Shown here: positions 1 to 64,000 of the stretch, one piece after another | Numbering within the stretch: the stretch's first letter is position 1 | Layout: each line of letters starts with the position of its first letter | Source: Deltaproteobacteria bacterium | GTDB taxonomy: Bacteria > Desulfobacterota > Binatia > HRBIN30 > CADEER01 | DNA: 64,000 nucleotides | Assembly (NCBI GenBank): GCA_033764095.1 | Contig: JANRJF010000254.1 | Span: forward strand, 12,338 to 76,337 | Reading direction: 5' to 3' | Notes under the pieces: model-generated | Databases searched by the model: none | What the model saw: the letters and a program-made list of their open reading frames with translations, nothing else | What the model was told of the DNA's origin: nothing | Position numbers and translations under genes: made by a program

Positions 1-1
1 G

Positions 2-66
2 CTGCCGGCCGGGAAGGTGCACATCGAGCGCTACAAGACGGTGCACGCGGCGCCGCGCCGGGAGTA
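2..66 (+). CDS. 3' end of an unidentified CDS (partial, enters from the left edge)
   Basis: Open frame from the window edge to TAG at 64-66. All third codon positions are G/C, as in the confirmed genes. 21 aa is too short to name. Confidence 0.35.
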
Positions 67-70
67 GGAC

Positions 71-176
71 TCACCACAGAGACACAGAGGCACGGAGAAG
101 ACTTCAGAAGAACTAAAGCAAGATCTTTGTCTTAGTCCTCCGAGCTGCTCTCCGTGCCTCTGTGCCTCTGTGGTGA
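71..176. repeat. REP-like palindromic element between convergent genes (27-nt inverted arms, about 52-nt AT-richer centre)
   Basis: Left arm 71-97 is tcaccacagagacacagaggcacggag. The reverse complement of right arm 150-176 is tcaccacagaggcacagaggcacggag, one mismatch. It sits between two convergent stop codons, so a terminator or REP role is likely. Confidence 0.7.
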
Positions 177-1118
177 ATTCCCGCGGTTCGCGATCACCTG
201 CGCCGCGTTGCGCGCCAGGCCCGCCTGCCCGGGGCGCTCGAAGGCGGTGTCGGCGTAGCGGGCGGCGAAGGTGGCGTCGTCGAGCTGGCGCAGCTCGTCG
301 AGGTCGGGCGCAACCAGCTCGGGGCGCGGCGCGAAGCGCGGCTCGCGGGTCGGCGCAGCGAACTTCTCGTTCCACGGGCAGACGTCCTGGCAGACGTCGC
401 AGCCGAACAGCCACTCGCCGAGCCGCGCGCCGTCGTCGGCACTGAACGGGCCGCGCCGTTCGATCGTCAGGTAGGAGATGCAGCGCCGCGCATCGAGCTG
501 GCGCGCGGCGGCGAAGGCGTCGGTCGGGCAGGCGTCGAGGCAGGCGCGGCAGCTGCCGCAGTGGTCGGTCGGAAACGGCGCGTCCATCGCCAGTTCGAGA
601 TCGGTGAGCACTGCCCCGATGAAGGTGAACGAGCCGAGGCGCGGATGGATCAGCATGGTGTTCTTCGCCAGCCAGCCGAGGCCGGCGCGCTGCGCCAGGG
701 CGCGCTCGGGCACCGGGCCGGCGTCGACGTAGGCGCGCGTTGCCGCGGGCGTCGCGCCGAGCCGCAGCAACGCGTCGCGGAGCACCGCGAGCTTGTCGCC
801 GACGACGCGGTGGTAGTCCTCGCCCCAGGCGTACTGTGCCACCCGCGCCGCGCCAGCCGAGGCCGGCGGCGGATGCCGGTAGCTGAGCAGCACGACCACG
901 GCGCGCTGCGCGCCGACGACGATGCGCGCCGGTGCCGTGCGGCGCGCTGCCTGGCGGGGCAGGTAGGCCATGGTCGCGGCGTAGCCGGCGTCGAGCCAGC
1001 GGCGCAGGGCGCCGTCGCTGAACGGCGCCAGGTCGCAGATGCCGGCCGCCTCGAAGCCGAGCTCGAGGGCCGCCGACTTGGCGGCCGCGGCCAGCGCCTG
1101 CGGGTTTCTTGTTCGCAT
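132..1118 (-). CDS. queG: Epoxyqueuosine reductase QueG
   Basis: The C-terminal 329 aa of the 132..1982 ORF start at MRTRNPQ. They carry two 4Fe-4S ferredoxin-type Cys clusters (CGSCRACLDACP, CDVCQDVCPWN) and QueG-like flanking blocks (MAYL, WGEDYH, LGWLAKNT). Upstream of 1118 the frame is Arg/Gly/Ala-rich and overlaps the hydrolase gene. Confidence 0.85.
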   Translation of the reverse strand: MRTRNPQALAAAAKSAALELGFEAAGICDLAPFSDGALRRWLDAGYAATMAYLPRQAARRTAPARIVVGAQRAVVVLLSYRHPPPASAGAARVAQYAWGEDYHRVVGDKLAVLRDALLRLGATPAATRAYVDAGPVPERALAQRAGLGWLAKNTMLIHPRLGSFTFIGAVLTDLELAMDAPFPTDHCGSCRACLDACPTDAFAAARQLDARRCISYLTIERRGPFSADDGARLGEWLFGCDVCQDVCPWNEKFAAPTREPRFAPRPELVAPDLDELRQLDDATFAARYADTAFERPGQAGLARNAAQVIANRGNSPQRHRGTESSSED

Positions 1119-1160
1119 CCAGCCGGTATGTTCTACCCGCCCAGCGGAGAAGGGAAGTCG

Positions 1161-1946
1161 ATGCCCGACGTGCGCTTCGGAGATCTCGATCTGTACTACG
1201 AGCTGGTGGACTGCTCCGAGCCGTGGCGGCCGGGGCGGCCGCCGCTGGTGCTGCTGCACGGGCTCGGCACCGACCGCCGCATCTGGCTCTACCAGGTGCC
1301 GGCGTTCTGCGCGCGCATGCCGGTGCTGGCGGTCGACCTGCGCGGCCATGGCCGCAGCGGTGCGCCGGCGGGCGAGTGGACGATCGCCGACATGGCGCGG
1401 GACGTCGTCCGCCTGCTGCGCCACCTCGGCGCCGAGCGGGCGCACCTGGTCGGCCTGTCGATGGGCGGCATGGTGGCGCAGCAGTTCGCCCTCGACTACC
1501 CGTACGCCACCGCCTCGCTGACCCTGGTCGACACCGCCGCGCACGTCCCGCCGGAGGCGGCGCAGGCGTCGCTGCGCTACATGGAAGCCAATGCGATGAA
1601 GGACATCGCCGCGACGCGCATCACCACCGCGTTGTCGGAGGCGGTCGATCCCGCCCTGCTGCGCCACTTCATCGAGCAGGTGGCGTTGAACGACAAGGAC
1701 CGCTACCTGCGCGCGGCGCGCGCGGTGTTCGGCTTCGACGCGCGCGCCCGGCTCGGCGAGATCGCCGCGCCGACCCTGGTGGTGCTCGGCGAGGCCGACC
1801 GCACCTTCCAGCCCGAGTGGATGACGGCGCTCGCCACCGCAATCCGCGGCGCGCGCCTGCAGCGCCTCGCCGGCGCCGGCCATCTGAGCAACCTGGAACA
1901 GCCACAGGCATTCAACCGTGCGTTGATGGAGTTCCTCGGGCTCTGA
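1161..1946 (+). CDS. Alpha/beta-fold hydrolase
   Basis: HGLG oxyanion motif, nucleophile elbow GLSMGG, and C-terminal AGHLSNLEQP with the catalytic His. GGAGAAGGGA lies 5-6 nt upstream of the ATG at 1161. Confidence 0.8.
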   Translation: MPDVRFGDLDLYYELVDCSEPWRPGRPPLVLLHGLGTDRRIWLYQVPAFCARMPVLAVDLRGHGRSGAPAGEWTIADMARDVVRLLRHLGAERAHLVGLSMGGMVAQQFALDYPYATASLTLVDTAAHVPPEAAQASLRYMEANAMKDIAATRITTALSEAVDPALLRHFIEQVALNDKDRYLRAARAVFGFDARARLGEIAAPTLVVLGEADRTFQPEWMTALATAIRGARLQRLAGAGHLSNLEQPQAFNRALMEFLGL

Positions 1947-1956
1947 GCGCGCGTCG

Positions 1957-2280
1957 ATGGACGTCTCCGCCCTGCTCGCCAAGCTCGGACCCGACCTCGG
2001 CTTCGGCGGCGTCGCCGGTGCGGTGGTCGGCTACACCGCCAAGAAGGTCACCAAGCTGGTGGCGCTGGCGCTCGGCCTGGTGTTCATCGTCATCCAGGCG
2101 CTGGTCTACCTGAACTACGTCTCGGTGAACTGGGCGGCGGTGCAGTCCGGCGCCGAGCACCTGTGGAGCGACGCGCAGGGCGTCACCCTCGCCGACCGCG
2201 CCTGGGCGATCGTCAGCGCCAACCTGCCGTTCGGCGCCGCCTTTGCCGCCGGATTCGCCCTGGGGTTCAAGCTCGGCTGA
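1957..2280 (+). CDS. FUN14-like small membrane protein
   Basis: 107 aa with Gly/Ala-rich transmembrane segments (GFGGVAGAVVGY, LALGLVFIVIQAL, FAAGFALGFKLG), typical of the FUN14 family. Confidence 0.6.
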   Translation: MDVSALLAKLGPDLGFGGVAGAVVGYTAKKVTKLVALALGLVFIVIQALVYLNYVSVNWAAVQSGAEHLWSDAQGVTLADRAWAIVSANLPFGAAFAAGFALGFKLG

Positions 2281-2325
2281 GGCCGTCGGCCGACCGCACC
2301 CCGCACAGACGGAAAGACGAGAGAC

Positions 2326-4131
2326 ATGGACACCAACGATTCGCTCGCCGTGGCCGGCGTCGCCTGGGACCTCACCCACCTCTACAACGATCCGCAGGAC
2401 CCGCAGGTCGACCGCGACCTGGATGCGGCGCAGGCGCGCGCCGAGGCCTTCGCCGCCCGCTATCGCGGCACCATCGACGTCGCCGGCGGACCGGCGCCGG
2501 AGTGGGTGGCGGCGGCGATGGCCGAGCTCGAGGCGATCATGGAGCTGGCCGACAAGCCGGCGGTGTTCGCCGGCCTGCTGCACGCCGCCGACGCCGGTCC
2601 GCCGGCGCACGGCGCGCTGATCGCGCGCACGCACGAGCGCGGCAGCGACATTCGCAATCTGCTGCTCTTCTTCGACCTCGAATGGCTGGCGCTCGACGAG
2701 GCGCGCGCCGAGCCGGTGATCGCCTCGACCGCCTGCGCGCGCTGGCGGCATCACCTGGCGGCGATGCGGCGCTACAAACCGCACATGCTGAGCGAGCCGG
2801 AGGAACGCTTGCTGGAGGAGACCGCCAATACCGGCCGCCGCGCCTTCATGCGCCTGTTCGACGAGGTGCTCGCCGAGATGCGCTTCACGGTCGACGTCGA
2901 CGGGGCGTCGCAGACGCTGAACGAGAGCGGCGTGCTGGCGCTGCTGCACGACCCGCGGCGCGACCTGCGGCAGCGTGCCGCGCGCAGCCTGACCGCCGGC
3001 CTCAGGCAGCAGGGGCGCGTGCTGACCTATGTGTTCAACGTCATCGTCCAGGAGCACGCGCAGTCGGATCGCCGGCGCGGCTATGCGACGCCGGTGGCAG
3101 CGCGTCACCTGGCCAACGAGATCGACGCGCCGACGGTCGACGCGCTGATCGCCGCCTGCGAGGCGAACGCCGACCTGGTGTCCGACTACTATCAACTGAA
3201 GCGTGGGCTGCTCGGCCTCGACCAGCTGGCCGACTACGACCGCTACGCGCCGCTTGCCGCCGACGCGGAGTTGGTGACCTGGCCGCGCGCGCGCGACCTG
3301 GTGCTGGAGGCGTACGGAGAGTTCTCGCTCGAGATGCGCGACATCGCCGCGCGCTTCTTCGCCGAGCGCTGGATCGATGCCGAGCCGCGCGACGGCAAGC
3401 GCGGCGGCGCCTTCAGCTCCAGCGCGGTGCCGAGCGCCCACCCGTACATCCTGCTCAGCTACCTCGGCCACCCGCGCGACGTGATGACGCTGGCGCACGA
3501 GCTCGGGCACGGCGTGCACCAGTACCTGGCGCGACCGCGCGGCCACCTGCAGGCCGATACCGCGCTCACCACCGCCGAGACGGCCAGCATCTTCGGCGAG
3601 ATGCTGGTGTTCGACGCGCTGCGCCGCCGCCCGCAGCCGCCGCGCGCGCGCCTGACGCTGATCTGCAGCTTCATCGAGGAGGCCTTCGGCACGGTGTTCC
3701 GCCAGATCGCGCTGACCCGCTTCGAGCAGCGCCTGCACGAGGCGCGGCGCGGCGAGGGCGAGCTGTCGAGCGAGCGGCTCGGCGACCTGTGGATGGAGGT
3801 CAACGCCGCGCTGTACGGCGACTCGGTGACGCTCACCGACGACTACCGCTGGTGGTGGGCGTACATCCCGCACTTCATCCACTCGCCCTTCTATTGCTAC
3901 GCCTACGGTTTCGGCGAGCTGCTGGTGCTGGCGCTCTACGAAATGTACCGCGAGCAGGGGCGCGACTTCGTGCCGCGCTACCTGGAGCTGCTCGCCGCCG
4001 GCGGCAGCGAGGCGCCGGCGACGCTGCTCGGCCGGCTCGGCGTCGACGTCAGCCAGCCAGCCTTCTGGCAACGGGGGCTCGGAGTGATCCGTCGGCTGGT
4101 GGAGGAGGCGAAGCAGTTGGCCGCTGCCTGA
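2326..4131 (+). CDS. M3-family oligoendopeptidase (PepF-like)
   Basis: 601 aa with the zinc motif HELGHGVH, a downstream E in ETASIFGE, and overall PepF/M3B-like layout. Confidence 0.85.
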   Translation: MDTNDSLAVAGVAWDLTHLYNDPQDPQVDRDLDAAQARAEAFAARYRGTIDVAGGPAPEWVAAAMAELEAIMELADKPAVFAGLLHAADAGPPAHGALIARTHERGSDIRNLLLFFDLEWLALDEARAEPVIASTACARWRHHLAAMRRYKPHMLSEPEERLLEETANTGRRAFMRLFDEVLAEMRFTVDVDGASQTLNESGVLALLHDPRRDLRQRAARSLTAGLRQQGRVLTYVFNVIVQEHAQSDRRRGYATPVAARHLANEIDAPTVDALIAACEANADLVSDYYQLKRGLLGLDQLADYDRYAPLAADAELVTWPRARDLVLEAYGEFSLEMRDIAARFFAERWIDAEPRDGKRGGAFSSSAVPSAHPYILLSYLGHPRDVMTLAHELGHGVHQYLARPRGHLQADTALTTAETASIFGEMLVFDALRRRPQPPRARLTLICSFIEEAFGTVFRQIALTRFEQRLHEARRGEGELSSERLGDLWMEVNAALYGDSVTLTDDYRWWWAYIPHFIHSPFYCYAYGFGELLVLALYEMYREQGRDFVPRYLELLAAGGSEAPATLLGRLGVDVSQPAFWQRGLGVIRRLVEEAKQLAAA

Positions 4132-4282
4132 GGGCCGGCAGCCGGGCTTCCGCCGGCGCTGACGCTACATGCGGCGGACGGTTTCCCGATCGACCAGGCG
4201 ACCCGGCCATCCAGCGCCTGACAACCCCGGTACTCACCCAGGGTCGACTTGACCGGGCCGATCAGCGATAAATCGCGCCGGT

Positions 4283-5215
4283 ATGGCGACGGCGATCGTC
4301 GGGCTGGCGCATCATCTGCCGGCGGATCAAGCGGTGGGCGAGGTGCGGCGGCCGGTTGCCAGCGATCCGCTCGGCCCCAGCGACCTGGCGCTCGAGCCGG
4401 CCGGGAAGGCATTGGCGCAGGCGGGTTGGGCAGTGGGTGACCTCGACCTGGTGCTGTTCGCCACCATGACGCCGGACGTCACCTTCCCCGGCGCCGCCTG
4501 CTTCTTCCAGCACAAGCTGCAGGCCGGCACGGTGGCGGCGATGGACATTCGCGGCCAGTGCGCCGGCTTCCTGATGGGACTGATGATCGCCGACGCCTAC
4601 CTGTCGGCGGGCATCTACCGACGCATCCTGCTTGCCGCCGGCGAGGTGCACTCCTCCGGGCTCGACTACAGCGAGCGCGGCATCGCTACCGCCGAGCTGT
4701 ATGGCGACGGCGCGGCGGTGGTGGCGCTGGCCGGGCGCGACGGTGCCGGCCTCGAGGCGGTGGTCTGCCACAGCGACGGCCGCCATCACGAGAAGTTCTG
4801 GATCGAGTACCCCTCCAGCCGCCAGCACCCGTTGCGGGTCACGGTCGAGGACCTGCGCGCCGGCAAGCACTACCCGCGCATCGACCGCGACCATGTCGCC
4901 GCCTTTGCCGCCGAGCAACTGCCGGCGGTGGTGCGCGAAGCCGTCGGCAGGGCCGGTGGCGGGCTGGAGAGCATCGACGCGTTCGTGATCAGCCACATCC
5001 TGCCGGGCGTGGCCGAGCGCGCCGCCGGCGCGCTCGGGCTGTCGGCCGACCGCGTCGTCGACGCCGGGGCGGCGCACGGTCACCTCACCGCGGCCACCCT
5101 GCCGGTGGCGCTGAGCGAGGGGCTGGCGAGCGGTCGCCTGGCGCGCGGCGCGCGCGTCTGCGTAGCGGCGTGCGGCGCGGGCTACGCCTGGGGCGCCGCG
5201 GTGCTGCGGCTCTGA
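4283..5215 (+). CDS. Atypical KAS III-like (FabH-like) protein, Cys-His-His, lacking the FabH N-terminal block
   Basis: GQCAGF active-site Cys loop. His is retained (SHILPG versus PHQAN) but the FabH Asn position reads HGHLTAAT (versus YGNTTAAS in the neighbour). The N-terminal DDWIxxRTGI block is absent. Confidence 0.7.
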   Translation: MATAIVGLAHHLPADQAVGEVRRPVASDPLGPSDLALEPAGKALAQAGWAVGDLDLVLFATMTPDVTFPGAACFFQHKLQAGTVAAMDIRGQCAGFLMGLMIADAYLSAGIYRRILLAAGEVHSSGLDYSERGIATAELYGDGAAVVALAGRDGAGLEAVVCHSDGRHHEKFWIEYPSSRQHPLRVTVEDLRAGKHYPRIDRDHVAAFAAEQLPAVVREAVGRAGGGLESIDAFVISHILPGVAERAAGALGLSADRVVDAGAAHGHLTAATLPVALSEGLASGRLARGARVCVAACGAGYAWGAAVLRL

Positions 5216-5232
5216 GGGCGGAGGAGGAGCGT

Positions 5233-6234
5233 ATGCGCAACGCTCGCATCACCGGCATCGGCCGCCATGTCCCGCCGTTGCTGGTCACCAACGACGACCT
5301 CAGCCATCGCATGGAGACCAGCGACGACTGGATCCAGCAGCGCACCGGCATCAAGCAGCGCCACTACAGCGAGGGGCGCGTCGGCGCCGCCGACATGGGC
5401 GCCGCGGCGGCGCGCGAAGCGCTGGAACGCGCCGGGCGGCGCGCCGACGAGATGGACTGCGTCATCTTCGCCACGCTGAGCCCCGACTACGAGATGCCGT
5501 CCAGCGCCACGGTGCTGCAGGAGCGCCTCGGCATCGGCGGGATGCCGGCGTTCGACGTGCGCAACCAGTGCTCCGGCTTTCTCTACTCGCTCGCCACCGC
5601 CAACGCGTTCATCAAATCGGGGCGCTTCGAGCGCGTCCTGGTCGTCGGCGGCGAGGTGCACTCGACCGGCATCGACATCACCACGCGCGGCCGCGACGTG
5701 GCGGTGATCTTCGGCGACGGCGCCGCGGCGGTGGTGGTCGAGCCGTGCGACGACCCCAAACGCGGCATCCTCACCACCCACCTGCACGCCGAGGGCAAGT
5801 TCGCCGAGAAGCTGTGGCTGGAGTGCGCCGCGTCGCGCGCGCGGCCGCGCCTCACCGAGGAGATGGTGTCGGGTGACGTGCCGCGCGTCTTTCCGAAGAT
5901 GGAAGGCCGCTACGTGTTCAAGCACGCGGTCGAGCGCTGCACCGAGGTGATCCAGGAAGCCCTCGATGCCACCGGCTACACACCCGACGACGTCAGCCTG
6001 CTCGTTCCGCACCAGGCCAACCTGCGGATCAACCAGATGGTCGCGCTCGGCTTCTCCTGGCCGGAGGAGAAGGTGATGAACAACATCCAGCGCTACGGCA
6101 ACACCACCGCCGCCTCGATTCCGCTGGCGCTGTACGAGGCGATCGAGGCCGGTCGCGTGCACGACGGCGACCTGGTCTGCCTGGCCGGCTTCGGCGCCGG
6201 GTTCACCTGGGGCGCCATTCTGATCCGCTGGTGA
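5233..6234 (+). CDS. fabH: 3-oxoacyl-ACP synthase III
   Basis: Canonical motifs TSDDWIQQRTGIKQRH, NQCSGF, VPHQANLRI, YGNTTAASIPLAL, GFGAGFTWG. GGAGGAGG RBS precedes the ATG at 5233. Confidence 0.9.
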   Translation: MRNARITGIGRHVPPLLVTNDDLSHRMETSDDWIQQRTGIKQRHYSEGRVGAADMGAAAAREALERAGRRADEMDCVIFATLSPDYEMPSSATVLQERLGIGGMPAFDVRNQCSGFLYSLATANAFIKSGRFERVLVVGGEVHSTGIDITTRGRDVAVIFGDGAAAVVVEPCDDPKRGILTTHLHAEGKFAEKLWLECAASRARPRLTEEMVSGDVPRVFPKMEGRYVFKHAVERCTEVIQEALDATGYTPDDVSLLVPHQANLRINQMVALGFSWPEEKVMNNIQRYGNTTAASIPLALYEAIEAGRVHDGDLVCLAGFGAGFTWGAILIRW

Positions 6235-6725
6235 GCATGCGCCCGGCGGCGCTGGTCTTCGAGCCGATGGTCGCCGCGGATCTGCCGCAGGTGATGGAGC
6301 TCGAACGGCTGGCGTTTCCGGTCCAGCCCTGGACGCCCGGCCTCTTCCTGCACGAGCTCAAGCTCGACTTCTCGCGTCTCGAGCTGGCGCGCACCGCCGA
6401 CGCGGCGCGCCAGCTGGTGGGCTACGCCTGCTGGTGGCTGGTGGGCGACGAGGTGCACATCCTGAACGTCGCCGTGCACCCCGACACGCGCCGCAGCGGC
6501 GCCGGCCGCGCCCTGGTGCAGCGCATCCTCGATGACGCCGCGGCGCACGACGCGAGCAGCGTCAGCCTGGAGGTGCGGCACGACAACGCCGCCGGCGCGG
6601 CGCTCTACCGCGCCATGGGGTTCAGCAGGATCGGCCTGCGCAAGAACTACTACGGCAAGGGCGAGGACGCGGTGATCATGGAGCGGAAACTGCGTGACCA
6701 GTCACCGGTGACCGGTGACCGGTGA
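6231..6725 (+). CDS. rimI: Ribosomal-protein-alanine N-acetyltransferase (GNAT, RimI-like)
   Basis: GNAT core (ILNVAVHPDTRRSGAGRALV, LEVRHDNAAGAALYRAMGF, YYGKGEDAVIM). The GTG start overlaps the fabH stop by 4 nt; an alternative ATG lies at 6237. Confidence 0.8.
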   Translation: MSMRPAALVFEPMVAADLPQVMELERLAFPVQPWTPGLFLHELKLDFSRLELARTADAARQLVGYACWWLVGDEVHILNVAVHPDTRRSGAGRALVQRILDDAAAHDASSVSLEVRHDNAAGAALYRAMGFSRIGLRKNYYGKGEDAVIMERKLRDQSPVTGDR

Positions 6726-6727
6726 CC
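6694..6727. repeat. Heptamer tandem repeat (GTGACCn)x4-5, left arm of an inverted-repeat pair
   Basis: gtgacca gtcaccg gtgaccg gtgaccg gtgacc. Positions 6708-6727 are the exact reverse complement of 7014-7033. The rimI stop codon lies inside it. Confidence 0.85.
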
Positions 6728-7026
6728 TACGATCGCGGGATGCGTTTGGCGGCGGCGGTCAACCCCTCCAGCATTTCGAGCAATTGGCGGCAGTTGTCGT
6801 CGATGCGCTCGAGGAACATCTCCTGGTCGGCGGTGAGCGCGGCACCCTGCGCGATGCGCACCAGGTCGACGAAGCCGAGGATGTTCGCCACCGGGTTGCG
6901 CAGGTCGTGATCGAGCCCCTTCAGCACCTCGGCCAGCGGGTCGCCCTGGTCAGCCATGCCGGCCCGGATGACACGCGGGGGCACTCGGAACAAGCCCGAT
7001 TTCACTGGCTGCCGGTCACCGGTCAC
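6727..7026 (-). CDS. Stand-alone HisKA/DHp-like domain protein (no ATPase domain)
   Basis: H-box LDHDLRNPVANILGFVDL followed by one further helix-like segment, and no HATPase_c. GTG start at 7026 lies inside the repeat; an alternative ATG at 6957 gives 76 aa. Confidence 0.55.
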   Translation of the reverse strand: MTGDRQPVKSGLFRVPPRVIRAGMADQGDPLAEVLKGLDHDLRNPVANILGFVDLVRIAQGAALTADQEMFLERIDDNCRQLLEMLEGLTAAAKRIPRS

Positions 7027-7034
7027 CGGTCACG
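7001..7034. repeat. Heptamer tandem repeat (CCGGTCA)x3, right arm of the inverted-repeat pair
   Basis: ccggtcaccggtcaccggtcac at 7012-7033. Its reverse complement matches 6708-6727 perfectly over 20 nt. Confidence 0.85.
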
Positions 7035-7180
7035 CATTCTCCAAGCGCGTGGAATGCCGTCACCTTGACCCCCCTGGGGGGCGCGGGCTATGTCGCCCGA
7101 GGACGTGCGGATGAGCAATCGGCAGACAGCTTCGCCGCGTGGCGACGAGTTCGGTGATGGCAGTGGCTGGCGCTGGCGGG

Positions 7181-8929
7181 ATGAAGCATCGGCTTGAGGG
7201 GCTACTTCAGCACGCGTTGAACCGAGCCAAAGAGGGGGGAGCGCTGAAGTTGGACAGCCTCCCCCCTTTGCTTTTGGAGGTCCCCAAGGACCCCACGCAC
7301 GGTGATCTCGCGTCCACGGTGGCGCTCGGCCTGGCGCGCCCCGAGCGCAAGGCGCCGGCGGCGATCGCCAAACTGATCGTCGACCACATCGAGGATCCCG
7401 ACGGGATCCTGGCGGCGGTGGAGATCGCCGGGCCGGGGTTCATCAACTTCCGCTTCTCGCCGCGCTTCTGGGCGCAGTGCCTGGCGGACGTCGAGCGCGA
7501 CGACTTTGCGCGGCCGAACGTCGGCCAGGGGACGAAGATCCTGATCGAATTCGTCAGCGCCAACCCGACCGGTCCGCTACACGTCGGCCACGGCCGCGGC
7601 GCGGTGCTCGGCGACGGCGTCGCGCGTCTGCTGGCCTACGCCGGCTACGACGTGACGCGCGAGTACTACGTCAACGACGCCGGCAAGCAGGTCGAGACGC
7701 TGGCGCGCTCCGCCTACGCGCGCCTGCAGCAGGCGTGCGGCATCGAGGCCGAGCTGCCCGACGACGGCTATCCGGGCGACTACCTGCGCGACCTGATGCT
7801 GGCGCAGCGCGACGCGCTGCTGGCCGAGCTCGCCGCCGGGCTCGGCGAGGTGGTGCCGGGTGTGTTGCGCGCGCCGGCGACGCCGCTCGACGAGGCGGCG
7901 AGCGACGCCGCGCGTTCGCTGTTGGCGCGCGCCGGCGAGCACGGGCAGGCGCTGGTCGGGCGGCGCGCCGCCGCCTGGCTGCTCGACCAGATCAAGGACG
8001 ACATGCGCGCGCTGGCGGTCGAGATCGACGTCTTCGTCAGCGAGCGCGCGCTGCACGAGCAGGGCGTCGTGCAGCGCGCCCTGGAGCAGCTCACCGCCGC
8101 CGGATTCCTCTACGAGAAGGACGGCGCGCGCTGGGTCGCCTCCGAGCGCTTCGGCGACGAGAAGGACCGCGTCGTCGAGCGCAGCAATGGCGAGCTGACC
8201 TACTTCGCCGCCGACATCGGCTACCACCAGCAGAAGCTGGCGCGAGGCTTCGACCAGCTGATCGACGTCTGGGGCGCCGACCACCACGGCTACATCCCGC
8301 GTGTCGCCGCCGCCATCGAGGCGCTCGGCATGGCGCGCGAGAAGTTCCAGGTGATCATCGTGCAGCTGGTGCGCCTGACGCGCGGCGGCGAGCCGGTGCG
8401 CATGGGCAAGCGCACCGGCGAGTTCGTCACGCTGCGCGAGGTGGTGGACGAGGTCGGCGCCGACGCGACGCGCTTCTTCTTCCTCATGCGCAAGGGCGAC
8501 AGCCAGATGGAGTTCGATCTCGCGCTGGCCGCCAAGCAGTCGTCGGAGAACCCGGTCTTCTACGTCCAGTACGCGCACGCCCGCATCTGCACGCTGTTCG
8601 ACAAGGCCGCCGCCGCCGGGGTGACCGTGCCCGCCGCCGTCGCCGCACCGCTCGAACTGCTCACCGAGGCGGAGGAGCAGGAGCTGGTCAAGCTGCTGGC
8701 GCAGTTCCCCGACGTGATCGAGGACGCGGCGCGCGAGCGCGAGCCGCACCGCATCGTCTTCCAGCTCATCGAACTGGCCGGCGCCTTCCACCGCTGCTAC
8801 AACCGTCACCGCATCCTCGACGTCGAGCCGGCGCTGCGCGAGGCGCGCCTGGTGCTGGCCGGCGCCGTGCGACGGGTGTTGCGGATCGGCCTCGAGCTGC
8901 TCGGCGTGCGGGCGCCCGAGGCGATGTGA
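7181..8929 (+). CDS. argS: Arginine--tRNA ligase
   Basis: Class I signature ANPTGPLHVGHGR, a KMSK-like MGKRTG, and the C-terminal anticodon-binding block (YVQYAHARI). ATG at 7181 was chosen over the upstream GTG at 7139. Confidence 0.92.
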   Translation: MKHRLEGLLQHALNRAKEGGALKLDSLPPLLLEVPKDPTHGDLASTVALGLARPERKAPAAIAKLIVDHIEDPDGILAAVEIAGPGFINFRFSPRFWAQCLADVERDDFARPNVGQGTKILIEFVSANPTGPLHVGHGRGAVLGDGVARLLAYAGYDVTREYYVNDAGKQVETLARSAYARLQQACGIEAELPDDGYPGDYLRDLMLAQRDALLAELAAGLGEVVPGVLRAPATPLDEAASDAARSLLARAGEHGQALVGRRAAAWLLDQIKDDMRALAVEIDVFVSERALHEQGVVQRALEQLTAAGFLYEKDGARWVASERFGDEKDRVVERSNGELTYFAADIGYHQQKLARGFDQLIDVWGADHHGYIPRVAAAIEALGMAREKFQVIIVQLVRLTRGGEPVRMGKRTGEFVTLREVVDEVGADATRFFFLMRKGDSQMEFDLALAAKQSSENPVFYVQYAHARICTLFDKAAAAGVTVPAAVAAPLELLTEAEEQELVKLLAQFPDVIEDAAREREPHRIVFQLIELAGAFHRCYNRHRILDVEPALREARLVLAGAVRRVLRIGLELLGVRAPEAM

Positions 8930-8938
8930 GGAGGGGCG

Positions 8939-9553
8939 ATGGCGGAGCGGCGCGGCACCGGGCTCTCGTTCGGACAGCTCATCACGCTGACCTTCGGCTT
9001 CCTGCTCGCGTCCGTGGTGATCTTCGTCTTCGGTCTCTGGGTCGGGCGCGACCTGGCCGAGCAACAGGCGCTGCGCCAGCGCGATCCGGCGAAGATCCCG
9101 CTCTCCGCGCCGCCGCCGACCGCGGTGCCGGTAGCGGCGGGGCTGGCGGCGGCGCCGGCCCCGACCTTTCCGATGGTGCGTCCCGCCGTGCCCACGGCGG
9201 TGCCGATTCCAGCCACCGCGACGGCGCGCAGCCTGCCGAGCGCGACCTGGACGGCGATCCCGCGCGCCACCGCGACGCGCACCAAGGCGGTCGCGGCCGC
9301 CAGCCCGACGGCCGGCAGCGGCTCGTGGACCGTGCAGGCCTACGCCACCAACGACACGGTGCGCGCGGTGATGGTGGCGCGCACGCTGCGCGCCAAGGGT
9401 TACGATGCGTCGACCGCCACCAAGCAGATCGGCGGCGTGACCTGGTACACGGTGCGCGTCGGCCGCTTCCGCGACCGCGCCACCGCCAAGGCGATGGAAA
9501 CCAAGCTGCGCGAGGAGGAAGGGCTGGAGGCGGCGTCGGCGGTCTCGCAGTGA
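8939..9553 (+). CDS. SPOR-domain membrane protein
   Basis: N-terminal TM helix, Pro/Ala-rich linker, and a C-terminal SPOR-like fold (WTVQAYATND...WYTVRVGRFRDRATAKAM). GAGGAGG RBS. Confidence 0.75.
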   Translation: MAERRGTGLSFGQLITLTFGFLLASVVIFVFGLWVGRDLAEQQALRQRDPAKIPLSAPPPTAVPVAAGLAAAPAPTFPMVRPAVPTAVPIPATATARSLPSATWTAIPRATATRTKAVAAASPTAGSGSWTVQAYATNDTVRAVMVARTLRAKGYDASTATKQIGGVTWYTVRVGRFRDRATAKAMETKLREEEGLEAASAVSQ

Positions 9554-9566
9554 CGATCGGCATGCC

Positions 9567-11051
9567 ATGACCGATCGCCATTCCCCCGACTTCGACGCCT
9601 TCTGCGCGCTCGCCCGCCAGGGCAACCTGGTCCCGGTCTATCGCGAGATCCTCGCCGACCTCGACACGCCGGTGTCGGCGTTCCTCAAGCTCGACGAGGG
9701 CGGCGACGCCTTCCTGCTCGAGTCGGTGCAGGGCGGCGAGACCTGGGCGCGCTACAGCTTCCTCGGCGTCGAGCCGACGCGCGTGCTGAGCGGCAAGGAT
9801 GGCGTCGTGCAGGACGGTCCGGCCGGCGGCCCGTGCGCGACGCGGCCCAACCCCGACCCGTTGCTGGAGGCGCGCGCGCTGCTGGCCGACTTCACGCCGG
9901 TGCACGTCGACGGGTTGCCGCGCTTCACCGGCGGGCTGGTCGGCTTCCTCGCGTACGACATCGTGCGCAGCTTCGAGCGCCTGCCGGCGCGTACGCGCGA
10001 CGATCTGCGGCATCCGGACTTCTACCTGATGCTGGCCGAGACACTGGTCATCTTCGACAACGTCGCGCAGTCGATGAAGGTGGTCGCGCACGCACGCATC
10101 GACGCGACCACCGATCTGCGCGCCGCCTACGACGGCGCCTGCGCGCGCATCGAGAGCCTGATCGCGCGCCTGCGCCGGCCGGTGACCCCGCCGCCGTCGC
10201 CGCCGCCGGTGGACAGTCCACCGCTGGTCCGCTCGAACTTCGAGCCCGCCGCCTACGAAGCGATCGTCGAGCGCGCCAAGGAGTACATCCGCGCCGGCGA
10301 CATCATCCAGGTGGTGCTGGCGCAGCGCTTCGAATGCGCGCGGCGTGCCAATCCGATCGACATCTATCGCTGCCTGCGGACCTTCAATCCCTCGCCCTAC
10401 ATGTACTTCCTGCGCGTCGGGGGCCGCATCGTACTCGGCACCTCGCCGGAGGTCATGGCGCGCCTGGAGGGCCGCGAGCTGACCGTGCGGCCGATCGCCG
10501 GCACGCGTCCGCGTGGCACCGACGAGCGACTCGACCGCGAGCTGGAGCGCGAGCTGGTCGCCGATCCGAAGGAGATCGCCGAGCACATCATGCTCGTCGA
10601 CCTGGGCCGCAATGACGTGGGGCGCGTCTCCGAGATCGGCAGCGTCGTGGTGACCGAGCGCATGGTGGTGGAGCGCTACTCGCACGTCATGCACCTGGTC
10701 TCCAACGTGCGCGGTACGCTGCGCGCGGGGCTCGACTGTTTCGACGCCTTCCGCGCCACGTTCCCGGCCGGCACGCTGTCGGGCGCGCCGAAGATCCGCG
10801 CCATGGAGATCATCGAGGAGCTCGAGCCGACGCGGCGCGGCGTCTATGGCGGCGCGGTCGGTTACTTCGATTTCTCCGGCAATATGGACACCGCGATCGC
10901 CATCCGGACGATGGTGATCGATGGCGACACGATCTACGCCGAGGCCGGTGCCGGGATCGTCGCCGACTCGGATCCGGAGCGCGAGCACGCCGAGTGCGTC
11001 AACAAGGCGCGCGCGCTGTTCCAGGCGGTGAAGATGGCGGAGTCGATGTAG
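9567..11051 (+). CDS. trpE: Anthranilate synthase component I
   Basis: 494 aa with TrpE blocks ([37 protein letters not shown]). Confidence 0.93.
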
Positions 11052-11053
11052 CG

Positions 11054-11623
<570 letters not shown>

Positions 11624-11644
11624 GGATGCCCCCCTCGTTGACGA

Positions 11645-11780
11645 TCCCCCCCTTTGAAAAAGGGGGGCAGGGGGGCTTTCCAAACAATCTCTGCAGACAA
11701 GGGCACCGTCCGCGAACACTTACTTGCGCCGACCGATCATTTGAAAATCCCCCCTGGCCCCCCTTCTGCGAAGGGGGGAA
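11645..11780. repeat. Pair of inverted G6/C6-run palindromic elements (REP/MITE-like) in the trpG-trpD spacer
   Basis: Copy 1 (11645-11681) is cccccccttgaaaaaggggggcaggggggctttcc. The reverse complement of copy 2 (11741-11780) is ccccccttcgcagaaggggggccaggggggattttc. Each copy can fold as a C6/G6 hairpin. Confidence 0.7.
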
Positions 11781-11786
11781 GAGAAC

Positions 11787-12800
11787 ATGGATATCCGCGC
11801 CGCCATCGCTGACCTCACCGCGCACCGCGACCTGTCCGCCGCGGACATGGAGGCGGTGGTGCGCGCGATCATGGCGGGCGAGGCAACGCACGCGCAGACC
11901 GCGGCGCTGCTGGTGGCGCTGCGCATGAAGGGGGAGCGGGTTGAGGAGATCGTCGGCGCGGCGCGCGCGATGCGGCGCCACGCGACGCCGGTGCCGGTGG
12001 CGGGCGATGTGCTCGACACCTGCGGGACCGGCGGCGACCTGCGCGGCACGTTCAACATCTCGACCGCCGCGGCGCTGATCGCCGCCGGGGCCGGACTGCG
12101 CATCGCCAAGCATGGCAATCGCGCCATGTCCGGCGCGGTGGGCGGCGCCGACGTCTTGGAGGCGCTCGGTGTGCGGCTCGACCTCGACGCGGCGCGGGTC
12201 GCCGCCTGCATCGAGACGGTCGGCGTCGGGTTCCTGTTTGCGCAGGCGTTCCACCCGGCGATGAAGCACGTTGCGCCGATTCGCCGTGAGATCGGCGTGC
12301 GCACGCTCTTCAACCTGCTCGGTCCGTTGACCAACCCGGCCGGCGCCAAGCGGCAGGTGCTGGGGGTCTTCGGGCGTGAATGGGTCGAGCCGCTGGCGCA
12401 TGCGCTGGGCGGGCTCGGCAGCCAACGGGCACTGGTGGTGCACGGCGAGGATGGACTCGACGAGCTGTCGCTCACCGGACCGAGCTGGGTGGCCGAGCTG
12501 CGCGATGGTCGCGTCCACACCTCCCGCTTCACCCCCGCCGAGGCCGGTCTGACGCCGTGCGGGCCGGAGGATCTGCGCGGCGGCGACGCGGCGCACAACG
12601 CCGCCATCCTGCGCGCCATCGTCGAGAACCGCGCCAGCGCCGCGCAGCGCGACATCGCACTGCTCAACGCCGGCGCCGCGCTCTACGTGGCGGGCGCCGC
12701 CGCGCGCATCGCCGCCGGCGTCGAGCTGGCCCGCACGGCCCTGGACAACGGCGCCGCCGCGCGTACGCTCGACGCGCTGATCGAGTTCACCAGCCGATGA
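11787..12800 (+). CDS. trpD: Anthranilate phosphoribosyltransferase
   Basis: TrpD blocks (DTCGTGGD, NISTAAALIAA, KHGNRA, LGPLTNPA). Confidence 0.92.
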   Translation: MDIRAAIADLTAHRDLSAADMEAVVRAIMAGEATHAQTAALLVALRMKGERVEEIVGAARAMRRHATPVPVAGDVLDTCGTGGDLRGTFNISTAAALIAAGAGLRIAKHGNRAMSGAVGGADVLEALGVRLDLDAARVAACIETVGVGFLFAQAFHPAMKHVAPIRREIGVRTLFNLLGPLTNPAGAKRQVLGVFGREWVEPLAHALGGLGSQRALVVHGEDGLDELSLTGPSWVAELRDGRVHTSRFTPAEAGLTPCGPEDLRGGDAAHNAAILRAIVENRASAAQRDIALLNAGAALYVAGAAARIAAGVELARTALDNGAAARTLDALIEFTSR

Positions 12801-13588
12801 TTCTCGACGACATCGTCACGGCGCGGCGCGAAGACGTCGCCGCCGCCAAGCGGACCACACCGCCGGCCGCGCTGCGCGCCGCGCCGTTGTGGCATGCCGC
12901 ACGGCGCGGCTTTGCCGCTGCTCTCCGTGAAAAAGGGGGGCGAGGCGGCATGTCGGCTCCCGCCGTCATCGCCGAGGTGAAGAAGGCCTCGCCGTCGAAA
13001 GGGGTCATCCGCGCCGACTTCGATGCGGTGGCCATCGCGACGCGCTATGCCGCGTGCGGCGCGGCCGCCATCTCGGTCCTGACCGAGGAACGCTTCTTCC
13101 AGGGGCATCCCGACTATCTGCGGGCCATTCGCGCCGCGGTCGACGTGCCGCTGCTGCGCAAGGACTTCCTGTTCGATGCCTACCAGGTGGAGGAGGCGCG
13201 CGCCTGGGGGGCCGATGCGGTGCTGCTGATCGTCGCCATGCTCGACGACGCGGAGTTGCGGGCGCTGCTCGGCGTGGCACGCGACGCCGGGCTCGACGCG
13301 TTGGTCGAGGCGCACACCGCCGAGGAGGTCGATCGTGCGGTGGCTGCCGGTGCGACGCTGATCGGGGTCAACAACCGCAACCTGCACACCTTCGTGACGA
13401 CGCTGGAGACCGCCGAGCAGTTGCGGCCGCGCATTCCAGCCGGCGTCGTGACGGTGGCGGAGAGCGGCATCGAGAACGGCGCGGACGCGCGGCGCATGCT
13501 GGCGGTCGGCTACGACGCGGTGTTGGTCGGCGAGTCGCTGATGCGCGCCGCCGATCCCGGCGCGGCGTTGGAGGCGCTGCGCCGATGA
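12797..13588 (+). CDS. trpC: Indole-3-glycerol phosphate synthase
   Basis: IAEVKKASPSKG, LTEERFFQG, LRKDF, VNNRNL and ESGI motifs. ATGA overlap with the trpD stop. Confidence 0.92.
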   Translation: MILDDIVTARREDVAAAKRTTPPAALRAAPLWHAARRGFAAALREKGGRGGMSAPAVIAEVKKASPSKGVIRADFDAVAIATRYAACGAAAISVLTEERFFQGHPDYLRAIRAAVDVPLLRKDFLFDAYQVEEARAWGADAVLLIVAMLDDAELRALLGVARDAGLDALVEAHTAEEVDRAVAAGATLIGVNNRNLHTFVTTLETAEQLRPRIPAGVVTVAESGIENGADARRMLAVGYDAVLVGESLMRAADPGAALEALRR

Positions 13589-14182
13589 GCGTGAAGGTGA
13601 AGATCTGCGGCGTCACCAGCGTCGCCGATGCGCTGCACGCCGCGGCGGCCGGCGCCGACGCGATCGGGTTGAACTTCCACCCACCCAGCCCGCGCTGCGT
13701 GTCGGTCGAGGCGGCAGCGGAGATCGCCGCGGCACTGCCGCGCGGGGTGTGTCGGGTCGGCGTGTTCGTCGACCAGCCGCGCGATCGGGTGGCGGCAATC
13801 GCCGCGCGCGTCGGCCTCGACGGCGTGCAGTTCCACGGTCACGAGTCGCCCGACGACTGCCGCGACTGGCAGCTGACGACGATCAAGGCCGTGCGCGTGC
13901 GCGACGCGCGGACGCTGCGCGACGCGGCGCGCGACTACGCGGTCGCCTGGTTGCTGGCCGACGCGTACGTCGCCGGTGTGCCGGGCGGCACCGGGACGCG
14001 CGTGCCGCTGGAGTGGCTGACCGACGTGGCGCGCGCGCGCCTCATCCTGGCCGGAGGCCTGACGGCGGAGACCGTCGCCGACGCCGTGCGCGTGGTGCGG
14101 CCGGCGGCGGTCGACGTGGCGTCGGGCGTCGAACGTGCCCCGGGAGTCAAGGACCCGGAGAAAGTGGAGCGGTTCATCACCA

Positions 14183-14199
<17 letters not shown>
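13585..14199 (+). CDS. trpF: Phosphoribosylanthranilate isomerase
   Basis: [35 protein letters not shown] overlap with the trpC stop. Confidence 0.9.
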
Positions 14200-15372
<1,173 letters not shown>

Positions 15373-15376
<4 letters not shown>

Positions 15377-16185
15377 GCCGCATCAAGTCGACCTTTGCGG
15401 CCCTGAAGAAGCGCCATGAGGTGGCGCTGGTGCCGTTCATCATGGCCGGCGACCCGGACCTCGAGACGACGCGCCAGTTGCTGTTGGCGGCGGCGGATGC
15501 CGGCGCCGACCTCATCGAGCTCGGCGTGCCGTTCTCCGATCCGACGGCCGACGGTCCGGTGATCCAGCGCGCCGGCGTGCGGGCGCTCGCGCAGGGCACC
15601 TCGCTGCGCCAGATCCTCGAGCTGGTCGCCGAGCTGCGCCGCGGCGGGTTCGAGACGCCGCTGGTGCTGTTCGGTTACTACAACCCGTACTTCCACTACG
15701 GACCGGAGCGGCTGGTGGCCGACGCGCGGCAGGCGGGAGTGGACGGGCTGCTGGTGGTCGACCTGCCGCCGGAGGAGGCCGACGAGCTGTGGACGCCGGC
15801 GCGGGCGGCGGGGCTCGACATCATCTTCCTGTTGGCGCCGACCAGCGACCGCAAGCGGGTCAAGACCGTGCTCGCCAAGGCGAGTGGCTTCGTCTACTTC
15901 GTTTCGATGACCGGGGTGACCGGCTCGCGCGCCATCGACACGGCGGACGTTGCCGCGCTGGTCGGCGATGTGCGCAAGCAGTGCCGGCTGCCGATCGGCG
16001 TCGGCTTCGGCATCTCCACCCCCGAGCAGGCGGCGGCGGTGGCCTGCTATGCCGACGCGGTGGTGGTCGGCAGCGCGATCACGCGCCTGATCGAGATCGA
16101 GCACGGCAGCCCGGCGCTGGTGCGCAGCGTCGGCGCGTTCATCCGCGTCCTCAAGGACGCGACGCGCGCGCCCGCCGCCGCCTGA
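15373..16185 (+). CDS. trpA: Tryptophan synthase alpha chain
   Basis: [32 protein letters not shown]. 4-nt overlap with the trpB stop. Confidence 0.92.
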
Positions 16186-16277
16186 GGCGCGGTGGCGCCG
16201 CGGGCAGGGGTCGTATATCCCTGCCGTGGGCCCGGCGGCGGGGCGCCGCGGCGGTTCACTCTTCCGGCACGAGAACG

Positions 16278-17600
16278 ATGACCGACTACCAGCGCACGCT
16301 CGCCTGGCTGTACGCGCTCGAGGCGGCCAAGGGCATGGACTTCAAGCTCGAGCGCGTGGCGCTGGCGTTGCGTCGCCTCGGCGATCCGCACCGTCGCTAC
16401 GCCGTGCTGCACGTCGCCGGGACGAACGGCAAGGGCTCGGTGGCGGCGTTGCTCGACGCGGTGCTGCGCGCTGCCGGACGGCGCGTCGGGCTCTACACCT
16501 CGCCGCATCTGGTCGACCTCGCCGAGCGCATCCAGGTCGACGGCGGGCCGGTCCCGCACGAACAGATCGTCGCGCTTGCCGACGAGGTACGCGCGGCGAC
16601 CAGCGGGCGCGGCATCGACCTCACCTTCTTCGAGATCCTGACCGTGATGGCGTTCCTCGCCTTCGCGCGAGCTGGTGTCGACGCGGCGGTGGTGGAGGTC
16701 GGGCTCGGTGGCCGGCTCGACGCGACCAACGTCGTCGATCCGCTCGTCGCGGTGATCACCAGCATCGGGCTCGACCACACCGAGTGGCTGGGCGACACGC
16801 GCGCCGCGATCGCGGCGGAGAAGGGCGGTATCATCAAGGCGGGGCGTCCACTGGTGCTCGGCCGGTTGGATGCCGAGGCTGCCGCCGTGCTGGGCGAGAT
16901 GGCGAGCCGGCAGGGCGCGCCGGTGATCGCTCCGCACGATGCGGCGGTCGGCGGCGAGCGCTATGCCGTGGGCGCCGCCGGCAGCGGCTTCGATTTCGAC
17001 GGGCTCGGCTGGACGTTCCGCGGCCTGCCGCAGGTGTTGCGCGGCGCCCATCAGCTCGACAACGCCGGCACCGCGGTGGCGGCGCTGGCAGCGGCACGCG
17101 AGGTGCTCGGGATCGACGAGGTGGCGTTGCGCAGCGGCCTCGCCCGTGTGCACTGGCCGGGGCGGCTGGAGATCGTCGCGCGCGCGCCGCTGACGGTGGT
17201 CGACGGGGCGCACAATCCGGACGGGGCGGCGGCACTGGCGCGCGAGCTGCCGCGACTGCTTGCCGGGCGGCCGCTGCACCTGCTGTTCGCGGTCATGGGC
17301 GACAAGGACTGGCGTCCGATGGTCGAGATCCTCGCGCCGCTGTGCCGCGGCGTCGTGGTGACCGAGGTGCGGCCGCCGCGCGGCGCGCCGTGTCGTGACG
17401 TCGCCGCGGCGTTCGCGCCGTACTGCGCGGTGACGGCGGAGCCGGATCTGCGGCGCGCCTGGCAGCTGGTGCGCGGCAACGCCGGGGCGGCGGGCGCGGT
17501 GGTGGCGGCTGGCTCGCTGTTCCTGGTCGGCGCGCTGCGGGAGCTCGGCCTGCACGCGACCGATGCCGCGGCGACCGGCTCGGGGACGGCGCATCCGTGA
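16278..17600 (+). CDS. folC: Folylpolyglutamate synthase / dihydrofolate synthase
   Basis: P-loop HVAGTNGKGS, TSPHL, EVGLGGRLDATNV, DGAHNPDG. Confidence 0.88.
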   Translation: MTDYQRTLAWLYALEAAKGMDFKLERVALALRRLGDPHRRYAVLHVAGTNGKGSVAALLDAVLRAAGRRVGLYTSPHLVDLAERIQVDGGPVPHEQIVALADEVRAATSGRGIDLTFFEILTVMAFLAFARAGVDAAVVEVGLGGRLDATNVVDPLVAVITSIGLDHTEWLGDTRAAIAAEKGGIIKAGRPLVLGRLDAEAAAVLGEMASRQGAPVIAPHDAAVGGERYAVGAAGSGFDFDGLGWTFRGLPQVLRGAHQLDNAGTAVAALAAAREVLGIDEVALRSGLARVHWPGRLEIVARAPLTVVDGAHNPDGAAALARELPRLLAGRPLHLLFAVMGDKDWRPMVEILAPLCRGVVVTEVRPPRGAPCRDVAAAFAPYCAVTAEPDLRRAWQLVRGNAGAAGAVVAAGSLFLVGALRELGLHATDAAATGSGTAHP

Positions 17601-20020
17601 TCCGCCGCCTGCGGCGCGCCGCGAATCGGCGTGCGGCACGGCGGCGTCGGCGGGCGAGCCGACTGGCCGGCGTCGCGTTGATCGGGCTGCTCGGCGTGGT
17701 GTGGCCGGCGCGCGCGCAGCCGCCCTCCCCGACTCCGACGCCGCGGCAGGCGAGCGAGCAGGAGATCACCATCGACGCCGAGTCGCTCACCTACGACACC
17801 AAGGGGGAGAGCCTCTCGGCCACTGGCGACGTCCTGATCCGGCGTGGCGACACGACGTTGCGCGCCGACACCGTGCAGTTCAACCGCCGCACCAGCGAGG
17901 CGCGGGCGTTGGGCGACACGGTGTTGACCAGCCCGCAGGTCGAGATCCACGCCGACTCGATGTTTCTCGACCTCGAGAACGAGACCGGCGACCTGGACGA
18001 AGCGACGATCGTCTCCGACCGACTCGGCTATTCGCTGAGCGGCCGGCGCGTTCAGAAGGGGCTCGGTCAGCGCTATCGGATCGAGCGCGGGCGCTTCACC
18101 ACCTGTCTCTGCGACGACGGCGGCAAGCCGGACTGGAGCATCGCGGGCGACACGCTCGACGTCGAGGTGGACGGCTACGGCTCGTTGGAGGGGGGCACGT
18201 TCAACGTCCTCGACGTGCCGGTGATCTGGCTGCCGAAGGCCGCCTTCCCGGTCTTCCGCGAGCGCCAGTCTGGCCTGCTCTTCCCGCGCATCGGTATCTC
18301 CAACCGGCGCGGGTTCCAGCTGCTGCAGCCGTACTACTGGGCGATCGACAAGACGCAGGATGCGACGATCAGCTTCGACCTCGAAACCTCGCTGCGTGTC
18401 GGCCTGATCGGGGAGTACCGCTACGCCTTCAGCCCGCAGACCGACGGCGCGTTCCAGGTCGGCTACTTCGCCGACGTCTTCCGCGGCGCGACGGACAACG
18501 TGCGGGTCCCCAAGGGCGCCGACCCCAACACGCCGGAGAATCGCTGGGGCATCCTCGGCCACCACGCGCAGGGCGTGCCGCCGGTGGACGGGATGAGCGG
18601 CTACGTCGACCTGCTGCTGGTCGGCGATGACCTGTTCCTGCGCGAGATGAACACCTTCGGCATCGACGAGCAGCAGGACGTGGCGCTGCGCACCATCCCG
18701 TTCACCACTTCGCAGGCCGGCATCCTGCAGGAGTGGGAACGCATCGCCCTGCAGACCGAGGTCATCTACTACCAGGACCTGGTCGGCCCGATCGTCGAGG
18801 AGCCGACGCCGCTCGGGACGCCGCCGGTCGGCCCGGGCACGCCGACGCCGACGCCGGTGCTGGGTCAGGACGAATCGCTGGTCATCCAGCGGCTGCCGGA
18901 GATGCGCGTGCAGGGGCAGAAGCAACTCGGCTGGGGGCTGATCGGCGACCTGAGCGGCAGCATGACCAACTTCCAGCGTTCGCTCGGCCTGGCCGGTTTC
19001 CGCGGCGACATCAAACCGTCGGCCGAGCTGCGCCTGCCGCTCGGCAGCGCCTTCTTCGGCGCGGTGCGCGGCGCCTTCCGCGAGACCTTCTACGGGTTGA
19101 CCGAGAACCAGATGAGCGGCGGGTTCACCGGCGCCGACCCGAGCCTCCCCCTGATCGACCTGCCGAGCGGCAGCAGCCGCGAGCTCTTCGAGCTGCATGC
19201 GAACGTCGGCACCGAACTGGCCCGCATCTACGACTTCCCGTATTTCGGCCTCGACAAGCTGCGCCACACCATCGAGCCGCAGGTCGAGTACCTCTACGTC
19301 CCGCCGGTCGATCAGGGCGATCTGCCGGTGTTCGACGGCATCGATCGCATCAACAAGCGCAGCCTGATCACCTACGGCTTTGCCACCCGCCTCCTGGCGC
19401 GATCCGACGTCAACGCGGAGGGGAAGGGAGCCGGCGAGGTGTACGAGATCACCCGCCTGTCGCTGGCGCAGAGCTACGACGTGCTGCGTGACATTCCGCC
19501 GACCACCAACATCAACGACGTCACCGGTCAGCCGATCAACCCGGCGACCGGCGACCACTTCTCCGACATCGACGTCACATGGCGCATCAACCCCGGTCCG
19601 GTGACGCAGGTGCGCGCCTACGCGACCTACGACACCAGTGAGAACCTGCTGTCGTCGGCCACCGTCGGGGTGCGGCTGAAGGAGCCGATCCGCGCCCTCG
19701 ACCCGAGTGCCAAGCCGCGCCTGTTCACGCGCGCCAGCTTCACCGTCGAGTACCGCTACATCACCGACAACATCCTGCAGTTCCTCGACTCGACCGTGGC
19801 GCTGCCGGTCACCGATCGGATCGCCGGCCTGTATGCCATCCGCTACGACATCCTCAATGACCGCTTCCTGGAGAATTACGTCGGCATGCGGTTGCTGTCG
19901 TCGTGCGACTGCTGGGCGCTGAACCTCGGATTCACGCAGACCAGCAACCCGAACGAGTTGCAGTTGCAGGCGCAGTTCACGCTCGCCGGCTTGGGCGCGG
20001 CGCCGGTCGCCGGCTTCTGA
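17597..20020 (+). CDS. lptD: LPS-assembly outer-membrane protein LptD
   Basis: Basic N-terminus plus signal sequence, OstA-like N-terminal domain (ADSMFLDLENETGDL, RFTTC) and a long beta-barrel-like C-terminus. GTG start overlaps the folC stop. Confidence 0.85.
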   Translation: MIRRLRRAANRRAARRRRRASRLAGVALIGLLGVVWPARAQPPSPTPTPRQASEQEITIDAESLTYDTKGESLSATGDVLIRRGDTTLRADTVQFNRRTSEARALGDTVLTSPQVEIHADSMFLDLENETGDLDEATIVSDRLGYSLSGRRVQKGLGQRYRIERGRFTTCLCDDGGKPDWSIAGDTLDVEVDGYGSLEGGTFNVLDVPVIWLPKAAFPVFRERQSGLLFPRIGISNRRGFQLLQPYYWAIDKTQDATISFDLETSLRVGLIGEYRYAFSPQTDGAFQVGYFADVFRGATDNVRVPKGADPNTPENRWGILGHHAQGVPPVDGMSGYVDLLLVGDDLFLREMNTFGIDEQQDVALRTIPFTTSQAGILQEWERIALQTEVIYYQDLVGPIVEEPTPLGTPPVGPGTPTPTPVLGQDESLVIQRLPEMRVQGQKQLGWGLIGDLSGSMTNFQRSLGLAGFRGDIKPSAELRLPLGSAFFGAVRGAFRETFYGLTENQMSGGFTGADPSLPLIDLPSGSSRELFELHANVGTELARIYDFPYFGLDKLRHTIEPQVEYLYVPPVDQGDLPVFDGIDRINKRSLITYGFATRLLARSDVNAEGKGAGEVYEITRLSLAQSYDVLRDIPPTTNINDVTGQPINPATGDHFSDIDVTWRINPGPVTQVRAYATYDTSENLLSSATVGVRLKEPIRALDPSAKPRLFTRASFTVEYRYITDNILQFLDSTVALPVTDRIAGLYAIRYDILNDRFLENYVGMRLLSSCDCWALNLGFTQTSNPNELQLQAQFTLAGLGAAPVAGF

Positions 20021-20085
20021 GTGGCAGGCGCGCCGTGGGGCAGGGGAGCTGCCCGCCCCGCCGATGGCGCCCGTTCACCGAGGTA

Positions 20086-20125
20086 GAAAAAGAAAAGGCC
20101 CGGAGGATTGCTCCTCCGGGCCTTT
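20086..20125. terminator. Bidirectional intrinsic terminator between lptD (+) and P1 (-)
   Basis: 11-bp perfect stem ggcccggagga/tcctccgggcc (20097-20107 / 20112-20122) with a 4-nt loop. It is flanked by aaaaagaaaa on one side and ttt on the other; the minus-strand reading has the longer T tract. Confidence 0.75.
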
Positions 20126-20146
20126 GAACCGACGGGTGAAGGTCGA

Positions 20147-21382
20147 TCAGGGCAGCGGAATCTTGATCTGGTCGCCCTGCTCGCGCGAGCCCTGGAACTG
20201 GACGTTGGCCGAGGTGGTGTAGTAGCCGCCCGCCTCGGAGAACCAGGTCTCGTTCAGGATCGCCAGGATGCCGTTCGCGTCGTAGCCATCGACGTTCGGG
20301 CCGGCCACCGAGCGCAGGCGCGAGGTACCGGTGATCGTGCCCTCGACACCGACCGAGAAGATCGAGAAGGCATCGCCCTCTTCACCCGGGCGGGTGTCGA
20401 TGTCCGACAGCGGCGTCTCCTTGTAGCACTGCACGCTGGTCGAGGTGGAGAAGCGCTGCTCGAACTCGTTGTAGACCAGGAACTGGACCACTGCCGGAGC
20501 GCCGTTGGCGGTCTGGGTCAGGAAGTCGTTGGCGCACGGCACCAGCACCAGGTCGCTGTTCACCTCGCTGACGCCGTTCGCGGTCACCACGTCGGCGCCG
20601 TCGAAGAAGTGGTTCAACGTCAGGATGTTCGGGCAGCCGACGAAGCGGGCCGGATCGACGAATTCGTTGAACACACCGTACTCGGCCTCGGGGCCGCCGA
20701 TGTTGAGCACGTTCGGGTTGGCGTCCTGACGGCCCTCGATCGCCTTGATACCGATCGCGGTGTACTTGCTCGCATCGATACCCTGGCTGTTCTCGGCCGG
20801 GGACTCGACGATCGTCGCCTCGCCCTTGAGGTCGTTGCGGTCGGCCGGCAGCTCGGTGGTGACGTCGACCTGGATGCAGAGCAGCTCACCAGTGAACGGC
20901 ACCTCGGTGACCGGCGGGATGTTGCCCTCGTTGAACTGCGGCGGGCTGCCCTGGCCCGGCGTGCTGGCCAGCGGCAGGCTCGACAGGCCCTCGTTGATCG
21001 ACCACGAGAGCGGCTGGCGCTTGGTCAGCGTCAGGCGGAAGTCGGTCTCCTGCCAGCCCGGGACGCACAGGCCGCCGGTCGGGCAGACGTCGCGGAAGTC
21101 CTGATCCGTGCAGATCGTCGACGGCGCGTTGCTGCAGTGGCCGTTGGTGTTCGTATAGAAGCAGTGCACCTTGGTCAGGAACTCCGAGGTGTTGGTCAGC
21201 TGCACCAGCGTGTCGACGCCGTCGGTCGCGTCGACCTTCAGCAGCGGGTAGTACACGATCGCCGCCGACTCGTTGGTCGTCACACCGGTCGGGTCGATGA
21301 CCCGCGCGCTGGCCGTTTCGACCGCCAGCAGGATCGCGGCACAAGCGAGCGCCCCCCGCCAGATCCCCATCTTCGTGCTCAT
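20147..21382 (-). CDS. Secreted Cys-containing protein, uncharacterised paralog family, P1 (type A)
   Basis: GGAAAGGAGA RBS before the ATG at 21382 and a signal-peptide-like N-terminus (...ETASA/RV). It carries all family motifs (DTLVQLTN, HCFY, WQETDFRLTLTKRQP, PPVTEVPFTGELLCIQ, NDLKGEA, SKYTAI, CPNILTLNHFFDGA, LVPC, VYNEFEQRFSTS..C). Confidence 0.8.
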   Translation of the reverse strand: MSTKMGIWRGALACAAILLAVETASARVIDPTGVTTNESAAIVYYPLLKVDATDGVDTLVQLTNTSEFLTKVHCFYTNTNGHCSNAPSTICTDQDFRDVCPTGGLCVPGWQETDFRLTLTKRQPLSWSINEGLSSLPLASTPGQGSPPQFNEGNIPPVTEVPFTGELLCIQVDVTTELPADRNDLKGEATIVESPAENSQGIDASKYTAIGIKAIEGRQDANPNVLNIGGPEAEYGVFNEFVDPARFVGCPNILTLNHFFDGADVVTANGVSEVNSDLVLVPCANDFLTQTANGAPAVVQFLVYNEFEQRFSTSTSVQCYKETPLSDIDTRPGEEGDAFSIFSVGVEGTITGTSRLRSVAGPNVDGYDANGILAILNETWFSEAGGYYTTSANVQFQGSREQGDQIKIPLP

Positions 21383-21439
21383 CACTAGTCTCCTTTCCTC
21401 ACCCGTGGAGAACACCATTGCTCGCTATCCCAATCCCGC

Positions 21440-22645
21440 TCAGAAGTTCTCGGGGATGGTGATGGTGTCCACCACCGGCCCGCCAGGCAGGTTCACAGTT
21501 GCATCGTAACGGTTGCCGGCCTGCTGCAGGTTCCAGGCAGCGCGCGACACCGTGCCGGTCTCAAGGTAGTGGTACTCTTCGGCGACACCGATCACGCCGC
21601 CGTCGAGGGCGACCGGGCTGATGCGCGTGAAGGCGCTGCCGGTGCCGAGCGTGCCGACCGCGAAGACGCTGTTCTTGCTGCAGAAGCCGGCGGCGCCCTG
21701 GATGCACTGGGCGTCGCTCACGCAGGGGTCGCCGCTCACCGTGCAGGTGCCGGTCGGCGCGTCGATGTCGGCCAGGCGGGTCGTCTCGTAGCACTCAACC
21801 GTGGTGCTGGCGGAGAAGACCTGCTCGAGCTCGTTGACGATCGCGAACTGGACCGTGACCTCGCCCGGGAGCTGGTTCTCGAAGTCCTCCGAGCAGGGCA
21901 CCAGCGTCAGGTAGGTGCGGATCGGGCAGTCGCCGTCGGTGCAGTTCGCCGAGTTGAACTCCTCGACCACCGGGTCGGGCGTGCCGTCGACGAAGTGGTT
22001 CAGGTAGAGCTGGTTCGGGCACGAGTTGTACTCGCCGTCATGTTCCGGCGTGTTGTCGAGCAGGAGCTCGTTGGCCGGGGCGTCGCCGGCCAGATCCGGG
22101 TTGGCCAGGATGGCGATCGCGTTGTGCTTGCTGACGTCGCCCGAGCTGGCGCGAATCACCGTCTCGCCCTTGAGGTTGTTGCCGCCGAACGGCGTGCCCG
22201 AGGCGTCGATCTGGACGCACTTGAGCTCGCCATCGAAGCCCGGCGGAACCGGCGGAATGGCGCCCGGATCGATACCGGCGCCGCCCGTGCCGAACATGTC
22301 GGCCGGGTTCACCGGACGGCCCGCGCTGACCACCCAGTGGGTCGGCTGCTGGCGGGTCAGCCAGATGGTGAAATCGGTGACCTGCCAGAGCGGGTTGCCG
22401 AAGAAGTCGGGCGCGCCGTTCACGTAGAAGCAGTGCGCGTGCACCATGTTATTGCTGGTGTTCGTGACCTGGATGATGGTGTCGCGGCCCAGCCCGCCGA
22501 TGTCATACACCACCTTCGGAAACACCAGCACCGATCCGCTGACGTCCGTCGAAACCTCTGCCCGCGTAACCGAGGCGAACGCCAAGGCGCTCACCAGCAC
22601 TCCGCAGAGGCTCCACACACAGCGCATCCCCAGTGCCTTGCTCAT
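21440..22645 (-). CDS. Secreted Cys-containing protein, uncharacterised paralog family, P2 (type B)
   Basis: GAAAGGAGA RBS, ATG at 22645, and a signal peptide ending VTRA/EV. Close paralog of P5 (VLVFPKVV, DTIIQVTNT, AHCFYVNGA, PLWQVTDF..LTRQQPTHW, GELKCVQ, LTLVPCSEDF, NELEQVFS). Confidence 0.8.
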   Translation of the reverse strand: MSKALGMRCVWSLCGVLVSALAFASVTRAEVSTDVSGSVLVFPKVVYDIGGLGRDTIIQVTNTSNNMVHAHCFYVNGAPDFFGNPLWQVTDFTIWLTRQQPTHWVVSAGRPVNPADMFGTGGAGIDPGAIPPVPPGFDGELKCVQIDASGTPFGGNNLKGETVIRASSGDVSKHNAIAILANPDLAGDAPANELLLDNTPEHDGEYNSCPNQLYLNHFVDGTPDPVVEEFNSANCTDGDCPIRTYLTLVPCSEDFENQLPGEVTVQFAIVNELEQVFSASTTVECYETTRLADIDAPTGTCTVSGDPCVSDAQCIQGAAGFCSKNSVFAVGTLGTGSAFTRISPVALDGGVIGVAEEYHYLETGTVSRAAWNLQQAGNRYDATVNLPGGPVVDTITIPENF

Positions 22646-22803
22646 CACCCGTCTCCTTTCGTGGCGGAGAAGAATCCTCGCTCTCCCATCCCGCCTCTCA
22701 ACCGTGTCCGACTATCTTGAGTGTCGACATTCGCGCAAACACAACGGCAGGCCGTTCTCCGGCCGGTCGAAAGCTGCCTCCAGTTACTTGAGACCCCTTC
22801 AGT

Positions 22804-22822
22804 TGTCAAGCGGAAAAGGGTG
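22804..22822 (-). promoter_or_regulatory. Conserved upstream motif with -35-like TTGACA, shared with the P3-P6 locus
   Basis: The minus strand reads cacccttttccgcttgaca. The 16-mer cccttttccgcttgac is identical to 45465-45480 upstream of P3. It lies about 155 nt upstream of the P2 start. Confidence 0.45.
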
Positions 22823-22839
22823 ATATCTGTTGCAAACTT

Positions 22840-22867
22840 GCGCGCGCCGGAGCGGGCGCGCGCTTTT
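22840..22867 (+). other. Orphan terminator-like GC hairpin plus T4 in a divergent intergenic region
   Basis: gcgcgcgcc (22840-22848), a 6-nt loop, ggcgcgcgc (22855-22863), then tttt. No plus-strand gene lies upstream. It sits 150 nt before the FG-GAP gene start. Confidence 0.4.
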
Positions 22868-23014
22868 GGTGCACGGGGGTGGCGAAGCGCTCCGATTCCT
22901 TGACCCTCGAAGCCGCCCTCTGGTAAGCGGACCGATCATTTTTTTGCCGGCCACGCCGCGGCTGAGCCGAATAAAGGGCTCGAATCGCAGTCTGAGCCAC
23001 GGGAGGTTTTCTAG

Positions 23015-24397
23015 ATGAGGGTGCGTATTGGGTTGGTGTGTGGTCTGGGATTGGCGGTGGCCGGGCTGAGCGGCTGCGGCATGTTCGCGAAGAAGCCGGC
23101 GGCGCCGGAGAACGCGGCGCAGAAGGGGCTGGCGGCGGCCGCGGCGGCCAGCAAGCCGGCGCCGATGGGCTACACGCTGGCGAACAACGGTTTGCCGCAG
23201 GGCATCATCTGGAAGAGCCAGATGGCGCTCGGCGACGTGAACGCCGACGGCTTTCCCGACATCGGCGTGATCTCCCGACTGGCCGACGGGCCGTGGATCT
23301 TCGTCGGCGACGGCAAGGGCAACTGGACCCCGTTCGCCAACGGCCTGCCGCGCGAGCCGTTCTGCGGCGGCGGCATGGACTTCATGGACGTCAACAAGGA
23401 CGGGATCATGGACGCGGCGATCTCCGACCACTGCAAGGGGGTCTTCGTCTTCCTCGGCGACGGCAAGGGCAACTGGCGCACCGCATCGTCCGGCCTGCCG
23501 ACGATCGGCTCCGAGGACGTCGCGCTGGGCGACTTCAACAATGACGGCTGCCCCGACCTGGCGTCGGTGGCGGCGGCGGAAGAGGGCGTGCGCGCCTTCA
23601 CCGGCAACTGCAAGGGCGTCTGGAAGGAGAGCTCGAAGGGTCTGGCGCTGACCGATTGGGGCAACGCGGTCGAGCTCAAGGACGTCAATGCCGACGGGAA
23701 TCTCGACGTCATCGCCGCCTACGCGGCCGGCCCGCGCGTCTGGCTGGGCGATGGCAAGGGCGGCTGGACCGAGGCGTCGCAGGGGCTGCCGGCACCGCAG
23801 ATCCACGGACTGTACTGGGGCCTCGATGTCGGTGACCTGAACGGCGACGGCAAGCTCGACATCGTCTCCGGCTCGCAGATGCCGCCTTTGCCCGAGGGCT
23901 GCGGCGCGCCCGGCGCGCCGACCTGCGCCGGCGGCGGCGTCGAGGCATTCCTGCAGCAGCCGGACGGCTCGTGGCAGTTCGCCAACGCCGGCTTCCTGCC
24001 GATGAACTCGCTCGGCGTCGCCATCGGCGACCTGAACAACGACGGCAAGCCGGACGTCACCGCGGTCGGCAAGCGCGCGCTCGACGAGATCGGCGGCGTC
24101 TACGGCGTCTATACCTATCTGGGCGACGGCAAGGGCAACTGGCAGCCGGTGATCCCCGAGGGCCTGCCGCAGACCGGCAAGGAACGGAGCTGGGGCGTCG
24201 GTATCGCCGACATCAACCGCGACGGCATGAACGATATCGCGGTCGCCTTCGGCGATGTCGTGTCCCCCACCTGGCGTTCGGGCGCCAAGGGCAAGGACAA
24301 GGAAGCCAAGGAAGCCGAGGCGAAGGCGCCAGCCGCGCCGACGCGCGGCAAGTTCGGCGAGATCGGCGTCTGGTTCGGCAAGCCGACGCCGCGCTGA
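23015..24397 (+). CDS. FG-GAP/VCBS-repeat lipoprotein (predicted 7-blade beta-propeller)
   Basis: Lipobox LSGC at the N-terminus. Seven DxNxDGxxD Ca-loop repeats (DVNADGFPD, DVNKDGIMD, DFNNDGCPD, DVNADGNLD, DLNGDGKLD, DLNNDGKPD, DINRDGMND), each followed by a GDGKGNW-type strand. Lys/Ala/Glu-rich tail. Confidence 0.85.
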   Translation: MRVRIGLVCGLGLAVAGLSGCGMFAKKPAAPENAAQKGLAAAAAASKPAPMGYTLANNGLPQGIIWKSQMALGDVNADGFPDIGVISRLADGPWIFVGDGKGNWTPFANGLPREPFCGGGMDFMDVNKDGIMDAAISDHCKGVFVFLGDGKGNWRTASSGLPTIGSEDVALGDFNNDGCPDLASVAAAEEGVRAFTGNCKGVWKESSKGLALTDWGNAVELKDVNADGNLDVIAAYAAGPRVWLGDGKGGWTEASQGLPAPQIHGLYWGLDVGDLNGDGKLDIVSGSQMPPLPEGCGAPGAPTCAGGGVEAFLQQPDGSWQFANAGFLPMNSLGVAIGDLNNDGKPDVTAVGKRALDEIGGVYGVYTYLGDGKGNWQPVIPEGLPQTGKERSWGVGIADINRDGMNDIAVAFGDVVSPTWRSGAKGKDKEAKEAEAKAPAAPTRGKFGEIGVWFGKPTPR

Positions 24398-24500
24398 CCC
24401 AGTTTCGCGGGCCGTCCGTCCGCCGCTCGGCGGGCGGACGGCCCATCCCAACGCGGCGCCCCGCGTTGATTCCCCTCCGGCGAGCGACGATGATGCCGGA

Positions 24501-26240
24501 GTGAGACGCCTCGCCGGCTACCTGCGCCGCTATCGGGCGCGCTATGCCGCCGGCGGCGCCTGTCTGTTGCTCACCGCCACGCTCGCCATGGCGGTGCCCT
24601 ACCTGCTCAAACGCGCCGTCGACGCGATCGAGCGCGGCGCGCCGTTCGCCACCGTGGCGCAGTTCGCGCTGGCGATCGTCGCGATCGCCGTCGTCCAATC
24701 GGTGGTGCGCACCTTGTCGCGGGCCCTGATCTTCAACGTCGGGCGCGACGTCGAGCACGATCTGCGCGGCGACCTCTTCGCCCACCTCGAGCGGCTGCCG
24801 GTGGCCTACTACCAGCAGCAGCAGACCGGCGACCTGATGTCGCGCCTGATCAACGACGTCACCGCCATCCGGATGCTGCTCGGCGTCGGCGTCCTCAACC
24901 TGGTCAACACCCCCATCTACTACGTGTACGGCGTCGGCATCATGCTGACGATCGATCCGGTGCTGACGCTGATGGCCCTGCTGCCGTTCCCCATCCTGCT
25001 GTGGGTGGTGAAGCGCGTCAGCCGCACCTTGATGGAGCAGACGCTGCGCGTGCAGGAAGGCCTGGCGGCACTCAGCAGCGCGGTGCAGGAGAACATCAGC
25101 GGCATCCACGTGGTGAAGGCCTACGACGCCGAGACCGTTGCGGTGCAACGCTTCGCCCAGCTCAACGACGAGTTCAGCCGGCAGAACGTCGCGCTCGCCA
25201 AGGTGCGCGGCCGGCTGATGCCGCTGATGCGCCTCGCCGCCGGCTTCGGCACGCTGATGGTGCTGTGGGTGGGCGGCTGGCAGGTGATCGCCGGGCGCAT
25301 CGGCCTCGGCGACCTGGTCGCCTTCATGGGCTACCTCAACCTGCTCGCCTGGCCGACCATGGCGCTCGGCTGGATGCTGTCGATCCTGCAGCGTGGCCGT
25401 GCCGCGTTGCTGCGCCTCGAGCACATCTTCGCCACCGAGCCGGCGATTGCCGACCCGCCCGACGCGATGCCGCTGCCGGCGGTCGCCGGCCGCGTCGAGT
25501 TCCGCAACGTGTCGTTCGCCTATCCCGGGCGCGGCAACGGGCACCCGGTGGTGTCCAATGTCTCGTTCACGCTCGAGCCCGGCGAGAAGCTCGCCATCGT
25601 CGGGCGCACCGGCGCCGGCAAGAGCTCGCTGGTGCAACTGCTGCCGCGCCTGTTCGACGTCAGCGAGGGCGCCGTGCTGCTCGACGGCCGCGACGTCCGC
25701 ACGCTGCCGCTGGCGCAACTGCGCGGCGCGATCGGCTTCGTGCCGCAGGATCCGTTCCTGTTCTCCACCCGCATCCGCGACAACGTCGCCTTCGCGCTCG
25801 ACGCGCCCGACGAGGCGGCGGTGCGCCGCGCCGCCGCGGTCGCCGGCGTGGCCGACGACATCGAGGCGTTTCCGCGCGGCTACGACACCGTCGTCGGCGA
25901 GCGCGGCATCACGCTGTCGGGCGGCCAGAAGCAGCGCCTGACGTTGGCGCGCGCGGTGGCGCCGGCGCCGCGGGTATTGGTGCTCGACGACGCGCTGTCG
26001 TCGGTCGACACGCGCACCGAGCACGCCATCCTGCAGGGGCTGCGCGAGGTGATGGCGGGCAAGACCAGCATCGTCATCGCGCACCGCGTCTCGACCATCA
26101 TGGACGCCGACCACATCGCGGTGCTCGACGGCGGGCGCATCGTCGAGCTCGGTGACCACGCGGCGCTGCTGGCGCGCGATGGGCTGTACGCCGACCTCTA
26201 CCGCCAGCAGCAGCTCGAAGACGAGATCGAGACGCTGTGA
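24501..26240 (+). CDS. ABC exporter, fused permease/ATPase (MdlA/MsbA-like half-transporter)
   Basis: Six-TM ABC_membrane region, Walker A GRTGAGKSS, signature LSGGQKQR, Walker B VLVLDDA. GTG start is the only in-frame start before the first TM helix. Confidence 0.85.
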   Translation: MRRLAGYLRRYRARYAAGGACLLLTATLAMAVPYLLKRAVDAIERGAPFATVAQFALAIVAIAVVQSVVRTLSRALIFNVGRDVEHDLRGDLFAHLERLPVAYYQQQQTGDLMSRLINDVTAIRMLLGVGVLNLVNTPIYYVYGVGIMLTIDPVLTLMALLPFPILLWVVKRVSRTLMEQTLRVQEGLAALSSAVQENISGIHVVKAYDAETVAVQRFAQLNDEFSRQNVALAKVRGRLMPLMRLAAGFGTLMVLWVGGWQVIAGRIGLGDLVAFMGYLNLLAWPTMALGWMLSILQRGRAALLRLEHIFATEPAIADPPDAMPLPAVAGRVEFRNVSFAYPGRGNGHPVVSNVSFTLEPGEKLAIVGRTGAGKSSLVQLLPRLFDVSEGAVLLDGRDVRTLPLAQLRGAIGFVPQDPFLFSTRIRDNVAFALDAPDEAAVRRAAAVAGVADDIEAFPRGYDTVVGERGITLSGGQKQRLTLARAVAPAPRVLVLDDALSSVDTRTEHAILQGLREVMAGKTSIVIAHRVSTIMDADHIAVLDGGRIVELGDHAALLARDGLYADLYRQQQLEDEIETL

Positions 26241-28054
26241 GCACCACCGACGAGCAGCGCGAGGCCGACCTCGGCAAGGCCTACGACGCGCGCCTGATGC
26301 GCCGGCTGTGGGTGTACATCCGCCCGTGGCGCGGCTGGTTCTGGGCCGCCATGCTGTGCCTGCCGCTCACCTCGCTGTGCTCGCTGGCGCAGCCCTACCT
26401 GCTCAAGGTCGCGATCGACACCTACATCGCACAGGGCGACCGCGCCGGCCTGCTGCGCGTCGGCGGGCTGTACGGCCTGGCGATGATGGTCGAGTTCGGC
26501 TTCCTCTACCTGCAGTACACGCTGATGATGCTGGTCGCGCAGCGCAGCCTGGCGGCGCTGCGGCTCGACCTGGTGGCACACCTGCAGCAGCTGCCGGCGC
26601 GCTTCTTCGACCGCAATCCGGTCGGCCGCCTGGTGACGCGGCTGACCACCGACGTCGACGTGATCAACGAGATGTTCGCCGCCGGCGCGCTGACCATCCT
26701 GATGGACGTCGCGACGCTGTTCGGCATCGTCGGCATCATGCTGGTGATCGACTGGCGGCTGGCGCTGGTGACGCTGGCGGTCGCGCCCGTGGTCGGCGTC
26801 GCGGTGAACTACTTCCGTATCAAGGCGCGCCACACCTATCGCGAGATCCGCGACCGCCTGGCGCGGCTCAACGCCTACCTGCAGGAGTCGCTGGCGGGCA
26901 TGACGGTCGTGCAACTGTTCGCCCGCGAGCGGCAGAGCCAGGCGCGCTTCGACGCGCTCAACGGCGACTTCCGCAACGCCAACCATGCCGCCAACATCTA
27001 CGAGGCGGCGCTGTTCTCGATCATCGAGGCGGTGAGCTCGATCACCATGGCGGTGATCATCTGGTTCGGCGGCTACGAGATCCTCGCCGGCGCGCTCGCC
27101 TTCGGCACCCTGGTCGCCTTCATCGAGTACATGCAGCGCTTCTTCGTGCCGATCCGCGACTTCTCGACCAAGTACGCGGTCATGCAGTCGGCAATGTCGT
27201 CGGCCGAGCGCATCTTCGAGCTGCTCGACCAGCCGGTGCCGATCGCCAGCCCGGCCGCCCCGCGTCGGCCCGAGGCGGTACGCGGCGGCATCGAGTTCGA
27301 GCACGTGTGGTTCGCCTATCAGGGCGAGGACTGGGTGTTGCGCGACGTCTCCTTCCGCATCGCGCCGGGTGAGAAGGTGGCGCTGGTCGGCCACACCGGC
27401 TCGGGCAAGACGACGATCATCAAGCTGCTCAACCGCACCTACGACGTGGCGCGCGGCCGCGTGCTGATCGACGGCGTCGACGTGCGCGAGTGGGACCTCG
27501 CTGCGCTGCGCCGCCACATCGGCGTGGTCTTGCAGGACGTCTTCCTGTTCAGCGGCTCGGTGGCCAGCAATCTGACCCTCGACCGCGCCGGCGTCGAGCG
27601 CGACGCCGCCGTCGCCGCGGCGGTGACCGTGCACGCCGACCCGTTCATCCGCCGCCTGCCGCGCGCCTACGACGAGCCGGTTCGCGAGCGTGGCAACAAC
27701 CTCTCGGTCGGCCAGCGCCAGCTGCTGTCGTTCGCCCGCGCCCTCGCCTACCAGCCGACCATTCTGGTGCTCGACGAGGCGACCTCCAGCGTCGACACCG
27801 AGACCGAGATGCTGATTCAGGACGCCCTGCGCCACCTGCTCGCCGGACGCACCGCGCTGGTCGTCGCGCACCGCCTGTCGACCATCGAGCACGCCGACCG
27901 CATCATGGTGCTGCACGCCGGCGAGCTGCGCGAGAGCGGCACGCACGCCGAGCTGCTGGCGCGGCGCGGGCTCTACTACCGCCTGTACCAGCTGCAGTAC
28001 GCGGCCCGCGCCGGGGCGGCGGCGAGCGCGCCGCGGCCGGCCGCCGCCTCATGA
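26237..28054 (+). CDS. ABC exporter, fused permease/ATPase (MdlB-like partner)
   Basis: Walker A GHTGSGKTT, signature LSVGQRQL, Walker B ILVLDEAT. 4-nt overlap with the preceding half-transporter suggests a heterodimer. Confidence 0.85.
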   Translation: MSTTDEQREADLGKAYDARLMRRLWVYIRPWRGWFWAAMLCLPLTSLCSLAQPYLLKVAIDTYIAQGDRAGLLRVGGLYGLAMMVEFGFLYLQYTLMMLVAQRSLAALRLDLVAHLQQLPARFFDRNPVGRLVTRLTTDVDVINEMFAAGALTILMDVATLFGIVGIMLVIDWRLALVTLAVAPVVGVAVNYFRIKARHTYREIRDRLARLNAYLQESLAGMTVVQLFARERQSQARFDALNGDFRNANHAANIYEAALFSIIEAVSSITMAVIIWFGGYEILAGALAFGTLVAFIEYMQRFFVPIRDFSTKYAVMQSAMSSAERIFELLDQPVPIASPAAPRRPEAVRGGIEFEHVWFAYQGEDWVLRDVSFRIAPGEKVALVGHTGSGKTTIIKLLNRTYDVARGRVLIDGVDVREWDLAALRRHIGVVLQDVFLFSGSVASNLTLDRAGVERDAAVAAAVTVHADPFIRRLPRAYDEPVRERGNNLSVGQRQLLSFARALAYQPTILVLDEATSSVDTETEMLIQDALRHLLAGRTALVVAHRLSTIEHADRIMVLHAGELRESGTHAELLARRGLYYRLYQLQYAARAGAAASAPRPAAAS

Positions 28055-29274
28055 GCGGCGGCGAGCGCCGCCTGGCGCTCGCGCTGTTGGTCGGCCTGTC
28101 GCTCGCCGTGTCCGGCTGCGCCACCGGCTACGTGCTGCGTGCCGCCTACGAGGAGGCCGGATTGCTCTGGCGGCGCGAGCCGATCACCGAGGTGTTGCAG
28201 GACGCGACGCTCGATCCAGCCAGCCGCGAGAAGCTCGAGCTGGTGCTGGCGGCGCGCGCCTTCGCCGCCGAGCAGCTCGGACTGAACGCCGGCGGCAGCT
28301 ACACGACGTTTGCGCTCGTCGACGGCAACCAGGTCATCCACGTCGTCAGCGCCGCGCCGCGCGAGAAGCTGGTGCCGATCACCTGGTGGTTTCCGATCGT
28401 CGGCGACGTGCCCTACCGAGGCTACTTCGATCGTGCCGACGCCGAGGCGCTCGCCGCCGAGCTGCGCAGCGAGGGCAACGACACGCTGGTGCGGCCGGCG
28501 ATCGCCTTCAGCACGCTCGGCTGGTTCGACGATCCGCTGCCGTCGTCGCTGCTACGCCAGGACCAGGCGCGGCTGGCCGAGACGGTGATCCACGAGCTGA
28601 CCCACAACACGCTCTACGTGCCCAACCAGGCGGCCTTCAACGAATCGTTCGCCACCTACGTCGGCCTGCGCGGTGCCGAGGCCTTCTTCACCGCGCGCGG
28701 CGACGCGACCCGTGCCGCGCTCTGTGCCGCGCGCACCGCCGACGCGCTGACCTTCTCGGCCTTCCTCGCCGGCGCGTTGGCGCGGCTCGACGCGGCGTAT
28801 GCGCAACCGATCGACGAGCCGGCGCGTCAACAGCTGTTCGTCGAGCTGCAGCGCGACGCGGCGGGCCGGCAGTGGCTGACCAACGAGTACGCGGCGTTCT
28901 GGCGCCAGCCGCTGAACAACGCGATCATCCTGCAGGACCGCGTCTATGCGGATCGACTGGCGGTGTTCGAGGACGCCTATGCGGCGCGCGCCGGTGATCT
29001 GCGCGAACTGATCGCGGCGGTCGTCGCGGCGCGCGGCTTCGCGCTGCCGCCGGCTCAGGGCTCGATGGCGTCGAGCCGCCGCAGCCCCACCCGCACCGAG
29101 ACGATGAGCACCGCCGCGACCAACGCCAGTACGGCGCCGAACGAGAGCGCCACCGAGGTCCACACCGCCGGCGTGATCGGCGCGCCGCGGAAGCGGCTGT
29201 TGAACACCTCGTACATCGGCCAGGCCTCGAACATGACCACCAGGCCGATGAACGACAGGCACAGCACCATGTAG
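28051..29274 (+). CDS. Lipoprotein zinc aminopeptidase-like protein (DUF2265-type)
   Basis: Lipobox AVSGC and HExxH (VIHELTHN), with the layout of the predicted-aminopeptidase family. The last 70 or so codons overlap the convergent permease gene and look non-native (see findings). Confidence 0.65.
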   Translation: MSGGERRLALALLVGLSLAVSGCATGYVLRAAYEEAGLLWRREPITEVLQDATLDPASREKLELVLAARAFAAEQLGLNAGGSYTTFALVDGNQVIHVVSAAPREKLVPITWWFPIVGDVPYRGYFDRADAEALAAELRSEGNDTLVRPAIAFSTLGWFDDPLPSSLLRQDQARLAETVIHELTHNTLYVPNQAAFNESFATYVGLRGAEAFFTARGDATRAALCAARTADALTFSAFLAGALARLDAAYAQPIDEPARQQLFVELQRDAAGRQWLTNEYAAFWRQPLNNAIILQDRVYADRLAVFEDAYAARAGDLRELIAAVVAARGFALPPAQGSMASSRRSPTRTETMSTAATNASTAPNESATEVHTAGVIGAPRKRLLNTSYIGQASNMTTRPMNDRHSTM

Positions 29275-30824
29275 ACCAGGCCGCCGGCGCTGGCCGCGAC
29301 CTTCGCGGCATTGTCGGCGTCGAGGTTCGGGTAGGTGGCGCCGACCGCGAGGGCGAGCGCGACGATCGCGAACACCATGCCGGCCAACGTCGCCGCCGAC
29401 AGCCACATCATGAACGGCATGACCTGCAGATAGGTGTTGGTCGCCAAGACCAGGATCTCGCCGAAGACCAGCAGCGGCAGCGCGCCGACCCAGAACTTCG
29501 CCCACCACAGCCGCCGCGCCGGCAGCGGCGCGCCCTTCACCAGCCACAGCGCGCGGCCTTCCATGCTGAACGATGGGAAGACGAAGCGCGCCGCCACCGA
29601 GGCGATGACGAACGCGGCGAGCGCGAGGTTGAGGAAGGCGATGACGTTCTTGAAGTAAAAGGTCACCAGCGGGCTGCCGTGCAGCGGCAGCACGCTGAAG
29701 TTGTAGACGTACACCACCACCAGCGCGCCGAGCAGGATCAGTTGCGACCACTGGCTGGTGTCGCGGAAGAAGGTCTTCACCTCCTTGGTGATGAGGATGC
29801 GGGTCTGACGCGAGAACGGCGTGGTGAGCAGTCCGAGCCCGCGCTCCCACAACGCGCGCTGCGTGAAGCGCGCCTGGCGTCCCTCCTGCGCCTTGGTCCA
29901 ACCACGCAGATAGAGGCGCGTCACCACCGCCTCGCAGGCCATCACCGCCACCGCAGCGGTGCTGGCCAGCAGCGCGTAGTAGAAGAGCGGGCTGCCCTCG
30001 CGTCCGCCGAGCAGCGGGAACAACACCTCGGTCGCCCAGGTGCTGGGCAGGAAGCTCGCGTCGGGCGTGCGCATCGCGGCGAGAAACGCGCCGAAATCCG
30101 CGAAGCCTTCCGGGTTGACCAGGCGCTCCGGTCGCACCAGGCGGAAGAGCAGGTAGAGCAGCGCCACCGCCACCACCGACAGCAGCACCAGGATGTCCTT
30201 GGTGCGGCGCGCCGGGAAGACGTTGACCAGCACGGTGGTGGTCATGACGCCGAGCGACGCCGGAATCAGCACGAACGGCGGCAACACCAGCGCCGTGGCG
30301 AGATAGAAGATCGGCCCGCTCCCGTGCACGACGCCGTAGGCGAGAAAGGCGGGCAGCGCGAAGACCAGCAGCATCCACGACGAGTCGATCACCGTCTCGG
30401 CAAGGCGCGCGTGGAACAGGCGGCGCAGCGGGATGGGCGCGGCGACCAGTCGGTCGAGCTCGCGCGACAGGAAGAAGGTCGAGAGCGCGGCGACGATATT
30501 GGAGAACAGCAGGATCGAGAAGAAGGTGACGAACACCATGCCGAGCAGCTTGTAGGTGAGCACCGGACCGAACTCCGGTACGCTCAGGAAGTAGCTGAGC
30601 GCGCGATGGAAGAAGCCGAAGATGGCGCCGCCGAAGGCGAGCGCCAGCAGCGCGAAGCCGCCGAGCCGCCAGCGACCCTGGCGCGACAGCCGCCGCCAGC
30701 GGTTGCGTGCCGCCATGCGGCGCGGTCCGAGCAGCAGGCGCATGGTGCCGAGCGGATGCTCGGCCGGCGGCCGCTCGACCGCGGCGCCGAGGTCGAGCAG
30801 GCGGGAGGCGCTGCCGTTCGCCAT
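29055..30824 (-). CDS. Multi-pass ABC-exporter permease (putative ABC-2-like membrane component)
   Basis: 589 aa from MANGSAS with about 12 hydrophobic segments. Start lies 5 nt downstream of the stop of the ATPase gene on the same strand. Confidence 0.65.
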   Translation of the reverse strand: MANGSASRLLDLGAAVERPPAEHPLGTMRLLLGPRRMAARNRWRRLSRQGRWRLGGFALLALAFGGAIFGFFHRALSYFLSVPEFGPVLTYKLLGMVFVTFFSILLFSNIVAALSTFFLSRELDRLVAAPIPLRRLFHARLAETVIDSSWMLLVFALPAFLAYGVVHGSGPIFYLATALVLPPFVLIPASLGVMTTTVLVNVFPARRTKDILVLLSVVAVALLYLLFRLVRPERLVNPEGFADFGAFLAAMRTPDASFLPSTWATEVLFPLLGGREGSPLFYYALLASTAAVAVMACEAVVTRLYLRGWTKAQEGRQARFTQRALWERGLGLLTTPFSRQTRILITKEVKTFFRDTSQWSQLILLGALVVVYVYNFSVLPLHGSPLVTFYFKNVIAFLNLALAAFVIASVAARFVFPSFSMEGRALWLVKGAPLPARRLWWAKFWVGALPLLVFGEILVLATNTYLQVMPFMMWLSAATLAGMVFAIVALALAVGATYPNLDADNAAKVAASAGGLVYMVLCLSFIGLVVMFEAWPMYEVFNSRFRGAPITPAVWTSVALSFGAVLALVAAVLIVSVRVGLRRLDAIEP

Positions 30825-30829
30825 CGCGC

Positions 30830-31594
<765 letters not shown>

Positions 31595-31706
31595 TCCTCA
31601 CCCTGCGCGTCGCTGCCGCAGGGAGCAACTTTCTTGCCCGCCGCGGCCCGGCCCGCCGCGCGGCGGCCGGGTGCCGTCGGCAAAACGCAAAAGCGTCGGA
31701 GACCCA

Positions 31707-32132
31707 TCATCTGACCGGACTTTTGCCTTTCGCCGCGCGCCGCCGGCGGGCCGGCCGCGCCGGCTCGAACGGTGCCTCGACGCGCAGTCGCACGCGCCGC
31801 TCGCGCCCCGGTCCGCTCCACCGATAGTCGCGCAGCGAGACGCTGCCGGCGCGGAAGCGGATGCCCTCCAACTCGAGCAGCTCGCGTTGCAGGTCGGGGC
31901 GCTCGATGCCGCCGCGGATGCTGATGCGGCCGGCGGCGTTGATCACCCGCTGCCACGGCACGACGTGCAGCAGCGGGCGCGGCAGGTTGGCGAGGGCGGT
32001 GCCGACGGCGCGCGCGGCACGCGGGTGGCCGAGCAGTGCGGCCACCTGGCCGTAGGTGACGACGCGACCGCGCGGCACGCGCCGCACCAGCGCATACACG
32101 GCGCGGGCGAACTTCGGCGCCGCGGCGACCAT
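31707..32132 (-). CDS. atl: Alkyltransferase-like (ATL) protein, MGMT DNA-binding domain without the catalytic Cys
   Basis: VPRGRVVTYGQVA and VPWQRVIN are present; the canonical PCHRV Cys is replaced by Trp. Basic C-terminal tail. The start codon overlaps the yciI-like stop by 1 nt. Confidence 0.75.
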   Translation of the reverse strand: MVAAAPKFARAVYALVRRVPRGRVVTYGQVAALLGHPRAARAVGTALANLPRPLLHVVPWQRVINAAGRISIRGGIERPDLQRELLELEGIRFRAGSVSLRDYRWSGPGRERRVRLRVEAPFEPARPARRRRAAKGKSPVR

Positions 32133-32407
32133 CAGGCGGCGGGAAAGACCTGCAGGAAGGGGTGCACCTCGACGCGCTCGAAGATGCCGTTGACGACGTA
32201 GGGATCGCGGCCGACCAGCTCCCACACCGCGCCGAGCGACTCGGCCTCGATGACGATCAGGCTGCCGGCGCCGTCGGTGAGCGGCCCGGCGAGGCGCACC
32301 TTGCCGGCCTTCGACAGCGGCTCGAGATGCGCGAGGTGGGCAGGCCGGTGGGTCGGGCGCTTCTCCCTCGCGTCGCGCGCGTCGTGACCGATGATGACGA
32401 ACAACAT
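32132..32407 (-). CDS. YciI-like protein
   Basis: 91 aa: MLFVIIGHD...RPAHLAHL...GPL...DPY...FERVEVHPF, the typical YciI pattern. The remainder of the 32132..35371 ORF is an antisense artefact. Confidence 0.7.
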   Translation of the reverse strand: MLFVIIGHDARDAREKRPTHRPAHLAHLEPLSKAGKVRLAGPLTDGAGSLIVIEAESLGAVWELVGRDPYVVNGIFERVEVHPFLQVFPAA

Positions 32408-32506
32408 GTCGGGCTCCTTCTGCCGCGGTGGGGGTGAGCTAGCAGACCGGTGGCGTGTTGCGGAATCGCTTCCCTCTTGTGCGCCGGCTCCGTAGGGTGC
32501 GGGCTC

Positions 32507-33610
32507 ATGCGCGGCGGGGCAGCGGCAGCGTGGCGGGGCGGTGTACGTCTCGCGGTGGGCAGTCTCGCGCTGCTCGCCCTCGGTCGCCCGCTGGCGGCGC
32601 AGCAGTTCGAGTTCCTGCCGCCGGTGCCGACGCGCAACTTCGCCCCGCTGCAGCTCATCTTCCTCAACCCGCCATTCGAGTCGGCTGCCGTCATGCCCGC
32701 CGGCGAGCTGGCGCTGCTGGTGCAGACCAGCGAGAGCAGTGTCATCGCCACCAGCCAGGGAACGGTCGACGCGACGCTCAAGTTCGAGCAGAACTGGACC
32801 AACTTCGGCGCCCGCTACGCGCCCGCGGACCACTGGGAGGTCGGCCTCGATCTGCCGTTCATCTCCCGCTACGGCGGCTTCATGGATCCGGCGATCGACT
32901 GGGTCGAGGAACTGTTCGGGCTCAGCAACTCCGAGCGCAGCCTGTTTCCGAACAACACCTTCGGCGGCTACACCGTGTCGCGCAACGGTCAGATGGTGTT
33001 CGACGCCGGCGAGGAGAATTTCCAGCCCGGCGACCTGTCGCTGTCGACCAAGTACGAGCTGTCGCTGCCGCGCGAGTGGCCGCGTCTGGCGCTGCGCGGC
33101 GCCGTGAAGCTGCCGACCGGCAACGTCGGCGCCGCGCTCGGGAGCGGCAAGCCCGACTTCGGCCTCGGCGTCGCCGCCGACTATCTGCCGTGGGAGCGGC
33201 TGATGCTCTACGGCAACATGAACCTCGTGATTCCGGTCGGCCCGATCACCGACGCCTGCCTGACGCTCGACCCGATGTTCACCCAGTCGTTCGCCGCGCA
33301 CCTGGCGATCACCCGCGGCTTCGCCGCGATGCTGCATCAAGCGGTGTACACCAGCCCGTACCACGCCGGCTCGCGCATCCTCGACGGCACCGTGGTCGAG
33401 CTCGGCCTCGGACTCGGCTACGCCTGGAACGAGCACTTCGGCACGCAGCTGATGGCGATCGAGAACGTCAGCGGCGTGCAGCAGTCGGCCGACTTCAGCC
33501 TGATGCTCGCGTTCAGTTGGAAGCCGTGGGCGTTGCCACGCGCGCTGCCCGAGGTCGGCCCGCCGCTGCCGCACACCGCGCTGCCGCCGGTCGGCGCGCC
33601 GGCGCCTTGA
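32507..33610 (+). CDS. Putative outer-membrane beta-barrel protein (DUF3187-like)
   Basis: Signal peptide ending PLAA/QQ and alternating-hydrophobicity strands ending in aromatic residues (LMLAFSWKPW). The family call is tentative. Confidence 0.45.
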   Translation: MRGGAAAAWRGGVRLAVGSLALLALGRPLAAQQFEFLPPVPTRNFAPLQLIFLNPPFESAAVMPAGELALLVQTSESSVIATSQGTVDATLKFEQNWTNFGARYAPADHWEVGLDLPFISRYGGFMDPAIDWVEELFGLSNSERSLFPNNTFGGYTVSRNGQMVFDAGEENFQPGDLSLSTKYELSLPREWPRLALRGAVKLPTGNVGAALGSGKPDFGLGVAADYLPWERLMLYGNMNLVIPVGPITDACLTLDPMFTQSFAAHLAITRGFAAMLHQAVYTSPYHAGSRILDGTVVELGLGLGYAWNEHFGTQLMAIENVSGVQQSADFSLMLAFSWKPWALPRALPEVGPPLPHTALPPVGAPAP

Positions 33611-33664
33611 CCGCCTCGGCGAGCGCCGCGTAGGTAGGCCACTTCGCAAAGAAGGAGCTCGAGC

Positions 33665-34594
33665 GTGGGAGAGATGTTGCGCGGCAAGGTGGCCGTGGTC
33701 ACTGGCGCCGGGCGCGGCATCGGGCGCGGGGTGGCGCTCGAGCTGGCCGACCAGGGCGCGCAGGTGGTGGTCAACGACTACGGCGTCGGCCTCGACGGCC
33801 GCGAGCCGAGCAGCGCGCCGGCCGAGGCGGTGGTGGCGGAGATCAACGCCGCCGGCGGCGAGGCGGTGGCGAACGCCAACTCGGTCGCCGAATGGGACAG
33901 CGCCAAGGCGATCATCGACCAGGCGCTGCGCGACTTCGGCCGGCTCGACATCGTCGTCACCTGCGCCGGCTTCCTGCGCGACCGCATGATCTTCAACATG
34001 GCGGAAGAAGAGTGGGACGCGGTGATCGGCGTGCACCTCAAGGGCACCTTCAACTGCGTGCGCCACGCCGCGCCGCTGTTCAAGGAACAGCGCGGCGGCC
34101 GCCTCATCACCTTCTCGTCCGGCGCCGGCATGTTCGGCAATCCCGGCCAGGCCAACTACGGCGCCGCCAAGGCGGGTATCAGCGGGCTGACCAAGGTGGT
34201 GGCGCGCGACCTCGGCCGCTACGGCGTCACCGCCAACAGTATCTGTCCCGTCGCGGCGACCCGCATGACGATGACCGAGGCGACGCTGAAGGCGCGCGAG
34301 ATCCGCAAGCAGCAGGGCATCGTGCGCGAGGAATCCGCCTTGCGGCAATTGGAGAACCTGACGCCGGAGGACGTCGCGCCAATGGTCGCCTTCCTGGCCA
34401 GCGATTTCGCCGCCAATGTGAACGGCCAGATCTTCCTGTGCGCTGGCACCAGCTACTCGCTGCTGGCACTGCCGCGGGCGGAGAAGACGCTCTACAAGGA
34501 AGGGCGCTGGACGCTCGACGAGCTCGACGCGTTGGTGCCGCAGACGCTGGCCGAGGGGCTGAAGAACCCGGCCCCGCCGAAGCGGGAGGCCTGA
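33665..34594 (+). CDS. SDR-family oxidoreductase (hydroxyacyl-CoA dehydrogenase-like)
   Basis: TGAGRGIG cofactor motif, NAG, and a YGAAK catalytic motif. GGAG RBS before the GTG at 33665. Confidence 0.85.
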   Translation: MGEMLRGKVAVVTGAGRGIGRGVALELADQGAQVVVNDYGVGLDGREPSSAPAEAVVAEINAAGGEAVANANSVAEWDSAKAIIDQALRDFGRLDIVVTCAGFLRDRMIFNMAEEEWDAVIGVHLKGTFNCVRHAAPLFKEQRGGRLITFSSGAGMFGNPGQANYGAAKAGISGLTKVVARDLGRYGVTANSICPVAATRMTMTEATLKAREIRKQQGIVREESALRQLENLTPEDVAPMVAFLASDFAANVNGQIFLCAGTSYSLLALPRAEKTLYKEGRWTLDELDALVPQTLAEGLKNPAPPKREA

Positions 34595-34600
34595 GGCGCC

Positions 34601-35539
34601 ATGGGCAATCGACTGCAGGGCAAGGTCGCGGTGGTGACCGGCGCCGGGCGCGGCATCGGCCACGGCATCGCGGTGCTGATGGCGTCCGAAGGGGCCGCGG
34701 TGGTGATCAACGATCTTGGCGTCAGCCTCGACGGGCAGGGGCGCGACACCTCGGCTGCCGACGAGACGGTGGCGGAGATCAAGGCGGCCGGCGGGCGCGC
34801 CGTCGCCAACTACGACAGCGTCGCCGACTTCCGCGCCGCCGCGGGCATCATCGACACCGCGGTGCGCGAGTTCGGCCGCCTCGACATCCTGGTCAACAAC
34901 GCCGGCATTCTGCGCGACCGCATGATCTTCAACATGAGCGAGGACGACTTCGATTCCGTCATCGCCGTGCACCTGAAGGGCACCTTCAACTGCAGCCGCC
35001 ACGCCGCGGTGCGCATGCGCGAGCAGAAGGGCGGCCGCATCATCAGCATGTCGTCGACCTCGGGTCTGTATGGCAATCCCGGCCAGGCCAACTACGGCGC
35101 CGCCAAGGATGGGATCGCCGGTTTCACCCGCGTCATCTCGCGCGACCTGGGCCGCTACGGCATCACCGTCAACGCCATCGCGCCGGCGGCGGCGACGCGC
35201 ATGACCGCCTCGGTCGGCGATGCGGCGCGCGCGGCCCGGCAGAAGGCCGGCATCGCCAGCATGGGCGCCGAGGCGCGCACCCTGCTGCCGCGGCCGCAAC
35301 GCGAGCCGGACGACGTGGCGCCGTTCGCCACCTATCTGGCGAGCGACGCGGCGGCCGACATCAACGGCCAAGTGTTCGTGGTCATGGGCGGCATCATCTC
35401 GCTGACCAACTACCCGGCGCCGGTGCGCACCATCACCAAGCCGACGCGCTGGCGGCCCGAGGAGATCGCGGCGCTGTTTCCGTCGACGCTGGGGATGGAT
35501 CTGCTCAATCCGGCGCCGCCGCAGCCGCCCAAGGCGTGA
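34601..35539 (+). CDS. SDR-family oxidoreductase, tandem paralog
   Basis: TGAGRGIG, NNAG, YGAAK. Collinear with the preceding SDR. Confidence 0.85.
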   Translation: MGNRLQGKVAVVTGAGRGIGHGIAVLMASEGAAVVINDLGVSLDGQGRDTSAADETVAEIKAAGGRAVANYDSVADFRAAAGIIDTAVREFGRLDILVNNAGILRDRMIFNMSEDDFDSVIAVHLKGTFNCSRHAAVRMREQKGGRIISMSSTSGLYGNPGQANYGAAKDGIAGFTRVISRDLGRYGITVNAIAPAAATRMTASVGDAARAARQKAGIASMGAEARTLLPRPQREPDDVAPFATYLASDAAADINGQVFVVMGGIISLTNYPAPVRTITKPTRWRPEEIAALFPSTLGMDLLNPAPPQPPKA

Positions 35540-35549
35540 GGCGACGGCA

Positions 35550-36011
35550 ATGGCGATGCCGCACGTCTGGGGGCGCTATTTCGACGACTTCACCGTCGGC
35601 GAGGTGATCGAGCACTGGCCGGGTCGCACCATCCGCGAAGCGGACGACACCTGGTTCACGCTGCTGACCATGAACACCAACCCGATCCACTTCGACGACC
35701 ACTTCGCCAGCCAATCGCAGCACGGTCGGTGCCTGGTGAACGGCACGCTGGTGTTCGCCGTCGTCGTCGGCATGTCGGTGCGCGACATCAGCCAGACGGC
35801 GATCGCCAACCTGGAGTACGAGTTCGTCCGCCACCTCGGTCCGACCTTTCACGGCGACACGCTCTACGCGTCCTCGGAGATCCTCGAGAAGACCGAGTCG
35901 TCGAAAGGCGACCGCGGCGTGCTCTACGTCGAGACGCGGGGCCGCAACCAGCGCGACGAGCCGATCATGTCGCTGCGCCGCCGCGTCCTGCTGCCGCGCC
36001 GCTCGGCCTGA
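35550..36011 (+). CDS. MaoC-like (R)-specific enoyl-CoA hydratase / dehydratase
   Basis: Hot-dog fold motifs (TMNTNPIHFD, GTLVFAVVVG). Confidence 0.8.
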   Translation: MAMPHVWGRYFDDFTVGEVIEHWPGRTIREADDTWFTLLTMNTNPIHFDDHFASQSQHGRCLVNGTLVFAVVVGMSVRDISQTAIANLEYEFVRHLGPTFHGDTLYASSEILEKTESSKGDRGVLYVETRGRNQRDEPIMSLRRRVLLPRRSA

Positions 36012-36012
36012 G

Positions 36013-37620
36013 CTACTCGGCTGGGTCGCTGTCGCCGACCATCTCGGCGGCGGCGGCGCGCAGGCGCTGGCGGTCGACCTTGCCGCTGCCCAGCGTCGGC
36101 AACTCGGCCTCGGCGACGAAGAAGACGTGGCGCGGCACCTTGTAGGTGGCCAGGCTGGCGCGACAGTGTGCCTGCAGGTCGCTGGCCGAGCAGGTCGGAT
36201 CGCGCCGCACGATGAACGCGCCGACATTCTCGCCGCGCGTCGGGTGCGGCACCGGCACGACGTGCGCGACCTTCACCGCCGGGTGTCGCAGCAGCGTCGC
36301 CTCGACCTCGGCGGCGGCGACGTTGACGCCGGCGGTCTTGATCACGTCCTTCAGCCGCCCGACGAAGTGCAGCCAGCCGCGCGCGTCGAGCCGGCCGCAG
36401 TCGCCGGTGTGGAAGTAGCCCTCGGCGTCGAAACAGTCGCGCGCCTCGCACCGGTAGTAGGTGCGCATCAGGCTGGCGCCGCGCACGGCGATCTCGCCCT
36501 CGCTGCCGACCGGCAGTGGCTGGTTGGTGTCGGGGTCGACGATGCGCAGATCGAGGCCCGGCATCGGGCGGCCGTGCGCGCCGGCGCGGTCGGCGGCGGC
36601 GTCGTCCCAGCGTGCGCAGGCCGCCATCGGCCCGGTTTCGGTCATGCCCCACGCGCCGACCGCCTGGTGGTCGGGCTGGAACAGCGCCGCGGCCCACTTG
36701 GTATTGGCGCCCGGCCCCTTGCGCAGCTGCAGACGCTGGCGGTCGAAGTGCGGGTGACGCAGCAGCGCCTCGGCCTGGTGCGGCCAGGCGAACAGCGTCG
36801 TGGCGCGATGGCGCTCGAGCAGGGCGAGCGTCTCCTCGGCGTCGAACACCTCCTGCAGCAGCACGCTGGCACCGCGCGTCAGCGTCGCCAGCGTCACGCC
36901 GACCAGCCCGCCGTTGAAGAACAGCGGCAGGTAGCCGTACGTCACGTCGTCGGCGTCGAGGCCGAGCCGCTCGGCGACGTTGTCGGCGCCGGCCAGCATG
37001 CTGGCGTGCGTGTGCACGACGCCCTTCGGGGCAGCCGTGCTGCCCGAGGTGAAGAAGATCGCCGCGTCGTCGGTCGGCGCCACCGCGTCGAGTGCCGCGA
37101 CGCTCCACGGCGTCGAGCCCGGCTCGCCGCGGGCCAGGAAGTCCTCCCAGGCCAGCACCGCGCGCGGCAGGTCGTCGCCGTCGCAGATGACGCGCCGCAG
37201 GGCGGGCAGCGCCGCGCTGCGTAGCGCAGCGCCCGCCTGGTGCGTCAGCTCGGGGCACAGCTCGACCAGCATCGTCAGGTAGTGGTTGCGCAGGAAGCGG
37301 CCGACGGTGATCAGCACGGTGACGTCGGCGTGCAGCAACGCATGATGCAGTTCGGGTCCGCGATAGAGCGTGTTGAGCGGCACGACGATCGCGCCCAGCC
37401 GCCAGGCGCCGAAGGCGCAGCGCAACCAGTCGGGGCGGTTGGGCATCAGGATGCCGACACGCGTGCCCTTGCCGACGCCGAGGGCGGCGAGCGCCGCGGC
37501 GACGCGGCGCGCGTCGGCGGCGAGGTCGGCAAAGGACAGCAGGCTGTCGCCGCTGCGCAGCGCTGGACGACTGCCGTGTGTCGCGGCGAGGGCTTTCAGC
37601 CGGTGGCCGATGGTCGGCAT
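36013..37620 (-). CDS. AMP-dependent acyl-CoA synthetase/ligase
   Basis: AMP-binding motif FFTSGSTAAPKGV, a GWGMTE-like WGMTETG, YHTGD, and the C-terminal GKVDR lysine motif. Start taken at MPTIGHRL. Confidence 0.85.
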   Translation of the reverse strand: MPTIGHRLKALAATHGSRPALRSGDSLLSFADLAADARRVAAALAALGVGKGTRVGILMPNRPDWLRCAFGAWRLGAIVVPLNTLYRGPELHHALLHADVTVLITVGRFLRNHYLTMLVELCPELTHQAGAALRSAALPALRRVICDGDDLPRAVLAWEDFLARGEPGSTPWSVAALDAVAPTDDAAIFFTSGSTAAPKGVVHTHASMLAGADNVAERLGLDADDVTYGYLPLFFNGGLVGVTLATLTRGASVLLQEVFDAEETLALLERHRATTLFAWPHQAEALLRHPHFDRQRLQLRKGPGANTKWAAALFQPDHQAVGAWGMTETGPMAACARWDDAAADRAGAHGRPMPGLDLRIVDPDTNQPLPVGSEGEIAVRGASLMRTYYRCEARDCFDAEGYFHTGDCGRLDARGWLHFVGRLKDVIKTAGVNVAAAEVEATLLRHPAVKVAHVVPVPHPTRGENVGAFIVRRDPTCSASDLQAHCRASLATYKVPRHVFFVAEAELPTLGSGKVDRQRLRAAAAEMVGDSDPAE

Positions 37621-37709
37621 CTGCGCTCCGGTTATCGCCGGGCCAGCGGGAAGGCAACGCGTTGGCCGCCGCCCGGCCACCTCGCTAGAAGCGGCACGGA
37701 GGCAGCGTC

Positions 37710-39992
37710 GTGTCGGAAGCATCCCCCGCGCCGGGCGGCGCACCCAGACCGCGCGTCGGCGCGGTCGCGCTGCTGGCGCTGGCCCTGGCCTGTGGCGCGG
37801 TCGGCCAGTGGCACTTCGAGAGTGCGCAACCGTGGCGCGTGCAGCAGTGGGAGCGCTTCGTCGCGCAGCGCACGGCGGGGGTGATCTGGTATGGCGCGAT
37901 GGCGATCGCCGCCGCGCTGTTCGTCTGGCGGGCGCGCGACTGGCCGCCGCCGGTGGCCGGCCGCCGTCTGCGCTGGGCGGCGGGGACCGCGCTGCTGCTG
38001 CTCGTCGTCGCCGCCGGCTGGCTGCGTTTCCATCGCCTGCACGAGCTGCCCCCGGGGCTCTGGGTGGACGAGGCGCTGAACGGCGTCCAGGCGGTACAGA
38101 TCGCCGCCAGCGGTCGGCCGCTGGCGGCGTTGCCGCCCGAGGACCTGCGCACCGGGTTGGGGGCCGGCTTCGTCGACCTCGCCGGCCTCGCCTTCGCGCT
38201 GTTCGACTTCGATGACGGTCCCTGGGGCGTTCGCGCCGTCGCGGCGGTGATCGGCATCGCCGCGGTCGCCGCCGCCAGCGCGCTCGCCTGGGTGTGGTTC
38301 GGGCCGCTGGCCGCGCTCGCTGCCGGCGGATGGCTGACGATCTCGCAGTGGCACCTCAACTACTCGCGTTGGGGCGAGATGCCGCTGATGTCATCGCTGG
38401 TCGAGACGCTGATCGCGCTCGGCGTCACCGTCGCCCTGCGGGCGCGCGGCCGGCGCGCCTGGGCGGCATGGCTGTTCGCCGGCGTCATGACCGGTCTCGG
38501 CGTCTACACCTACCAGACCTTCCGACTCTTCATCGTCCTCGCCGGCGGCGCCGCCGGGTTGTGTGCATGGCGCCGGCGCGCCGTGTTGGTGCCGCATCGG
38601 CGGCCGCTGTTGGCGGCCCTGCTGCTGGCGGCGGTGGTGACACTGCCGATGCTGCGCTACGCGCTCAGCGCGCCGGAGCAGTTCGGCGAGCGCGCCATGG
38701 GCACGCTGATCCTCGGGCGCGAGGACTGGCGCGCGCAGCTCGCCGATTCACTGCCGCGCTCATTGCTCGCCTTCCAACTGGTCGGCGACGACAATCCGCG
38801 CCACAACCTGCCTTTCGCACCGTTGCTGACGCCGATCCCGGCGGTGCTGGCGGGGCTCGGCTTGGCGCTCTGCCTGGCGCGCGCGCGGCATCCGCCGTGC
38901 GGCGCGACCGCGCTCTGGTTCGCCATCGCGCTGGTGCCTGCCGTCATCACGCTGGAGGCGCCGCATGCCTCGCGCCTGCTCGACGCGATCGTGCCGCTGG
39001 CCCTGATGATCGGCGTCGCCGTGCAGGCGCTGATCGCCGCGCTGCAGGTCCTGTTGCCGGCCCGCCTGGCGGCGCCCGCCGCGTTCGCCGCGGCCGGCCT
39101 GGCCGCGGCGCTGACCGCGCGCGCCGAATGGCACCAGTATTTTGTCGCGCGCGAAGCCCTGCCGGCGTTCACCGACGCGTTCTTTCCCTACGAGTCGGCG
39201 CCGGGCCGCTATCTCGCGCGCCATGCGCCGGACGCGACCGTGTACCTCGACCCGGTCACCTACTGGCAGCCGGCGACCTTCTTCGTCGCACATCGCTATC
39301 TCGAGACGCGGCCCAACGACGTGCGTGAGCTGTTCCTGGCGCACGACTTCCCGCCGCGCGCGCCGCTGACCCGCGACGCGCTCTATCTGCTGCCGCGGCC
39401 CTACGCGACGTTCGCCGCGGTGCTCGAGTCGCTGTCGCCCGACACCGCCTGCGAGACCGTCCGCGATCGCTTCGCGCGCGTCGACATGATCGCCTGTCGC
39501 GTGCCGCGCGACGCGATGAACGACGCCATCGCGCGCGGGTGGCGTCCGCCCTACGGCCTGCGCGGGCGCTTCTACCGCGGCGGCGAGAACGGCGCGCTGC
39601 TCGCCGAGACGCCGTTGCCCTATGCGCTGGCCGAGTATTCGCTCGATCGACCGCCGGTCGGTCACTTCGATCTCGCCGTGTGGGAGGGCACCATCGACCT
39701 GCCGGTCGACGGCGAGTACTTCTTCCGCCTCAACCCCGACACGACGACGCTGGAGATCGACGGCCAGCGCATCCTGTCGCACCACGGCGACGCCGCGTTC
39801 GGCGGCGCCAACGAGGGCCGCGCCCGGCTGCGCGCCGGGCGCCGGCCGATCCGCATCACGCTGGCGCCGGGAACCGGCGGTCCGAACTTTCTCTGGTTCT
39901 ACTGGCAGCCGCCCGGCGGCGAGGGCGATTGGGTGCCTGCCACCGTGTTGCGGCCGGCGGCGGACCGGTCGGCAGCCTCGCCTCCGTCTTGA
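37710..39992 (+). CDS. GT-C (GT39/PMT_2, ArnT-like) glycosyltransferase fused to a C-terminal PA14 domain
   Basis: More than 10 TM segments with a first-loop acidic motif (LWVDEALNG). The C-terminal 140 or so aa match the PA14 pattern (GLRGRFYRGG...AVWEGTIDLPVDGEYFFRL...LEIDGQRIL). Confidence 0.7.
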   Translation: MSEASPAPGGAPRPRVGAVALLALALACGAVGQWHFESAQPWRVQQWERFVAQRTAGVIWYGAMAIAAALFVWRARDWPPPVAGRRLRWAAGTALLLLVVAAGWLRFHRLHELPPGLWVDEALNGVQAVQIAASGRPLAALPPEDLRTGLGAGFVDLAGLAFALFDFDDGPWGVRAVAAVIGIAAVAAASALAWVWFGPLAALAAGGWLTISQWHLNYSRWGEMPLMSSLVETLIALGVTVALRARGRRAWAAWLFAGVMTGLGVYTYQTFRLFIVLAGGAAGLCAWRRRAVLVPHRRPLLAALLLAAVVTLPMLRYALSAPEQFGERAMGTLILGREDWRAQLADSLPRSLLAFQLVGDDNPRHNLPFAPLLTPIPAVLAGLGLALCLARARHPPCGATALWFAIALVPAVITLEAPHASRLLDAIVPLALMIGVAVQALIAALQVLLPARLAAPAAFAAAGLAAALTARAEWHQYFVAREALPAFTDAFFPYESAPGRYLARHAPDATVYLDPVTYWQPATFFVAHRYLETRPNDVRELFLAHDFPPRAPLTRDALYLLPRPYATFAAVLESLSPDTACETVRDRFARVDMIACRVPRDAMNDAIARGWRPPYGLRGRFYRGGENGALLAETPLPYALAEYSLDRPPVGHFDLAVWEGTIDLPVDGEYFFRLNPDTTTLEIDGQRILSHHGDAAFGGANEGRARLRAGRRPIRITLAPGTGGPNFLWFYWQPPGGEGDWVPATVLRPAADRSAASPPS

Positions 39993-40023
39993 AGGGGTGC
40001 ACCGACGCCGCTAGCGTGTCGTC

Positions 40024-41259
40024 ATGGTCTGGTTGGCTCGCACGCGCGCTGCGGCGGTGCGCGTGTTCTTTCTCGCCTTCTTTCGTTTGCTGATCGCCGC
40101 TGCCAGCGCGGCGCAGTGGGCGGTGCTGGCGTGGGTCGCGGTGGTCGGGCTCGGCGCCGCCATCGGCTGGCCGCTCCACCTGCTCGGCATCGCCGCCTTC
40201 TATGCGATCAATCGCATGCTGACGCGTCCCGGCCGGCGGCCGAGCGGGGCGGGGATGCGGCTCTACACCGCGACCGCCTTCGTCTCCCTGTTCTGCGCGC
40301 TGTTCCTGCTCGTCACCTGGGTTGCGTTCGGAATCGCCGACGGCGTCCTCGGGGTCCTCGCCGCGCAGGCGGTCGGGTCGGCCGGGCAGGGGGCGGTCGC
40401 GGCCGGGACGGGCGGCGCCTTTCGCTGGGTGGCGTCGTCCGGCATGGCGGCGATCGGCTTGGTGATGGGCTACGGGTACCTCTTCGGGCAGCACGAATTG
40501 CGCGTCACGCGCACCGAAGTGCCGGTCAGCGGGTTGGCCCGGCCGCTGCGCGTCGCCCAGATCAGCGACATCCATGTCGGCCAGAACCTCAGCCACGCGC
40601 AATTGACCACGTTCGTCGCGGCGGTGAACGCGACCTTGCCCGACCTGATCTGCATCACCGGCGACATCGCCGACTCGCCGCTCGCCGATCTCGACGGGTT
40701 CTTCCCGCTGCTGGCGCGGCTCGAGGCGCGGCACGGCGTGCTCGCCATCCTGGGCAACCACGACCACGCCGCCGGCGCCGACCGCGTCGCCGCGGCGCTG
40801 CGACGCTGGACGCCGTTCACGGTGCTGCGCGACGACGCGGTGACCCTCGCCATCGAGGATGCGCGTTTGCACGTCATCGGCCTCGACGACCGCGGGCGCG
40901 ACTGGGCGCGCGGCCTGCGCGCCGACGTCCACCTCGAACGCCTGCTGGCGGCGGCCCCGGACGACGTGCCGCGGCTCTTGCTGTCGCATCGCCCCGACAT
41001 CTTCCCGCAGGCGGCGAGCGGCGACGTGGTGCTGACGCTTGCCGGGCACACGCACGGCGGCCAGCTCGCCGTGCCCTGGTTTGGCGGGCGGCGGCGCAAT
41101 CTCGCCGAGTTCATCACCCGTTTCGATCGCGGCCTCTACCGTGACGGCGCCGCGCACCTCTACGTCAACGCCGGCCTCGGCGTCACCGGCCAGCGTATCC
41201 GCCTGTGGACGCCGCGCGAGATCAGCCTGTTCGAGCTGGCGCCGGCATCCAGCGCCTGA
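40024..41259 (+). CDS. Membrane-anchored metallophosphoesterase (YkuE-like)
   Basis: N-terminal TM helices followed by SDIHVG, TGDIAD, GNHDH and GHTHGGQ motifs. Confidence 0.85.
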   Translation: MVWLARTRAAAVRVFFLAFFRLLIAAASAAQWAVLAWVAVVGLGAAIGWPLHLLGIAAFYAINRMLTRPGRRPSGAGMRLYTATAFVSLFCALFLLVTWVAFGIADGVLGVLAAQAVGSAGQGAVAAGTGGAFRWVASSGMAAIGLVMGYGYLFGQHELRVTRTEVPVSGLARPLRVAQISDIHVGQNLSHAQLTTFVAAVNATLPDLICITGDIADSPLADLDGFFPLLARLEARHGVLAILGNHDHAAGADRVAAALRRWTPFTVLRDDAVTLAIEDARLHVIGLDDRGRDWARGLRADVHLERLLAAAPDDVPRLLLSHRPDIFPQAASGDVVLTLAGHTHGGQLAVPWFGGRRRNLAEFITRFDRGLYRDGAAHLYVNAGLGVTGQRIRLWTPREISLFELAPASSA

Positions 41260-42160
41260 GGCCGGCGTCGAGCTGGTCGGCGTCGAGGCGGTCGGCGCCG
41301 GCCCTGCACAGCGCCGCGCTCGCGTCCTCCCAGACCAGCACCCGCTGCCCGCGCCCGAGGGCGGCGCGGGCACAGCGCTCGACCTCGCCGCCGGGCCGGG
41401 CGCTGATCACCACCACCAGGTCGCCGAGCGCTGCCAGCAACGCGTCGCGGCGCCGTCCGGAGCGCGGAACGGCGTGATCATCGGGTCGGAACGGCGACAG
41501 CACCAGCGTGTGGAACGGGTCGAAGCGGCCGTGCTGCGGGCCCAGTCCGAACGGATCGCGCTGCAGGTCGCCACCAAAGGCGGCGAGCAGGCCGCGGTCG
41601 AGGACCACCAACCGCCCGCCATTGAGCGCGCGGGCGGTGGCCGCGGCGATGCGATGCGGCGTCTTCATGCCGCCGACCACCACCGCCAGACCATCGGCGG
41701 CGGCGGCGCGGGTGACGCGCAAGGTGGCGGTGACGCTGGCGTCGCTGACCAGGCGCGAGTGGAGCAGCGCGACGCTGGGCCGTCGGGCGAGGGCGGCATT
41801 GCCGTACATGGTGGCGATCGGCGGCGGCTCGGCGCGCTGTCGCCAGCCGTCCGGATACGCCGCGTCGTCCGGCTGGCAGAGGGAGACGCCGGCCTCGGCC
41901 AGGCGCTGCGCCAGCGCAGCGCACCGCGCGCGGTGTCGGGAATGATCCTCGCCGAGGCGGCGCAACGCCGCCGCCGGCAGTCGCAAGCGCGCGGGCAGCG
42001 CCGTCTCCAGTCGGCCGTACAGCTGCGCCAGCGGCGTCTGGGTGCGGCGGGCGTACTCCTGCAGCGCGCGCAGGCGCTGTTCGCCGACCCGCGGCAGCTC
42101 GGCGAGGGAGAGCAGGGCGAACGTCGACTCGTCGTGCATCGGCGAGTCGCTGTTAGACAA
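41222..42160 (-). CDS. Divergent DprA/Smf-like (SLOG-fold) protein
   Basis: N-terminal HhH-like segment (LAELPRVGEQRLRAL) and a Rossmann-like core collinear with DprA, but the GID..AH motif reads GMKTPHRIAAATA. Its 3' end overlaps the convergent phosphoesterase gene by 38 nt. Confidence 0.45.
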   Translation of the reverse strand: MSNSDSPMHDESTFALLSLAELPRVGEQRLRALQEYARRTQTPLAQLYGRLETALPARLRLPAAALRRLGEDHSRHRARCAALAQRLAEAGVSLCQPDDAAYPDGWRQRAEPPPIATMYGNAALARRPSVALLHSRLVSDASVTATLRVTRAAAADGLAVVVGGMKTPHRIAAATARALNGGRLVVLDRGLLAAFGGDLQRDPFGLGPQHGRFDPFHTLVLSPFRPDDHAVPRSGRRRDALLAALGDLVVVISARPGGEVERCARAALGRGQRVLVWEDASAALCRAGADRLDADQLDAGLRRWMPAPARTG

Positions 42161-42205
42161 TCGCGTCTAAAATGACAACCGCATGCGGCCCGCGCACCGG
42201 AGGGG

Positions 42206-42394
42206 TCAGCGGCGCAGGTGGCGGTACTGGTCGGACTTTTCGCGACGCAGCGCGGAGAGACGGTTGTCGGCGTCACGTTGGATGCGCGACTTGCGATGCA
42301 GGAGGGCGTAGAGCACCAAGGCGCCGACGGCGACCCCCACCCCGACCATCGGGTGGGTGGACACTAAATCGACGAACGGCTTGAGTTGGTCCAT
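42206..42394 (-). CDS. Small single-pass membrane protein (hypothetical)
   Basis: 62 aa with one TM helix (MVGVGVAVGALVLYALL) and a basic tail. GC3-rich frame. Confidence 0.35.
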   Translation of the reverse strand: MDQLKPFVDLVSTHPMVGVGVAVGALVLYALLHRKSRIQRDADNRLSALRREKSDQYRHLRR

Positions 42395-42595
42395 GCGCGT
42401 CCCCTGCGAAGGCAGAGGCTAGCGCCGTGTTCCGCGTGCTCAACCGGGAAATTCCGAAATCGACCAGTCTGCAGCAAAGCGTCGCATCGCTGCATCGCTT
42501 GCGTCCGAGATGGACGATATGCGGCCGCGCACGCGCCATTCTGTGCGTTGCAAAGCGAGCAAGGGTGTCGCATATCCTCGCAACACTTCATCTCC

Positions 42596-45169
42596 ATGGG
42601 GCGTGGTGACGCGACGGGCGCTGACCCGAGCAGGGGCACGGGCGACGCGGTGAGCGCCAGTCGATCTCGGCCTGTGTTGCTGCGCCGGCTGGCGCTGGCG
42701 GTCCTGGTGGCCGGTTTGTCGAGCTTCGCCTCCGGCCTCGCGTCCGCTCAGGAGGTGCGCGGCGACGCCAACTGTGACGGAGTGGTGAGCCAGGCCGACC
42801 TGCCGGCGCTCAGCTCCGCCCTGTTCCTCGGTAGCGTCTGTGCGACCGCCGACGTCAACCAGGACGGGCGACTGTCGGCCGCCGACCTGGTGGCGCTGAT
42901 CCAAGTGCTGGCCGCGTCGCCCACGCCCAGCCCGAGCGCGACCGCCAGTGCCACGCCGAGCGGGGTGGCAACAGCGACCGCGACGCAGAGTCCCACGTCG
43001 CCTTTGCCGAGTGCCACCGCCAGCGCGACCGCGAGTGCCACCGGGGTCGCCACCGCGACCGCGACATCGCTGGCGACCGCGACGGCGACCGCGACGCGCA
43101 CTGCCGAGGCGACGGCGACCTCGATGGCAGCAACGGCGACGGCGACCTCGGTGGCCGCAACGGCGACGGCGACCTCGGTGGCAACCACAACCGCCAGCGA
43201 CACGCCGACGCCGCTAGCCACCGACACCGGCACGCTCGTCGCCAGCCCGACGCCGACCGCAACCGCCAGCGTGCCGACCGAAACGCCGCTCGAGGCGACC
43301 GCCACCCCGGAGCGCAGTCCCACCGCCACATCCGATCCCAGTCCGACCGAGACCGGGACGCTGCACCCGACCGCTACCGCGACCTCGACGGCGAGTGCAA
43401 CCGGATCGGCGACGCCGACCGAAGTGGTGGCGCCGACGAGCACGGCGACCGGCTCGCCGAGCGCGACCGCGCCGCCGCCGTCGATGACACACACCGCCTC
43501 ACCGACCAACTCGGCGCTTCCGAGCGCCAGTCCGACCGAGACCGTCAGTCCGACGCGAACGCAGAGTGCGACCCGCACCGCGAGCGCGACGCGGACGCCG
43601 ACCGAAACGCGCACGCCCACCGTCACCCGCACCGGCACACTGCCGGCGACCGACACTCCCACCGCGACCGGCTCCCCGACGCGTACGGAGACGCGCACGG
43701 CGACGGTGACGCGTAGCGCGACGCCGGCGTCCACGCTGACGCCGACCAGGACCGCGACCGAAACGCGCACGCCGACCGAGCCGGCATCCCCGACCCGCAC
43801 GCACACGGTTCCGGCGAACGCTACCGAGACGCGCACCTCGACGCCGACCCGCACCGAGACCGTCACCCGAACCGAAACCGAGACGCGCACGCCGGTGCCG
43901 CCGACGGCGACGCGCACGCCGAGCTTCACCGGCACCGTCACCCGTACGGCCACCTCGGCCCCGTCGGCGAGCCCGACGCGCACTGAGACGGCCTTGCCGG
44001 CCAGCGTCACGGCGACCCCGACACTGACCCCATCGCGAACGGCGACTGCCAGCTTCACTGGTACGCAGACCCGCACCGAGACGCCGACGCGCACCCCGAC
44101 CGCGACGCGCACCGATACGCCGCTGCCGCCGCCTACCGCCACCGGCACGCCGCTGCCGTCAGAAACCGCGACCCGCACCGGGACGGCGACGCGCACCGAT
44201 TCGCCCAGCCGCACGCCGACTCGCACCGCGACGTTGACGCCCACCGGCACAGAGACGCGAACGCTGACGCCAACGCGCACCATCACGCCGACGCCGAGCG
44301 CGACCAACACGTTGACGCCGATCTTCTCCTTGACGCCGACGCTGACCCGCACGCTGACGCCGACCGGCACGCCGACGCGCACGCAGACCAACTCCCCGAC
44401 GCCGACCTTCAGCTTCACGTTCGTGCCGACGCGCACGTCGACGATCACACGGACGCCGACCATCACCCGCACCGCGACGCGAACCTCGACGATCACGCCC
44501 ACGCCGACCGTCACCCGGACGCCGACACCGACTTCGGCCCTGGCCGGTCCGCGGGTCAGCTTCGCCGGCGCGATCTCACAGGATGGTTGTCAGTCGTGCT
44601 GCCAGTTTATTTGTCAGCTGACGCCAACCCCGACACCCATCATCGAGAATGGCCGCGAGGTCTTCGTCCGCGACGTCGGCCAGTTCCTCTTCGTCGTCGA
44701 AGGCCAGCGCGGACCCTCCAACCAGAACCCCGGTCTCAACGTGAACCCCGACGGAACCGATCGCGGCGACCTGCAGATCCTGGTCAGCCGCTCGACCGGC
44801 GCCATCGACGATCCGGCCGGATTCGGCAGCGCCGCCGTCTGCGACATGGGCCCGCCGCCGCTGCCATTCGGCGGCGTGCCGGGCGTCAACCCGCCGGTGT
44901 TCCTCCCCGGCGACGCGATCACCCATGCCATTCAAGACATGGAGTGTCGTTTCACCGCGATTCCACTCAGCGCGATCAGCGGTGCCTGCACGCGCAAGTC
45001 GAACGGCGACTTTGGATTCATCAGCAACCAGACGCGTACACAATACTGCTACCAGGTGCCGATGACCGGCGCCTTCCAGGTCGGCGACACGCTGGTGTCG
45101 GTGCAGTTGCGCGACGTCGGCGGCAACATCGGGCCGACCAAGGAATTCATCATCCGCGTCCTGCCCTGA
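42596..45169 (+). CDS. TR-A: secreted giant protein with dockerin-like Ca-loops, about 540 aa of Thr-rich period-2 low complexity, and a conserved unnamed C-terminal domain
   Basis: One uninterrupted frame. It contains a signal peptide (LALAVLVAGLSSFASGLASAQE), GDANCDGVVSQADL...ADVNQDGRLSAADLVALI, long T-x-T-x tracts, and a C-terminal domain shared with TR-B. An alternative GTG start lies at 42651. Confidence 0.8.
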   Translation: MGRGDATGADPSRGTGDAVSASRSRPVLLRRLALAVLVAGLSSFASGLASAQEVRGDANCDGVVSQADLPALSSALFLGSVCATADVNQDGRLSAADLVALIQVLAASPTPSPSATASATPSGVATATATQSPTSPLPSATASATASATGVATATATSLATATATATRTAEATATSMAATATATSVAATATATSVATTTASDTPTPLATDTGTLVASPTPTATASVPTETPLEATATPERSPTATSDPSPTETGTLHPTATATSTASATGSATPTEVVAPTSTATGSPSATAPPPSMTHTASPTNSALPSASPTETVSPTRTQSATRTASATRTPTETRTPTVTRTGTLPATDTPTATGSPTRTETRTATVTRSATPASTLTPTRTATETRTPTEPASPTRTHTVPANATETRTSTPTRTETVTRTETETRTPVPPTATRTPSFTGTVTRTATSAPSASPTRTETALPASVTATPTLTPSRTATASFTGTQTRTETPTRTPTATRTDTPLPPPTATGTPLPSETATRTGTATRTDSPSRTPTRTATLTPTGTETRTLTPTRTITPTPSATNTLTPIFSLTPTLTRTLTPTGTPTRTQTNSPTPTFSFTFVPTRTSTITRTPTITRTATRTSTITPTPTVTRTPTPTSALAGPRVSFAGAISQDGCQSCCQFICQLTPTPTPIIENGREVFVRDVGQFLFVVEGQRGPSNQNPGLNVNPDGTDRGDLQILVSRSTGAIDDPAGFGSAAVCDMGPPPLPFGGVPGVNPPVFLPGDAITHAIQDMECRFTAIPLSAISGACTRKSNGDFGFISNQTRTQYCYQVPMTGAFQVGDTLVSVQLRDVGGNIGPTKEFIIRVLP

Positions 45170-45464
45170 TGGGCATCGCCGGCGCCGTCCGCAGCGACTC
45201 ACGCTGCGGTCGCCGGCGTGACCGAAACGCTGAATCTTGCCAGTTCGGCACCTGGCTGCCGGATCGGCCCCCTCCGCTCAGTCGGCAAAATCATATTTGC
45301 CGCCCCGCCATTTTGTGGCATACACCGTGCCTGCCAAAACGGCGGCGCGTGCAGCGGATGATGCTTTTTGGGAACAGACAACCGGTCGGGAGCGCGGACG
45401 GCGCCCTCTACCGCCAGCGAAGCGGCCGATGGATGCCAGAATCCACCGCTGCCGGACATCTCAC

Positions 45465-45504
45465 CCCTTTTCCGCTTGACTGCGTGGCAGCAAATTGCGA
45501 TAAG
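45465..45504 (+). promoter_or_regulatory. Conserved upstream motif plus sigma70-like promoter candidate for the P3-P6 operon
   Basis: cccttttccgcttgac (45465-45480) is identical to the minus strand of 22805-22820. TTGACT (45476-45481), a 17-nt spacer, then GATAAG (45499-45504), about 75 nt upstream of the P3 ATG. Confidence 0.4.
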
Positions 45505-45578
45505 CCGTCACGCGTTGAAGGGGCGAGGTTCGGACCCCGGTAACGCATATGGGTGCAGTTACCGAAAGGAGGCGTGCA

Positions 45579-47063
45579 ATGCGAGTGCAGAAGCGAAGCC
45601 CGTGGCTGACTGGCCTGGGAGTGGTGCTGACGGCCATGGCGCTGTGGGGAGCGCAGGCTCGAGCGGAAGTCTCCTCCGACAAGCCTGGGTCGGTGGTGAT
45701 GTGGCCAAAGGTGATTGCGGATGGAACCCGCGACACCCTCATCACGCTGACCAACACGCTCAACTTTACTGCGTACGCGCATTGCGAGTACGTCCAGGCG
45801 CTCGGCCTGTGTTCGATCACGGGAGATTTCTGTGATCCACAGGCCACTGTCGATGGTTCGCCGGGCATCTGTCCGGCAGTCGCCGGCAACGTCTGTGTCG
45901 ATCAGTGGCAGACGGCGAACTTCGACGTCGTCCTGACCCGCCAGCAGCCGACGATCTGGCGCGTGTCGACCGGCCGTATTTACGATCCGTTCCTGCTGAC
46001 CGACGGCGTCTGCCAGGACATCCCGGGCGTTCCGCTGCGGCAGTCCTGCCCCGGTCTCTTCCTGATCGGCCAGGTCCCGCCGGCGCCGGATCAGCCGTTC
46101 CGCGGCGAGCTGCGCTGCTTCCAGGTCGCTTCCGACGGCACGCCGCTGCCTGCCAACGGCCTGAAGGGCGAGGCGGTGATCGAGACGCTGCCGACTACCG
46201 ATCTGCCGGTGAACACGCAGATCAGCAAGTACAACTCGATCAACGTCGAAGGTCTCGATGCTCCGTCGATCGACGGCATCCTGCGCCTGAACGACATCGA
46301 GTACAGCGCCTGTCCGGAGGCGGTCGAGGTTACGCACTACGCGCAGGGCGCCAACGTCCTGGACACCCCGGCCGGCTTCACGGGGTGCAGCGGAACCGGT
46401 TGCCCGGTCAACACGGAGATCACCCTGATCCCGTGCCGCGCCGACTTCACCAACGAGGTCGGTGCCCGCTTCGCGACGGACATTCGCTACACCAACGAGT
46501 TCGAGCAGACCCTGTCGGTCGAGCCGACGTTCGATTGCTGGGCGAACTTCGACCTGCGCGACCTGCCTTTCGCACCCGCCTCGCTGAGCGGCACCACGTT
46601 CCAGCGCACCCGCCTGATTCCGACTGGCTCGGGTAACTGCATCTCCGGCGATACCTCGCTCAATGGTGAGGAGAACGGCCCCTGCGCCGACGACGCCGAC
46701 TGCGGCACCGGCGGCGTCTGCGGTCCGGTGACCGGCATCCTCGCGGTGGTTGAAGAGTTCTACAGCTCTGACGCCTCCCTGGCCGTCCCGCCGACCGCCC
46801 CGACTGGAACCGCGGCATCGAACGGCTACTCGGTTGATTTCAACCGCGACAACAACCTGGGGCGCCCCGGCCACTGCCGCGGCGATCTGACGGAGGAGTG
46901 CACCACGGACGCCGATTGCGGGACCGGCCTGTGCCGAATCAACACGACGGTCTCCTGCATGAGCGACGCGACGTGCGCTGCGCTCGATCCGACTGACTTC
47001 TGCGATCGCTGCATGAACGACGAGATCGCGACCGAGTCCGGTCCGATCGTCATCGTCCAGTGA
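45579..47063 (+). CDS. Secreted Cys-rich protein, uncharacterised paralog family, P3 (divergent, with C-terminal Cys-module extension)
   Basis: GAAAGGAGG RBS and a signal peptide ending AQARA/EV. Family motifs MWPKVI, DTLITLTNT, AHCEYV, WQTANFDVVLTRQQP, PFRGELRCFQ, NGLKGEAVI, SKYNSI, LIPCRADF, NEFEQTLS. The C-terminus has extra C..DADCGTG.C modules. Confidence 0.8.
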   Translation: MRVQKRSPWLTGLGVVLTAMALWGAQARAEVSSDKPGSVVMWPKVIADGTRDTLITLTNTLNFTAYAHCEYVQALGLCSITGDFCDPQATVDGSPGICPAVAGNVCVDQWQTANFDVVLTRQQPTIWRVSTGRIYDPFLLTDGVCQDIPGVPLRQSCPGLFLIGQVPPAPDQPFRGELRCFQVASDGTPLPANGLKGEAVIETLPTTDLPVNTQISKYNSINVEGLDAPSIDGILRLNDIEYSACPEAVEVTHYAQGANVLDTPAGFTGCSGTGCPVNTEITLIPCRADFTNEVGARFATDIRYTNEFEQTLSVEPTFDCWANFDLRDLPFAPASLSGTTFQRTRLIPTGSGNCISGDTSLNGEENGPCADDADCGTGGVCGPVTGILAVVEEFYSSDASLAVPPTAPTGTAASNGYSVDFNRDNNLGRPGHCRGDLTEECTTDADCGTGLCRINTTVSCMSDATCAALDPTDFCDRCMNDEIATESGPIVIVQ

Positions 47064-47098
47064 TGCGCCGGCGTCGAGACGAGAGAAGGAGAAGGGCG

Positions 47099-48247
47099 AT
47101 GCTGAGCATGAAGAAGGTTCTCCTGGGAGTGGCGGCGCTCACCGGCCTGGTCCTGTCGGCGCCGGCGCAGGCGGAGACGTTCTCCGATACGGGCGCGGCG
47201 GTGCTGGTCTGGCCGACCATCATCGTGTCCGAGGATTACGACACGATCGTCACGATGACCAACCAGGCCGCGGTGCCAAGCGCGGCTCACTGCTTCTACG
47301 TCAATGCCAACAACCGCTGCTCGAACACCGGCGAAGTCTGTGAGGACTCGTCGGAATGTGAGGACGGCGGATTCTTCGGCGCCTGCCTGCCGGGCTGGAT
47401 CGAGATCAACTTCGACGTCCTGCTCACCCGCGATCAGCCGCTCGGCTGGAGCGCCGCCGACGGCCTGAGTGGTTCGGGACTGCCGTGCCCGGGCGGCATC
47501 GGCAGCATCTGCAGCGGCAACGGTGGCACGCGCGTTCCGCCGGTCGGCGAAGTTCCCTTCGTCGGCGAGCTCAAGTGCATCCAGTCGGATCCGATCACCC
47601 GCCTGCCGTTCCCGTGCAACGATGCAAATCCGCTGAACCGCTGCCGCAACGACCTCGAGGGTGGCGCGACGATCACGGGTTTCAATCCCAACAACGGCGA
47701 GATCGATCCGGAGCGCTACAACGCGGTCGGCCTCCGCTCCGCTGGCCAGAACAACGGTGACAGCCTGCTGGTCATCGGTGGACCGCCGGCACAGGCCGAG
47801 TACCAGCCCTGCTCCGAGGTCCTGGTGTTCAATCACATGTTCGACGGGGCGGTCGATCCGGTGAATCCGGACAATGAATTCGCCTCCACGCTCAGCCTGG
47901 TTCCCTGCACGGAGAACTTCCTGACCCAGTCGGTTCCCCGCGTGACGGCACAGTTCCTGGTCTACAATGAATTCGAGCAGCGCTTCTCGACCAGCCGCCT
48001 GGTCAACTGCCTGCTGACCAGCGACATCTCCAACATCGACACGACGCAGTCCGACCGCTCGATCTTCAGTGCGGCAGTCGCCGGCACAGTGGCCGGCCAG
48101 ACGCGCATCACCGGAGTTGGTGGCGGCCTGATCGGCAATGCGGTTCTGTTTACGTTCAACGATTCACTGCTGGCCGCCTCGGGTGCTGGCTACAACCTGA
48201 ATCAGTTTGCGGACCGCGTCGATCCGGACTTCATCAGCATTCCGTGA
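47099..48247 (+). CDS. Secreted Cys-containing protein, uncharacterised paralog family, P4 (type A)
   Basis: GAGAAGGAGAAGG RBS and a signal peptide ending PAQA/ET. Motifs DTIVTMTN, AHCFYVN, GWIEINFDVLLTRDQP, PFVGELKCIQ, LVPCTENF, LVYNEFEQRFSTS. Confidence 0.8.
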   Translation: MLSMKKVLLGVAALTGLVLSAPAQAETFSDTGAAVLVWPTIIVSEDYDTIVTMTNQAAVPSAAHCFYVNANNRCSNTGEVCEDSSECEDGGFFGACLPGWIEINFDVLLTRDQPLGWSAADGLSGSGLPCPGGIGSICSGNGGTRVPPVGEVPFVGELKCIQSDPITRLPFPCNDANPLNRCRNDLEGGATITGFNPNNGEIDPERYNAVGLRSAGQNNGDSLLVIGGPPAQAEYQPCSEVLVFNHMFDGAVDPVNPDNEFASTLSLVPCTENFLTQSVPRVTAQFLVYNEFEQRFSTSRLVNCLLTSDISNIDTTQSDRSIFSAAVAGTVAGQTRITGVGGGLIGNAVLFTFNDSLLAASGAGYNLNQFADRVDPDFISIP

Positions 48248-48291
48248 CGGGTCGCATCTGTAGCGCGTGGCTTCCTGAAGGAGGAGAACCC

Positions 48292-49386
48292 ATGAGTACG
48301 GTTAAGGGACTGCGAGCCGGCGTGATGGCGAGCATCCTCGCGGGGGTGGCGCTGGCGGCCGGAATCGCCCAGGCGCAGAACTTCTCGACCGAGCAGCCCG
48401 GTTCGATTCTGATCTTTCCGAAGGTGGTGAACACCTCGGACACGATCATCCAGATCACCAATACCGACAACAGCGTCGCATACGCGCACTGCTTCTACGT
48501 CAACGGCGCGTCGGTGAACGGACAGCCGCTGTGGCAGGTGACGGACTTCGAGCTCACCCTGACGCGGCAGCAGCCTACGCACTGGGCGGCGAGCACCGGC
48601 CGTGCCGTCAATCCGCAGGACGGCGTCCCGGGTATCGACCCGGGTCTGGTTCCGCCGGTCGCGCCGGGATTCACCGGCTACCTCACCTGTGTCGAAACCC
48701 TGGCTGACGGCACTCCGACCAGCGGCAACCATCTCATCGGTGTTGCCACGGTGGGTGAGATCAACGGCCTCGGCGGTGGTGCGAACATCGTGAGCAAGTA
48801 CAACGCGATCGCCATCCCGGGTTGCAACGGTGATGATGGTCCGTGCGGCGACACCGGAGAGTCGAACGACGGCAACAACATCCTCGAGCTAAACAACGTC
48901 GAGTATGCCCGTTGCCCCGGCGGCGTGTACCTGAACTTCCAGTCGGAGGGCGGTCCGGATCCGGCCCTGGCGGGAGCCGGGAATGTCGCCTCGACGGTCA
49001 GCACGGATCTCACCTTGGTGCCCTGCGGGATCGACTTCGAGAACCTCATCCCCGAGTCGACGACGCTGAGCGCCGAGATCCGGGACGAGTTCGAGAACCG
49101 CACCTCGATCACGGCGATCGACATCGATTGCTTCTTCGACGAGCCCCTGAGCTCACCGCTCTTCTCGGGCCAGTTCGTGCTGCCAACGGCTTTCGGATCG
49201 GCGATTCTTCGTCCGCAGGCAGGGACGGGGAACGTCCCGGCGGTTGGCGTGGCCAACGTGCTTCGTACGGCGGATGACGGTACGCAGGACACGGCGGCGA
49301 CGAACCTGCACTTCTGCACGGACCAGGATCCGCCGGCGCTGTGTGTGCCGGTCGACTCCGAGATCCGGCTGCCGACCTTCCAGTGA
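48292..49386 (+). CDS. Secreted Cys-containing protein, uncharacterised paralog family, P5 (type B)
   Basis: GAAGGAGGAG RBS and a signal peptide ending IAQA/QN. Close paralog of P2 (ILIFPKVV, DTIIQITNT, AHCFYVNGA, PLWQVTDFELTLTRQQPTHW, LTLVPCGIDF). Confidence 0.8.
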   Translation: MSTVKGLRAGVMASILAGVALAAGIAQAQNFSTEQPGSILIFPKVVNTSDTIIQITNTDNSVAYAHCFYVNGASVNGQPLWQVTDFELTLTRQQPTHWAASTGRAVNPQDGVPGIDPGLVPPVAPGFTGYLTCVETLADGTPTSGNHLIGVATVGEINGLGGGANIVSKYNAIAIPGCNGDDGPCGDTGESNDGNNILELNNVEYARCPGGVYLNFQSEGGPDPALAGAGNVASTVSTDLTLVPCGIDFENLIPESTTLSAEIRDEFENRTSITAIDIDCFFDEPLSSPLFSGQFVLPTAFGSAILRPQAGTGNVPAVGVANVLRTADDGTQDTAATNLHFCTDQDPPALCVPVDSEIRLPTFQ

Positions 49387-49440
49387 GTTGGGACGGTGGG
49401 TGACGAGATGAAGCGCGCAGGCAGGGAAAGGAGTCACGAG

Positions 49441-50712
49441 ATGCGTACGGTCAATGCCAAGGGGAGCGCCACGCGGTTGTCCGCGGCGGTTCTGGCGGCA
49501 TCGCTGATCCTCGTCGGCTGGTCGGCTGGCGCGTCGGCGCAGGTGTCCCGGTCGGATCGGGCTGCCGGCTACGTCGTGCTGCCGAAAGTCATCGTTCACA
49601 CGACGGGCGGTGATCCGGCAGTGCCGGTGGGCGGCGTCGCCACCGACACGCTGATTCAGATGACGAACACGAACCAGGCGTCGGCGATCACGGTCGACTG
49701 CTGGTGGGTGAACGCCAACCGCCACTGCGGATCGGACGCTGGTCCTATCTGCCAGACCAATGCCGACTGCGCTCCTGGGCTCCAGTGCGTGCAGGGGTGG
49801 GCGGTGCTCGACTTCCAGGTGACGCTGTCGCCAGGGCAGCCGATCGGCTTCCTGGCTTCGACGGAGCTCAATCCGCTCCCGTGCGATCCGACCTTCCCGG
49901 GACCGGGATGCCTCGGCAACGCGGGCGGCGCGGTCCGTCCGGTGCCGGAGGATCCGTTCCAGGGTGAGCTGAAGTGCGTCCAGGTGGACGAGAATGACAT
50001 TCCGGTGGCGGAGAACGACCTCAAGATCGAGGCGACCGTCATCTCGACGACCGCCGGGGCGCCGGGGACTGCAACGACAGCAGCGTCCTACAACGGCGTG
50101 GGTTTCGAGGCCCTGGAAGAGGGCACGGGCGGGGTCGACGACCCGCTGTGCCTGGGTGGGCTGCCGATGGGAACGCCCCAGGGCGTGGAGTGCGCCGCCG
50201 AGTATGCACCGTGCCCGAACGTGCTCCACGTGGAGCACTTCTTCGACGGCGCCGTGACGGAGTTGGGCAGCACGGTGACCACCGACCTGACGCTGGTGCC
50301 GTGCAGTGAGAACCTGGGAGAGCCGGCTGAGCAACTCGACCTCCGCGTCACGGCGCAGATGCTGGTGTACAACGAGTTCGAGCAGCGGTTCTCGACCAAC
50401 AGTGTCGTGAATTGCTACCAGGCGACGCAGCTGTCGGACATCGACACGCAGCCGGGACCGGCAGGTAACCCGTACTCGATCTTCTCGGTTGGTGTTGAAG
50501 GAACGATCACGGGTCAGACGCGCATTCGCGGTGTCAGCGGTCCGCAGGGTCCGCTGGGTTACGGTCTGATCGGCGTGGCCTGCGAGGATCACAGCGTGGG
50601 CGGTGGCTCGGTGGTTGCCACCACGGCGTTCAACCTGCAGTCGGTTGGCTTCCGCGAGGGCGGCGACGCAGTGTACCGGACGCAGTTCCCGCAGCAGCCT
50701 GTGGTTCCGTGA
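49441..50712 (+). CDS. Secreted Cys-containing protein, uncharacterised paralog family, P6 (type A)
   Basis: GGGAAAGGAG RBS and a signal peptide ending ASAQ/V. Close paralog of P1 (DTLIQMTNT, PFQGELKCVQ, CPNVLHVEHFFDGA, LTLVPCSENL, LVYNEFEQRFSTN, SIFSVGVEGTITGQTRIRGV). Confidence 0.8.
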   Translation: MRTVNAKGSATRLSAAVLAASLILVGWSAGASAQVSRSDRAAGYVVLPKVIVHTTGGDPAVPVGGVATDTLIQMTNTNQASAITVDCWWVNANRHCGSDAGPICQTNADCAPGLQCVQGWAVLDFQVTLSPGQPIGFLASTELNPLPCDPTFPGPGCLGNAGGAVRPVPEDPFQGELKCVQVDENDIPVAENDLKIEATVISTTAGAPGTATTAASYNGVGFEALEEGTGGVDDPLCLGGLPMGTPQGVECAAEYAPCPNVLHVEHFFDGAVTELGSTVTTDLTLVPCSENLGEPAEQLDLRVTAQMLVYNEFEQRFSTNSVVNCYQATQLSDIDTQPGPAGNPYSIFSVGVEGTITGQTRIRGVSGPQGPLGYGLIGVACEDHSVGGGSVVATTAFNLQSVGFREGGDAVYRTQFPQQPVVP

Positions 50713-50740
50713 TCTGTAGTTGAAGCGAGACCGACCGAAG

Positions 50741-50775
50741 AGGCCGGAGTGGGAACCCACTCCGGCCTTTTTTTT
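50741..50775 (+). terminator. Intrinsic terminator of the P3-P6 operon
   Basis: aggccggagtggg / cccactccggcct, a 13-bp stem with a 2-nt loop, followed by a run of about 8 T. Begins 29 nt after the P6 stop. Confidence 0.85.
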
Positions 50776-50829
50776 CCCAAGAGGCTCGGCTAAAGCCGAA
50801 TTGGCGCACCGCAGGGTGCGAGGCACGCG

Positions 50830-51216
50830 ATGGCAGCGAAGCGAATCCTGGTCGTCGAGGACAACTTGGACAATCGTCGTATCCTCGTCTACCGCCTCAA
50901 GCGGATCGGCGAGTTCGAGATCGTCGAAGCGAGCAACGGCGAGGAGGCGCTCACCATCGTGCAGACCCCACCGCCGCCCGATCTGATCTTCATGGACCTG
51001 AAAATGCCGGTCATGGATGGATGGGAGGCGACCAAGAAGATCCGTCAGCTCGAGTTCGGGAAGGGCATTCCGATCATCGCGTTGACCGCGCAGGCGATGG
51101 CGGGGGACGAGCAGAAGGCACTGGCTGCCGGCTGCGACGACTACCTGGCGAAACCGATCGTCGATCTCAGTGTCGTGCGTACGAAGATGGAGCGTCTGCT
51201 GAGCCGAGTGCACTGA
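50830..51216 (+). CDS. Single-domain response regulator (CheY-like receiver)
   Basis: ILVVEDN, phospho-acceptor context LIFMDLKMPVMDG, ALTA, and DDYLAKP. No output domain. Confidence 0.88.
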   Translation: MAAKRILVVEDNLDNRRILVYRLKRIGEFEIVEASNGEEALTIVQTPPPPDLIFMDLKMPVMDGWEATKKIRQLEFGKGIPIIALTAQAMAGDEQKALAAGCDDYLAKPIVDLSVVRTKMERLLSRVH

Positions 51217-51312
51217 GGCGAGCCGCAGGGCGCGACTGGGCGGGGGCAGGAGCGGCGAGCGGGAGTTGGCTCGCGTGACAAGTTGTCCGGCGCTGACGGG
51301 CCGGATGACGCG

Positions 51313-53544
51313 ATGAGGAGATCTCGGCAGGCAGCGTCGGGTCGTTGGGCGTGGGTTGCGATCCCGCTGCTGGCGATCTGTGTGGGTGGCGGCCCGCTGC
51401 AAGCGGCCAGCGCGCTGTGCGAGGCGGGCGATGCGCGGACGCGGGTCGGGCTGGTGGTCGATGCCCTGTTCAGCGGCGGAGCCTGCGACGCGAACGGCGA
51501 CGGCGGGACCTCGGCGGCCGACCTGACCGCGGCGTGGAGTGAGCCGGCAGCGACGCCGACGGCCACGCCGAGCGCCACAGGGCCGGCGACACTCACCGCG
51601 ACGGCGACTGCCAGCGGGACGAGCCTGCCGGCGACGCCCGAGGCCACTGCCACGCCGACCGCTCCGTCGCCAAGTCCGACCGCGGTCGCGCAGGTGACCG
51701 CCAGCCGGACGGTGACCGCGACGCCCGTGCCGAGCGCGACGGCGAGCGCAACGCCTACCCTGGACGCCAGCCCCGGAGCGTCCGCTTCGGCGACGCCGAC
51801 GGCAACCGAGACCCCGACCGCCGCGGCAACCGAAACGGCGACCCTGGTGGATGCGGAGACTGAGACGCCGACCGCGCTGCCGACCGGAACGGCCAGCAGC
51901 ACGCTGACTCCAACCGTCGGCGCGCCGAGCGCGAGCCCCACGGCCGTGCCTACTGCAACCGTTGAAGCGACGCCGGTCGACTCCGCGACGGCAACCCCAA
52001 CGCGGACGGCGACCCATACCGCAACGGCCATCCCGACGCTGACAGCGACCCCGACTCGATCGCCAAGCTCAACCGCCAGCGCTTCTCCGACGCGAACCGC
52101 GACACGAACAGTGAGCGCGTCCCCCAGTGCGAGTGCGACGCGGACCGGCAGCGCGACGCGCACGCGCACGCCGACAACTGGTCCCACCGCCACGGCGTCT
52201 CAGAGCCCGACGCGGACCGCCACGGCGGTTGCCACGCTCACACCGACCCGCACGATCACCGGCACGCGGCCGGCAACGCCCACCCGCACCGCCACTGCCG
52301 CCGCGTCCCCGACCCGCAGCAGCACTCCCACCCGCACTCACAGCCCGACTCTCGCGGCGAGCGCCACGCGCACCTCGACGGTGACCCGGACCAGCAGCCC
52401 GACACGGACCGTCACCCAGGCCGCCAGCCACACACCGACGCGCAGCCCTTCTCCTACACGCACTGCGACCGCACCGATCGGTCTGCCGGGCACCGCAACG
52501 CAGACCCCGACCCGTAGCGCGTCGGTGACGCGGACGGCGACCTGGACGCGCACGCCAAGCGCCGCGCACTCCGCCTCGCCGACGACCACGGCCACGCGTA
52601 CGGGGACCGCCACCCGCACGCTGACCTACACCGCTGGCCCGTCGCCGACCCGTACCGGCACGGCGACCGGTACGGCAACCCTCGCCCCGAGCTCGACGCG
52701 TACGCCCACGCCAACGCCGACCGCTTCGGTGACCGCTACACACGTCCCCACCGGAACGCCGACGCACCCGCCGACCGCGTCGCCCACCGTCACGCCGACG
52801 CCAACCGCGTCAGCCAGCCGCACGCGCACGGGCACGCGAACGCCGACGCCGACGCGCACCGGCAGCGCGACCCAGACCGCCACCGCCACCGGCACGGCGA
52901 CCATCACGCGGACGCCAACGCGCACCGCCACCGGCACCCCGGCGCCCACCAACACTCCGCGGACAATCGGCGGCGAGATCACCGCCTTTGGCGTGGCGCG
53001 CGCCGACGGCCAACCGGTGATGACCATCGGTCCGCAGGACGACGGCTACCTGACGTTCGTCCGCCCGCCGAGCGGCTTCATCATCTACATCGAAGCAAAG
53101 CGCGGTCTCAGCGGACTGGCCGTGGGCTCGGAGACGTTTGCCTCGGACCCCAAGGATCCGAACGTGCTGCCCGATCTGCAGGTGCTCGTGTCACGGCCGC
53201 TCGGCAACGGCAGCACTGCGGTGTGCGACATCTCGCCGCCTGTCGGCGGCGTTCCGGCCGTCGTCCCACCGACGTTCGGCGGCTCGCAGGCGGTCAGCAA
53301 CGCGATCAACGATTTCTCGTGCCGCTTCGACGCGCGTGGCAGCTCGATGCAGGCCTGCACGCGCGACGGCTTTTCCGCCTACACGTTCACCGAGCCGAGC
53401 TCGACCATCCAGTTCTGCACCAGCCCCGGTATCGGCACCGAGCTCGCCTTCCCGCTCGGGGACACCATCGTCACCGCGCGTGTGCGCGACGTTGCCGGCC
53501 AGCCCGGCCACGCAAAGAGCATCGCGATCCGCGTGCTCGAGTGA
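51313..53544 (+). CDS. TR-B: secreted giant protein with one dockerin-like Ca-loop, about 470 aa of Thr-rich period-2 low complexity, and the same conserved C-terminal domain as TR-A
   Basis: Signal peptide ([23 protein letters not shown]), [14 protein letters not shown], and long T-x-T-x tracts. The C-terminal domain aligns with TR-A ([45 protein letters not shown]). Confidence 0.8.
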
Positions 53545-53572
53545 CGCGCGCCGGCGCGGGCGCGCCGGGGGC

Positions 53573-53818
53573 TCAGTGGATCGGCTCCTCGCCGTCGGCC
53601 GGCATGCCGTTGCCCGCCGCGTCCGCCTGTACCGTGACGCCGTGCCGGCGCGCGAACTCCAGGATGGTCGCCTTGGCGAGCTTGCTCGGCCGGAAGCGGC
53701 CGTTCTCCCATCGGTTCACGGTGCCGACCGTGATGCCGAGAGAGTGCGCGAACTCTTCCTGCGTCATGCCGAGCTGCCGGCGCAGGTGGCGGATGAAATC
53801 GCTCATGTTGTCGTCCAT
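53573..53818 (-). CDS. XRE-family helix-turn-helix transcriptional regulator
   Basis: 81 aa: LGMTQEEFAHSLGITVGTVNRWENG. GGAGG RBS before the ATG at 53818. Convergent with TR-B. Confidence 0.8.
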   Translation of the reverse strand: MDDNMSDFIRHLRRQLGMTQEEFAHSLGITVGTVNRWENGRFRPSKLAKATILEFARRHGVTVQADAAGNGMPADGEEPIH

Positions 53819-54047
53819 GCCTCCGATGCCTCCAACCGTCGAGCCACGCTGTGGCGATCGGCCCAGCAAGACAGCAAGCGATATGCCACAAGGTTTCTGC
53901 TGTCGTCCGGCACTTTGCACGGCATTTCGCCGTCATTCCGGTGCCATCCGGCATGAGCGCATAGCGTCCGCCGGCAGCCGAGCGACGTTTCACCCGGCCG
54001 CGACGCCGTGAATTGACATAGCCTCGGCAGTTGGCGAATGGTCGCGC

Positions 54048-54701
54048 ATGCCGTTCTGGGGGAGCAGCCGGGCCTGGTTGGTTGGCCTGGCGCTGGGCAC
54101 CGCGCTGTGGCTTGCCGGAGGGGTGCGGCCGGCGCTTGCCGTCGAGCGTTTTGCTGGTCCGCCCCTGCAGACCGTGAGCTGGGCCCTGGCCTTCGACGAG
54201 TCGGTCGACCCGGACATCCATGATGCCGCGAAGGGTTTCTCCCGCGAACTGCGTCGTTACTGGCGCACCCTCGGCTGGCTGTTCGCCAAGGTCACCACGT
54301 GGTGGGGCCTATGGTTCAAGCGCGCCGCGTTCAGCCTCAGCGTCGCCATCGTCGCCGTGCTCGCCGACGGCGGGCTGATGAACGTCTGGCGCAACGACGG
54401 CTTCCGCGCCCTGACGTCGTACGTACCGCTGATGCTCTACGTCTACGCGCGCCTGCTGTTCTCGCGCGGCGTCAGCCTGGCGCCCAAGCTGCTTTTGCTG
54501 GCCGCGATCGTCTACGGCGTGGTGCGCGAGGACTTCCTGCCCGACCGCCGCCTGTTGCGCGGCCGCATCGAGGACATCGTCTTCATCTTCGTCGCCGCGC
54601 GCCTCTTCGTCTACGCCTGCCCGCAGCCGTTGGTCGACGCCTTCGCGACTCGCGCGGTGCGCTGGCGGCAACGCGTCGCGTCGATCCAGCGCGCGCGCTG
54701 A
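54048..54701 (+). CDS. Membrane protein, DUF1232/YkvA-like C-terminal region
   Basis: Several TM helices and a motif resembling DUF1232 (IVYGVVREDFLPDRRLLRGRIEDIVFIFVAA). The family call is tentative. Confidence 0.45.
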   Translation: MPFWGSSRAWLVGLALGTALWLAGGVRPALAVERFAGPPLQTVSWALAFDESVDPDIHDAAKGFSRELRRYWRTLGWLFAKVTTWWGLWFKRAAFSLSVAIVAVLADGGLMNVWRNDGFRALTSYVPLMLYVYARLLFSRGVSLAPKLLLLAAIVYGVVREDFLPDRRLLRGRIEDIVFIFVAARLFVYACPQPLVDAFATRAVRWRQRVASIQRAR

Positions 54702-54710
54702 ACGCGCGGC

Positions 54711-55154
54711 TCAGCCGCCGACGGTGCCGTCGCGCGCCCGCTGCGGCAGGCTGGCGGCGTCGCCCTGCGGGCGCACTTCTTTCTGTTCGAGGTCCACGCG
54801 CCACAGCGCCGTGCGGTGGTTGTTCTCTTCCTTCCACAGCAGGCTGACCTCGTACTCCGGCCCGTCCTTCTGCACCGAGTTCCAGCTGAACTCGCCGACG
54901 TAGCCGCCCTTCTCCTTGGCCTTCAGCGAATAGCCCTTGAGCAGGTCCTCGAGCGTGTCGGGCTGGTTGTCCGGCTTGAAGGTGCGCACCAGGTCGATGG
55001 CCTCCTTGCTGCGGCCGGACCACTCCTCGGTGTCCTGCAACTGCGAGATCACCACCCACGCGAATCCGATGGTGAACAACGCCAGCCCGCCCCAGCCGAT
55101 GATCGCCGAGATCGCGCTGCCGTCCTTCTTCTGCTGCGGTTGTGCCTGAGCCAT
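54711..55154 (-). CDS. Membrane-anchored hypothetical protein
   Basis: 147 aa with one N-terminal TM helix (AIIGWGGLALFTIGFAWVVI) followed by a soluble, non-GC-artefact composition (K/E/W-containing). Confidence 0.5.
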   Translation of the reverse strand: MAQAQPQQKKDGSAISAIIGWGGLALFTIGFAWVVISQLQDTEEWSGRSKEAIDLVRTFKPDNQPDTLEDLLKGYSLKAKEKGGYVGEFSWNSVQKDGPEYEVSLLWKEENNHRTALWRVDLEQKEVRPQGDAASLPQRARDGTVGG

Positions 55155-55250
55155 TGGTGAACACCCCTGAAAGGAATTCTGTGCAACCCGACCCTGTAAC
55201 GAACGCCCGGCGGTGTGGCAACCCGCGCGGCGGGGCGGGCGCGGCAGCGC

Positions 55251-55988
55251 TCAGAGCTGCCCGGGGGTCAGCGAACCGCGGCCTTCGCGGCGGCCCTTGC
55301 GCAGCGCCGGGATGGCGCGGATGCGCTCGTCGGGCAGCAGGTCCCAGAGAATGCCGCGCGGGCGCGGGTAGAGGCTGGGCGCCGCCACCACCTGGTCGGG
55401 CGTGATCAGGAAGTCGATCGGAATGTCGTGCGCGCGCATGGCGATGCGATCGTCCACCACCTGCAACGGATGCACGGTGGTGACGATCGGCGTGTACTCG
55501 CGCACCTTGCCGGCGCGCCGCAACAGCGCGTACTCCAGGTCGGCCGCGCCGCTGCCGCGCCCGACGCGCGCGCCCTGGCGCGACACCGCCACCGAACCGA
55601 CCAGCACGAGGTCGATCGGATGCAACTCATGTGGCGCCACCGGGCGCCCGTAGCGCAGCGCGCCGCGCAGGCTGGCGGCGCGCCACACGTTGGCGCCGAG
55701 CCGCGCCGGATCGAGCTCGAGAAAGCAGCGCTCGGCGCGCAGACCGGGAACCGGCAGGTAGACGATCTTGCCGTCGCGCAACGCGGCGCGGCGCAGCGCC
55801 AGTTGCGGCGCGCCGAGATCGAACTTCACCACCTTGGCGCGCTTCCAGATGGTGAGCTGGCTGAGCAGCTTGGCGGCGCGTTCGGCGCCGAGGAAGTTCG
55901 GGATGCGCCCGTGCGCGCCCGGGAACCGGACGACGCCCGCCGCGGTCACGCGGGTCCACACCTTGTGACGGATCGCGTCCTTCGTCAT
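55251..55988 (-). CDS. 5-formyltetrahydrofolate cyclo-ligase family protein
   Basis: The layout and the GARVGRGSGAADLEYALL block resemble the G-x-R-x-G-x-G-x-G-x-x-D motif of the family. Exact activity is uncertain. Confidence 0.5.
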   Translation of the reverse strand: MTKDAIRHKVWTRVTAAGVVRFPGAHGRIPNFLGAERAAKLLSQLTIWKRAKVVKFDLGAPQLALRRAALRDGKIVYLPVPGLRAERCFLELDPARLGANVWRAASLRGALRYGRPVAPHELHPIDLVLVGSVAVSRQGARVGRGSGAADLEYALLRRAGKVREYTPIVTTVHPLQVVDDRIAMRAHDIPIDFLITPDQVVAAPSLYPRPRGILWDLLPDERIRAIPALRKGRREGRGSLTPGQL

Positions 55989-56041
55989 GCGTCTGCGCGC
56001 CCGGCCAGAGACTCGGAGCTACTACAGCGGCTCGCGGACAG

Positions 56042-56872
56042 TCAATCTGGATCCGCGAGGCGGCGACAGACGATGAGAAAGCCGGTGTGCGCCACCATGC
56101 GATGCTCGGGCCGGATGCTGAGGCCCTTGGCATGCCAGGGGCGCATGATCGTCTCGCTGATCTCGATCGCGCCGAAGCCGGCGGCCGGCGCGAGATCGGC
56201 GAACTGTTTCACCTGCATCACCGTCGGCAGGTAGACGACCAGCACGCCGCCCGGCCGCAGCGCCGCGTGCACCGCGGCGAGCGCCGTCCACGGCTCGGAG
56301 AAGTCGAGCACGACGCGATCGAGGTTGCGCTCCGCGATGCCCTCGCGCACGTCGGCCTGCACCACCGTCCACTGCGGCGCGTCGCCGTGAAACTCGGCGA
56401 TGTTGGCGCGCACCATCTCGATGAACTCCTCGCGCAGCTCGTAGGAGAACAGTCGCCCGGTTGGTCCGATGACGCGCAGCAAAGCCAGGGTCAGCGCCCC
56501 CGGCCCGGTGCCGGCTTCGAGCACGCGCATGCCCGGCTGGATGTCGCCCCACAACAAGATGGGCCCGACATCCTTCGGATAGATGACCTGCGCGCGACGC
56601 GGCAGGTTGGGGATGAGCTGCGCGTAGGTCGGCCGCAGCATGAGGAAGTCCTCGCCGCTGGCAGTGCGCACCGTGCGCCCCTCGGGACGGCCGATGAGCT
56701 CGTCGGCCGGAATCGTGCTGCCGCGCAACTTGACCATGGCGCCAGCGCGCAGGCGCTTGAGGTACTCGCGCGCCTTGCTGTCGATGAACAGCACCGACTC
56801 GCCGGCACGCAGCGGTTTGCGGTCGTCCGGCTCCGGCACGGCGGGAGCGGACGCGACGAGCGGATCGGACAT
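56042..56872 (-). CDS. trmI: tRNA (adenine58-N1)-methyltransferase TrmI (GCD14 family)
   Basis: IYPKD, SAM motif VLEAGTGPGALT, and DLSEPW-like DFSEPW. Confidence 0.85.
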   Translation of the reverse strand: MSDPLVASAPAVPEPDDRKPLRAGESVLFIDSKAREYLKRLRAGAMVKLRGSTIPADELIGRPEGRTVRTASGEDFLMLRPTYAQLIPNLPRRAQVIYPKDVGPILLWGDIQPGMRVLEAGTGPGALTLALLRVIGPTGRLFSYELREEFIEMVRANIAEFHGDAPQWTVVQADVREGIAERNLDRVVLDFSEPWTALAAVHAALRPGGVLVVYLPTVMQVKQFADLAPAAGFGAIEISETIMRPWHAKGLSIRPEHRMVAHTGFLIVCRRLADPD

Positions 56873-56875
56873 GGT

Positions 56876-57799
56876 TCAGCGCCCGCCCGCCGCGCGTCGC
56901 TCGCGCTTGGTCTCGGTCTCGCGCACCAGCCGGCAGAAACCGCACAACTCGCCGAACGCCGGCATGCCGCAGCCGGTGCACGTGTTGGGCGGCGACTCCG
57001 GCGCGCTGGCCAGCGCCGGCTGGGCGCGCGCCAGGAAGTCCTGCACGAAGGTCAGCTTGCTGCCGGGGCTGGCCGCTTCCAGTCGGTTGAGCATGTCCTT
57101 GTACACCAGCTGCGTCGCGCCGACCGCGTTGGGACATTCGTCGACGACGTAGTCGATGCCGCGCATGAACGCGTACACCGCCGCCTCGTACTCGGTGATG
57201 CGGAACAGCGGCTTCACCTTGCGCACGAAGCGCTCGTGCGTCGGCTGCAGCACCGGCCGCTGGCGCGCCAGGTGCGGCATCTGCCAGTGGAGCACGTTGC
57301 CGAGCAGGCGCGCCGCCTCGTCGTCGAGGTTGTGGCCGGTGGCGACCACCGGAAAGCCGCGGTCGACCGCCAGTTGATCGAAATAGTGCCGCTTCATCGT
57401 GCCGCACGCCGAGCACGCCGGGCGCCGCGTCAGCTGCGCGACGTCGTTCACCGCCAGCCCCTGCTCGGCGAGCGGCACGGTGATCAGCGGCAGATTGCGC
57501 GCCGCCGCGAAGGCGACCGTCTTCTCGGTCGAGGCATCGGAATACTCGCCGATGCCGAGCGAGAGGTGCAGGCCGGTGGTGGTGTAGCCGAGCCCGACCA
57601 GCACGTCCCACAAGGCCAGGCTGTCCTTGCCGCCCGACACCGCCACCAGCACCGCCTCGCCCGGCGCGATCATGCGCTCCTTCTCGATCGCCCGCTCGAC
57701 CTGGCGCTGGAAGAAGAAGAGGAAGCAGGCGCGGCAGAAGTTGCTGTTGTGCTGGCGCAGCTGCACTTCCGCCGGCGCCTTGCAGCGCGTGCACTTCAT
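56876..57799 (-). CDS. ttuA: TtuA-like tRNA 2-thiolation PP-loop ATPase
   Basis: N-terminal Zn-finger (CTRC...CRAC), PP-loop SGGKDS, Fe-S Cys block CSACGTMKR, HNLDD, and a C-terminal Zn-finger (CTGCG...CGFC). Confidence 0.8.
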   Translation of the reverse strand: MKCTRCKAPAEVQLRQHNSNFCRACFLFFFQRQVERAIEKERMIAPGEAVLVAVSGGKDSLALWDVLVGLGYTTTGLHLSLGIGEYSDASTEKTVAFAAARNLPLITVPLAEQGLAVNDVAQLTRRPACSACGTMKRHYFDQLAVDRGFPVVATGHNLDDEAARLLGNVLHWQMPHLARQRPVLQPTHERFVRKVKPLFRITEYEAAVYAFMRGIDYVVDECPNAVGATQLVYKDMLNRLEAASPGSKLTFVQDFLARAQPALASAPESPPNTCTGCGMPAFGELCGFCRLVRETETKRERRAAGGR

Positions 57800-58014
57800 C
57801 GCGCCGCCTCGCGCTGCGGCGCGCCGCCGGAGATCACCGAGCGCACCTCGATGTCGTCGTCGGCCTCCAGCATGCTGTTCTCCGGCACCAGCACGTCGCC
57901 GCGGATCACCATCGCGGTGCCGGGCAGGAAGCCGAGCTCGCGCAGCACGTCGGCGGCGCGGCGGCGGCCGACGATCTCGACCTGTTTGCGTGTCGGCAGG
58001 ATGGTGATGCGCAT
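57796..58014 (-). CDS. ThiS/MoaD-like sulfur-carrier protein (TtuB-like) with an 8-aa extension after Gly-Gly
   Basis: 72 aa with beta-grasp-like length and pattern, ending ...IEVRSVISGG-APQREAAR. ATGA overlap with the ttuA start. Confidence 0.6.
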   Translation of the reverse strand: MRITILPTRKQVEIVGRRRAADVLRELGFLPGTAMVIRGDVLVPENSMLEADDDIEVRSVISGGAPQREAAR

Positions 58015-58107
58015 CGGACCCGCGAGAATAGGAGGGCGCGCGCGGCGAGACAAGGGTAGGGACGGCGCGCCTTGACTCCGCTCCGGGCCACCCATAGGCA
58101 CGCTGGC

Positions 58108-59625
58108 GTGAGCGAGGACGTCACCGACCAGATCGTCGCCCGCCGCCTCAAGTTGGAGGCGTTGCGCCAGGCCGGCGACGACCCCTACGCGAACGACTTC
58201 CGGCCGACCCGGACGACGGCCGAGTTCGTTGCCGCGTTCGACGCCCTGACGCCAGAGCAGCTCGCCGCGGTGAGCGAACCGGTGGCGATCGCCGGCCGCA
58301 TCCCGGCCAAGCCGCGCGACTTCGGCAAGGCCTCGTTCATGCACCTGCAGGACCGCGACGGCCGCCTGCAGGTCTACGTCAAGCGCGACGTGGTCGGCGA
58401 CGCGACCTTCACCCGCTTCAAGCAGGCCGAGGCGGGCGACTTCGTCGGCGTCGTCGGCGTGCCGTTCCGCACCCGCACCAACGAGCTGACGCTGGAGGCG
58501 CGCGAGCTGCGCGTGCTGACCAAGGCGCTGCTGCCGCTGCCGGAGAAGTGGCACGGGCTCACCGACGTCGAGGCGCGCTACCGCCAGCGCTATCTCGACC
58601 TGATCGCCAACGACGAGGTGCGCGCCACCTTCCGCAAGCGCGCCCGGCTGATCCAGTTCCTGCGCGACTTCCTGACCGCGCGCGGCTACGTCGAGGTCGA
58701 GACGCCGATGATGCAGCCGATCGCCGGCGGCGCCGCGGCGCGGCCGTTCGTCACCCACCACAACGCGCTCGACATGCAGCTCTACCTACGCATCGCGCCG
58801 GAGCTGTACCTGAAGCGCCTGCTGGTCGGCGGCTTCGAGCGCGTCTTCGAGCTCAATCGCGTCTTCCGCAACGAGGGGGTGTCGACCCGCCACAACCCCG
58901 AGTTCACCATGCTGGAGTTCTACCAGGCGTACGCCACCTACGAGGACCTGATGCAGCTCACCGAAGAGCTGTTCGTCGGCGCCGCCGATGCGGTCGCCGG
59001 CGCGCGCCAGGTGCGCTACCTCGGGCACGACATCGATCTCAGCCCGCCGTGGCGCCGCGTCTCGATTCCGGAGTACGTCGCCACCCGTTGCGCGCTGCCG
59101 CTCGATGCGGTGCGGCAGCTCGATCTCGCCGTGCTGCAGCCCGCGGCCGACAAGGTCGGCGGGCCGCTGCGCAAGGACTACCGCAAGCAGTACGGCGCCG
59201 GCGCCGCCGGCTACATGCTGCTCGACCTCTTCGAGTTCCTCGCCGAGCCGGAGCTCATCCAGCCGACCTTCGTGCACGAGTATCCGGTCGCCGTGTCGCC
59301 GCTCGCCCGGCGCAGCGCGCGTGCGCCGGAGTTCGTCGACCGCTTCGAGCTGTTCATCGCCGGGCAGGAGATGGCCAACGCCTTCTCCGAGCTCAACGAC
59401 CCCGACGACCAGCGCCGCCGGCTCGAGGGCCAGCTGGTGCAGAAGGCGGCCGGCGACGAAGAGGCGCACGCCATGGACGAGGACTTCCTGCGCGCGCTGG
59501 AGCACGGCATGCCGCCGGCGGCGGGGGAGGGGATCGGCGTCGATCGCCTCGCCATGCTGCTCACCAACGCGGCGTCGATTCGCGACGTCATCCTCTTCCC
59601 GCACATGCGGCCCGAGCGCCGCTGA
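58108..59625 (+). CDS. lysS: Lysine--tRNA ligase (class II)
   Basis: OB-fold N-terminus and class II motifs ([21 protein letters not shown]). GTG at 58108 preferred over the TTG at 58072. Confidence 0.9.
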
Positions 59626-59634
59626 CGGCCCGCC

Positions 59635-60897
59635 GTGCCGCGCGGGCTGCCGTATCCGCTGTTCATCGGCCTGCGCTACCTGCGCGCGCGGCGCGAGGAA
59701 CGCTTCATCTCGCTGATCACGCTGATCGCCACCGGCGGCGTCGCGGTCGGCGTGTTGACGCTCAACGTCGTGCTGGCAGTGATGACTGGCTTCGAGGAGG
59801 ACCTGCGCGACCGCATTCTCGGCTTCACCCCGCACGTCGTGGTCTCCGATTACGGCACCGCCATGCCGCTGCCCCCCGAGTTGGAGACCCGCCTGCGCGG
59901 GTTGCCGGAGGTCGCCGCCGTCGCACCGTACGTCGAGGGACAGGCGATGTTGGCGAGCAGCGCCGAGGTCGCCGGCGTGATGCTGCGCGGCGTGCGCCCG
60001 CAGGGCAACGGCGTCATCGACTTCGCCCGCCATGTGAAGGGCGGGACGGTCGAGGACCTCGCCCGCAAGCACGCGGTGCGGCGCGACGACAGCGGCGCGA
60101 TGGTCGAGCTGCCCGGCATCATCCTCGGCGTCGAGCTGGCGCGCCAGCTCGGCCTCAATATCGGCGATCCGGTCAGCGTCGTCTCGCCGGCCGGCACGCC
60201 GACGCTGGTCGGCATGGTGCCGAAGGTGCGCCGCTTCGCCGTCGTCGGCCTCTTCGAAGCCGGCATGATCGAGTACGACAGCGCGCTCGCCTACGTCAGC
60301 CTCGCCGACGCGCAACGCTTCTTCGGCCTCGGCGACGGGGTGAGCGGCGTCGAACTGCGCGCCACCGATCTCGATCGCGCCGATCCGCTCGCCAGGCGCG
60401 TCGCCGGGGCGCTCGACTTCCCCTACAAGGTGGAGTCCTGGCGTGACCGCAACTTCAACCTCTTCGCCGCCATCGCGTTGGAGAAACACACCTACTTTCT
60501 GGTGCTGCTGCTGATCATCCTGGTCGCCGCCTTCAACATCGTCGCGGCGCTGGTCATGGTGGTGATGGAGAAGCGGCGCGACATCGCGGTGTTGAAGACG
60601 CTGGGGGCGACGCGCGCCGGGGTGGCGCAGATCTTCCTGTCGAAGGCGCTGGTCATCGGCGGCGTCGGCACCGCCGTCGGCAGCCTGCTCGGATTGGCGC
60701 TCTGCCTGGCGTTGTCGCGCTACAAGATCCCCCTGCCGAAGGGCGTCTTCTACACCTCGACGGTGCCGGTGCGGATCTACCCGGAGTATTTTGCCGTGGT
60801 GTTCGGCGTCTCGCTGGTCATCGTCCTGCTGGCGGCGTTCTACCCGGCGCGCCAGGCGTCGCGGCTGCTGCCGGTCGAGGCGCTGCGCTATGACTGA
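59635..60897 (+). CDS. lolC: Lipoprotein-releasing system permease (LolC/LolE family)
   Basis: [18 protein letters not shown]-terminus, MacB-like periplasmic domain, and a C-terminal FtsX-type helices block. Confidence 0.85.
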
Positions 60898-61558
60898 GCT
60901 GATCCGCGCCCGCGGCATCTGCAAGTCGTACGGCGCCAACCAGCGCGTCTCGGTGCTGCGCGACCTCGATCTCGACGTGGCCGCCGGCGAGGCGGTGGTG
61001 ATCGTCGGCCAGTCCGGCGTCGGCAAGAGCACCCTGCTGCACGTGCTCGGCGCGCTCGACCAGCCGACCGCCGGCGAGGTGGCCTTCGACGGCGTGCCGT
61101 TCAGTCGCCTCAGCGAGAAGGAACTGGCGGCGCTGCGCAACCGCCAGATCGGTTTCATCTTCCAGTTCCACCACCTGTTGCCCGACTTCAGCGCGCTGGA
61201 GAACGCCATGATGCCCGGCCTGATCGGCGGGCTGGGCTGGGACGACGCGGCGGCGCGGGCGCGGCGGGTGCTGGAGCAGGTCGGCCTCGCTCACCGGCTC
61301 GACCACAAGCCCGGCGAGCTCTCCGGCGGCGAGCAGCAGCGCGTCGCCGTGGCGCGCGCCATCGTCCTGTCGCCGCGCGCCGTCCTGGCCGACGAGCCGA
61401 CCGGCAACCTCGACCCGGCGACCGCCGACGAGGTGCACCAGCTGCTGCTCGGCTTGAAGCGCGAGCAGGGCATCGCGCTGCTCATCGTCACCCACAACGA
61501 GCACCTTGCGGCGCTCGCCGACCGCACCCTGCGCATGGTCGACGGACGCCTTGTCTGA
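60890..61558 (+). CDS. lolD: Lipoprotein-releasing system ATP-binding protein
   Basis: Walker [17 protein letters not shown], signature LSGGEQQR, Walker [11 protein letters not shown]. Overlaps the lolC stop. Confidence 0.88.
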
Positions 61559-61604
61559 CCGCCCGGTTTACTGTCTCCAGACCGTCTGGTAGGGCTCGCC
61601 CGTT

Positions 61605-64000
61605 TTGCCATTCAGCCGGTTTCAGGGTGTACGCGCGCTGGTCGTCGCGGCGGTGGTCGTGGGGCTCGTGCTCCCGGCGCTGCAGGGCTTCGGGCAGCTG
61701 GCCGACGAGGTGCCGGCCGAGGGCGTGCGCATCGACCGCGTCGTCATCGCCGGCAACCAGCGCGTCGAGGACGAGGCCATCCGCGTCAAGCTGAAGGCCG
61801 CGCCCGGCGCCAGCTTCAGCGACCAGCTGGTCGACGACGACGTGCGCGCCATCTACAAGATGGGCTTCTTCGACGACGTGCGCGCCACCGTCGACCGCCA
61901 GGACGGCCTCTGGGTGCTGACCTACGACGTGCACGAGCGCCCCTACATCCGCGCCGTGCGCATCGAGGGCAACAAGAAGATCGACAAGGAGGAGTTGGAG
62001 GGGATGCTGCGCGTCCGCCCCAACACCATCCTCGACCCCGAGAAGGCCCGCAAAGGCATCGAGGAGGCGAAGAGCGCGTACGAGAAGAAGGGCTATCTCG
62101 ACGCCGACATCCGCTACGAGACCGCGCCGGTGGGCGAGAACGAGGTCGACGTCACCTTCCTGGTCGACGAGCGCGAGCCGATCCGCATCACCGAGATCGT
62201 CTTCGAGGGCAACCAGCAGTTCGACGACGACGACCTGAAGAAGATCATGCAGACGCGCGAGAAGTGGATCTTCTCGTTCGTCACCGGGGCCGGCAACCTG
62301 GACCGCGAGGTGCTCAAGACCGACGCCGAGCGCCTCACCGCCTGGTACTACGAGAACGGCTACATCGACGTGCGCGTCGACGAGCCGAAGATCGAACGCC
62401 AGGACGACGGGCTGGTGGTGACCTTCAAGATCGACGAGGGCAAGCAGTACCAGTTCGGCACCGTGCGCGTCGCCGGCGAGACGCTGCCCGAGATCGAGGG
62501 CGAGGAAGGGCGCGAGTTCGAGGCGCAGGAGGGCGACACCTTCAAGCCCAGCCTGCTGCGCGAGGACATCAACACCATCACGCAGGACTACGGCGACGTC
62601 GGCTACGCCTTCGTCAACGTCACCCCCGACACCGACATCGACAACGCCAACCGCAAGGTCAACGTCACCTACACCGTCACCCGCGGCCCCGAAGTCACCA
62701 TCGACCGCATCGAGATCAGCGGCAACACCAAGACGCGCGACAAGGTGATCCGCCGCGAGCTCGAGCTGCAGGAGCAGCAGAAGTTCTCCGGCTCGAAGCT
62801 GCGCCGCAGCCAGGACCGCCTCAAGCGGCTCGGCTTCTTCGAGGACGTCAACATCACCACCCGCAAGGCCGACAGCGAGGACAAGCTCGACGTCATCGTC
62901 GACGTGCGCGAGGGCAACACCGGCGCGTTCTCCGCCGGCGCCGGCATCAGCTCGGGCGAGTCGTTCCTGTTCAACGTGCGGCTCTCCGAGTCCAACCTCT
63001 TCGGCCGCGGCCAGGCTCTGGTGCTGAACGCCGACATCGGCTCGATCCGCCGCAACATCAGCCTGAGCTTCACCGAGCCGTACTTCCTCGACACGCCGCT
63101 GACGCTCGGCATCGACCTCTTCAACTGGGAGCTGCAGTTCGACGAGTTCACCCGCGGCGGCACCGGCGGCGGCATCCGCACGCTGTATCCCTTCCCGGCG
63201 CTCGGCCTCGAGGTCATCCGCCTCGGCCCGCTCGGCGAGATCTCGCTGCTCGATACGCGGCTCGGCATCGAGTACCGCATCGAGGAGGCGACGATCAGCG
63301 ACGTCAGCCGCGGCGCCGCGCCGGTGATCCGCGCCGAGGAAGGCTCGGCGCTGACCAGCTCGATCATCCCGCGCGTCTTCCGCGACACGCGCAACAACCT
63401 GCTCGATCCGACGCGCGGCTCGTTCCAGGACTTCTCGCTGGAGATCGCCGGCCTCGGCGGCGACAGCCAGTTCATCAACGCCCAGTCGCGTGCCCGCTGG
63501 TACGTCCCGGTCTGGCAGGTGCCCAAGCTCGGCGAGCTGATCTTCGCCAGCGGCTGGAACTTCGGCTACGGCTTCGGCTACGGCGCCGAGGACGAGCTGC
63601 CGCTGTTCGAGCGCTACTTCCCCGGCGGCATCAACTCGCTGCGCGGCTTCGAGGTCCGCTCGCTCGGGCCGCGCGTCGACGTGTTCGAGCAGGGAAAGGG
63701 CAAGAACAACCGCTGCCCGTTCGGCCCCAACAGCTGCGCCCGCCTGTTCCGCCGCGACGTCATCGGCGGCAGCCAGCAGCTCATCTTCAACAACGAGATG
63801 ATCTTCCCGATCGTGCAGTCGCTCGGCATCAAGGGCGTGTTCTTCTGCGACGCCGGCAACGCCTTCCTGGCCAGCAACGGCATCGACTTCGGCGAGATGC
63901 GCGTCTCGATCGGCGGCGGCATCCGCTGGCTCTCGCCGATCGGCCCGCTGCGCATCGAGGCCGGCTTCCCGCTCAACGCCAAGGACGGCGACCAGATCCA
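61605..64000 (+). CDS. bamA: Outer-membrane protein assembly factor BamA (5' partial, runs off the window)
   Basis: The frame is open from the TAG at 61590 to the window end. The only start before the signal-like helix (ALVVAAVVVGLVLPAL) is TTG at 61605. POTRA repeats follow (RIDRVVIAGNQRVEDEAI, IRAVRIEGNKKI, ITEIVFEGNQQF, IDRIEISGNTKT), then a surface-antigen barrel. Confidence 0.85.
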   Translation, partial: MPFSRFQGVRALVVAAVVVGLVLPALQGFGQLADEVPAEGVRIDRVVIAGNQRVEDEAIRVKLKAAPGASFSDQLVDDDVRAIYKMGFFDDVRATVDRQDGLWVLTYDVHERPYIRAVRIEGNKKIDKEELEGMLRVRPNTILDPEKARKGIEEAKSAYEKKGYLDADIRYETAPVGENEVDVTFLVDEREPIRITEIVFEGNQQFDDDDLKKIMQTREKWIFSFVTGAGNLDREVLKTDAERLTAWYYENGYIDVRVDEPKIERQDDGLVVTFKIDEGKQYQFGTVRVAGETLPEIEGEEGREFEAQEGDTFKPSLLREDINTITQDYGDVGYAFVNVTPDTDIDNANRKVNVTYTVTRGPEVTIDRIEISGNTKTRDKVIRRELELQEQQKFSGSKLRRSQDRLKRLGFFEDVNITTRKADSEDKLDVIVDVREGNTGAFSAGAGISSGESFLFNVRLSESNLFGRGQALVLNADIGSIRRNISLSFTEPYFLDTPLTLGIDLFNWELQFDEFTRGGTGGGIRTLYPFPALGLEVIRLGPLGEISLLDTRLGIEYRIEEATISDVSRGAAPVIRAEEGSALTSSIIPRVFRDTRNNLLDPTRGSFQDFSLEIAGLGGDSQFINAQSRARWYVPVWQVPKLGELIFASGWNFGYGFGYGAEDELPLFERYFPGGINSLRGFEVRSLGPRVDVFEQGKGKNNRCPFGPNSCARLFRRDVIGGSQQLIFNNEMIFPIVQSLGIKGVFFCDAGNAFLASNGIDFGEMRVSIGGGIRWLSPIGPLRIEAGFPLNAKDGDQI

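Follow-up and report, generated by a model that had tools for sequence, protein, structure and literature searches.

The window analyzed here, a stretch of 64,000 nucleotides from a member of the Binatia, contains six paralogous genes, P1 to P6, which were confirmed by tblastn and by their open reading frames. Start codons were chosen by the presence of an AAGGAG ribosome-binding site 6-8 nt upstream, and a strong ribosome-binding site was observed before all six genes. At the first locus, on the minus strand, P2 (21440-22645; clade B, 401 aa, from its ORF and translation) is the first gene of a bicistronic operon and has an ATG preceded by AAGGAG, and P1 (20147-21382; clade A, 411 aa) is the second gene of this operon. 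The 57-nt spacer between them (21383-21439, minus strand) holds the ribosome-binding site of P1 (GGAAAGGAGA), and no terminator was found inside it. An intrinsic terminator on the minus strand (20094-20125), with a 14-bp stem including 9 G-C pairs and a T tail, lies 22 nt past the P1 stop codon and marks the end of the P2-P1 operon. P2 and P1 lie in one reading frame, and the same was observed for P5 and P6.

The second locus (45579-50712, plus strand) is an array of four genes in the order BABA. P3 (45579-47063; 494 aa), the first gene of the array, is a divergent member of clade B in which a loop and a C-terminal extension are both Cys-rich, and its partner P4 (47099-48247; 382 aa) belongs to clade A. 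P5 (48292-49386; 364 aa), of clade B, is the closest paralogue of P2 within the window (45% identity), and its partner P6 (49441-50712; 423 aa) belongs to clade A. The spacers measured 57 nt for P2-P1 and 54 nt for P5-P6, in agreement with the range of 54-57 nt that a preliminary description of this DNA had given for these two pairs; those of P3-P4 and P4-P5 measured 35 nt and 44 nt. Signal peptides were read directly from the translations, and all six proteins possess a canonical N-terminal Sec signal peptide with an AxA-type cleavage site, with cleavage predicted after ...SVTRA in P2 and between ..ETASA and RV in P1. A lipoprotein reading was rejected, as there is no canonical lipobox and the Cys of the signal peptide sits inside the hydrophobic region, upstream of the AxA site.

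All six proteins matched the family HMM (412-574 bits) and carry the core motifs and the five invariant cysteines that define membership of the family. The core motifs of the family are FPKV, DT.IQ.TN, HC.Y, W..TDF..LT..QP, F.GEL.C, EY..CP, L.PC and NE[FL]EQ.FS...C, and protein length is about 360-470 aa. More than 1100 homologues of P2, all annotated as hypothetical, were found in Binatia MAGs; clustering at 50% identity divides the family into 1746 clusters, and as many as 13 family genes were counted in a single genome among its sampled loci. No meaningful match to P1-P6 was obtained in Pfam or NCBIfam, and zero matches were obtained with the PADLOC and PHROG profiles, giving no membership in anti-phage defence or phage-derived families. 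Overall, the B/A family is undescribed and essentially Binatia-specific. The two clades A and B keep the same core motifs, and the residues N271, E272, E274, S278, H217, D55, T56 and N62 (numbered as in P2) show no variation in either; since the same invariant residues are kept in both, neither clade looks like a degenerate copy of the other.

The motifs previously given as common to P2 and P5 (FPKVV, DTIIQ[VI]TNT, AHCFYVNGA, PLWQVTDF..LTRQQPTHW and IDPG..PPV.PGF), to P1, P4 and P6 ([LM]VYNEFEQRFST[SN]) and to P1 and P6 (SIFSVGVEGTITG..R.R) were all present in our alignment. A Cys-rich insertion had also been proposed as the mark of type A, and this proposal was retained only in part. A 4-Cys insert was observed in 84 of the 94 clade A proteins, and in P1 it lies between the HCFY and WQETDF motifs; however, P3, a clade B protein, has the insertion as well, and 23 of the 98 clade B proteins possess 2-4 Cys in the insertion loop. 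Judging from these sequences, the insertion does not cleanly mark type A.

An NJ tree built from 202 homologues, taken from 80 Binatia genome loci (42 genomes), recovered clade A (bootstrap 100; P1, P4 and P6), clade B (bootstrap 95; P2, P3 and P5) and a small clade C (bootstrap 100). A split into two clades had been set beforehand as a test of the A and B types, and two well-supported clades were indeed observed besides the minor clade C; with bootstraps of 100/100 for A and 95/100 for B, this grouping is not a chance pattern. The suggestion that P3 and P4 form a third pair was borne out by the tree, which places P3 in clade B and P4 in clade A. In addition, the gene calls confirmed that both loci read type B then type A, as P2-P1 on the minus strand and as P5-P6 on the plus strand.

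The same order was observed outside the window. The arrays in the 80 B-anchored genome loci were BA (47), BABA (11), BAC (10), BABABA (3) and BBA (1), and the loci outside these types were contig ends or frameshifted fragments. In an A-anchored scan of 80 metagenome loci, a B gene preceded each A gene for which 400 nt or more of upstream sequence was available, and the 13 lone A genes were all at a contig edge (13/13). In these loci, the two types were not found to occur independently. Same-strand BA junctions numbered 91 in the genome loci, with a further 60 or so in the metagenome loci; in the window they are represented by P2-P1, P3-P4 and P5-P6. As clade-typical motifs served as anchors in both scans, very divergent orphan members could have escaped. 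The fixed B-then-A order across the examined genomes indicates that the two proteins very likely work as one unit. A toxin-antitoxin or effector-immunity pair was considered and rejected, both proteins having signal peptides and the same fold.

B-B and A-A distances were correlated with a Mantel r of 0.735, the highest value in 999 permutations being 0.101, a correlation that partly reflects shared species phylogeny, and the B subclades corresponded to the A subclades with an ARI of 0.80. The B-to-A spacers (median 50 nt; 9 nt or less in 14/91, some overlapping the B stop codon) were tighter than the A-to-B spacers (median 128 nt). Taken together, these results support the earlier proposal of duplication as a two-gene cassette, and we consider it almost certain that the B-then-A cassette is conserved and duplicated as a unit. 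In the window, P2-P1 are best explained as a bicistronic operon, and P3-P4 and P5-P6 as two further copies of the two-gene cassette. For the family as a whole, the best explanation is an old split into the paralogous clades B and A, which are passed on, duplicated and in some cases fused solely as a B-then-A unit.

Further evidence on the pair comes from natural fusions. In three diverged single-chain fusions, which are 48-63% identical, the N-terminal half scores as clade B and the C-terminal half as clade A, and no internal signal peptide was found in any of these three full B-A fusions. P0389 is a natural B-A fusion, around whose gene no informative neighbours were found, and partial-B plus A fusions were observed in P0182, P0226 and P0242. 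In the mature proteins, the number of Cys is odd in 80/94 of clade A, 81/98 of clade B and 10/10 of clade C; P6 has an even count (14), so the P5+P6 pair departs from this parity rule. Both partners contain the fifth core Cys in 144 of the 150 unfused pairs. The three full fusions all lack it in both modules but retain the four others, and they contain 24 Cys in total, an even number. The absence of the fifth Cys from both modules exactly in the fusions suggests an inter-chain B-A disulfide, and because the three full fusions are mutually related, this paired loss was probably a single evolutionary event. The natural fusions and the cysteine pattern bring independent support to a B/A heteromer. 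We consider a physical heteromer of B and A probable, and an inter-chain disulfide through the fifth Cys, as the cysteine pattern suggests, a tentative possibility.

A comparable gene arrangement is known for phycobiliproteins, in which cpcB-cpcA, apcA-apcB and cpeB-cpeA are adjacent paralogous genes and an obligate 1:1 heterodimer is proven. By analogy, the phycobiliprotein alpha/beta pairs appear to share with B/A the two ancient paralogous clades, the fixed order and a cassette duplicated into co-diverging copies. However, phycobiliproteins are globin-like, helical and cytoplasmic, whereas the B/A proteins are secreted, all-beta and disulfide-rich, with no sequence or fold relationship between the two; the heterodimer is proven for the former, while for B/A we infer it.

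The AlphaFold2 models of P2 (pLDDT 90.7, pTM 0.87) and P1 (pLDDT 87.2, pTM 0.85) are all-beta and are predicted to be built of beta-sandwich domains. Comparison with Foldseek gave no whole-chain match for either model in the PDB (TM 0.23 or less) or for P2 in BFVD (TM 0.21 or less). The only domain-level match of both models was a TM1070/ASRT-like beta-sandwich (Foldseek prob 1.0, TMt 0.62-0.68, about 153 columns), and in these models one domain of P2 and one of P1 superpose on TM1070 (PDB 1NC7), of the TM1070/ASRT (ASRAH) superfamily. Binding of small molecules or sugars has been proposed for this superfamily, which has also been likened to CBM4-type carbohydrate-binding modules (PMC2739507). 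However, sequence identity between TM1070 and P2 or P1 is only 8-11%, with no Pfam or NCBIfam link, and TM1070 is a cytoplasmic, single-domain homotetramer of about 120 aa, whereas the B/A proteins are multi-domain, secreted, Cys-rich and paired. No ASRT/TM1070 membership was found with sequence profiles in Pfam or NCBIfam, and the A and B profiles gave no PDB sequence match to it; in the PDB sequence search, the B profile recovered only chance matches to lysozyme (E about 0.02-0.1) and the A profile none. Matches to arrestin/VPS26, pilins, factor XIII, lectins and viral capsid jelly-rolls (TM 0.08-0.23) were discarded as generic beta-sandwich noise.

Concerning the function of the pair, the reading that we favour, with some confidence, is a Sec-secreted, disulfide-linked B/A heterodimer, a module with a binding or structural role at the envelope or surface of the cell. 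The B and A proteins would be co-translated from a single mRNA, in similar amounts, and then exported, and signal peptidase I would remove both signal peptides. The four other core cysteines of each protein would form intramolecular disulfides, and the fifth (C285 in P2 and C319 in P1, just past NE[FL]EQxFS) would form the inter-chain disulfide, resulting in a 1:1 pseudo-symmetric heterodimer. Outside the cytoplasm, this heterodimer may be a lectin-like or adhesin-like module with a binding or structural, non-enzymatic function, and in some lineages it may be tethered via dockerin and Pro/Thr-rich stalk proteins. Taken separately, a surface binding or structural role is a guess from the generic beta-sandwich resemblance of the models, and we hold it as rather doubtful.

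The genes that flank the second locus bear on this possible tethering. Upstream, a gene on the plus strand (42386-45169) encodes a protein with a signal peptide, a dockerin (Pfam Dockerin_1), a Pro/Thr-rich linker of about 600 aa and a CTD of about 190 aa (CTD HMM, E=3e-68). P0132, P0388 and P0389 carry this same dockerin-PT-CTD tail as a fusion to B-A, and the 42386-45169 protein is possibly a functional partner of the B/A proteins. A second flanking gene (51283-53544, plus strand) encodes a PT-rich linker and the same CTD (CTD HMM, E=1.4e-74), with no Pfam match. The CTD was not found in the other 160 loci; its link to the B/A proteins, limited to the window and the fusion proteins, is therefore not general. 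Family members are fused to modules of extracellular type (dockerin or EF-hand, PT linkers, Cys-rich repeats, beta-propellers), and P0121 and P0185 possess PT-rich stalks and C-terminal anchor-like segments. As in cohesin-dockerin assemblies, the B/A modules are extracellular beta-sandwiches, and members of the family are fused to, or adjoin genes for, dockerin proteins with long Pro/Thr linkers. In contrast to cellulosome-type scaffolds, no glycoside hydrolases lie nearby and the Binatia host is of Gram-negative type (diderm). No Pfam cohesin match at E<=1 was found in P1-P6 and no cohesin was among the best 50 PDB Foldseek matches of the P1 or P2 model, and a literature search on Binatia with dockerin or paralogue pairs found nothing relevant. 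The heterodimer might also be the core of an unrecognised, Binatia-specific extracellular assembly system, in which the disulfide-locked heads would be receptors or cargo for dockerin-bearing Pro/Thr-rich stalk proteins in a cellulosome-like or S-layer-like scaffold, with paralogous cassettes giving different specificities; we regard this extension as improbable.

Other explanations of the pair have to be weighed against the heterodimer. The B and A proteins could be co-expressed, subfunctionalised paralogues that do not bind each other, act on different ligands or substrates and are adjacent only through a shared promoter and regulation. The full invariant residue set in both clades means that each could function alone, and the occurrence of clade C in BAC arrays shows a stoichiometry other than two in some cases. 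However, co-regulation alone rarely fixes gene order so strictly (about 150 pairs with one BBA exception), and it leaves unexplained both the repeated B-then-A fusions in a single polypeptide and the joint loss of the odd cysteine from the two fused modules; overall, we consider this explanation rather unlikely. It is very unlikely that the B/A proteins are enzymes (a beta-sandwich hydrolase, a lyase or a transglutaminase-like cross-linker) with an active site of unpaired Cys and His/Glu, working as a catalytic heterodimer or as a catalytic-plus-regulatory pair. The odd, invariant cysteine and the eight invariant polar residues listed above would fit such a role, and factor XIII/transglutaminase chains are in the Foldseek list (E about 1e-4). 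These matches, however, with TMq 0.13-0.14 and an rmsd of about 20 A, cannot cover the papain-like catalytic core, which the B/A proteins lack, and no transglutaminase match was found in Pfam. Neither Pfam nor NCBIfam gave a match to any enzyme family, no jelly-roll glycoside hydrolase, lyase or ConA-like enzyme was among the best structural matches, and the fusions are conserved despite the loss of the cysteine in both modules.

The cassette products could also be the subunits from which a repetitive structure on the cell surface, such as a fibre or an S-layer lattice, is built, the paralogues being variant coats, for example against phages or predators. This would agree with the several cassettes per genome (up to the 13 family genes mentioned above), with the diversity of the 1746 clusters, with the strong ribosome-binding sites of all six window genes and with the stalks and anchor-like segments of P0121 and P0185. 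In addition, the chaperone-usher pilins and tip adhesins CfaB, CfaE and CupB6, which are in the Foldseek list of P1, are, like the B/A proteins, secreted tandem beta-sandwich proteins. However, this resemblance is weak, with TM only about 0.1-0.15 (about 0.1 for pilins) and nothing suggesting donor-strand exchange. No chaperone, usher, sortase or S-layer secretion genes adjoin the cassettes, and no usher or chaperone genes were found across the 161 loci. The conserved neighbours are instead housekeeping genes, ABC exporters, an FG-GAP protein and LptD, which gives no membership in a chaperone-usher system. At the site orthologous to P2-P1, the order is ABC-ABC-FG-GAP, then B and A, then LptD-TrpA-TrpB. 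No conserved operon partner was observed; the neighbours vary by cassette subfamily, most of them being housekeeping genes (UDP-glucose dehydrogenase, aminotransferase IV, TopA, GlnE, GshB, Mur ligase, arginine decarboxylase). The cassettes moreover occupy conserved, syntenic chromosomal sites and not variable islands, and no DNA-level repeat signature of gene conversion was found. On this evidence, a repetitive surface structure appears quite unlikely, and the secreted B/A heterodimer remains our preferred reading.

The Binatia are abundant uncultured bacteria of soil and sediment whose cell biology is essentially unknown. The B/A family is large, absent from Pfam and NCBIfam and without a solved relative, yet it has a confident AlphaFold2 fold, and it could be proposed as a new curated family or pair of DUFs. 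Its interest lies in a pattern rather than in a demonstrated mechanism: the unusually strict B-then-A order offers a clear-cut and testable example of obligate pairing between paralogues, and the two mature proteins, with one candidate inter-chain cysteine each, and the natural fusions provide handles for experiments. If true, the link to dockerin and PT-rich stalks would point to a surface architecture of a new type in this major environmental phylum.

A tblastn search with the two ORFs at 20147-22645 as queries identified six paralogous secreted proteins in the window, P1 to P6, encoded at two loci: P1 (20147-21382) and P2 (21440-22645) on the minus strand, and P3 (45579-47063), P4 (47099-48247), P5 (48292-49386) and P6 (49441-50712), which form locus 2, on the plus strand. 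The window has a G+C content of about 70%. All six starts were set at an ATG with an AAGGAG ribosome-binding site 6-8 nt upstream, and in the translations each N-terminus reads as a Sec signal peptide of typical form ending in an AxA-like site. We observed a strong intrinsic terminator (20125-20094, minus strand; 14-bp stem and T tail) 22 nt past the P1 stop codon and found none in the P2-P1 spacer; P2-P1 is therefore a bicistronic operon. The P2 and P1 translation-initiation regions (21383-21400 and 22646-22663, minus strand) are near-identical, reading GAAAGGAGAC[G/T][G/A]GTGATGAGCA, which may be a remnant of an ancestral duplication or a common translational signal; both proteins start with MS[KT]. 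The four genes of locus 2 (45579-50712) have a GC3 of 0.81-0.83, against 0.90-0.94 in P1, P2 and nearby housekeeping genes, and regional G+C falls there to 0.65-0.66. Differences in expression or codon usage, or later acquisition, could account for this. P3, with 25 cysteines in total, carries an additional C-terminal extension of about 100 aa (46760-47060) with many C..D.DC-type motifs and weakly matches TIGR04201, a Cys-rich repeat of myxobacteria (E=0.005).

The preliminary description had sorted these proteins into types B and A, paired in that order at two loci. All the motifs quoted for the two types were found in the six-way alignment, and the gene coordinates confirmed the spacers of 57 nt (P2-P1) and 54 nt (P5-P6). 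Homologues of P2 number more than 1100 in a 90%-clustered database; every one is named hypothetical, and Candidatus Binatia MAGs, together with probably mislabelled bins, account for nearly all of them. With a profile built on the six paralogues, 1746 cluster representatives at 50% identity were retrieved. A pattern scan anchored on B-type motifs, with one genome per species, gave 80 loci in 42 genomes, in which a family HMM identified 219 family ORFs. When the 202 near-full-length sequences were aligned, UPGMA at k=3 returned three groups, each an exact bipartition of the NJ tree: clade A (n=94, including P1, P4 and P6; bootstrap 100/100), clade B (n=98, including P2, P3 and P5; 95/100) and a clade C of shorter proteins (n=10; 100/100). 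Clade predicted array position almost perfectly, the 80 loci comprising 47 BA, 11 BABA, 10 BAC, 3 BABABA and 1 BBA arrays, and the remainder lying at contig ends or in frameshifted fragments from long-read assemblies. A second scan, anchored on A-type motifs in metagenome contigs (80 loci), complemented the B-anchored one. A B gene preceded each A gene for which 400 nt or more of upstream sequence was available, and the 13 lone A genes all lay against a contig edge, so that independent occurrence of the two types was not seen. The A/B pairing is real. The Cys-rich insertion proposed as a mark of type A is usual in clade A, where 84/94 proteins have 4 Cys, but not diagnostic, a loop with 2-4 Cys being also present in P3 and 22 further clade-B proteins. 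Clade C proteins, of about 350 aa with exactly 5 Cys, are confined to the third position of BAC arrays (L022, L023, L025, L028, L034, L039, L042, L044, L045 and L052) and are absent from the window.

Duplication and co-inheritance of a two-gene cassette predict co-diverging B and A distances, matching subclades and short B-to-A spacers. Across 91 BA pairs, B-B and A-A distances were correlated with a Mantel r of 0.735 (highest of 999 permutations, 0.101), in part through ordinary shared phylogeny, and B subclades matched A subclades with an adjusted Rand index of 0.80. In BABA arrays, first-pair and second-pair genes fell into distinct, corresponding subclades across genomes. B-to-A spacers had a median of 50 nt (range -4 to 81), whereas A-to-B spacers between consecutive pairs were longer (median 128 nt). 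Taken together, these results strongly support the cassette duplication suggested from the window alone.

Neighbouring genes vary by cassette subfamily and are mostly housekeeping genes; the cassette is therefore self-contained. The site orthologous to P2-P1 is syntenic in about 20 genomes, in the order two ABC exporters with an FG-GAP protein (divergent, upstream), B, A, convergent LptD, trpA and trpB, and B-A with LptD, FG-GAP and ABC genes around it recurs in about 17-26 other genomes; in the window, the exporter genes (24255-28054), the FG-GAP repeat protein (23015-24397) and LptD (17597-20020) are on the plus strand. Genes for envelope biogenesis are abundant in the window, which also encodes on the plus strand a LolC/E-like permease (59626-60897) and a BamA cut by the window end (61593-63998).

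Pfam, NCBIfam, PADLOC and PHROGs gave no match for P1-P6, and no sequence relative was found in the PDB. AlphaFold2 models of P2 (pLDDT 90.7, pTM 0.87) and P1 (pLDDT 87.2, pTM 0.85) were confident and all-beta. Foldseek searches with both models against PDB and with P2 against BFVD gave no whole-chain match (query-normalised TM <=0.23); at the domain level the sole consistent match, for both proteins, was TM1070 (1NC7; prob 1.0, TMt 0.62-0.68), of the ASRT-like beta-sandwich superfamily, for which small-molecule or sugar binding has been proposed and which has been likened to CBM4-2 (PMC2739507). Factor XIII sandwich domains, a Pleurotus lectin, arrestin/VPS26, fimbrial adhesins and capsid jelly rolls showed a generic two-sandwich likeness and were set aside. 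The family matches no described family, although its domain fold class is ordinary. Since both clades retain identical invariant polar residues, neither resembles a dead copy.

Two very long secreted proteins, each with a Pro/Thr-rich (PT) linker and a common C-terminal domain (CTD) of about 190 aa, flank the P3-P6 BABA array on both sides, on the plus strand: the upstream one (42386-45169) has a recognisable dockerin, and the downstream one (51283-53544) a dockerin-like N-terminal segment discerned by eye only. A stand-alone response-regulator receiver protein of 128 aa (50830-51216, plus strand) lies between P6 and the latter, with no cognate kinase adjacent. The CTD had no Pfam match and was not found in the other 160 loci. 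Dockerin-like modules were present in 31/161 sources, mostly in a protein that is encoded 3-6 kb upstream of B in one cassette subfamily. This protein (about 900-1000 aa) combines PD40 repeats and DUF7107 with two dockerin-like modules and lies on the same strand as B (L012, L015, L031, L037, L040, L049 and about 20 other loci), as does a UDP-glucose dehydrogenase gene in that upstream interval. Elsewhere in the family, proteins carry fused dockerin or EF-hand modules, PT linkers, Cys-rich repeats, beta-propellers or C-terminal anchor-like segments. An extracytoplasmic, probably surface-associated role fits such fusions, and we tentatively regard the family as a putative cell-surface module with a binding or structural, non-enzymatic function.

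Natural fusions bear indirectly on whether B and A touch. The database proteins P0132, P0388 and P0389 (48-63% identical) are single chains with a signal peptide, two modules without an internal signal peptide, and a tail of dockerin, PT linker and the CTD found beside P3-P6. Of the two clade models, B gives the higher score for the first module (221-237 bits vs 76-91 for A) and A for the second (247-264 vs 139-177 for B); the three probably represent one evolutionary event. P0182, P0226 and P0242 fuse a partial B to A, again in that order. Two other database proteins, P0121 and P0185, show A then B within a single reading frame (A module, PT linker, Cys-hydrophobic-Arg-rich anchor-like segment, new signal peptide, B module) and may be two genes without a stop codon between them, or neighbouring cassettes.

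Both clades share five invariant core cysteines, and mature proteins mostly have an odd total (80/94 A and 81/98 B, ~84%; 10/10 C), P6 being an exception. Insertions bring cysteines in pairs and leave one core cysteine over. The fifth (P2 C285, P1 C319) lies a few residues past NE[FL]EQxFS, and both partners have it in 144/150 unfused pairs. Its loss from both modules occurs only in B-A fusions: P0132, P0388 and P0389 replace it in both while retaining the other four, and total an even 24. This residue is a candidate either to form a disulfide between the chains or to act as a free functional thiol. Its retention in unfused pairs and replacement in both fused modules point to the disulfide, and the simplest reading is a candidate inter-chain B-A bond that would become dispensable after chain fusion. 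Overall, a B/A heteromer appears, with moderate confidence, to be the best explanation of the natural fusions and cysteine pattern, and the earlier heteromer proposal is now specific: B and A would be joined by a disulfide between their fifth cysteines.

Follow-up and report, generated by a model that had tools for sequence, protein, structure and literature searches.

The DNA examined was a 64-kb window, the whole stretch that was analysed, from an uncultured soil bacterium of the class Binatia. Genes for BamA, LolCD and LptD within the window point to a diderm envelope of the host. The locus comprises TR-A, P3, P4, P5, P6, a receiver gene and TR-B, all on the plus strand, followed by a convergent XRE gene on the minus strand. 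All eight genes of the initial annotation proved to be real and on the strands given there, TR-A (42596-45169) and TR-B (51313-53544) do share a common architecture and flank P3-P6 on the same strand, and Pfam matches bear out the single-domain response regulator between P6 and TR-B and the XRE gene convergent with TR-B. The features, with P proteins divided into subtypes A and B, are as follows.

20147-21424, minus strand: P2, B-type, second gene of the P1-P2 pair; P-family HMM 443 bits
21440-22711, minus strand: P1, A-type, first gene of the third A-B pair
37689-39992, plus strand: possible accessory gene, large membrane GT-C-type glycosyltransferase (PMT_2-like), two genes upstream of TR-A
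42596-45169, plus strand: TR-A, 857 aa, pI 8.8; dockerin, spacer and TRC domain
45316-45330, plus strand: candidate sigma-54-type -24/-12 element between TR-A and P3, TGGCATACACCGTGC, a pattern match
45468-45504, plus strand: conserved putative promoter block, TTTTCCGCTTGACT; TTGACT at 45476-45481, 17-nt spacer, GATAAG at 45499-45504
45579-47063, plus strand: P3, A-type, 494 aa, 25 Cys, pI 4.2, C-terminal Cys-rich extension
47060-48247, plus strand: P4, B-type; ORF start GTG 47060, signal-peptide-like segment from ATG 47099; P-family HMM 359 bits
48244-49386, plus strand: P5, A-type; ORF start GTG 48244, likely start ATG 48289
49396-50712, plus strand: P6, B-type; likely start ATG 49441
50830-51216, plus strand: receiver-only response regulator, 128 aa; Pfam Response_reg 88.8 bits over residues 6-110
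51283-53544, plus strand: TR-B ORF, likely start 51313; 743 aa, pI 10.9, layout like that of TR-A
53573-53818, minus strand: XRE-family HTH regulator, Cro/C1-type, convergent with TR-B; Pfam HTH_3 45.8 bits, HTH_31 37.2 bits
53874-53888, minus strand: predicted sigma-54 promoter close to consensus, GTGGCATATCGCTTGCT; the XRE start codon follows some 56 nt downstream

TR-A begins with a signal-peptide-like segment of the Sec type, read by eye (about residues 24-52, ...LLRRLALAVLVAGLSSFASGLASA followed by QE), and residues 56-105 (42761-42910) form a type I dockerin-like module with two DxNxDGxxxxxD loops of the calcium-binding type, scoring 26.8 bits against Pfam Dockerin_1 (cut-off 22.9). A spacer of about 540 residues (about 106-648) rich in Thr, Pro, Ala, Ser and Arg follows, its low-complexity span consisting of about 30% Thr, 16% Ala, 12% Pro, 11% Ser and 7% Arg, and the last 209 residues (649-857; 44540-45166) constitute the TRC domain (TRC HMM 310 bits). 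TR-B likewise shows a signal-peptide-like N-terminus, a single canonical dockerin-type loop (51487-51522), a Thr-rich spacer and TRC at 52969-53541. Since TR-B has one loop only and its dockerin region gave no dockerin match in Pfam, the duplicated-loop feature of dockerins applies to TR-A only. Across the two proteins the spacers reach some 500-550 residues rich in Thr, Pro, Ala and Ser, and the TRC domain spans 190-210 residues, with four invariant Cys and 35-38% identity between TR-A and TR-B over about 180 residues (E 1e-14 to 1e-15). No relative of TRC was found in Pfam, NCBIfam or the PDB, and its confident AlphaFold model is a beta-sandwich for which no structural match was convincing. 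The P proteins are acidic (pI 4.1-4.5), in contrast to the pI of 8.8 for TR-A and 10.9 for TR-B.

P3-P6 are paralogous (24-38% identity) and belong with P1 and P2 to one family, which has six copies in the window, at least 1352 clusters at 50% identity and eight invariant Cys; no relative was found in Pfam, NCBIfam or the PDB, and there is no solved relative. Confident AlphaFold models of P proteins are beta-sandwiches, again with no convincing structural match. The AF2 model of P6 (pLDDT 86, pTM 0.84) has two such domains and matched nothing convincingly in PDB and BFVD, and none of the at least 833 homologues of P6 contains a Pfam domain. P3 shows a weak Myxo_Cys_RPT match and has positional orthologues of 50-76% identity in eight genomes; its start, previously set at 45549, is corrected to ATG 45579 because of an invariant RBS/start block (CGAAAGGAGGCGTGCAATGCGAGTGCAGAAGCGA). 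The closest paralogue of P5 is P1 (44% identity), and P2 is 38-41% identical to P4 and P6. In the window the two subtypes always occur as A then B (P1-P2, P3-P4, P5-P6), an order kept in all seven further pairs or fusions (L017 twice, L018, L020, L021, L022 and P0253), with the A and B genes overlapping by 4 nt in L020, L021 and L022 and all accessory modules carried by the B-type. Nine genomes hold four orthologue groups in fixed order, orthologues being 46-77% identical as against 44% at most and 24% at least for paralogues. P1-P2 adjoin lptD, and a gene for an FG-GAP protein also lies beside them. Outside the cytoplasm, A-type and B-type proteins would most likely assemble into an A/B hetero-oligomer.

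The receiver protein lacks an output domain and has no histidine kinase encoded beside it; its identity across syntenic loci is 90-98%, compared with about 47-93% for neighbouring genes and 46-77% for P proteins. The XRE gene occurs in eight of the nine syntenic genomes and is missing from L002/L003. Neither regulatory gene occurs at the distant P loci (L017, L018 and L020-L022); both can therefore be regarded as lineage-specific additions, not as part of the core. Sigma-54-type elements were sought with the consensus TGGCAC-N5-TTGCW and GG-N10-GC spacing. When the TR-A/P3 intergenic regions are aligned, a TTTGTGGCATA block stands out as conserved, and the candidate pattern TGGCATA-N4-GTGC is found there in full at six of nine loci. 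In front of the XRE gene, all eight loci that have this gene keep the core TGGCAT-N5-TTGC, with identical sequence in seven and one differing spacer base in L007. No rpoN or enhancer-binding-protein gene was found in the window; a Sigma54_activat gene was seen near the distant P locus L018. The putative promoter block upstream of P3 is identical in nine of nine syntenic loci, once per locus, and also stands at a distant P gene (L042). A 15-mer of it recurs upstream of P1 with one mismatch (TTTTCCGCTTGACAA, 22803-22817, minus strand), so that conserved elements of presumed promoter function may link P1-P2 with P3-P6. An operon running from TR-A through TR-B appears less likely than one from P3 through TR-B, since TR-A forms its own transcription unit upstream of the conserved promoter region.

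The order TR-A, four P genes, receiver and TR-B is syntenic in at least nine Binatia genomes, the window included, and an orthologue of TR-A is found as an uninterrupted ORF in the other eight. Collinearity of the nine genomes extends from short-chain dehydrogenase genes (about 34.6 kb) to g54711, well past the locus, and synteny alone is for this reason weak evidence. In other Binatia, at least 21 clusters, counted at 90% identity, combine a B-type P domain and TRC in a single polypeptide with a dockerin-like loop and a short PT linker; one of them, P0273, consists of B-type P, dockerin and TRC (TRC HMM 165 bits), and two more clusters, P0253 and P0328, join A-type P, B-type P, dockerin and TRC in one chain. 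The linker in the fused forms is only about 25 residues long, and the fused TRC is nearer to that of TR-B than to that of TR-A (TR-B and P0273 share 43% identity over this domain). The fusions lie in unrelated genomic neighbourhoods, and their domain order is paralleled by the gene order P6-(receiver)-TR-B. In further fusions, P is joined to a dockerin alone (P0279), to FG-GAP and Dockerin_1 (P0289, 36 bits) or to Cys-rich repeats and dockerin loops, and P0185 ends in a TP linker followed by a hydrophobic segment and an RRRR tail. Co-occurrence of the TRC domain with the P family, raised as a check in the initial annotation, was thus positive on the basis of the synteny in at least nine Binatia genomes and the at least 21 fusion clusters. 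Because relatives fuse both into one protein, there is strong evidence that P and TR proteins act together.

The locus, we propose, codes for a system of secreted proteins that is specific to the Binatia lineage. Its core unit would be an A-type followed by a B-type protein, paralogous, acidic, disulfide-rich and with two beta-sandwich domains each, produced from adjacent, tightly packed genes, of which the window holds three pairs (P1-P2, P3-P4 and P5-P6). TR-A and TR-B may represent a detached and greatly lengthened form of the dockerin-linker-TRC module that B-type proteins bear C-terminally elsewhere, with a calcium-loop dockerin at one end, the beta-sandwich TRC at the other and, between them, a basic Thr/Pro-rich spacer of about 500-550 residues that is probably O-glycosylated. 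As dockerin and TRC lie at opposite ends of a long spacer, TR proteins would serve as long flexible tethers or cross-linkers, joining P complexes to one another or to an envelope partner. Expression would depend on a dedicated promoter block common to the P1-P2 and P3-P6 units, with sigma-54-type elements upstream of P3 and the XRE gene, and with the receiver and XRE genes as possible lineage-specific regulatory add-ons. A location of P and TR proteins beyond the inner membrane is plausible in view of the signal-peptide-like N-termini, the eight invariant Cys of P, the calcium-loop dockerins and the mucin-like spacers. An extracytoplasmic A/B complex tethered by TR proteins is likely, and the chances of the whole proposal, from Binatia A/B pairs and TR tethers to the shared promoter block, seem to us about even.

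A more far-reaching possibility, on which we are doubtful, is that A/B pairs are the building blocks of an undescribed self-assembling surface lattice, sheath or fibre, in which the dockerin-linker-TRC module would connect units with one another or with the outer membrane and the glycosylated basic spacers would set the spacing of the layer. To name the structure a fibre, an S-layer or a matrix is pure conjecture, and neither P nor TRC resembled a known S-layer protein in sequence or structure. Clustered paralogous secreted beta-sandwich subunits are also found in chaperone-usher and sortase pili, but no chaperone, usher or sortase gene lies in the window, the P subunits are two-domain and disulfide-rich, and the Foldseek matches to the CfaB pilin were weak (TM about 0.09).

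P pairs and TR proteins could instead form a complex with a structural or binding role in the envelope, located between the two membranes or at the periplasmic side of the outer one. The N-termini seen are only signal-peptide-like segments of the Sec type, no T2SS, T1SS, usher or sorting signal was found within the window, P1-P2 adjoin lptD, the linker of the fused forms is short, and the BamA and LolCD genes indicate a diderm envelope. However, spacers of 500-550 residues far exceed the width of the periplasm by a rough estimate, dockerins and mucin-like linkers typically belong to proteins found on or outside the cell surface, and relatives with FG-GAP and dockerin or with a C-terminal hydrophobic/Arg tail display surface-type features, all of which makes an envelope-internal complex unlikely. 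A Pfam scan of the clearly coding ORFs of the window detected no cohesin, usher, sortase/exosortase or secretion ATPase, the same outcome as in the initial annotation, and none of the P or TR proteins has a C-terminal sorting signal. The search of the window likewise brought up no outer-membrane export route and no dockerin partner of another kind.

The type I dockerin of TR-A with its two DxNxDG loops recalls cellulosome-type cohesin-dockerin systems, which are likewise modular and secreted, with Thr/Pro-rich linkers and several clustered subunit genes, as well as the widespread non-cellulosomal dockerin-like modules. P proteins might accordingly be functional cohesin analogues that bind the TR dockerins and are displayed on TR stalks, a model favoured by the bona fide dockerin signature on TR-A, the beta-sandwich fold of P and the adjacency and joint conservation of the P and TR genes. 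Against it, no cohesin match was obtained among the window proteins scanned (64 kb of genome) by Pfam, or in a P-family profile search against PDB sequences, and no cohesin appeared among the 50 Foldseek matches listed. In many relatives, moreover, the dockerin is on the P chain itself, unlike a simple receptor-ligand pair, and the partner of the dockerin may therefore be something else. A catalytic domain was found neither in the locus nor in the fusion proteins, the dockerins being joined to TRC, P or FG-GAP. The system also departs from cellulosomes in its lack of carbohydrate-active enzymes, its diderm host, the joining of dockerin to P and TRC and the single loop of TR-B. The earlier suggestion that P proteins dock onto the TR dockerin thus found no support, and we consider such docking improbable.

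Still less credible is the absence of any joint function, with P as independent secreted binding or adhesion proteins and TR as independent mucin-like adhesins that are adjacent through collinearity alone. Flanking housekeeping genes are indeed collinear as well, and each family is also found without the other: TRC occurs at loci lacking P genes (L005, L008 and L012-L016), and none was found near the P1-P2 pair. Yet this explanation is already disfavoured by the fusions, in which at least 21 independent clusters, with identity to P0273 as low as 42% and in unrelated neighbourhoods, unite P, dockerin and TRC in a single chain.

The Thr-rich reading frames deserve separate consideration, as public gene calls shorten TR genes to about 170-220 residues and some records call antisense ORFs instead. 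In L002, public calls include minus-strand ORFs at 8044-9327 and 9421-9969 and a TRC gene of only 201 residues; in L001 the TRC gene has 183 residues and the spacer is left without any call. The dockerin and TRC ends share one open frame in every syntenic genome in which both were read (L001, L003, L004, L006, L007, L009-L011 and the window), while the linkers vary in length and sequence; TR-B of L002 is broken by an assembly gap, and TRC ORFs are incomplete at two loci outside the operon (L005 and L015). The long 'VGVRV' ORFs on the antisense strand are shadows of the true frame, with which they have the wobble position in common. That the giant genes are artefacts and the antisense ORFs and short C-terminal-domain genes of public records the real ones has next to no probability, since the high GC3 of the antisense ORF at 42748-44514 does not discriminate between two frames sharing a wobble position, one frame joins both ends despite differing linker lengths, and the short-linker versions P0162 and P0273 keep the domain order without ambiguity. 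Because of this systematic annotation error, domain-based surveys miss the TR architecture.

Binatia (Binatota) are widespread uncultured bacteria of soil and sediment. New here are the A-then-B pairing, the synteny in at least nine genomes, the P-dockerin-TRC fusions, the TR annotation error and the shared promoter elements. A/B pairing and its coupling to dockerin and TRC through fusion offer a testable system where databases say 'hypothetical protein', and the two-gene minimal module of L020, L021 and L022 lends itself to heterologous expression as a compact target. If the proteins did form a surface layer or matrix, this would bear on how Binatia interact with soil particles and other cells, and a surface structure built from two folds without characterised relatives would add a new class to the known envelope architectures of bacteria.

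The Cys-rich-repeat, FG-GAP and dockerin surface proteins of myxobacteria and deltaproteobacteria (DUF4215, TIGR02232, TIGR04201) offer a further comparison: P relatives are fused to such repeats, FG-GAP and dockerin, and both the weak Cys-rich-repeat match of P3 and the FG-GAP protein beside P1-P2 recall this group, but neither P nor TRC belongs to these families, for which we know of no functional characterisation. The SRR glycoprotein adhesins of Gram-positive cocci (Hsa, SrpA, Fap1) similarly project a beta-sandwich on a long, probably glycosylated spacer rich in hydroxy amino acids. In contrast to these, the TR spacer is Thr/Pro/Arg-rich and not Ser-rich, and there is neither an accessory Sec system nor an LPXTG anchor. 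The Foldseek matches of TRC to SRR Siglec/Unique binding regions (probability 0.5-0.87, TM 0.25-0.3) were too weak to suggest homology.

Nearby GT-C and GT2 genes would fit the idea of glycosylated spacers. The GT-C candidate at 37689-39992 scored 26.0 bits against Pfam PMT_2, just under the cut-off of 26.1, and is syntenic in six of the eight other genomes. No GT2 or PMT_2 gene was found beside L018, L020 or L022; L017 has GT2 and PMT_2 genes immediately behind its distant array of four P genes, and a GT2 gene adjoins the loci in L002 and L021.

The window has a G+C content of about 70% and most of its long ORFs are shadow ORFs; genes were therefore chosen by codon-position GC combined with homology. 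The genes retained for the locus and for two further paralogues are listed here, P1-P6 being paralogous secreted proteins and TR-A and TR-B the giant Thr-rich proteins bracketing P3-P6:

20147-21424, minus strand: P2, P-family paralogue
21440-22711, minus strand: P1, P-family paralogue
42596-45169, plus strand: TR-A
45579-47063, plus strand: P3
47060/47099-48247, plus strand: P4
48244/48289-49386, plus strand: P5
49396/49441-50712, plus strand: P6
50830-51216, plus strand: receiver protein of 128 aa (Pfam receiver domain, 88.8 bits)
51283/51313-53544, plus strand: TR-B
53573-53818, minus strand: convergent XRE gene (Pfam HTH_3, 45.8 bits)

The initial annotation, which had proposed an extracellular assembly locus in this region, described it correctly: gene layout, Pfam domains, the common C-terminus of the TR proteins and the paralogy of the P proteins were all confirmed. 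Residues 56-105 of TR-A constitute a type I dockerin (Pfam, 26.8 bits; cut-off 22.9), TR-B carries a single DxNxDGx5D loop without a Pfam dockerin match, and the last 180-210 residues of the two proteins (hereafter TRC) are 35-38% identical. P1 and P2 belong to the same paralogue family as P3-P6; lptD (17399-20020) and the gene for an FG-GAP repeat protein (23015-24397) flank this pair in the region 17399-24397, followed by two ABC exporter genes. The LptD, BamA and LolC/D-like genes of the window indicate a diderm envelope, and Rfam and tRNA scans of the window gave zero matches. A 62-aa ORF without family match lies between dprA and TR-A (42206-42394, minus strand) and is 38-62% identical in seven syntenic loci.

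The Thr-rich TR genes are genuine and are wrongly called in public records. Nearly all TRC homologues on record in the protein database have lengths of 170-250 aa because public gene calls truncate Thr-rich genes, and TR orthologues are reduced in these records to a C-terminal fragment of 170-220 aa. In two loci of other genomes, L002 and L003 (GCA_050176585 and GCA_050184825), the callers put antisense ORFs over the Thr-rich DNA, retaining the C-terminal domain only; the public calls of L002 consist of antisense 'VGVRV' ORFs at 8044-9327 and 9421-9969 (both minus strand) and a C-terminal fragment at 10001-10606 (plus strand). In a third locus, L001 (GCA_019637795), most of the spacer is uncalled (7766-10001) and the 183-aa domain is called at 10001-10552 (plus strand). 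The antisense frame also looks coding, since the wobble position is common to it and to the true frame. Plus-strand reading gave a single uninterrupted ORF in each genome where both ends could be read, ordered as signal-peptide-like N-terminus, dockerin, 400-700 T/P/A/S-rich residues and TRC. The linker varies among genomes in length and sequence, and tandem-repeat analysis of the TR spacers detected short degenerate repeats only, with no clean arrays. Two relatives with short linkers, P0162 and P0273, have the same domain order and are free of strand ambiguity. The dockerin-spacer-TRC architecture has been hidden in databases by wrong public gene calls.

The order TR-A, four P genes, receiver and TR-B is kept in nine genomes (the window, L001, L002/L003, L004, L006, L007, L009, L010 and L011). 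As the collinearity of these genomes reaches far outside the locus, taking in the short-chain dehydrogenase, MaoC, GT-C, Metallophos, DprA, XRE, g54048 and g54711 genes, synteny alone is weak evidence for a link between TR and P. In L005 and L008 TRC proteins are encoded in the absence of P genes, and no TRC protein was found near the P1-P2 pair. The decisive evidence for the link comes from single polypeptides in which the components are fused. P0273 (661 aa) joins a B-type P domain (one of two P subtypes; residues 8-381), a dockerin-like module, a PT linker of about 25 aa and TRC (486-660, 165 bits), while P0253 (951 aa) and P0328 (959 aa) carry an A-type P, a B-type P, dockerin and TRC in one chain. 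With P0273 as query, the full fusion was retrieved in at least 21 clusters at 42-100% identity, from Binatia and 'Deltaproteobacteria' MAGs, and the unrelated genomic neighbourhoods of these fusions argue against assembly chimeras. By sequence the TRC of the fusions belongs to the TR-B type (43% identity and 119 bits vs TR-B; 37% and 96 bits vs TR-A), and the domain order of the fusions is mirrored by the gene order P6-(receiver)-TR-B. In other proteins P is joined to dockerin alone (P0279), to Cys-rich repeats and dockerin loops (P0269, P0275 and P0286) or, in another organism, to FG-GAP repeats and Dockerin_1 as a B-type P (P0289). The fusions bear out the view that P and TR belong to one system; the proposed docking of P proteins on the TR dockerins, on the other hand, is without support.

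Another type of TRC locus has an aconitase gene upstream of it (L012, 9797-16142; L014, 9245-20474; L016, 4404-14942). Two TRC proteins are encoded in each: a shuffled one (signal-peptide-like N-terminus, TRC, PT linker, CarboxypepD_reg-like domain, dockerin), and another in which dockerin, linker and TRC follow in the standard order. A secreted right-handed beta-helix (NosD-like) protein of 910-947 aa is encoded between the two in L014 and L016, hence TRC/dockerin proteins may also have secreted cargo other than P as partners. The genome scan for TRC loci used a narrower TR-A-type alignment, the broad TRC alignment having no sufficiently conserved stretch.

By BLAST score, the six paralogues of the window fall into an A-type (P1, P3, P5) and a B-type (P2, P4, P6), with A preceding B in every pair. 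The four operon P genes correspond to four separate orthologue groups in the eight other genomes, orthologues being 46-77% identical as compared to 24-44% for paralogues. Subtype HMMs gave A then B in 7 of 7 further pairs (two in L017, one each in L018, L020, L021 and L022, and the halves of P0253), and the A and B genes share a 4-nt overlap in L020, L021 and L022. The opposite order in P0185, a metagenome protein of 864 aa, is consistent with a slice through an A-B-A-B array. All accessory modules are carried by the B-type. This pattern is the one expected of an obligate A/B hetero-oligomer, an interaction that is inferred. At the end of the B-type P of P0185 a TP linker is followed by a Cys, a hydrophobic segment and RRRR, a tail resembling a C-terminal sorting signal, and the called protein runs without a stop into the following A-type P gene; a MYXO-CTERM or other sorting-signal label for this tail was dropped, as no NCBIfam sorting-signal model matched.

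The P family comprises at least 833 matches at 90% clustering and at least 1352 clusters at 50% identity (E ≤ 1e-3), none of the matches listed having a Pfam domain on record. Named homologues are overwhelmingly 'Candidatus Binatia', 'Deltaproteobacteria bacterium' or unclassified MAGs, the exceptions being two partial entries labelled Thermoanaerobaculia and Mycobacteriales. Neither P nor TRC gave a match above noise in Pfam, in NCBIfam or among PDB sequences, and the two family profiles had zero matches among PDB sequences. AlphaFold2 confidently modelled P6 as two beta-sandwich domains (pLDDT 86, pTM 0.84) and TRC with similar confidence (pLDDT 86.5, pTM 0.85). Foldseek matches of the P6 model in PDB and BFVD were generic beta-sandwiches or jelly-rolls (TM ≤ 0.2), except for a domain-level match to the uncharacterised TM1070 (1nc7); for TRC the best PDB match was a PorU domain (TMq 0.39), the others being generic beta-sandwiches. 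None of these matches allows transfer of function, and a search of published literature on dockerins, surface proteins or signal peptides of Binatota/Binatia found nothing relevant.

The P/TR system is most likely extracytoplasmic. Signal-peptide-like N-termini were read by eye on all six P and both TR proteins, and invariant Cys residues number eight in the P family and four in TRC. No recognisable sorting signal was found at the ends of P or TR proteins, nor any secretion system gene in the 64-kb window. Charge differs markedly within 42596-53544: pI is 4.1-4.5 for the acidic P proteins, but 8.8 for TR-A and 10.9 for TR-B, which owe their basic character to Arg in TRTxT-type repeats, a residue that makes up about 6-7% of the Thr-rich spacers. 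O-glycosylation of the TR spacers is plausible but unproven, given the GT-C, GT2 and PMT_2 genes nearby: a GT-C-like gene (37689-39992) lies two genes upstream of TR-A (PMT_2 26.0 bits vs a cut-off of 26.1) and is syntenic in six of the eight other genomes, in L017 GT2 and PMT_2 genes come immediately after an array of four P genes, and a GT2 gene flanks L002 and L021.

We regard the locus as a modular, dockerin-bearing secreted protein system built on two uncharacterised folds. In the favoured model, A/B hetero-oligomers of P would form the core of the assembly and the dockerin-linker-TRC module would act as a tether or cross-linker, fused to P in some lineages and present in the window as two separate, much longer proteins, TR-A and TR-B. 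Known systems offer no more than analogies: pili and S-layers have nothing testable in common with the locus, and cellulosome-like assemblies share dockerin and linkers with it but differ in their cohesins and enzymes, which the locus lacks. A very large 'hypothetical protein' family of an uncultured class thereby becomes a defined, experimentally tractable two-gene module.

Alignment of the 380-nt TR-A/P3 intergenic region across the nine genomes revealed the first three of the following elements; the fourth lies in the XRE upstream region:

45316-45330: candidate sigma-54-spaced block TTTGTGGCATA...GTGC, full pattern in 6 of 9 loci
45468-45504: invariant TTTTCCGCTTGAC(A/T), 17-nt spacer and GATAAG, once per locus
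45545-45590: RBS/start block CGAAAGGAGGCGTGCAATGCGAGTGCAGAAGCGA, 34 nt, with the Shine-Dalgarno and the first eight P3 codons
53874-53888, minus strand: near-consensus putative sigma-54 promoter GTGGCATATCGCTTGCT, about 56 nt before the XRE start codon

The RBS/start block is 100% identical in the nine genomes, wobble positions included, which places the P3 start at 45579 and suggests that the RNA or DNA itself is under constraint. Within the conserved P3 leader, RNAalifold indicated high sequence conservation with covariation in only 1 of 22 pairs, and no RNA structure is claimed. The TTTTCCGCTTGACA box also occurs upstream of P1 (22803-22817, minus strand) and, in L042, a contig of 61% GC, about 85 nt ahead of a P gene; among at least 120 matches listed in a metagenome-wide scan with the 14-mer promoter box, mostly due to chance, this was the one upstream of a P gene. 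All 8 loci with an XRE gene retain the GTGGCATATCGCTTGCT core. No rpoN or enhancer-binding-protein gene was found in the window, and a generic promoter/terminator scan did no better than chance, failing to pick up the conserved elements. A GC-rich hairpin of 8 perfectly paired bp and without a T-run, CCGCAGCG-ACTCA-CGCTGCGG (45189-45209, 20 nt past the TR-A stop), was read by eye, is absent from the terminator-scan list and may serve as a terminator between TR-A and the P3 unit.

The receiver is 90-98% identical across the nine syntenic genomes vs about 47-93% for neighbouring genes and 46-77% for the P proteins, an unusually strong constraint for a protein without output domain or adjacent kinase. 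Receiver and XRE genes are missing from distant P loci, for which reason we read them as probable lineage-specific regulators outside the core of the system.

Follow-up and report, generated by a model that had tools for sequence, protein, structure and literature searches.

In the 64,000-nt stretch of DNA that we analysed (the window), two Thr-rich proteins, TR-A and TR-B, end in related regions which, judged from their sequences, are anciently diverged paralogs of one autonomous, unnamed extracellular domain family, here called DOM. With moderate confidence, we regard the proteins carrying this domain as exported, tethered at the N-terminus and held out on a stalk, with DOM serving as a binding head for a conserved partner. 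The locus contains the following features:

42596..45169, + strand: TR-A gene, signal peptide, dockerin, Thr-rich stalk and C-terminal DOM (ORF list; GC3 0.85)
42650..42748, + strand: signal-peptide-like segment of TR-A (…LALAVLVAGLSSFASGLASA followed by QE), as read from the translation
42764..42910, + strand: type I dockerin of TR-A with two DxNxDG loops (Pfam Dockerin_1, E 6.7e-6)
42911..44542, + strand: stalk of TR-A, 544 aa, with a computed composition of T 36%, A 15%, P 14% and S 10%
44543..45166, + strand: DOM copy of TR-A, 208 aa, AGPRVSF…IRVLP (family HMM 333.7 bits; BLASTP match to TR-B)
44579..44638, + strand: subfamily-specific insertion in the TR-A DOM, C-x2-CC-x3-C and then TPTPTP (alignment of the 16 copies of this genome)
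45549-47063, 47060-48247, 48244-49386 and 49396-50712, + strand: four tandem genes of the secreted PAR family (profile; no named family)
50830..51216, + strand: single-domain response regulator between the fourth PAR gene and TR-B (Pfam Response_reg, E 3.4e-25)
51313..53544, + strand: TR-B gene, signal peptide, dockerin-like loop, stalk and C-terminal DOM (ORF list; ATG at 51313)
51487-51525, + strand: single dockerin-like loop of TR-B (sequence)
51538-52965, + strand: Thr-rich stalk of TR-B, 476 aa, with a computed composition of T 33%, A 19% and P 14%
52966..53541, + strand: DOM copy of TR-B, 192 aa, IGGEITAF…IRVLE (family HMM 306.9 bits; AlphaFold2 model)

The first-pass annotation had proposed that C-terminal regions of about 190 aa align collinearly between the two proteins, and this stood under a formal statistic: BLASTP of the translated regions gave 69/179 identities (39%) with E = 3e-28, and the C-terminal ~190-210 aa of both proteins align. 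In a MAFFT alignment, the two DOM cores share 43% identity and 70 invariant columns, and all nine motif blocks listed earlier were found in both proteins. The similarity is far beyond chance. DOM recurs 16 times in the same genome (in 13 ORFs, by profile HMM) and in 543 clusters at E <= 1e-3 (462 at E <= 1e-10) in an exhaustive search of 1.84 billion representative proteins. The earlier coordinates needed small corrections: the start at 44536 lies one base ahead of the codon boundary, the in-frame start being 44537, and the ends at 45169 and 53544 count the stop codon in. The domain itself begins at the conserved first strand 'GPxITyFGxAxAD', which places its starts at 44543 in TR-A and 52966 in TR-B, and it is about 190 aa long (189-225 profile positions). 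The four Cys described as shared are indeed present in both proteins, but the TR-A copy holds eight, of which the extra four sit within the insertion QDGCQSCCQFICQLTPTPTP. Among the 16 copies of this genome, the alignment shows this insertion only in TR-A and in C276:5197-7051, and an insertion of this type occurs in 13 of 149 representative DOM proteins. It corresponds to model residues 13-32, with an AlphaFold2 pLDDT below 50 over residues 17-23. Orthologs of the TR-B DOM at loci L009-L015 are 56-69% identical.

The AlphaFold2 model of the TR-B DOM reached a pLDDT of 91.5 and a pTM of 0.89, that of TR-A 80.8 and 0.81, and the secondary-structure elements follow in the same order in both. In these models, DOM is predicted to be a β-sandwich of about nine strands and one helix. 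All four shared Cys are kept in 207 of 209 DOM copies, and in the one copy missing two of them C3 and C4 are gone together; from this single case of co-loss, the disulfides are probably C1-C2 (VCD to CRF, expected as C87-C119) and C3-C4 (ACT to Q[YF]C, expected as C131-C151). Seventeen of the 40 DOM positions conserved at 80% or more lie within residues 69-104 in TR-B numbering (PDLQ…PLGNGS…VCD…GGVP…PP.F), a segment that the model leaves without regular secondary structure. Q72, G80, D88, G95, D116 and R120 are among the conserved residues of the loops.

Across the 209 copies, E43 is conserved in 100%, D116 in 99% and Q149 in 98%. Some β-sandwich hydrolases work via invariant carboxylates, and cellulosomal cargo borne by dockerins is usually enzymatic, so that DOM might be read as a small extracellular enzyme using E43 and D116. 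This is very unlikely in our view, since searches of Pfam, NCBIfam and the PDB revealed no enzyme family resembling DOM and a catalytic domain repeated two to four times in tandem, as DOM is in some proteins, would be unusual. Pfam placed no enzyme domain in any of 36 full-length DOM relatives, the only partner domains that it found being Dockerin_1, PPC, PKD and CarboxypepD_reg.

The earlier statement that the shared region matches no named domain was upheld by Pfam, NCBIfam, PDB sequence and Foldseek searches. Pfam gave no match in any of the 16 copies of this genome at E <= 10, nothing covering DOM in the two window copies or their full proteins (with HYR absent at E <= 1), and no match over DOM in the 36 relatives. 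NCBIfam likewise had no match to DOM, and a PDB sequence profile search returned only three chance-level matches with E about 1. A Foldseek comparison of the TR-A and TR-B models with the PDB, a check proposed in the first-pass annotation, found none at E <= 1e-3, and the TR-B model found none at E <= 1e-3 in the viral library BFVD; the best TM in these searches, 0.3-0.37, belonged to generic Ig-like sandwiches.

DOM could be linked to only one known family, HYR (PF02494), an Ig-like extracellular adhesion module, through a weak likeness of its last ~45 residues. The DOM end C…FPxGDTxVxxxxRDxxGNxG…VVRV aligns to the second half of an HYR repeat, and when the DOM profile, built from 209 sequences, was compared with HYR repeats in hhalign, a weak match over 42 columns resulted (probability 50%, E 1.7e-4). 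In the reverse search, 20 of the 209 DOM copies were found at E < 0.01, always at the C-terminal end. The Pfam HYR model (gathering score 21.7 bits) missed all 16 DOM copies of this genome in the scan at E <= 10, in which true HYR repeats from the protein P0004 scored 40.6-89.6 bits. P0004 was itself the top match of the exhaustive search (E 5e-158), and we rejected it as a DOM relative. P0004 is an EGF/HYR-repeat protein of 6010 aa whose E-value sums over 44 HYR repeats, each of which matches the last ~40 positions of the DOM profile weakly (12.9 bits).

Both DOM and HYR are extracellular, Cys-containing β-sandwich modules able to occur in tandem. In contrast to HYR, which is ~80 aa long, DOM spans ~190 aa. 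Nothing in HYR corresponds to its first ~145 residues, where its helix and its most strongly conserved loops lie, and DOM is predicted to fold as a single unit (the pTM of 0.89 given above) rather than as the compact ~80 aa expected of an HYR module. The β-sandwich with its HYR-like C-terminal hairpin, together with the co-occurrence of DOM with the spacer-type sandwiches PKD, PPC and CarboxypepD_reg, would fit a passive structural Ig-like spacer or stabiliser of envelope proteins that has no ligand of its own. We consider this quite unlikely, since the PT tracts of roughly 480-540 aa already give spacing, the strongest conservation falls in the long loops and not in the core, and some proteins are little more than a lipobox or signal peptide and one DOM, as in the 306-aa protein at C105 of this genome.

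The recurrent top Foldseek matches of both DOM models were the Siglec+Unique regions of serine-rich-repeat (SRR) adhesins of the SrpA, Hsa and GspB type (5eq4, 6x3k and 6efi). These matches are not significant (probability 0.8-0.94, E 1.9e-3 to 2e-2, TM 0.26-0.32) and have 10-15% identity with an rmsd of 8-9 Å. SRR adhesins carry a ~200-aa β-sandwich binding head on a very long, glycosylatable surface-protein stalk rich in hydroxy amino acids, and their overall logic resembles that of the DOM proteins, namely a β-sandwich head on a long stalk. The head of SRR adhesins is near the N-terminus, and the proteins belong to Gram-positives and end in a C-terminal LPXTG anchor. In contrast, DOM proteins have an N-terminal tether (dockerin or lipid) and a C-terminal head in a presumably diderm lineage.

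The TR-A protein starts at ATG 42596 or at GTG 42650, as judged from the sequence around the starts. Its dockerin occupies residues 126-175 of the 927-aa ORF with 26.6 bits against a Pfam Dockerin_1 (PF00404) cut-off of 22.9, and it was also matched in the scan of the whole genome (C254:55098-55247). The corresponding part of TR-B has one loop only and no Pfam dockerin match. All 13 DOM ORFs of the genome start with a signal-like segment, three of them with a lipobox. The first-pass annotation had suggested collecting homologs and their N-terminal architectures, and these turned out to be dockerin-like modules, lipoboxes and PT linkers: among the 149 representative DOM proteins, 56 have dockerin-like loops, 91 PT linkers and 23 a lipobox.

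It had also been proposed that DOM is either a functional head or an anchoring module, and of these the head fits better. DOM ends 108 of the 149 proteins (within 8 residues) and forms the exact end of both TR proteins, as would be expected of a module for C-terminal sorting or for anchoring in the cell wall or outer membrane. We judge this role highly improbable, since 53 of the 149 proteins have two to four DOM copies, 41 do not end in DOM and some copies come directly after the signal peptide. In addition, a dockerin or lipobox is already present on the same proteins, no hydrophobic or amphipathic terminal signal is seen, and NCBIfam has no sorting-domain match (T9SS CTD, PEP-CTERM or LPXTG-type). 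The head is preferred over the anchor because the tether is supplied elsewhere, by the N-terminal dockerin or lipobox, because DOM is repeated and often internal, and because its most conserved positions are predicted to lie in loops and not in core strands. A binding head is thus the most likely role of DOM as far as its sequences indicate.

The DOM proteins share with cellulosome cargo and scaffoldins (PF00404, PF00963) the Dockerin_1 module of TR-A and the PT-rich linkers that join modules. They differ in that their cargo is an uncatalogued domain and not a glycoside hydrolase or CBM, in that the dockerin is N-terminal, and in that DOM itself belongs to neither the cohesins nor the dockerins, as judged from sequence and fold. 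The genome has 33 Dockerin_1 matches over the cut-off (33-44 in all) and only 4 cohesin matches over the cut-off (4-7 in all), the latter in genes other than DOM genes. This imbalance, and the resemblance of proteins with tandem DOM, PT linkers and one dockerin to adaptor scaffoldins, would suit a non-cohesin dockerin receptor, with the multi-DOM proteins as scaffoldin-like adaptors. We give such a receptor little probability: sister families that lack DOM also carry 10-25 dockerin matches per genome, so that the phyletic comparison does not support DOM as a general dockerin receptor, and classical cohesin-like modules are present in this genome. Moreover, cohesin (PF00963) gave no Pfam match to DOM, and no likeness to solved cohesins appeared among the best 50 Foldseek PDB matches listed for each DOM model.

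For the binding head that we favour, the TR proteins would be exported by the Sec signal peptide and tethered at the N-terminus by a type I dockerin plugging into cohesin-bearing envelope proteins, such as those with the cohesin-like modules of this genome, which could receive dockerins; in paralogs, the tether would be the lipid of a lipoprotein. The 480-540-aa Thr/Pro/Ala-rich stalk, probably O-glycosylated, would keep DOM away from the tether, and a conserved partner would probably be recognised by the conserved loops 69-104 of DOM. The window also encodes a syntenic GT-C/PMT_2-PA14 enzyme (37710-39992), which might glycosylate the stalks. Foldseek found no structural relative of DOM with a known ligand, and the 209 DOM copies have no conserved aromatic platform typical of carbohydrate-binding modules: of the aromatic residues, Phe is conserved at four positions (38, 104, 141 and 162), Trp and Tyr at none. 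Pfam matched no CBM family over DOM in the 16 copies of this genome or the 36 relatives. Most plausibly, the partner of DOM would be either the PAR proteins, whose genes lie between TR-A and TR-B, or some common component of the envelope. The principle is not new, as there are known examples both of β-sandwich heads on long stalks of hydroxy amino acids and of dockerin proteins outside cellulosomes.

DOM was found in all 52 sampled genomes of the order to which this genome belongs, with 7-20 copies each; at E <= 1e-3, none of 132 genomes from other orders within the class had a match. In a sample of the phylum, matches were confined to this genome and one other of the same order. Public records of DOM relatives are titled Candidatus Binatia, and the proteins are named 'hypothetical protein' in the databases. 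Given its order-wide presence, its absence from sister orders, the lack of a database entry and the association with PAR, DOM is a clean candidate both as a new domain family to be curated and as a marker of a surface system specific to the lineage, and the confident model and clear boundaries make it directly testable. Binatia occur widely in soils and sediments, none of them has to our knowledge been cultured, and their envelope is presumably diderm, with an outer membrane that the DOM proteins would have to cross. We found no paper on Binatia or Binatota with dockerin or cohesin.

The PAR family matched no Pfam or NCBIfam family and has about 20 copies in this genome. In the class sample, DOM and PAR have identical phyletic profiles; one DOM-bearing genome had no PAR match. 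Four of the 13 DOM genes of this genome lie less than 1 kb from a PAR gene or are fused to one, compared with 1.5% of the genome lying within 5 kb of PAR, while the other nine and most of the fetched loci have no PAR neighbour. A DOM-PAR fusion at C41 was found with both profile HMMs, and P0034, P0122 and P0146 have PAR-like N-termini that, by eye and from the N-terminal sequences only, look like further DOM fusions.

The gene order TR-A, four PAR genes, response regulator and TR-B is kept at loci L009-L014 and in genomes G313, G314 and G309, and the response regulator is 93-96% identical in the syntenic relatives. This order is weak evidence of a functional or operon link because it belongs to a syntenic block of ordinary genes that extends over more than 20 kb in family-level relatives. 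Tentatively, DOM and PAR might form an undescribed surface apparatus of one Binatia order, in which DOM heads on long glycosylated Thr-rich stalks, fixed to the envelope through dockerins or lipid, would specifically capture or organise the PAR β-sandwich proteins, or the reverse, an arrangement that we think possible and rather unlikely. If true, DOM-PAR would be a lineage-defining extracellular assembly without counterpart in cultured bacteria.

In G308, G314 and G309, the most conserved DOM genes code for a lipoprotein of ~300 aa and a dockerin protein of ~620 aa with two DOM copies. Their neighbours gave no functional hint, and the one recognisable gene that they share as a neighbour looks like a housekeeping gene, apparently of Mrp/ApbC type by eye from its N-terminal sequence.

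The two long Thr-rich proteins of the window, TR-A and TR-B, share a C-terminal domain (hereafter DOM) that is autonomous, uncatalogued and restricted to a single order of Binatia. The first-pass annotation had proposed a shared domain of ~190 aa from collinear motifs, and we found that BLASTP aligns the two copies with 69/179 identities (39%, E = 3e-28) and that the MAFFT core alignment contains 70 invariant columns. The motifs on which the proposal rested are indeed present in both proteins, namely F[LI][FI][VY][VI]E[GA][QK]RG, DLQ[IV]LVSR, AVCD, GGVP.V.PP.F, A[IV]..AI.D..CRF, ACTR, Q[YF]C, GDT[LI]V…RDV.G and IRVL. The start proposed for the TR-A copy, 44536, is one base off frame, the in-frame base being 44537. 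In the alignment of the copies from the own genome (assembly GCA_033764095.1), DOM opens with a conserved first strand, GPxITyFGxAxAD, and closes at VVRV, which places the domains as follows.

42386-45169, + strand: TR-A ORF, likely starting at ATG 42596 or GTG 42650
44543-45166, + strand: DOM copy of TR-A, from the alignment of own-genome copies
44579-44638, + strand: C-x2-CC-x3-C insertion followed by TPTPTP, after strand 1 in DOM copies of the TR-A type
51283-53544, + strand: TR-B ORF, likely starting at ATG 51313
52966-53541, + strand: DOM copy of TR-B, from the alignment of own-genome copies

No named relative emerged for DOM, in agreement with the first-pass annotation. Pfam gave no match to the two window copies at E <= 1 or to all 16 own-genome copies at E <= 10, and none covering DOM in 36 full-length relatives; NCBIfam did not match DOM either, and among all PDB sequences the profile found only chance matches (E about 1). 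In a large protein collection, 115 relatives are named 'hypothetical protein' save a few called 'dockerin type I repeat-containing protein' or 'ELWxxDGT repeat protein', and their Pfam marks are at most Dockerin, PPC or EF-hand, never covering DOM itself.

The own assembly (6.8 Mb, 70% G+C, 491 contigs) encodes 16 DOM copies in 13 ORFs, some of them in tandem inside one protein. When 1.84 billion representative proteins were searched exhaustively with HMMER, DOM was recovered in 543 clusters at E <= 1e-3 and in 462 at the stricter E <= 1e-10. DOM is present in 52/52 genomes of the own order, with 7-20 copies per genome, and in 0/132 genomes from other orders of the class at E <= 1e-3; of the 301 genomes in a phylum sample, two carry it, the own genome and another of the same order. 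The DOM orthologs of TR-B are 56-69% identical, as opposed to 39% between the TR-B and TR-A copies, indicating that the two paralogs are old.

AlphaFold2, run on the 16-copy alignment, gave a confident model of the TR-B DOM (pLDDT 91.5, pTM 0.89) with about nine strands and one helix of 11 residues. The TR-A DOM model has the same order of elements (pLDDT 80.8, pTM 0.81) and falls below pLDDT 50 only in its two subfamily insertions; the Cys/TPTPTP insertion is of low confidence. DOM is thereby a predicted β-sandwich, and one that is probably disulfide-bonded. Foldseek searches of PDB and BFVD yielded nothing at E <= 1e-3; generic Ig-like sandwiches came closest (TM 0.26-0.37), and the Siglec+Unique regions of serine-rich-repeat adhesins recurred at the top for both models, none at E <= 1e-3. 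DOM resembles a known family in one place only, its HYR-like C-terminal hairpin: hhalign matched 42 columns of the DOM profile (209 sequences) to HYR repeats with a probability of 50% (E 1.7e-4), a likeness that we take as a lead and not as membership. The top match of the exhaustive search, P0004 (6010 aa, EGF and 44 HYR repeats, E 5e-158), was rejected as an artefact, since its score is the sum of 44 matches of 12.9 bits per repeat to the last ~40 profile positions. P0004 is a eukaryote-like protein, and summed repeat scores of this kind should be read with caution.

All four conserved Cys (C1-C4) are retained in 207/209 DOM copies. In the only copy without two of them, the missing pair is C3 and C4, suggesting that the disulfides are C1-C2 and C3-C4. 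In the numbering of the TR-B model, E43, G80 and G95 are conserved in 100% of the 209 copies, D116 in 99%, Q149 in 98%, T167 in 97% and D175 in 95%. Of the 40 positions with conservation of >= 80%, 17 fall within residues 69-104 (PDLQ…PLGNGS…VCD…GGVP…PP.F), which lack regular secondary structure in the model; loops conserved in this way speak for a functional surface.

A signal-like N-terminal segment is found in 13/13 own DOM proteins, three of which have a lipobox. Among 149 representative DOM proteins, 91 contain PT-rich linkers of >= 30 aa, 56 dockerin-like loops and 23 a lipobox-like start; DOM ends the protein in 108, two to four copies occur in 53, and the Cys/TPTPTP insertion is present in 13. 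The modules recognised beside DOM are Dockerin_1, PPC, PKD and CarboxypepD_reg only, with no enzyme domain among them. TR-A carries a bona fide Dockerin_1 (26.6 bits) and TR-B has a single dockerin-like loop; their Thr-rich stalks are 544 aa and 476 aa long, respectively, with 33-36% Thr. Two roles had been considered at the outset, a functional head or an anchor, and the N-terminal tether with a distal DOM favours the head. The best-supported mechanism is a displayed binding head, in which DOM would be carried by a long Thr-rich stalk, itself probably glycosylated, with the protein tethered via dockerin or lipid. Within the own genome, the Cys insertion is carried by TR-A and one paralog, C276:5197-7051, whose DOM is the closest to that of TR-A (47% identity) and whose order (signal peptide, DOM, PT linker, unassigned region, Dockerin_1) is the reverse of that in TR-A.

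The own genome has 33 Dockerin_1 and 4 cohesin matches over the cut-off, and DOM could be imagined as a general dockerin receptor. This is unlikely because dockerin expansions (10-25 matches per genome) also occur in sister families entirely without DOM, and DOM has no cohesin-like sequence or fold. In the class-level genome sample, Dockerin_1 is expanded in several families and not in the DOM-bearing order alone; we found no paper in which dockerin or cohesin is connected with Binatia or Binatota.

For a displayed binding head, the most plausible partner would be PAR, a co-distributed secreted family without a Pfam or NCBIfam family, whose genes lie between TR-A and TR-B and elsewhere in the window.

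20147-21418 and 21440-22648, - strand: further PAR genes
37710-39992, + strand: GT-C/PMT_2-like glycosyltransferase, matching PA14 weakly; located 2.6 kb upstream of TR-A
45549-50712, + strand: four PAR genes, between TR-A and TR-B
50830-51216, + strand: single-domain orphan response regulator, between the fourth PAR gene and TR-B

The own genome encodes about 20 PAR copies, and the phyletic profile of PAR in the class sample is exactly that of DOM (19/19 genomes of the order, 0/132 elsewhere). PAR, dockerin and DOM occur naturally fused, in this order, in C41, an ORF of the own genome, and three representative DOM proteins have N-termini that look PAR-like by eye. Of the 13 DOM genes in the own genome, four are linked to a PAR gene by fusion or by a distance of < 1 kb, compared with 1.5% of the genome situated within 5 kb of a PAR gene; most DOM genes lack an adjoining PAR gene. 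Public records of related genomes bear the title Candidatus Binatia or coarse labels given by the submitters. Of ten such DOM-bearing genomes checked, nine contain PAR, so they are probably of the same lineage. The one without a PAR match, L039, is labelled uncultured Gammaproteobacteria (70% G+C), and its locus encodes a dockerin-DOM-PT-DOM protein with an apparent frame shift within the PT tract.

The gene order TR-A, four PAR genes, response regulator and TR-B was found again in several genomes. This is weak evidence because the order is only part of a longer syntenic block, > 20 kb in extent, that includes the GT-C/PMT_2-PA14 glycosyltransferase, a metallophosphoesterase, DprA and an XRE regulator. 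The glycosyltransferase keeps its position in three related genomes (G313, G314 and G309; 52-61% identity) and may be the enzyme that O-glycosylates the Thr-rich stalks. The response regulator is 93-96% identical in family-level relatives, compared with 56-69% for the TR domains and 52-61% for the glycosyltransferase.

Follow-up and report, generated by a model that had tools for sequence, protein, structure and literature searches.

The window, the 64,000-nucleotide stretch of DNA analyzed here, contains an array of four genes, P3 to P6, on the forward strand. P3 (45579–47063) encodes 494 residues, including an extra Cys-rich extension at the C-terminus. P4 (47099–48247; 382 residues) bears a four-Cys insert, and P5 (48292–49386; 364 residues) is a minimal core that lacks the Cys-rich insert. 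P6 (49441–50712) encodes 423 residues. Reading of the DNA placed the ATG start codons at 45579, 47099, 48292 and 49441, preceded by the ribosome-binding sites GAAAGGAGG, AAGGAGAAGG, GAAGGAGGAG and GGAAAGGAG, respectively, which leaves 35, 44 and 54 nt between consecutive genes. The transcription unit is closed on the same strand by an intrinsic terminator at 50741–50775, a GC-rich hairpin followed by T8. The hairpin plus U8 folds at -30 kcal/mol (z = -5.2 versus shuffled sequences). An earlier note, made from the DNA alone, had described four same-strand ORFs 35–54 nt apart, each with its own ribosome-binding site, ending at a strong terminator; each of these features is found as described.

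A second array is located on the reverse strand, composed of P2 (21440–22645) followed by P1 (20147–21382). The two arrays share an exact 13-mer, TTTTCCGCTTGAC. Upstream of P3 it occupies 45468–45480, where it forms an invariant block in the alignment of upstream regions; a second exact copy lies at 22805–22817 on the reverse strand, some 160 nt ahead of where P2 starts. The forward-strand promoter region (45468–45504) also contains a -35-like TTGACT (45476–45481) and a -10-like GATAAG (45499–45504), separated by a 17-nt spacer. The 13-mer precedes every quartet or LptD-type pair found elsewhere as well, and related loci totalling 1.135 Mb contain 25 exact copies, each of which immediately precedes the leading gene of an array. 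It is followed at P3 by a conserved 5’ leader (45505–45578, forward strand), ending in the block GAAAGGAGGCGTGCAATG, which comprises a strong Shine-Dalgarno sequence and the start codon. Conservation of this block reaches 100% across 16 loci with encoded proteins diverged to 35–75% identity. A search for RNA structure with covariation support in the leader found none.

The six proteins P1 to P6 are related. In a six-way alignment they are 28–36% identical to P3, with collinear motifs and 31 invariant columns. All six N-termini resemble signal peptides with AxA-type ends (ARA|E, AQA|E, AQA|Q, ASA|Q, ASA|R and TRA|E). Five cysteines are invariant, C69, C180, C245, C286 and C320 in P3 numbering; among 183 members of the wider family from 66 sources, four are 100% conserved and the fifth 96%. 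The earlier note had reported the export signals, the collinear motifs and the five cysteines, and the alignment agrees with it on all three. Both clades of the family (see below) conserve the same twelve polar residues at a level of at least about 90%, consistent with a shared site.

Profile searches did not assign the proteins to a named family, in line with the initial reading. The six paralogs gave only noise against Pfam-A 2025 and NCBIfam 20.0 (best E = 0.003, on a signal peptide). A scan of 71 members against Pfam at E up to 10 gave just weak EGF-like matches to the Cys-rich insert, and PDB sequences, PHROGs and PADLOC gave zero matches. Nor did a catalytic or cofactor motif, of which the earlier note had recognized none, emerge in the follow-up. 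The C-terminus of P3 matched TIGR04201, a Myxococcales-type Cys-rich repeat, only below threshold (17 bits versus a cutoff of 25 in NCBIfam). A Cys/TM/Arg-rich tail is present in only two of 589 family sequences and has no NCBIfam match; no HMM of the Myxococcales-type repeat or C-terminal sorting-tag families reached its cutoff. One search returned at least 296 homologs, and an exhaustive HMM search defined 2,420 clusters at 50% identity, which rules out that the motifs are compositional artefacts. Nearly all clusters come from Candidatus Binatia MAGs, with 10–13 or more copies per genome, so the proposed lineage expansion holds. Every copy is labelled ‘hypothetical’ in public annotation. The proteins constitute a new, unnamed and essentially Binatota-restricted family of secreted β-sandwich proteins, whose biochemical role we can only infer.

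The family splits into two clades, A (P2, P3 and P5) and B (P1, P4 and P6). P3 to P6 are two successive A-then-B pairs, P3/P4 and P5/P6, and P2/P1 is a third. The same organization is found widely. At least four distinct array types exist, and the arrays in 66 loci are almost always AB (25 times) or ABAB (20 times). Transitions between adjacent genes are AB in 78 cases, BA in 29, BB in four and AA in one; A stands first in 55 of 60 classified arrays. The P3-P4-P5-P6 order persists at identities as low as about 35%. Clades A and B are ancient and alternate with hardly an exception. The fifth cysteine was considered as an A-B intermolecular disulfide and rejected, as seven B proteins lack it and their A partners retain theirs.

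The array is flanked on the same strand by two genes of similar architecture. The upstream gene (42596–45169) encodes a signal peptide, a dockerin, a Pro/Thr/Ser/Ala linker and a C-terminal domain (CTD). Its ORF opens at 42386, and the ATG at 42596 is the likely start. The dockerin, at about 42761–42910, matches Pfam Dockerin_1 above the curated cutoff (E = 6.7e-6) and contains two Ca-loop motifs. The linker spans roughly 550 residues with the codon usage of the genome, and the CTD measures 200 residues (44564–45166, by match to a CTD HMM). The downstream gene (51313–53544) encodes a signal peptide, a single dockerin-type Ca loop at about 51487–51525, a Pro/Thr linker and a CTD (52969–53541). 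Between it and the array is a stand-alone receiver-domain response regulator (50830–51216, forward strand; Pfam Response_reg, E = 3e-25; cluster c1), which directly follows the quartet in 20 loci.

Similar surroundings are found at other quartets. All quartet loci with enough flanking sequence have at least one adjacent CTD gene on the same strand, and nearly all untruncated CTD genes encode dockerin-type Ca loops and linkers composed of 60–78% Pro, Thr, Ser and Ala. Common descent inside a single phylum could account for much of this synteny. At the other three locus types, the pairs have housekeeping neighbors and no adjacent CTD gene, and because of this the partnership with the stalk-like proteins is not universal. 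Neighboring genes include those for DprA, a metallophosphatase, a response regulator, LptD, ABC exporters and similar proteins. A PMT_2-type glycosyltransferase gene is conserved nearby. For the stalk proteins, public annotation errs systematically: it calls just the last 170–250 residues and places antisense ORFs over the linker, which hides the system from annotation-based surveys.

The two gene families are also joined in single proteins, genuine fusions with one signal peptide. Natural A-B fusions occur, and some of them extend further: an A-B-dockerin-linker-CTD fusion is present in three genomes at 48–49% identity (P0123, P0267 and P0268); its dockerin, Pro/Thr linker and CTD reproduce the architecture of the genes flanking P3 to P6. 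B-dockerin-linker-CTD fusions (L057 and L058), a B-linker-dockerin fusion (L053) and a protein in which a dockerin is followed further along by CARDB-FG-GAP-A (P0245) were found as well. Dockerins are present in all of these and in the upstream neighbor, and absent from P1 to P6. Two β-propeller proteins (P0240 and P0241) carry the family domain at their end. Conserved synteny and fusions together link the P3–P6 unit functionally to the dockerin/linker/CTD genes beside it, which points to a cell-surface assembly not described before.

P5 was modeled with AlphaFold2. The model is confidently all-β (pLDDT 87.3, pTM 0.87), consistent with the ‘probably beta-rich’ fold anticipated in the earlier note. 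Foldseek searches of PDB and BFVD gave no global match. The sole confident neighbor is TM1070 (PDB 1NC7), with a probability of 1.0, a TM-score on the target of 0.70–0.73, an rmsd of about 5 Å and 7–8% identity. The likeness is restricted to one part, about a third of the protein; the target has 116 residues. The superfamily of TM1070 conserves a Trp at strand 1 and an Asn at the end of strand 2. In the model the invariant N57 ends strand 2; the strand-1 Trp is missing, and the FPKV motif is located there. Weaker neighbors include lectins, GH2 sugar-binding domains and two-domain fimbrial adhesins. The CTD was modeled with a pLDDT of 94.7 and has no fold match in PDB. Two new folds, those of the A/B family and of the CTD, are thereby confidently predicted.

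Several candidate assignments were rejected. No member matched the Cohesin profile (PF00963), and no cohesin structure was among the top Foldseek matches. Chaperone-usher and pilin families, including the spore coat U/Csu type, gave no Pfam or NCBIfam match, and no chaperone or usher is encoded by the neighboring genes; CupB6 and CfaE were only weak Foldseek matches (TM about 0.1). Phage structural and anti-phage defence proteins were discarded, with no PHROGs or PADLOC match and a best BFVD TM below 0.2.

We tentatively favor the reading, at a little less than an even chance, that an extracytoplasmic A/B heterodimer is the binding head of a dockerin-based surface network; its physical pairing, surface location and binding function are all three inferred. 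The A and B proteins, Sec-exported and disulfide-stabilized β-sandwiches, would pair outside the cytoplasm, and a quartet might yield either an (AB)2 assembly or a pair of different AB units. The heterodimer would be the functional head, working at quartet loci with the flanking proteins, each with an N-terminal dockerin, a long Pro/Thr stalk that is probably glycosylated, and the novel CTD. The dockerins would tether these to cohesin-bearing anchors. P3 to P6 would be transcribed as far as the strong terminator, from a dedicated promoter that is deeply conserved and also serves P2/P1. Ligand binding, for example to a glycan or surface polymer, is a more likely role for the head than catalysis. 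Against this, the dockerin-tethered cargo of known systems is usually enzymatic.

It is unlikely, though worth weighing, that the proteins are instead an enzyme module, a polysaccharide- or peptide-active β-sandwich or jelly-roll forming an A/B catalytic pair displayed by dockerins like the catalytic subunits of cellulosomes. The fusions place the family domain where enzymes usually sit, long proteins combine it with Vgb_lyase/SGL-like β-propeller modules, and D50, T51, N57, Q94, Y205, E266, E268 and S272 are strongly conserved in both clades. However, catalytic/non-catalytic pairs usually have one degenerate partner, and here both clades keep the same residues. Structure and sequence searches showed no similarity to an enzyme family, and genes for sugar metabolism and transport are absent from all four conserved neighborhoods.

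Somewhat less probable is a structural polymer, in which A and B alternate in an abundant two-component S-layer-like canopy or fibre, with the Pro/Thr dockerin proteins as stalks. The strict alternation and the stalk-like partners are compatible with it, and high expression is suggested by the dedicated, deeply conserved promoter, by the Shine-Dalgarno sequence, which is perfect and invariant, and by the strong terminator. A discrete module, however, fits better than a lattice with the single C-terminal domain in large multidomain proteins and the single-chain A-B fusions. The variety of array types and paralogs per genome also argues against a polymer, and profile searches and neighboring genes revealed no pilus/usher machinery or S-layer homology. 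We consider it improbable that the genes are independent secreted paralogs of the lineage-specific expansion proposed in the earlier note, co-located only through tandem duplication and physically partnered neither with each other nor with their flanks. Tandem duplication is the simplest origin, and at three of the four locus types all neighbors are housekeeping genes. Random duplication, however, does not give the observed AB, AA and BB counts or a fixed A-first polarity across deep divergence, and it leaves the repeated A-B and B-dockerin-CTD fusions unexplained. That A and B are periplasmic, chaperone-like maturation or export factors for the Pro/Thr-rich proteins is very improbable: they adjoin dockerin/linker/CTD genes in roughly matching numbers near the conserved glycosyltransferase, but a CTD gene is missing from the vicinity of most A/B pairs, and fusion of a chaperone to its client or to the C-termini of unrelated large extracellular proteins would be unusual.

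Binatota are widespread, occurring in soils, sediments and sponges, and to our knowledge have no cultured member. Each genome devotes at least ten genes, all annotated ‘hypothetical’, to the A/B family. The A/B pairing, the dockerin/CTD fusions and the exact promoter yield a hypothesis, specific enough to be tested, about a major component of the cell surface in this phylum, and the A/B family and CTD offer two confidently predicted new folds for structural study. In a broader, speculative and rather unlikely version, they would be the core of an undescribed non-cellulosomal surface apparatus, in which ligand-capturing or canopy-like A/B and (AB)2 heads, on long glycosylated Pro/Thr stalks docked via dockerins to cohesin anchors, are expressed from a dedicated promoter regulon, possibly under control of the adjacent single-domain response regulator.

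Gene organization alone likens the arrays to the staphylococcal leukocidins, with S then F genes, and to BinA/BinB. In both, two diverged secreted all-β paralogs in fixed tandem order act as a hetero-oligomer. Unlike them, the A/B family gives no evidence of toxicity, and no leukocidin, aerolysin or other pore-forming fold was among the Foldseek matches of P5. The structural neighbor of P5 belongs to the ASRT/ASRAH domains (Anabaena sensory rhodopsin transducer; T. maritima TM1070; Pfam DUF1362), whose eight-stranded sandwich resembles part of the model. These predicted sugar binders occur as dyads and tetrads (PMC2739507), reminiscent of the A/B arrays. The likeness is structural only, as none of 71 members matched Pfam ASRT even at E = 10. 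The A/B family has in addition a second, larger β domain, four to five conserved cysteines and a Cys-rich insert, and its members are secreted, whereas ASRT proteins are mostly small cytoplasmic tetramers.

Compared to cellulosome-type cohesin-dockerin assemblies, the four paralogs of the window lack both dockerin and cohesin. Glycoside hydrolases and CBMs are absent, the host is a Gram-negative-type Binatota lineage with LptD, and the cargo domains, the A/B family and CTD, both lack a known fold. The resemblances lie in the upstream flanking protein with its Pfam-level type I dockerin, in the family relatives fused directly to dockerins, and in the long Pro/Thr linkers typical of such systems. 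In addition, a protein with a dockerin and a cohesin-like region, the latter matching Cohesin below the Pfam cutoff, is encoded upstream of another array type.

The family genes are arranged as obligate A-then-B pairs. The window and 65 retrieved loci (1.135 Mb) were translated in six frames, and a family HMM picked out 201 family genes among the ORFs; nearly all of them belong to tandem arrays on one strand. When 183 full-length members were clustered by average linkage, two clades separated. Clade A has 85 members, including P3, P5 and P2, and clade B has 98, including P4, P6 and P1. A four-Cys insert is present in 95-98% of B members versus 31-41% of A members. Along the arrays the two clades alternate: 25 arrays read AB and 20 read ABAB, and between neighboring genes there are 78 AB, 29 BA, four BB and one AA transitions. 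The remaining patterns are mainly due to contig-end truncation or broken frames. In three loci (L007, L056 and L061) family genes are broken by frameshifts across two or three frames and may be pseudogenes or assembly errors. Clade membership and the alternation across arrays indicate that the four tandem paralogs P3-P6 are two A-then-B pairs, and that P2-P1 is a third. The P3-P4-P5-P6 order persists in genomes with proteins down to ~35% identity.

Reading the junctions in the DNA placed the start codons of P3, P4, P5 and P6, all on the same strand, at ATG 45579, 47099, 48292 and 49441. The resulting gaps of 35, 44 and 54 nt agree with the 35-54 nt reported in the earlier note, which had also described a GGAG-type ribosome binding site for each gene; such Shine-Dalgarno sequences are found 6-9 nt before all four start codons. 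P5 and P6 share a reading frame, with a stop codon between them. The strong terminator proposed at 50741-50775 is a GC-rich hairpin followed by T8, with a folding energy of -30 kcal/mol (z = -5.2). The second array, P2 (21440-22645) and P1 (20147-21382), is on the minus strand. Signal-peptide-like N-termini with AxA-type sites are present in all six proteins, as had been suggested. In a six-way collinear alignment, identity to P3 is 28-36%, and 31 columns including five Cys are invariant, which substantiates the shared motifs and cysteines noted before.

Quartets and LptD-type pairs have a dedicated promoter. Upstream regions of the quartets contain an invariant block, TTTTCCGCTTGAC, holding a -35-like TTGAC; GATAAG lies beyond a 17-nt spacer. 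A second invariant sequence, GAAAGGAGGCGTGCAATG, is located at the start codon. In the window, this 13-mer is located at 45468-45480 (+), upstream of the P3 array, and at 22805-22817 (-), upstream of P2. Across all sources (1.135 Mb of related loci) 25 exact copies are found, compared to ~0.03 expected by chance. Each of the 25 closely precedes the first A gene, at about -103 from the HMM start in quartets and about -170 in LptD-type pairs. No exact copy precedes the other two array types in these loci. Since the same 13-mer precedes both window arrays at such a low chance expectation, the two are very probably co-regulated. The P3-P6 transcription unit begins at the 13-mer promoter and ends at the 50741-50775 terminator. 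Searches for Rfam and tRNA features found none, and no leader RNA structure had covariation support. Farther away, ~250 nt upstream of P3, are a palindrome, GGCAAAATCATATTTGCC (45284-45301, +), and 3' of it a sigma-54-like -24/-12 element, TGGCATACACCGTGC (45316-45330, +). The closer quartet loci (L001-L005 and L009) retain both; the pattern alone is no rarer than chance in the window, with 2 found versus 1.3 expected.

The informative neighbors of the quartet are the two long ORFs flanking it, at 42386-45169 (+) and 51283-53544 (+). Both contain a Pro/Thr/Ser/Ala linker of 450-550 residues and a common C-terminal domain (CTD) of ~190 residues, and in the upstream one a type I dockerin (42761-42910) scores above Pfam's curated cutoff. 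At every quartet locus with enough flank, the CTD HMM identified a same-strand ORF directly upstream or downstream. In 39 of the 47 CTD-bearing ORFs the CTD is preceded by dockerin-type calcium loops (DxNxDGxxxxxDL) and a region with 60-78% P/T/S/A; most of the other eight are interrupted by a contig end. Some CTD relatives are lipoproteins with short linkers (P0376 and P0378). Public gene calls are wrong for these genes, in the window and in L065 (6763-9108 and 15917-17939): the annotated protein comprises just the final 170-250 residues, which make up the CTD, and the linker is covered by antisense 'hypothetical' ORFs. In favor of the long sense ORF are a dockerin and a CTD lying in frame in ~47 loci, and a codon use typical of the genome.

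The A/B family is both syntenic with the dockerin/linker/CTD proteins and physically fused to them. Three proteins from three genomes, 48-49% identical (P0123, P0267 and P0268), carry in one chain behind one signal peptide an A domain, a B domain, a dockerin, a Pro/Thr linker and a CTD. Fusions with the order B-dockerin-linker-CTD occur in L057 and L058, and one with the order B-linker-dockerin in L053. P0245 contains dockerin-like EF-hands, CARDB and FG-GAP repeats and an A-type domain, in that order, and in P0240 and P0241 the family domain is at the end of beta-propeller proteins. The family domain therefore belongs, as a module, to the same network of dockerin-linked extracytoplasmic proteins, and the window's quartet with its two flanking genes is the unfused form of one recurrent architecture. 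In two B-type proteins (P0121 residues 466-497 and P0134 residues 442-470), a Pro/Thr linker leads to a C-terminal tail made up of a Gly-Cys motif, a hydrophobic helix and an Arg-rich end. These tails resemble exosortase/rhombosortase-type sorting signals, but have no NCBIfam match. A C-terminal sorting tag for the family was rejected, as just 2 of the 589 sequences have the Cys/TM/Arg tail. In two other loci (L047 9854-11656 and L062 11082-12707) a B-type domain is joined to a different C-terminal domain of ~190 residues with no Pfam match.

The earlier note had expected a probably beta-rich protein. An AlphaFold2 model of P5, built on a 71-sequence alignment, is confident (pLDDT 87.3, pTM 0.87) and almost helix-free, with ~19 strands. 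Foldseek, the suggested follow-up, found no global match for it in PDB or BFVD (TM < 0.25). Generic two-sandwich matches at this level (arrestin/VPS26, GH2, transglutaminase, lectin and fimbrial adhesins) were treated as non-informative. An internal duplication was rejected, with an hhalign probability of 0.2% between the N- and C-terminal halves of the family. The CTD (44564-45166 and 52969-53541) was modeled with pLDDT 94.7 and pTM 0.91. A fold search of PDB gave no match at E ≤ 1e-3; p53-like, SrpA and PorU structures have TM < 0.4. The CTD is an unnamed family, with 157 matches that are all hypothetical, and its homology to the A/B family was rejected (hhalign probability 0.1%).

Three features read from sequence, namely alternation, fixed polarity and fusion of A to B in a single chain, make it fairly likely that A and B would form a heterodimer; a reading of the genes as independent paralogs was scored among its rivals. 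A disulfide between A and B through the fifth Cys is unsupported: neither domain of the single-chain fusions retains this residue, yet seven B proteins are without it while their A partners retain it. Because relatives are fused to dockerins, we infer that the A/B complex is displayed on or outside the outer membrane. It may act as a binding head and not an enzyme, as suggested by its lectin-, ASRT- and adhesin-like structural neighbors, its terminal place in adhesin-like multidomain proteins and the lack of enzyme similarity. An enzyme and a structural lattice were the other readings scored. Twelve polar residues are conserved in both clades and show that A and B have some site in common, but do not point to its kind.

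Four conserved locus types are found. Quartets are surrounded by DprA, metallophosphatase, 5-FTHF cyclo-ligase, TrmI, TtuA and LysRS, with a single-domain response regulator downstream in 20 loci. The P2-P1 type is flanked by LptD at one end and by an FG-GAP protein and two ABC exporters at the opposite end, and two further types adjoin RarA, UDP-sugar dehydrogenase, TopA, TrmFO and IlvE. Since these are housekeeping genes, they tell little about function. For the array types other than the quartet, we rejected the adjoining TopA, TrmFO, IlvE, DprA, RarA, UDP-sugar dehydrogenase, acyl-CoA carboxylase, LptD and ABC exporters as housekeeping synteny and not operon partners. The FG-GAP repeat protein (23015-24397, +) is a divergent neighbor of the P2 type in 8 loci. 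With the FG-GAP repeats fused to an A-type domain in P0245 (1766 residues), it may provide another link of the Rosetta-stone kind. Several loci keep, upstream of the quartets, a gene (37710-39992, +; cluster c22) for a membrane glycosyltransferase of the PMT_2 type, similar to dolichyl-phosphate-mannose protein mannosyltransferases (Pfam score 26.0 versus a cutoff of 26.1), and the enzyme could glycosylate the Pro/Thr linkers. Upstream of a third array type, L063 4392-7340 and its relatives (cluster c13, 11 loci) encode a ~980-residue protein that combines PD40 propeller repeats with Pro/Thr linkers, Cys-rich repeats and dockerin-like loops, and matches Cohesin below the threshold (E = 1.3e-4). 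Its domain content suggests a possible cohesin-dockerin network in Binatia; no paper found ties dockerin or cohesin to Binatia/Binatota.

The A/B proteins constitute a new, phylum-restricted family of exported beta-sandwich proteins. Consistent with the earlier failure to assign a named family, Pfam-A and NCBIfam searches with P1-P6, the check then proposed, returned only noise, PHROGs and PADLOC were empty, and the family profile matched nothing among PDB sequences. When 71 members were scanned singly at E up to 10, only weak EGF-like matches to the Cys-rich insert were observed. One search gave at least 296 homologs, each annotated as 'hypothetical' and lacking any precomputed Pfam domain. 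At E ≤ 1e-3 an exhaustive HMM search gave 2,420 clusters (50% identity), 746 of them with E ≤ 1e-30. A scan of one genome per species yielded 64 loci, nearly all from Candidatus Binatia MAGs or MAGs labelled vaguely or probably wrongly. Several contigs per genome carry family genes, and copies counted from the scanned loci, which are lower bounds, are at least 10-13 per genome, in line with the proposed lineage expansion. Uncharacterised families are common in uncultured phyla; the A/B rule, the Rosetta-stone fusions and the exact promoter make this one unusually tractable.

The A/B family is new at the family level, and so is its partner CTD. [quoted passage not shown] The sole confident Foldseek match of the P5 model is domain-sized, to TM1070 of T. 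maritima (1nc7; probability 1.0, TM 0.73 on the target, 8% identity). The A/B proteins have no sequence-level link to ASRT. TM1070 is an ASRT/ASRAH eight-stranded sandwich. Within strands 1-8 of P5 (residues ~39-175) an invariant Asn ends strand 2, as in ASRAH; the strand-1 Trp of ASRAH is absent. For this superfamily, De Souza et al. (PMC2739507) predicted sugar binding and noted dyads and tetrads.
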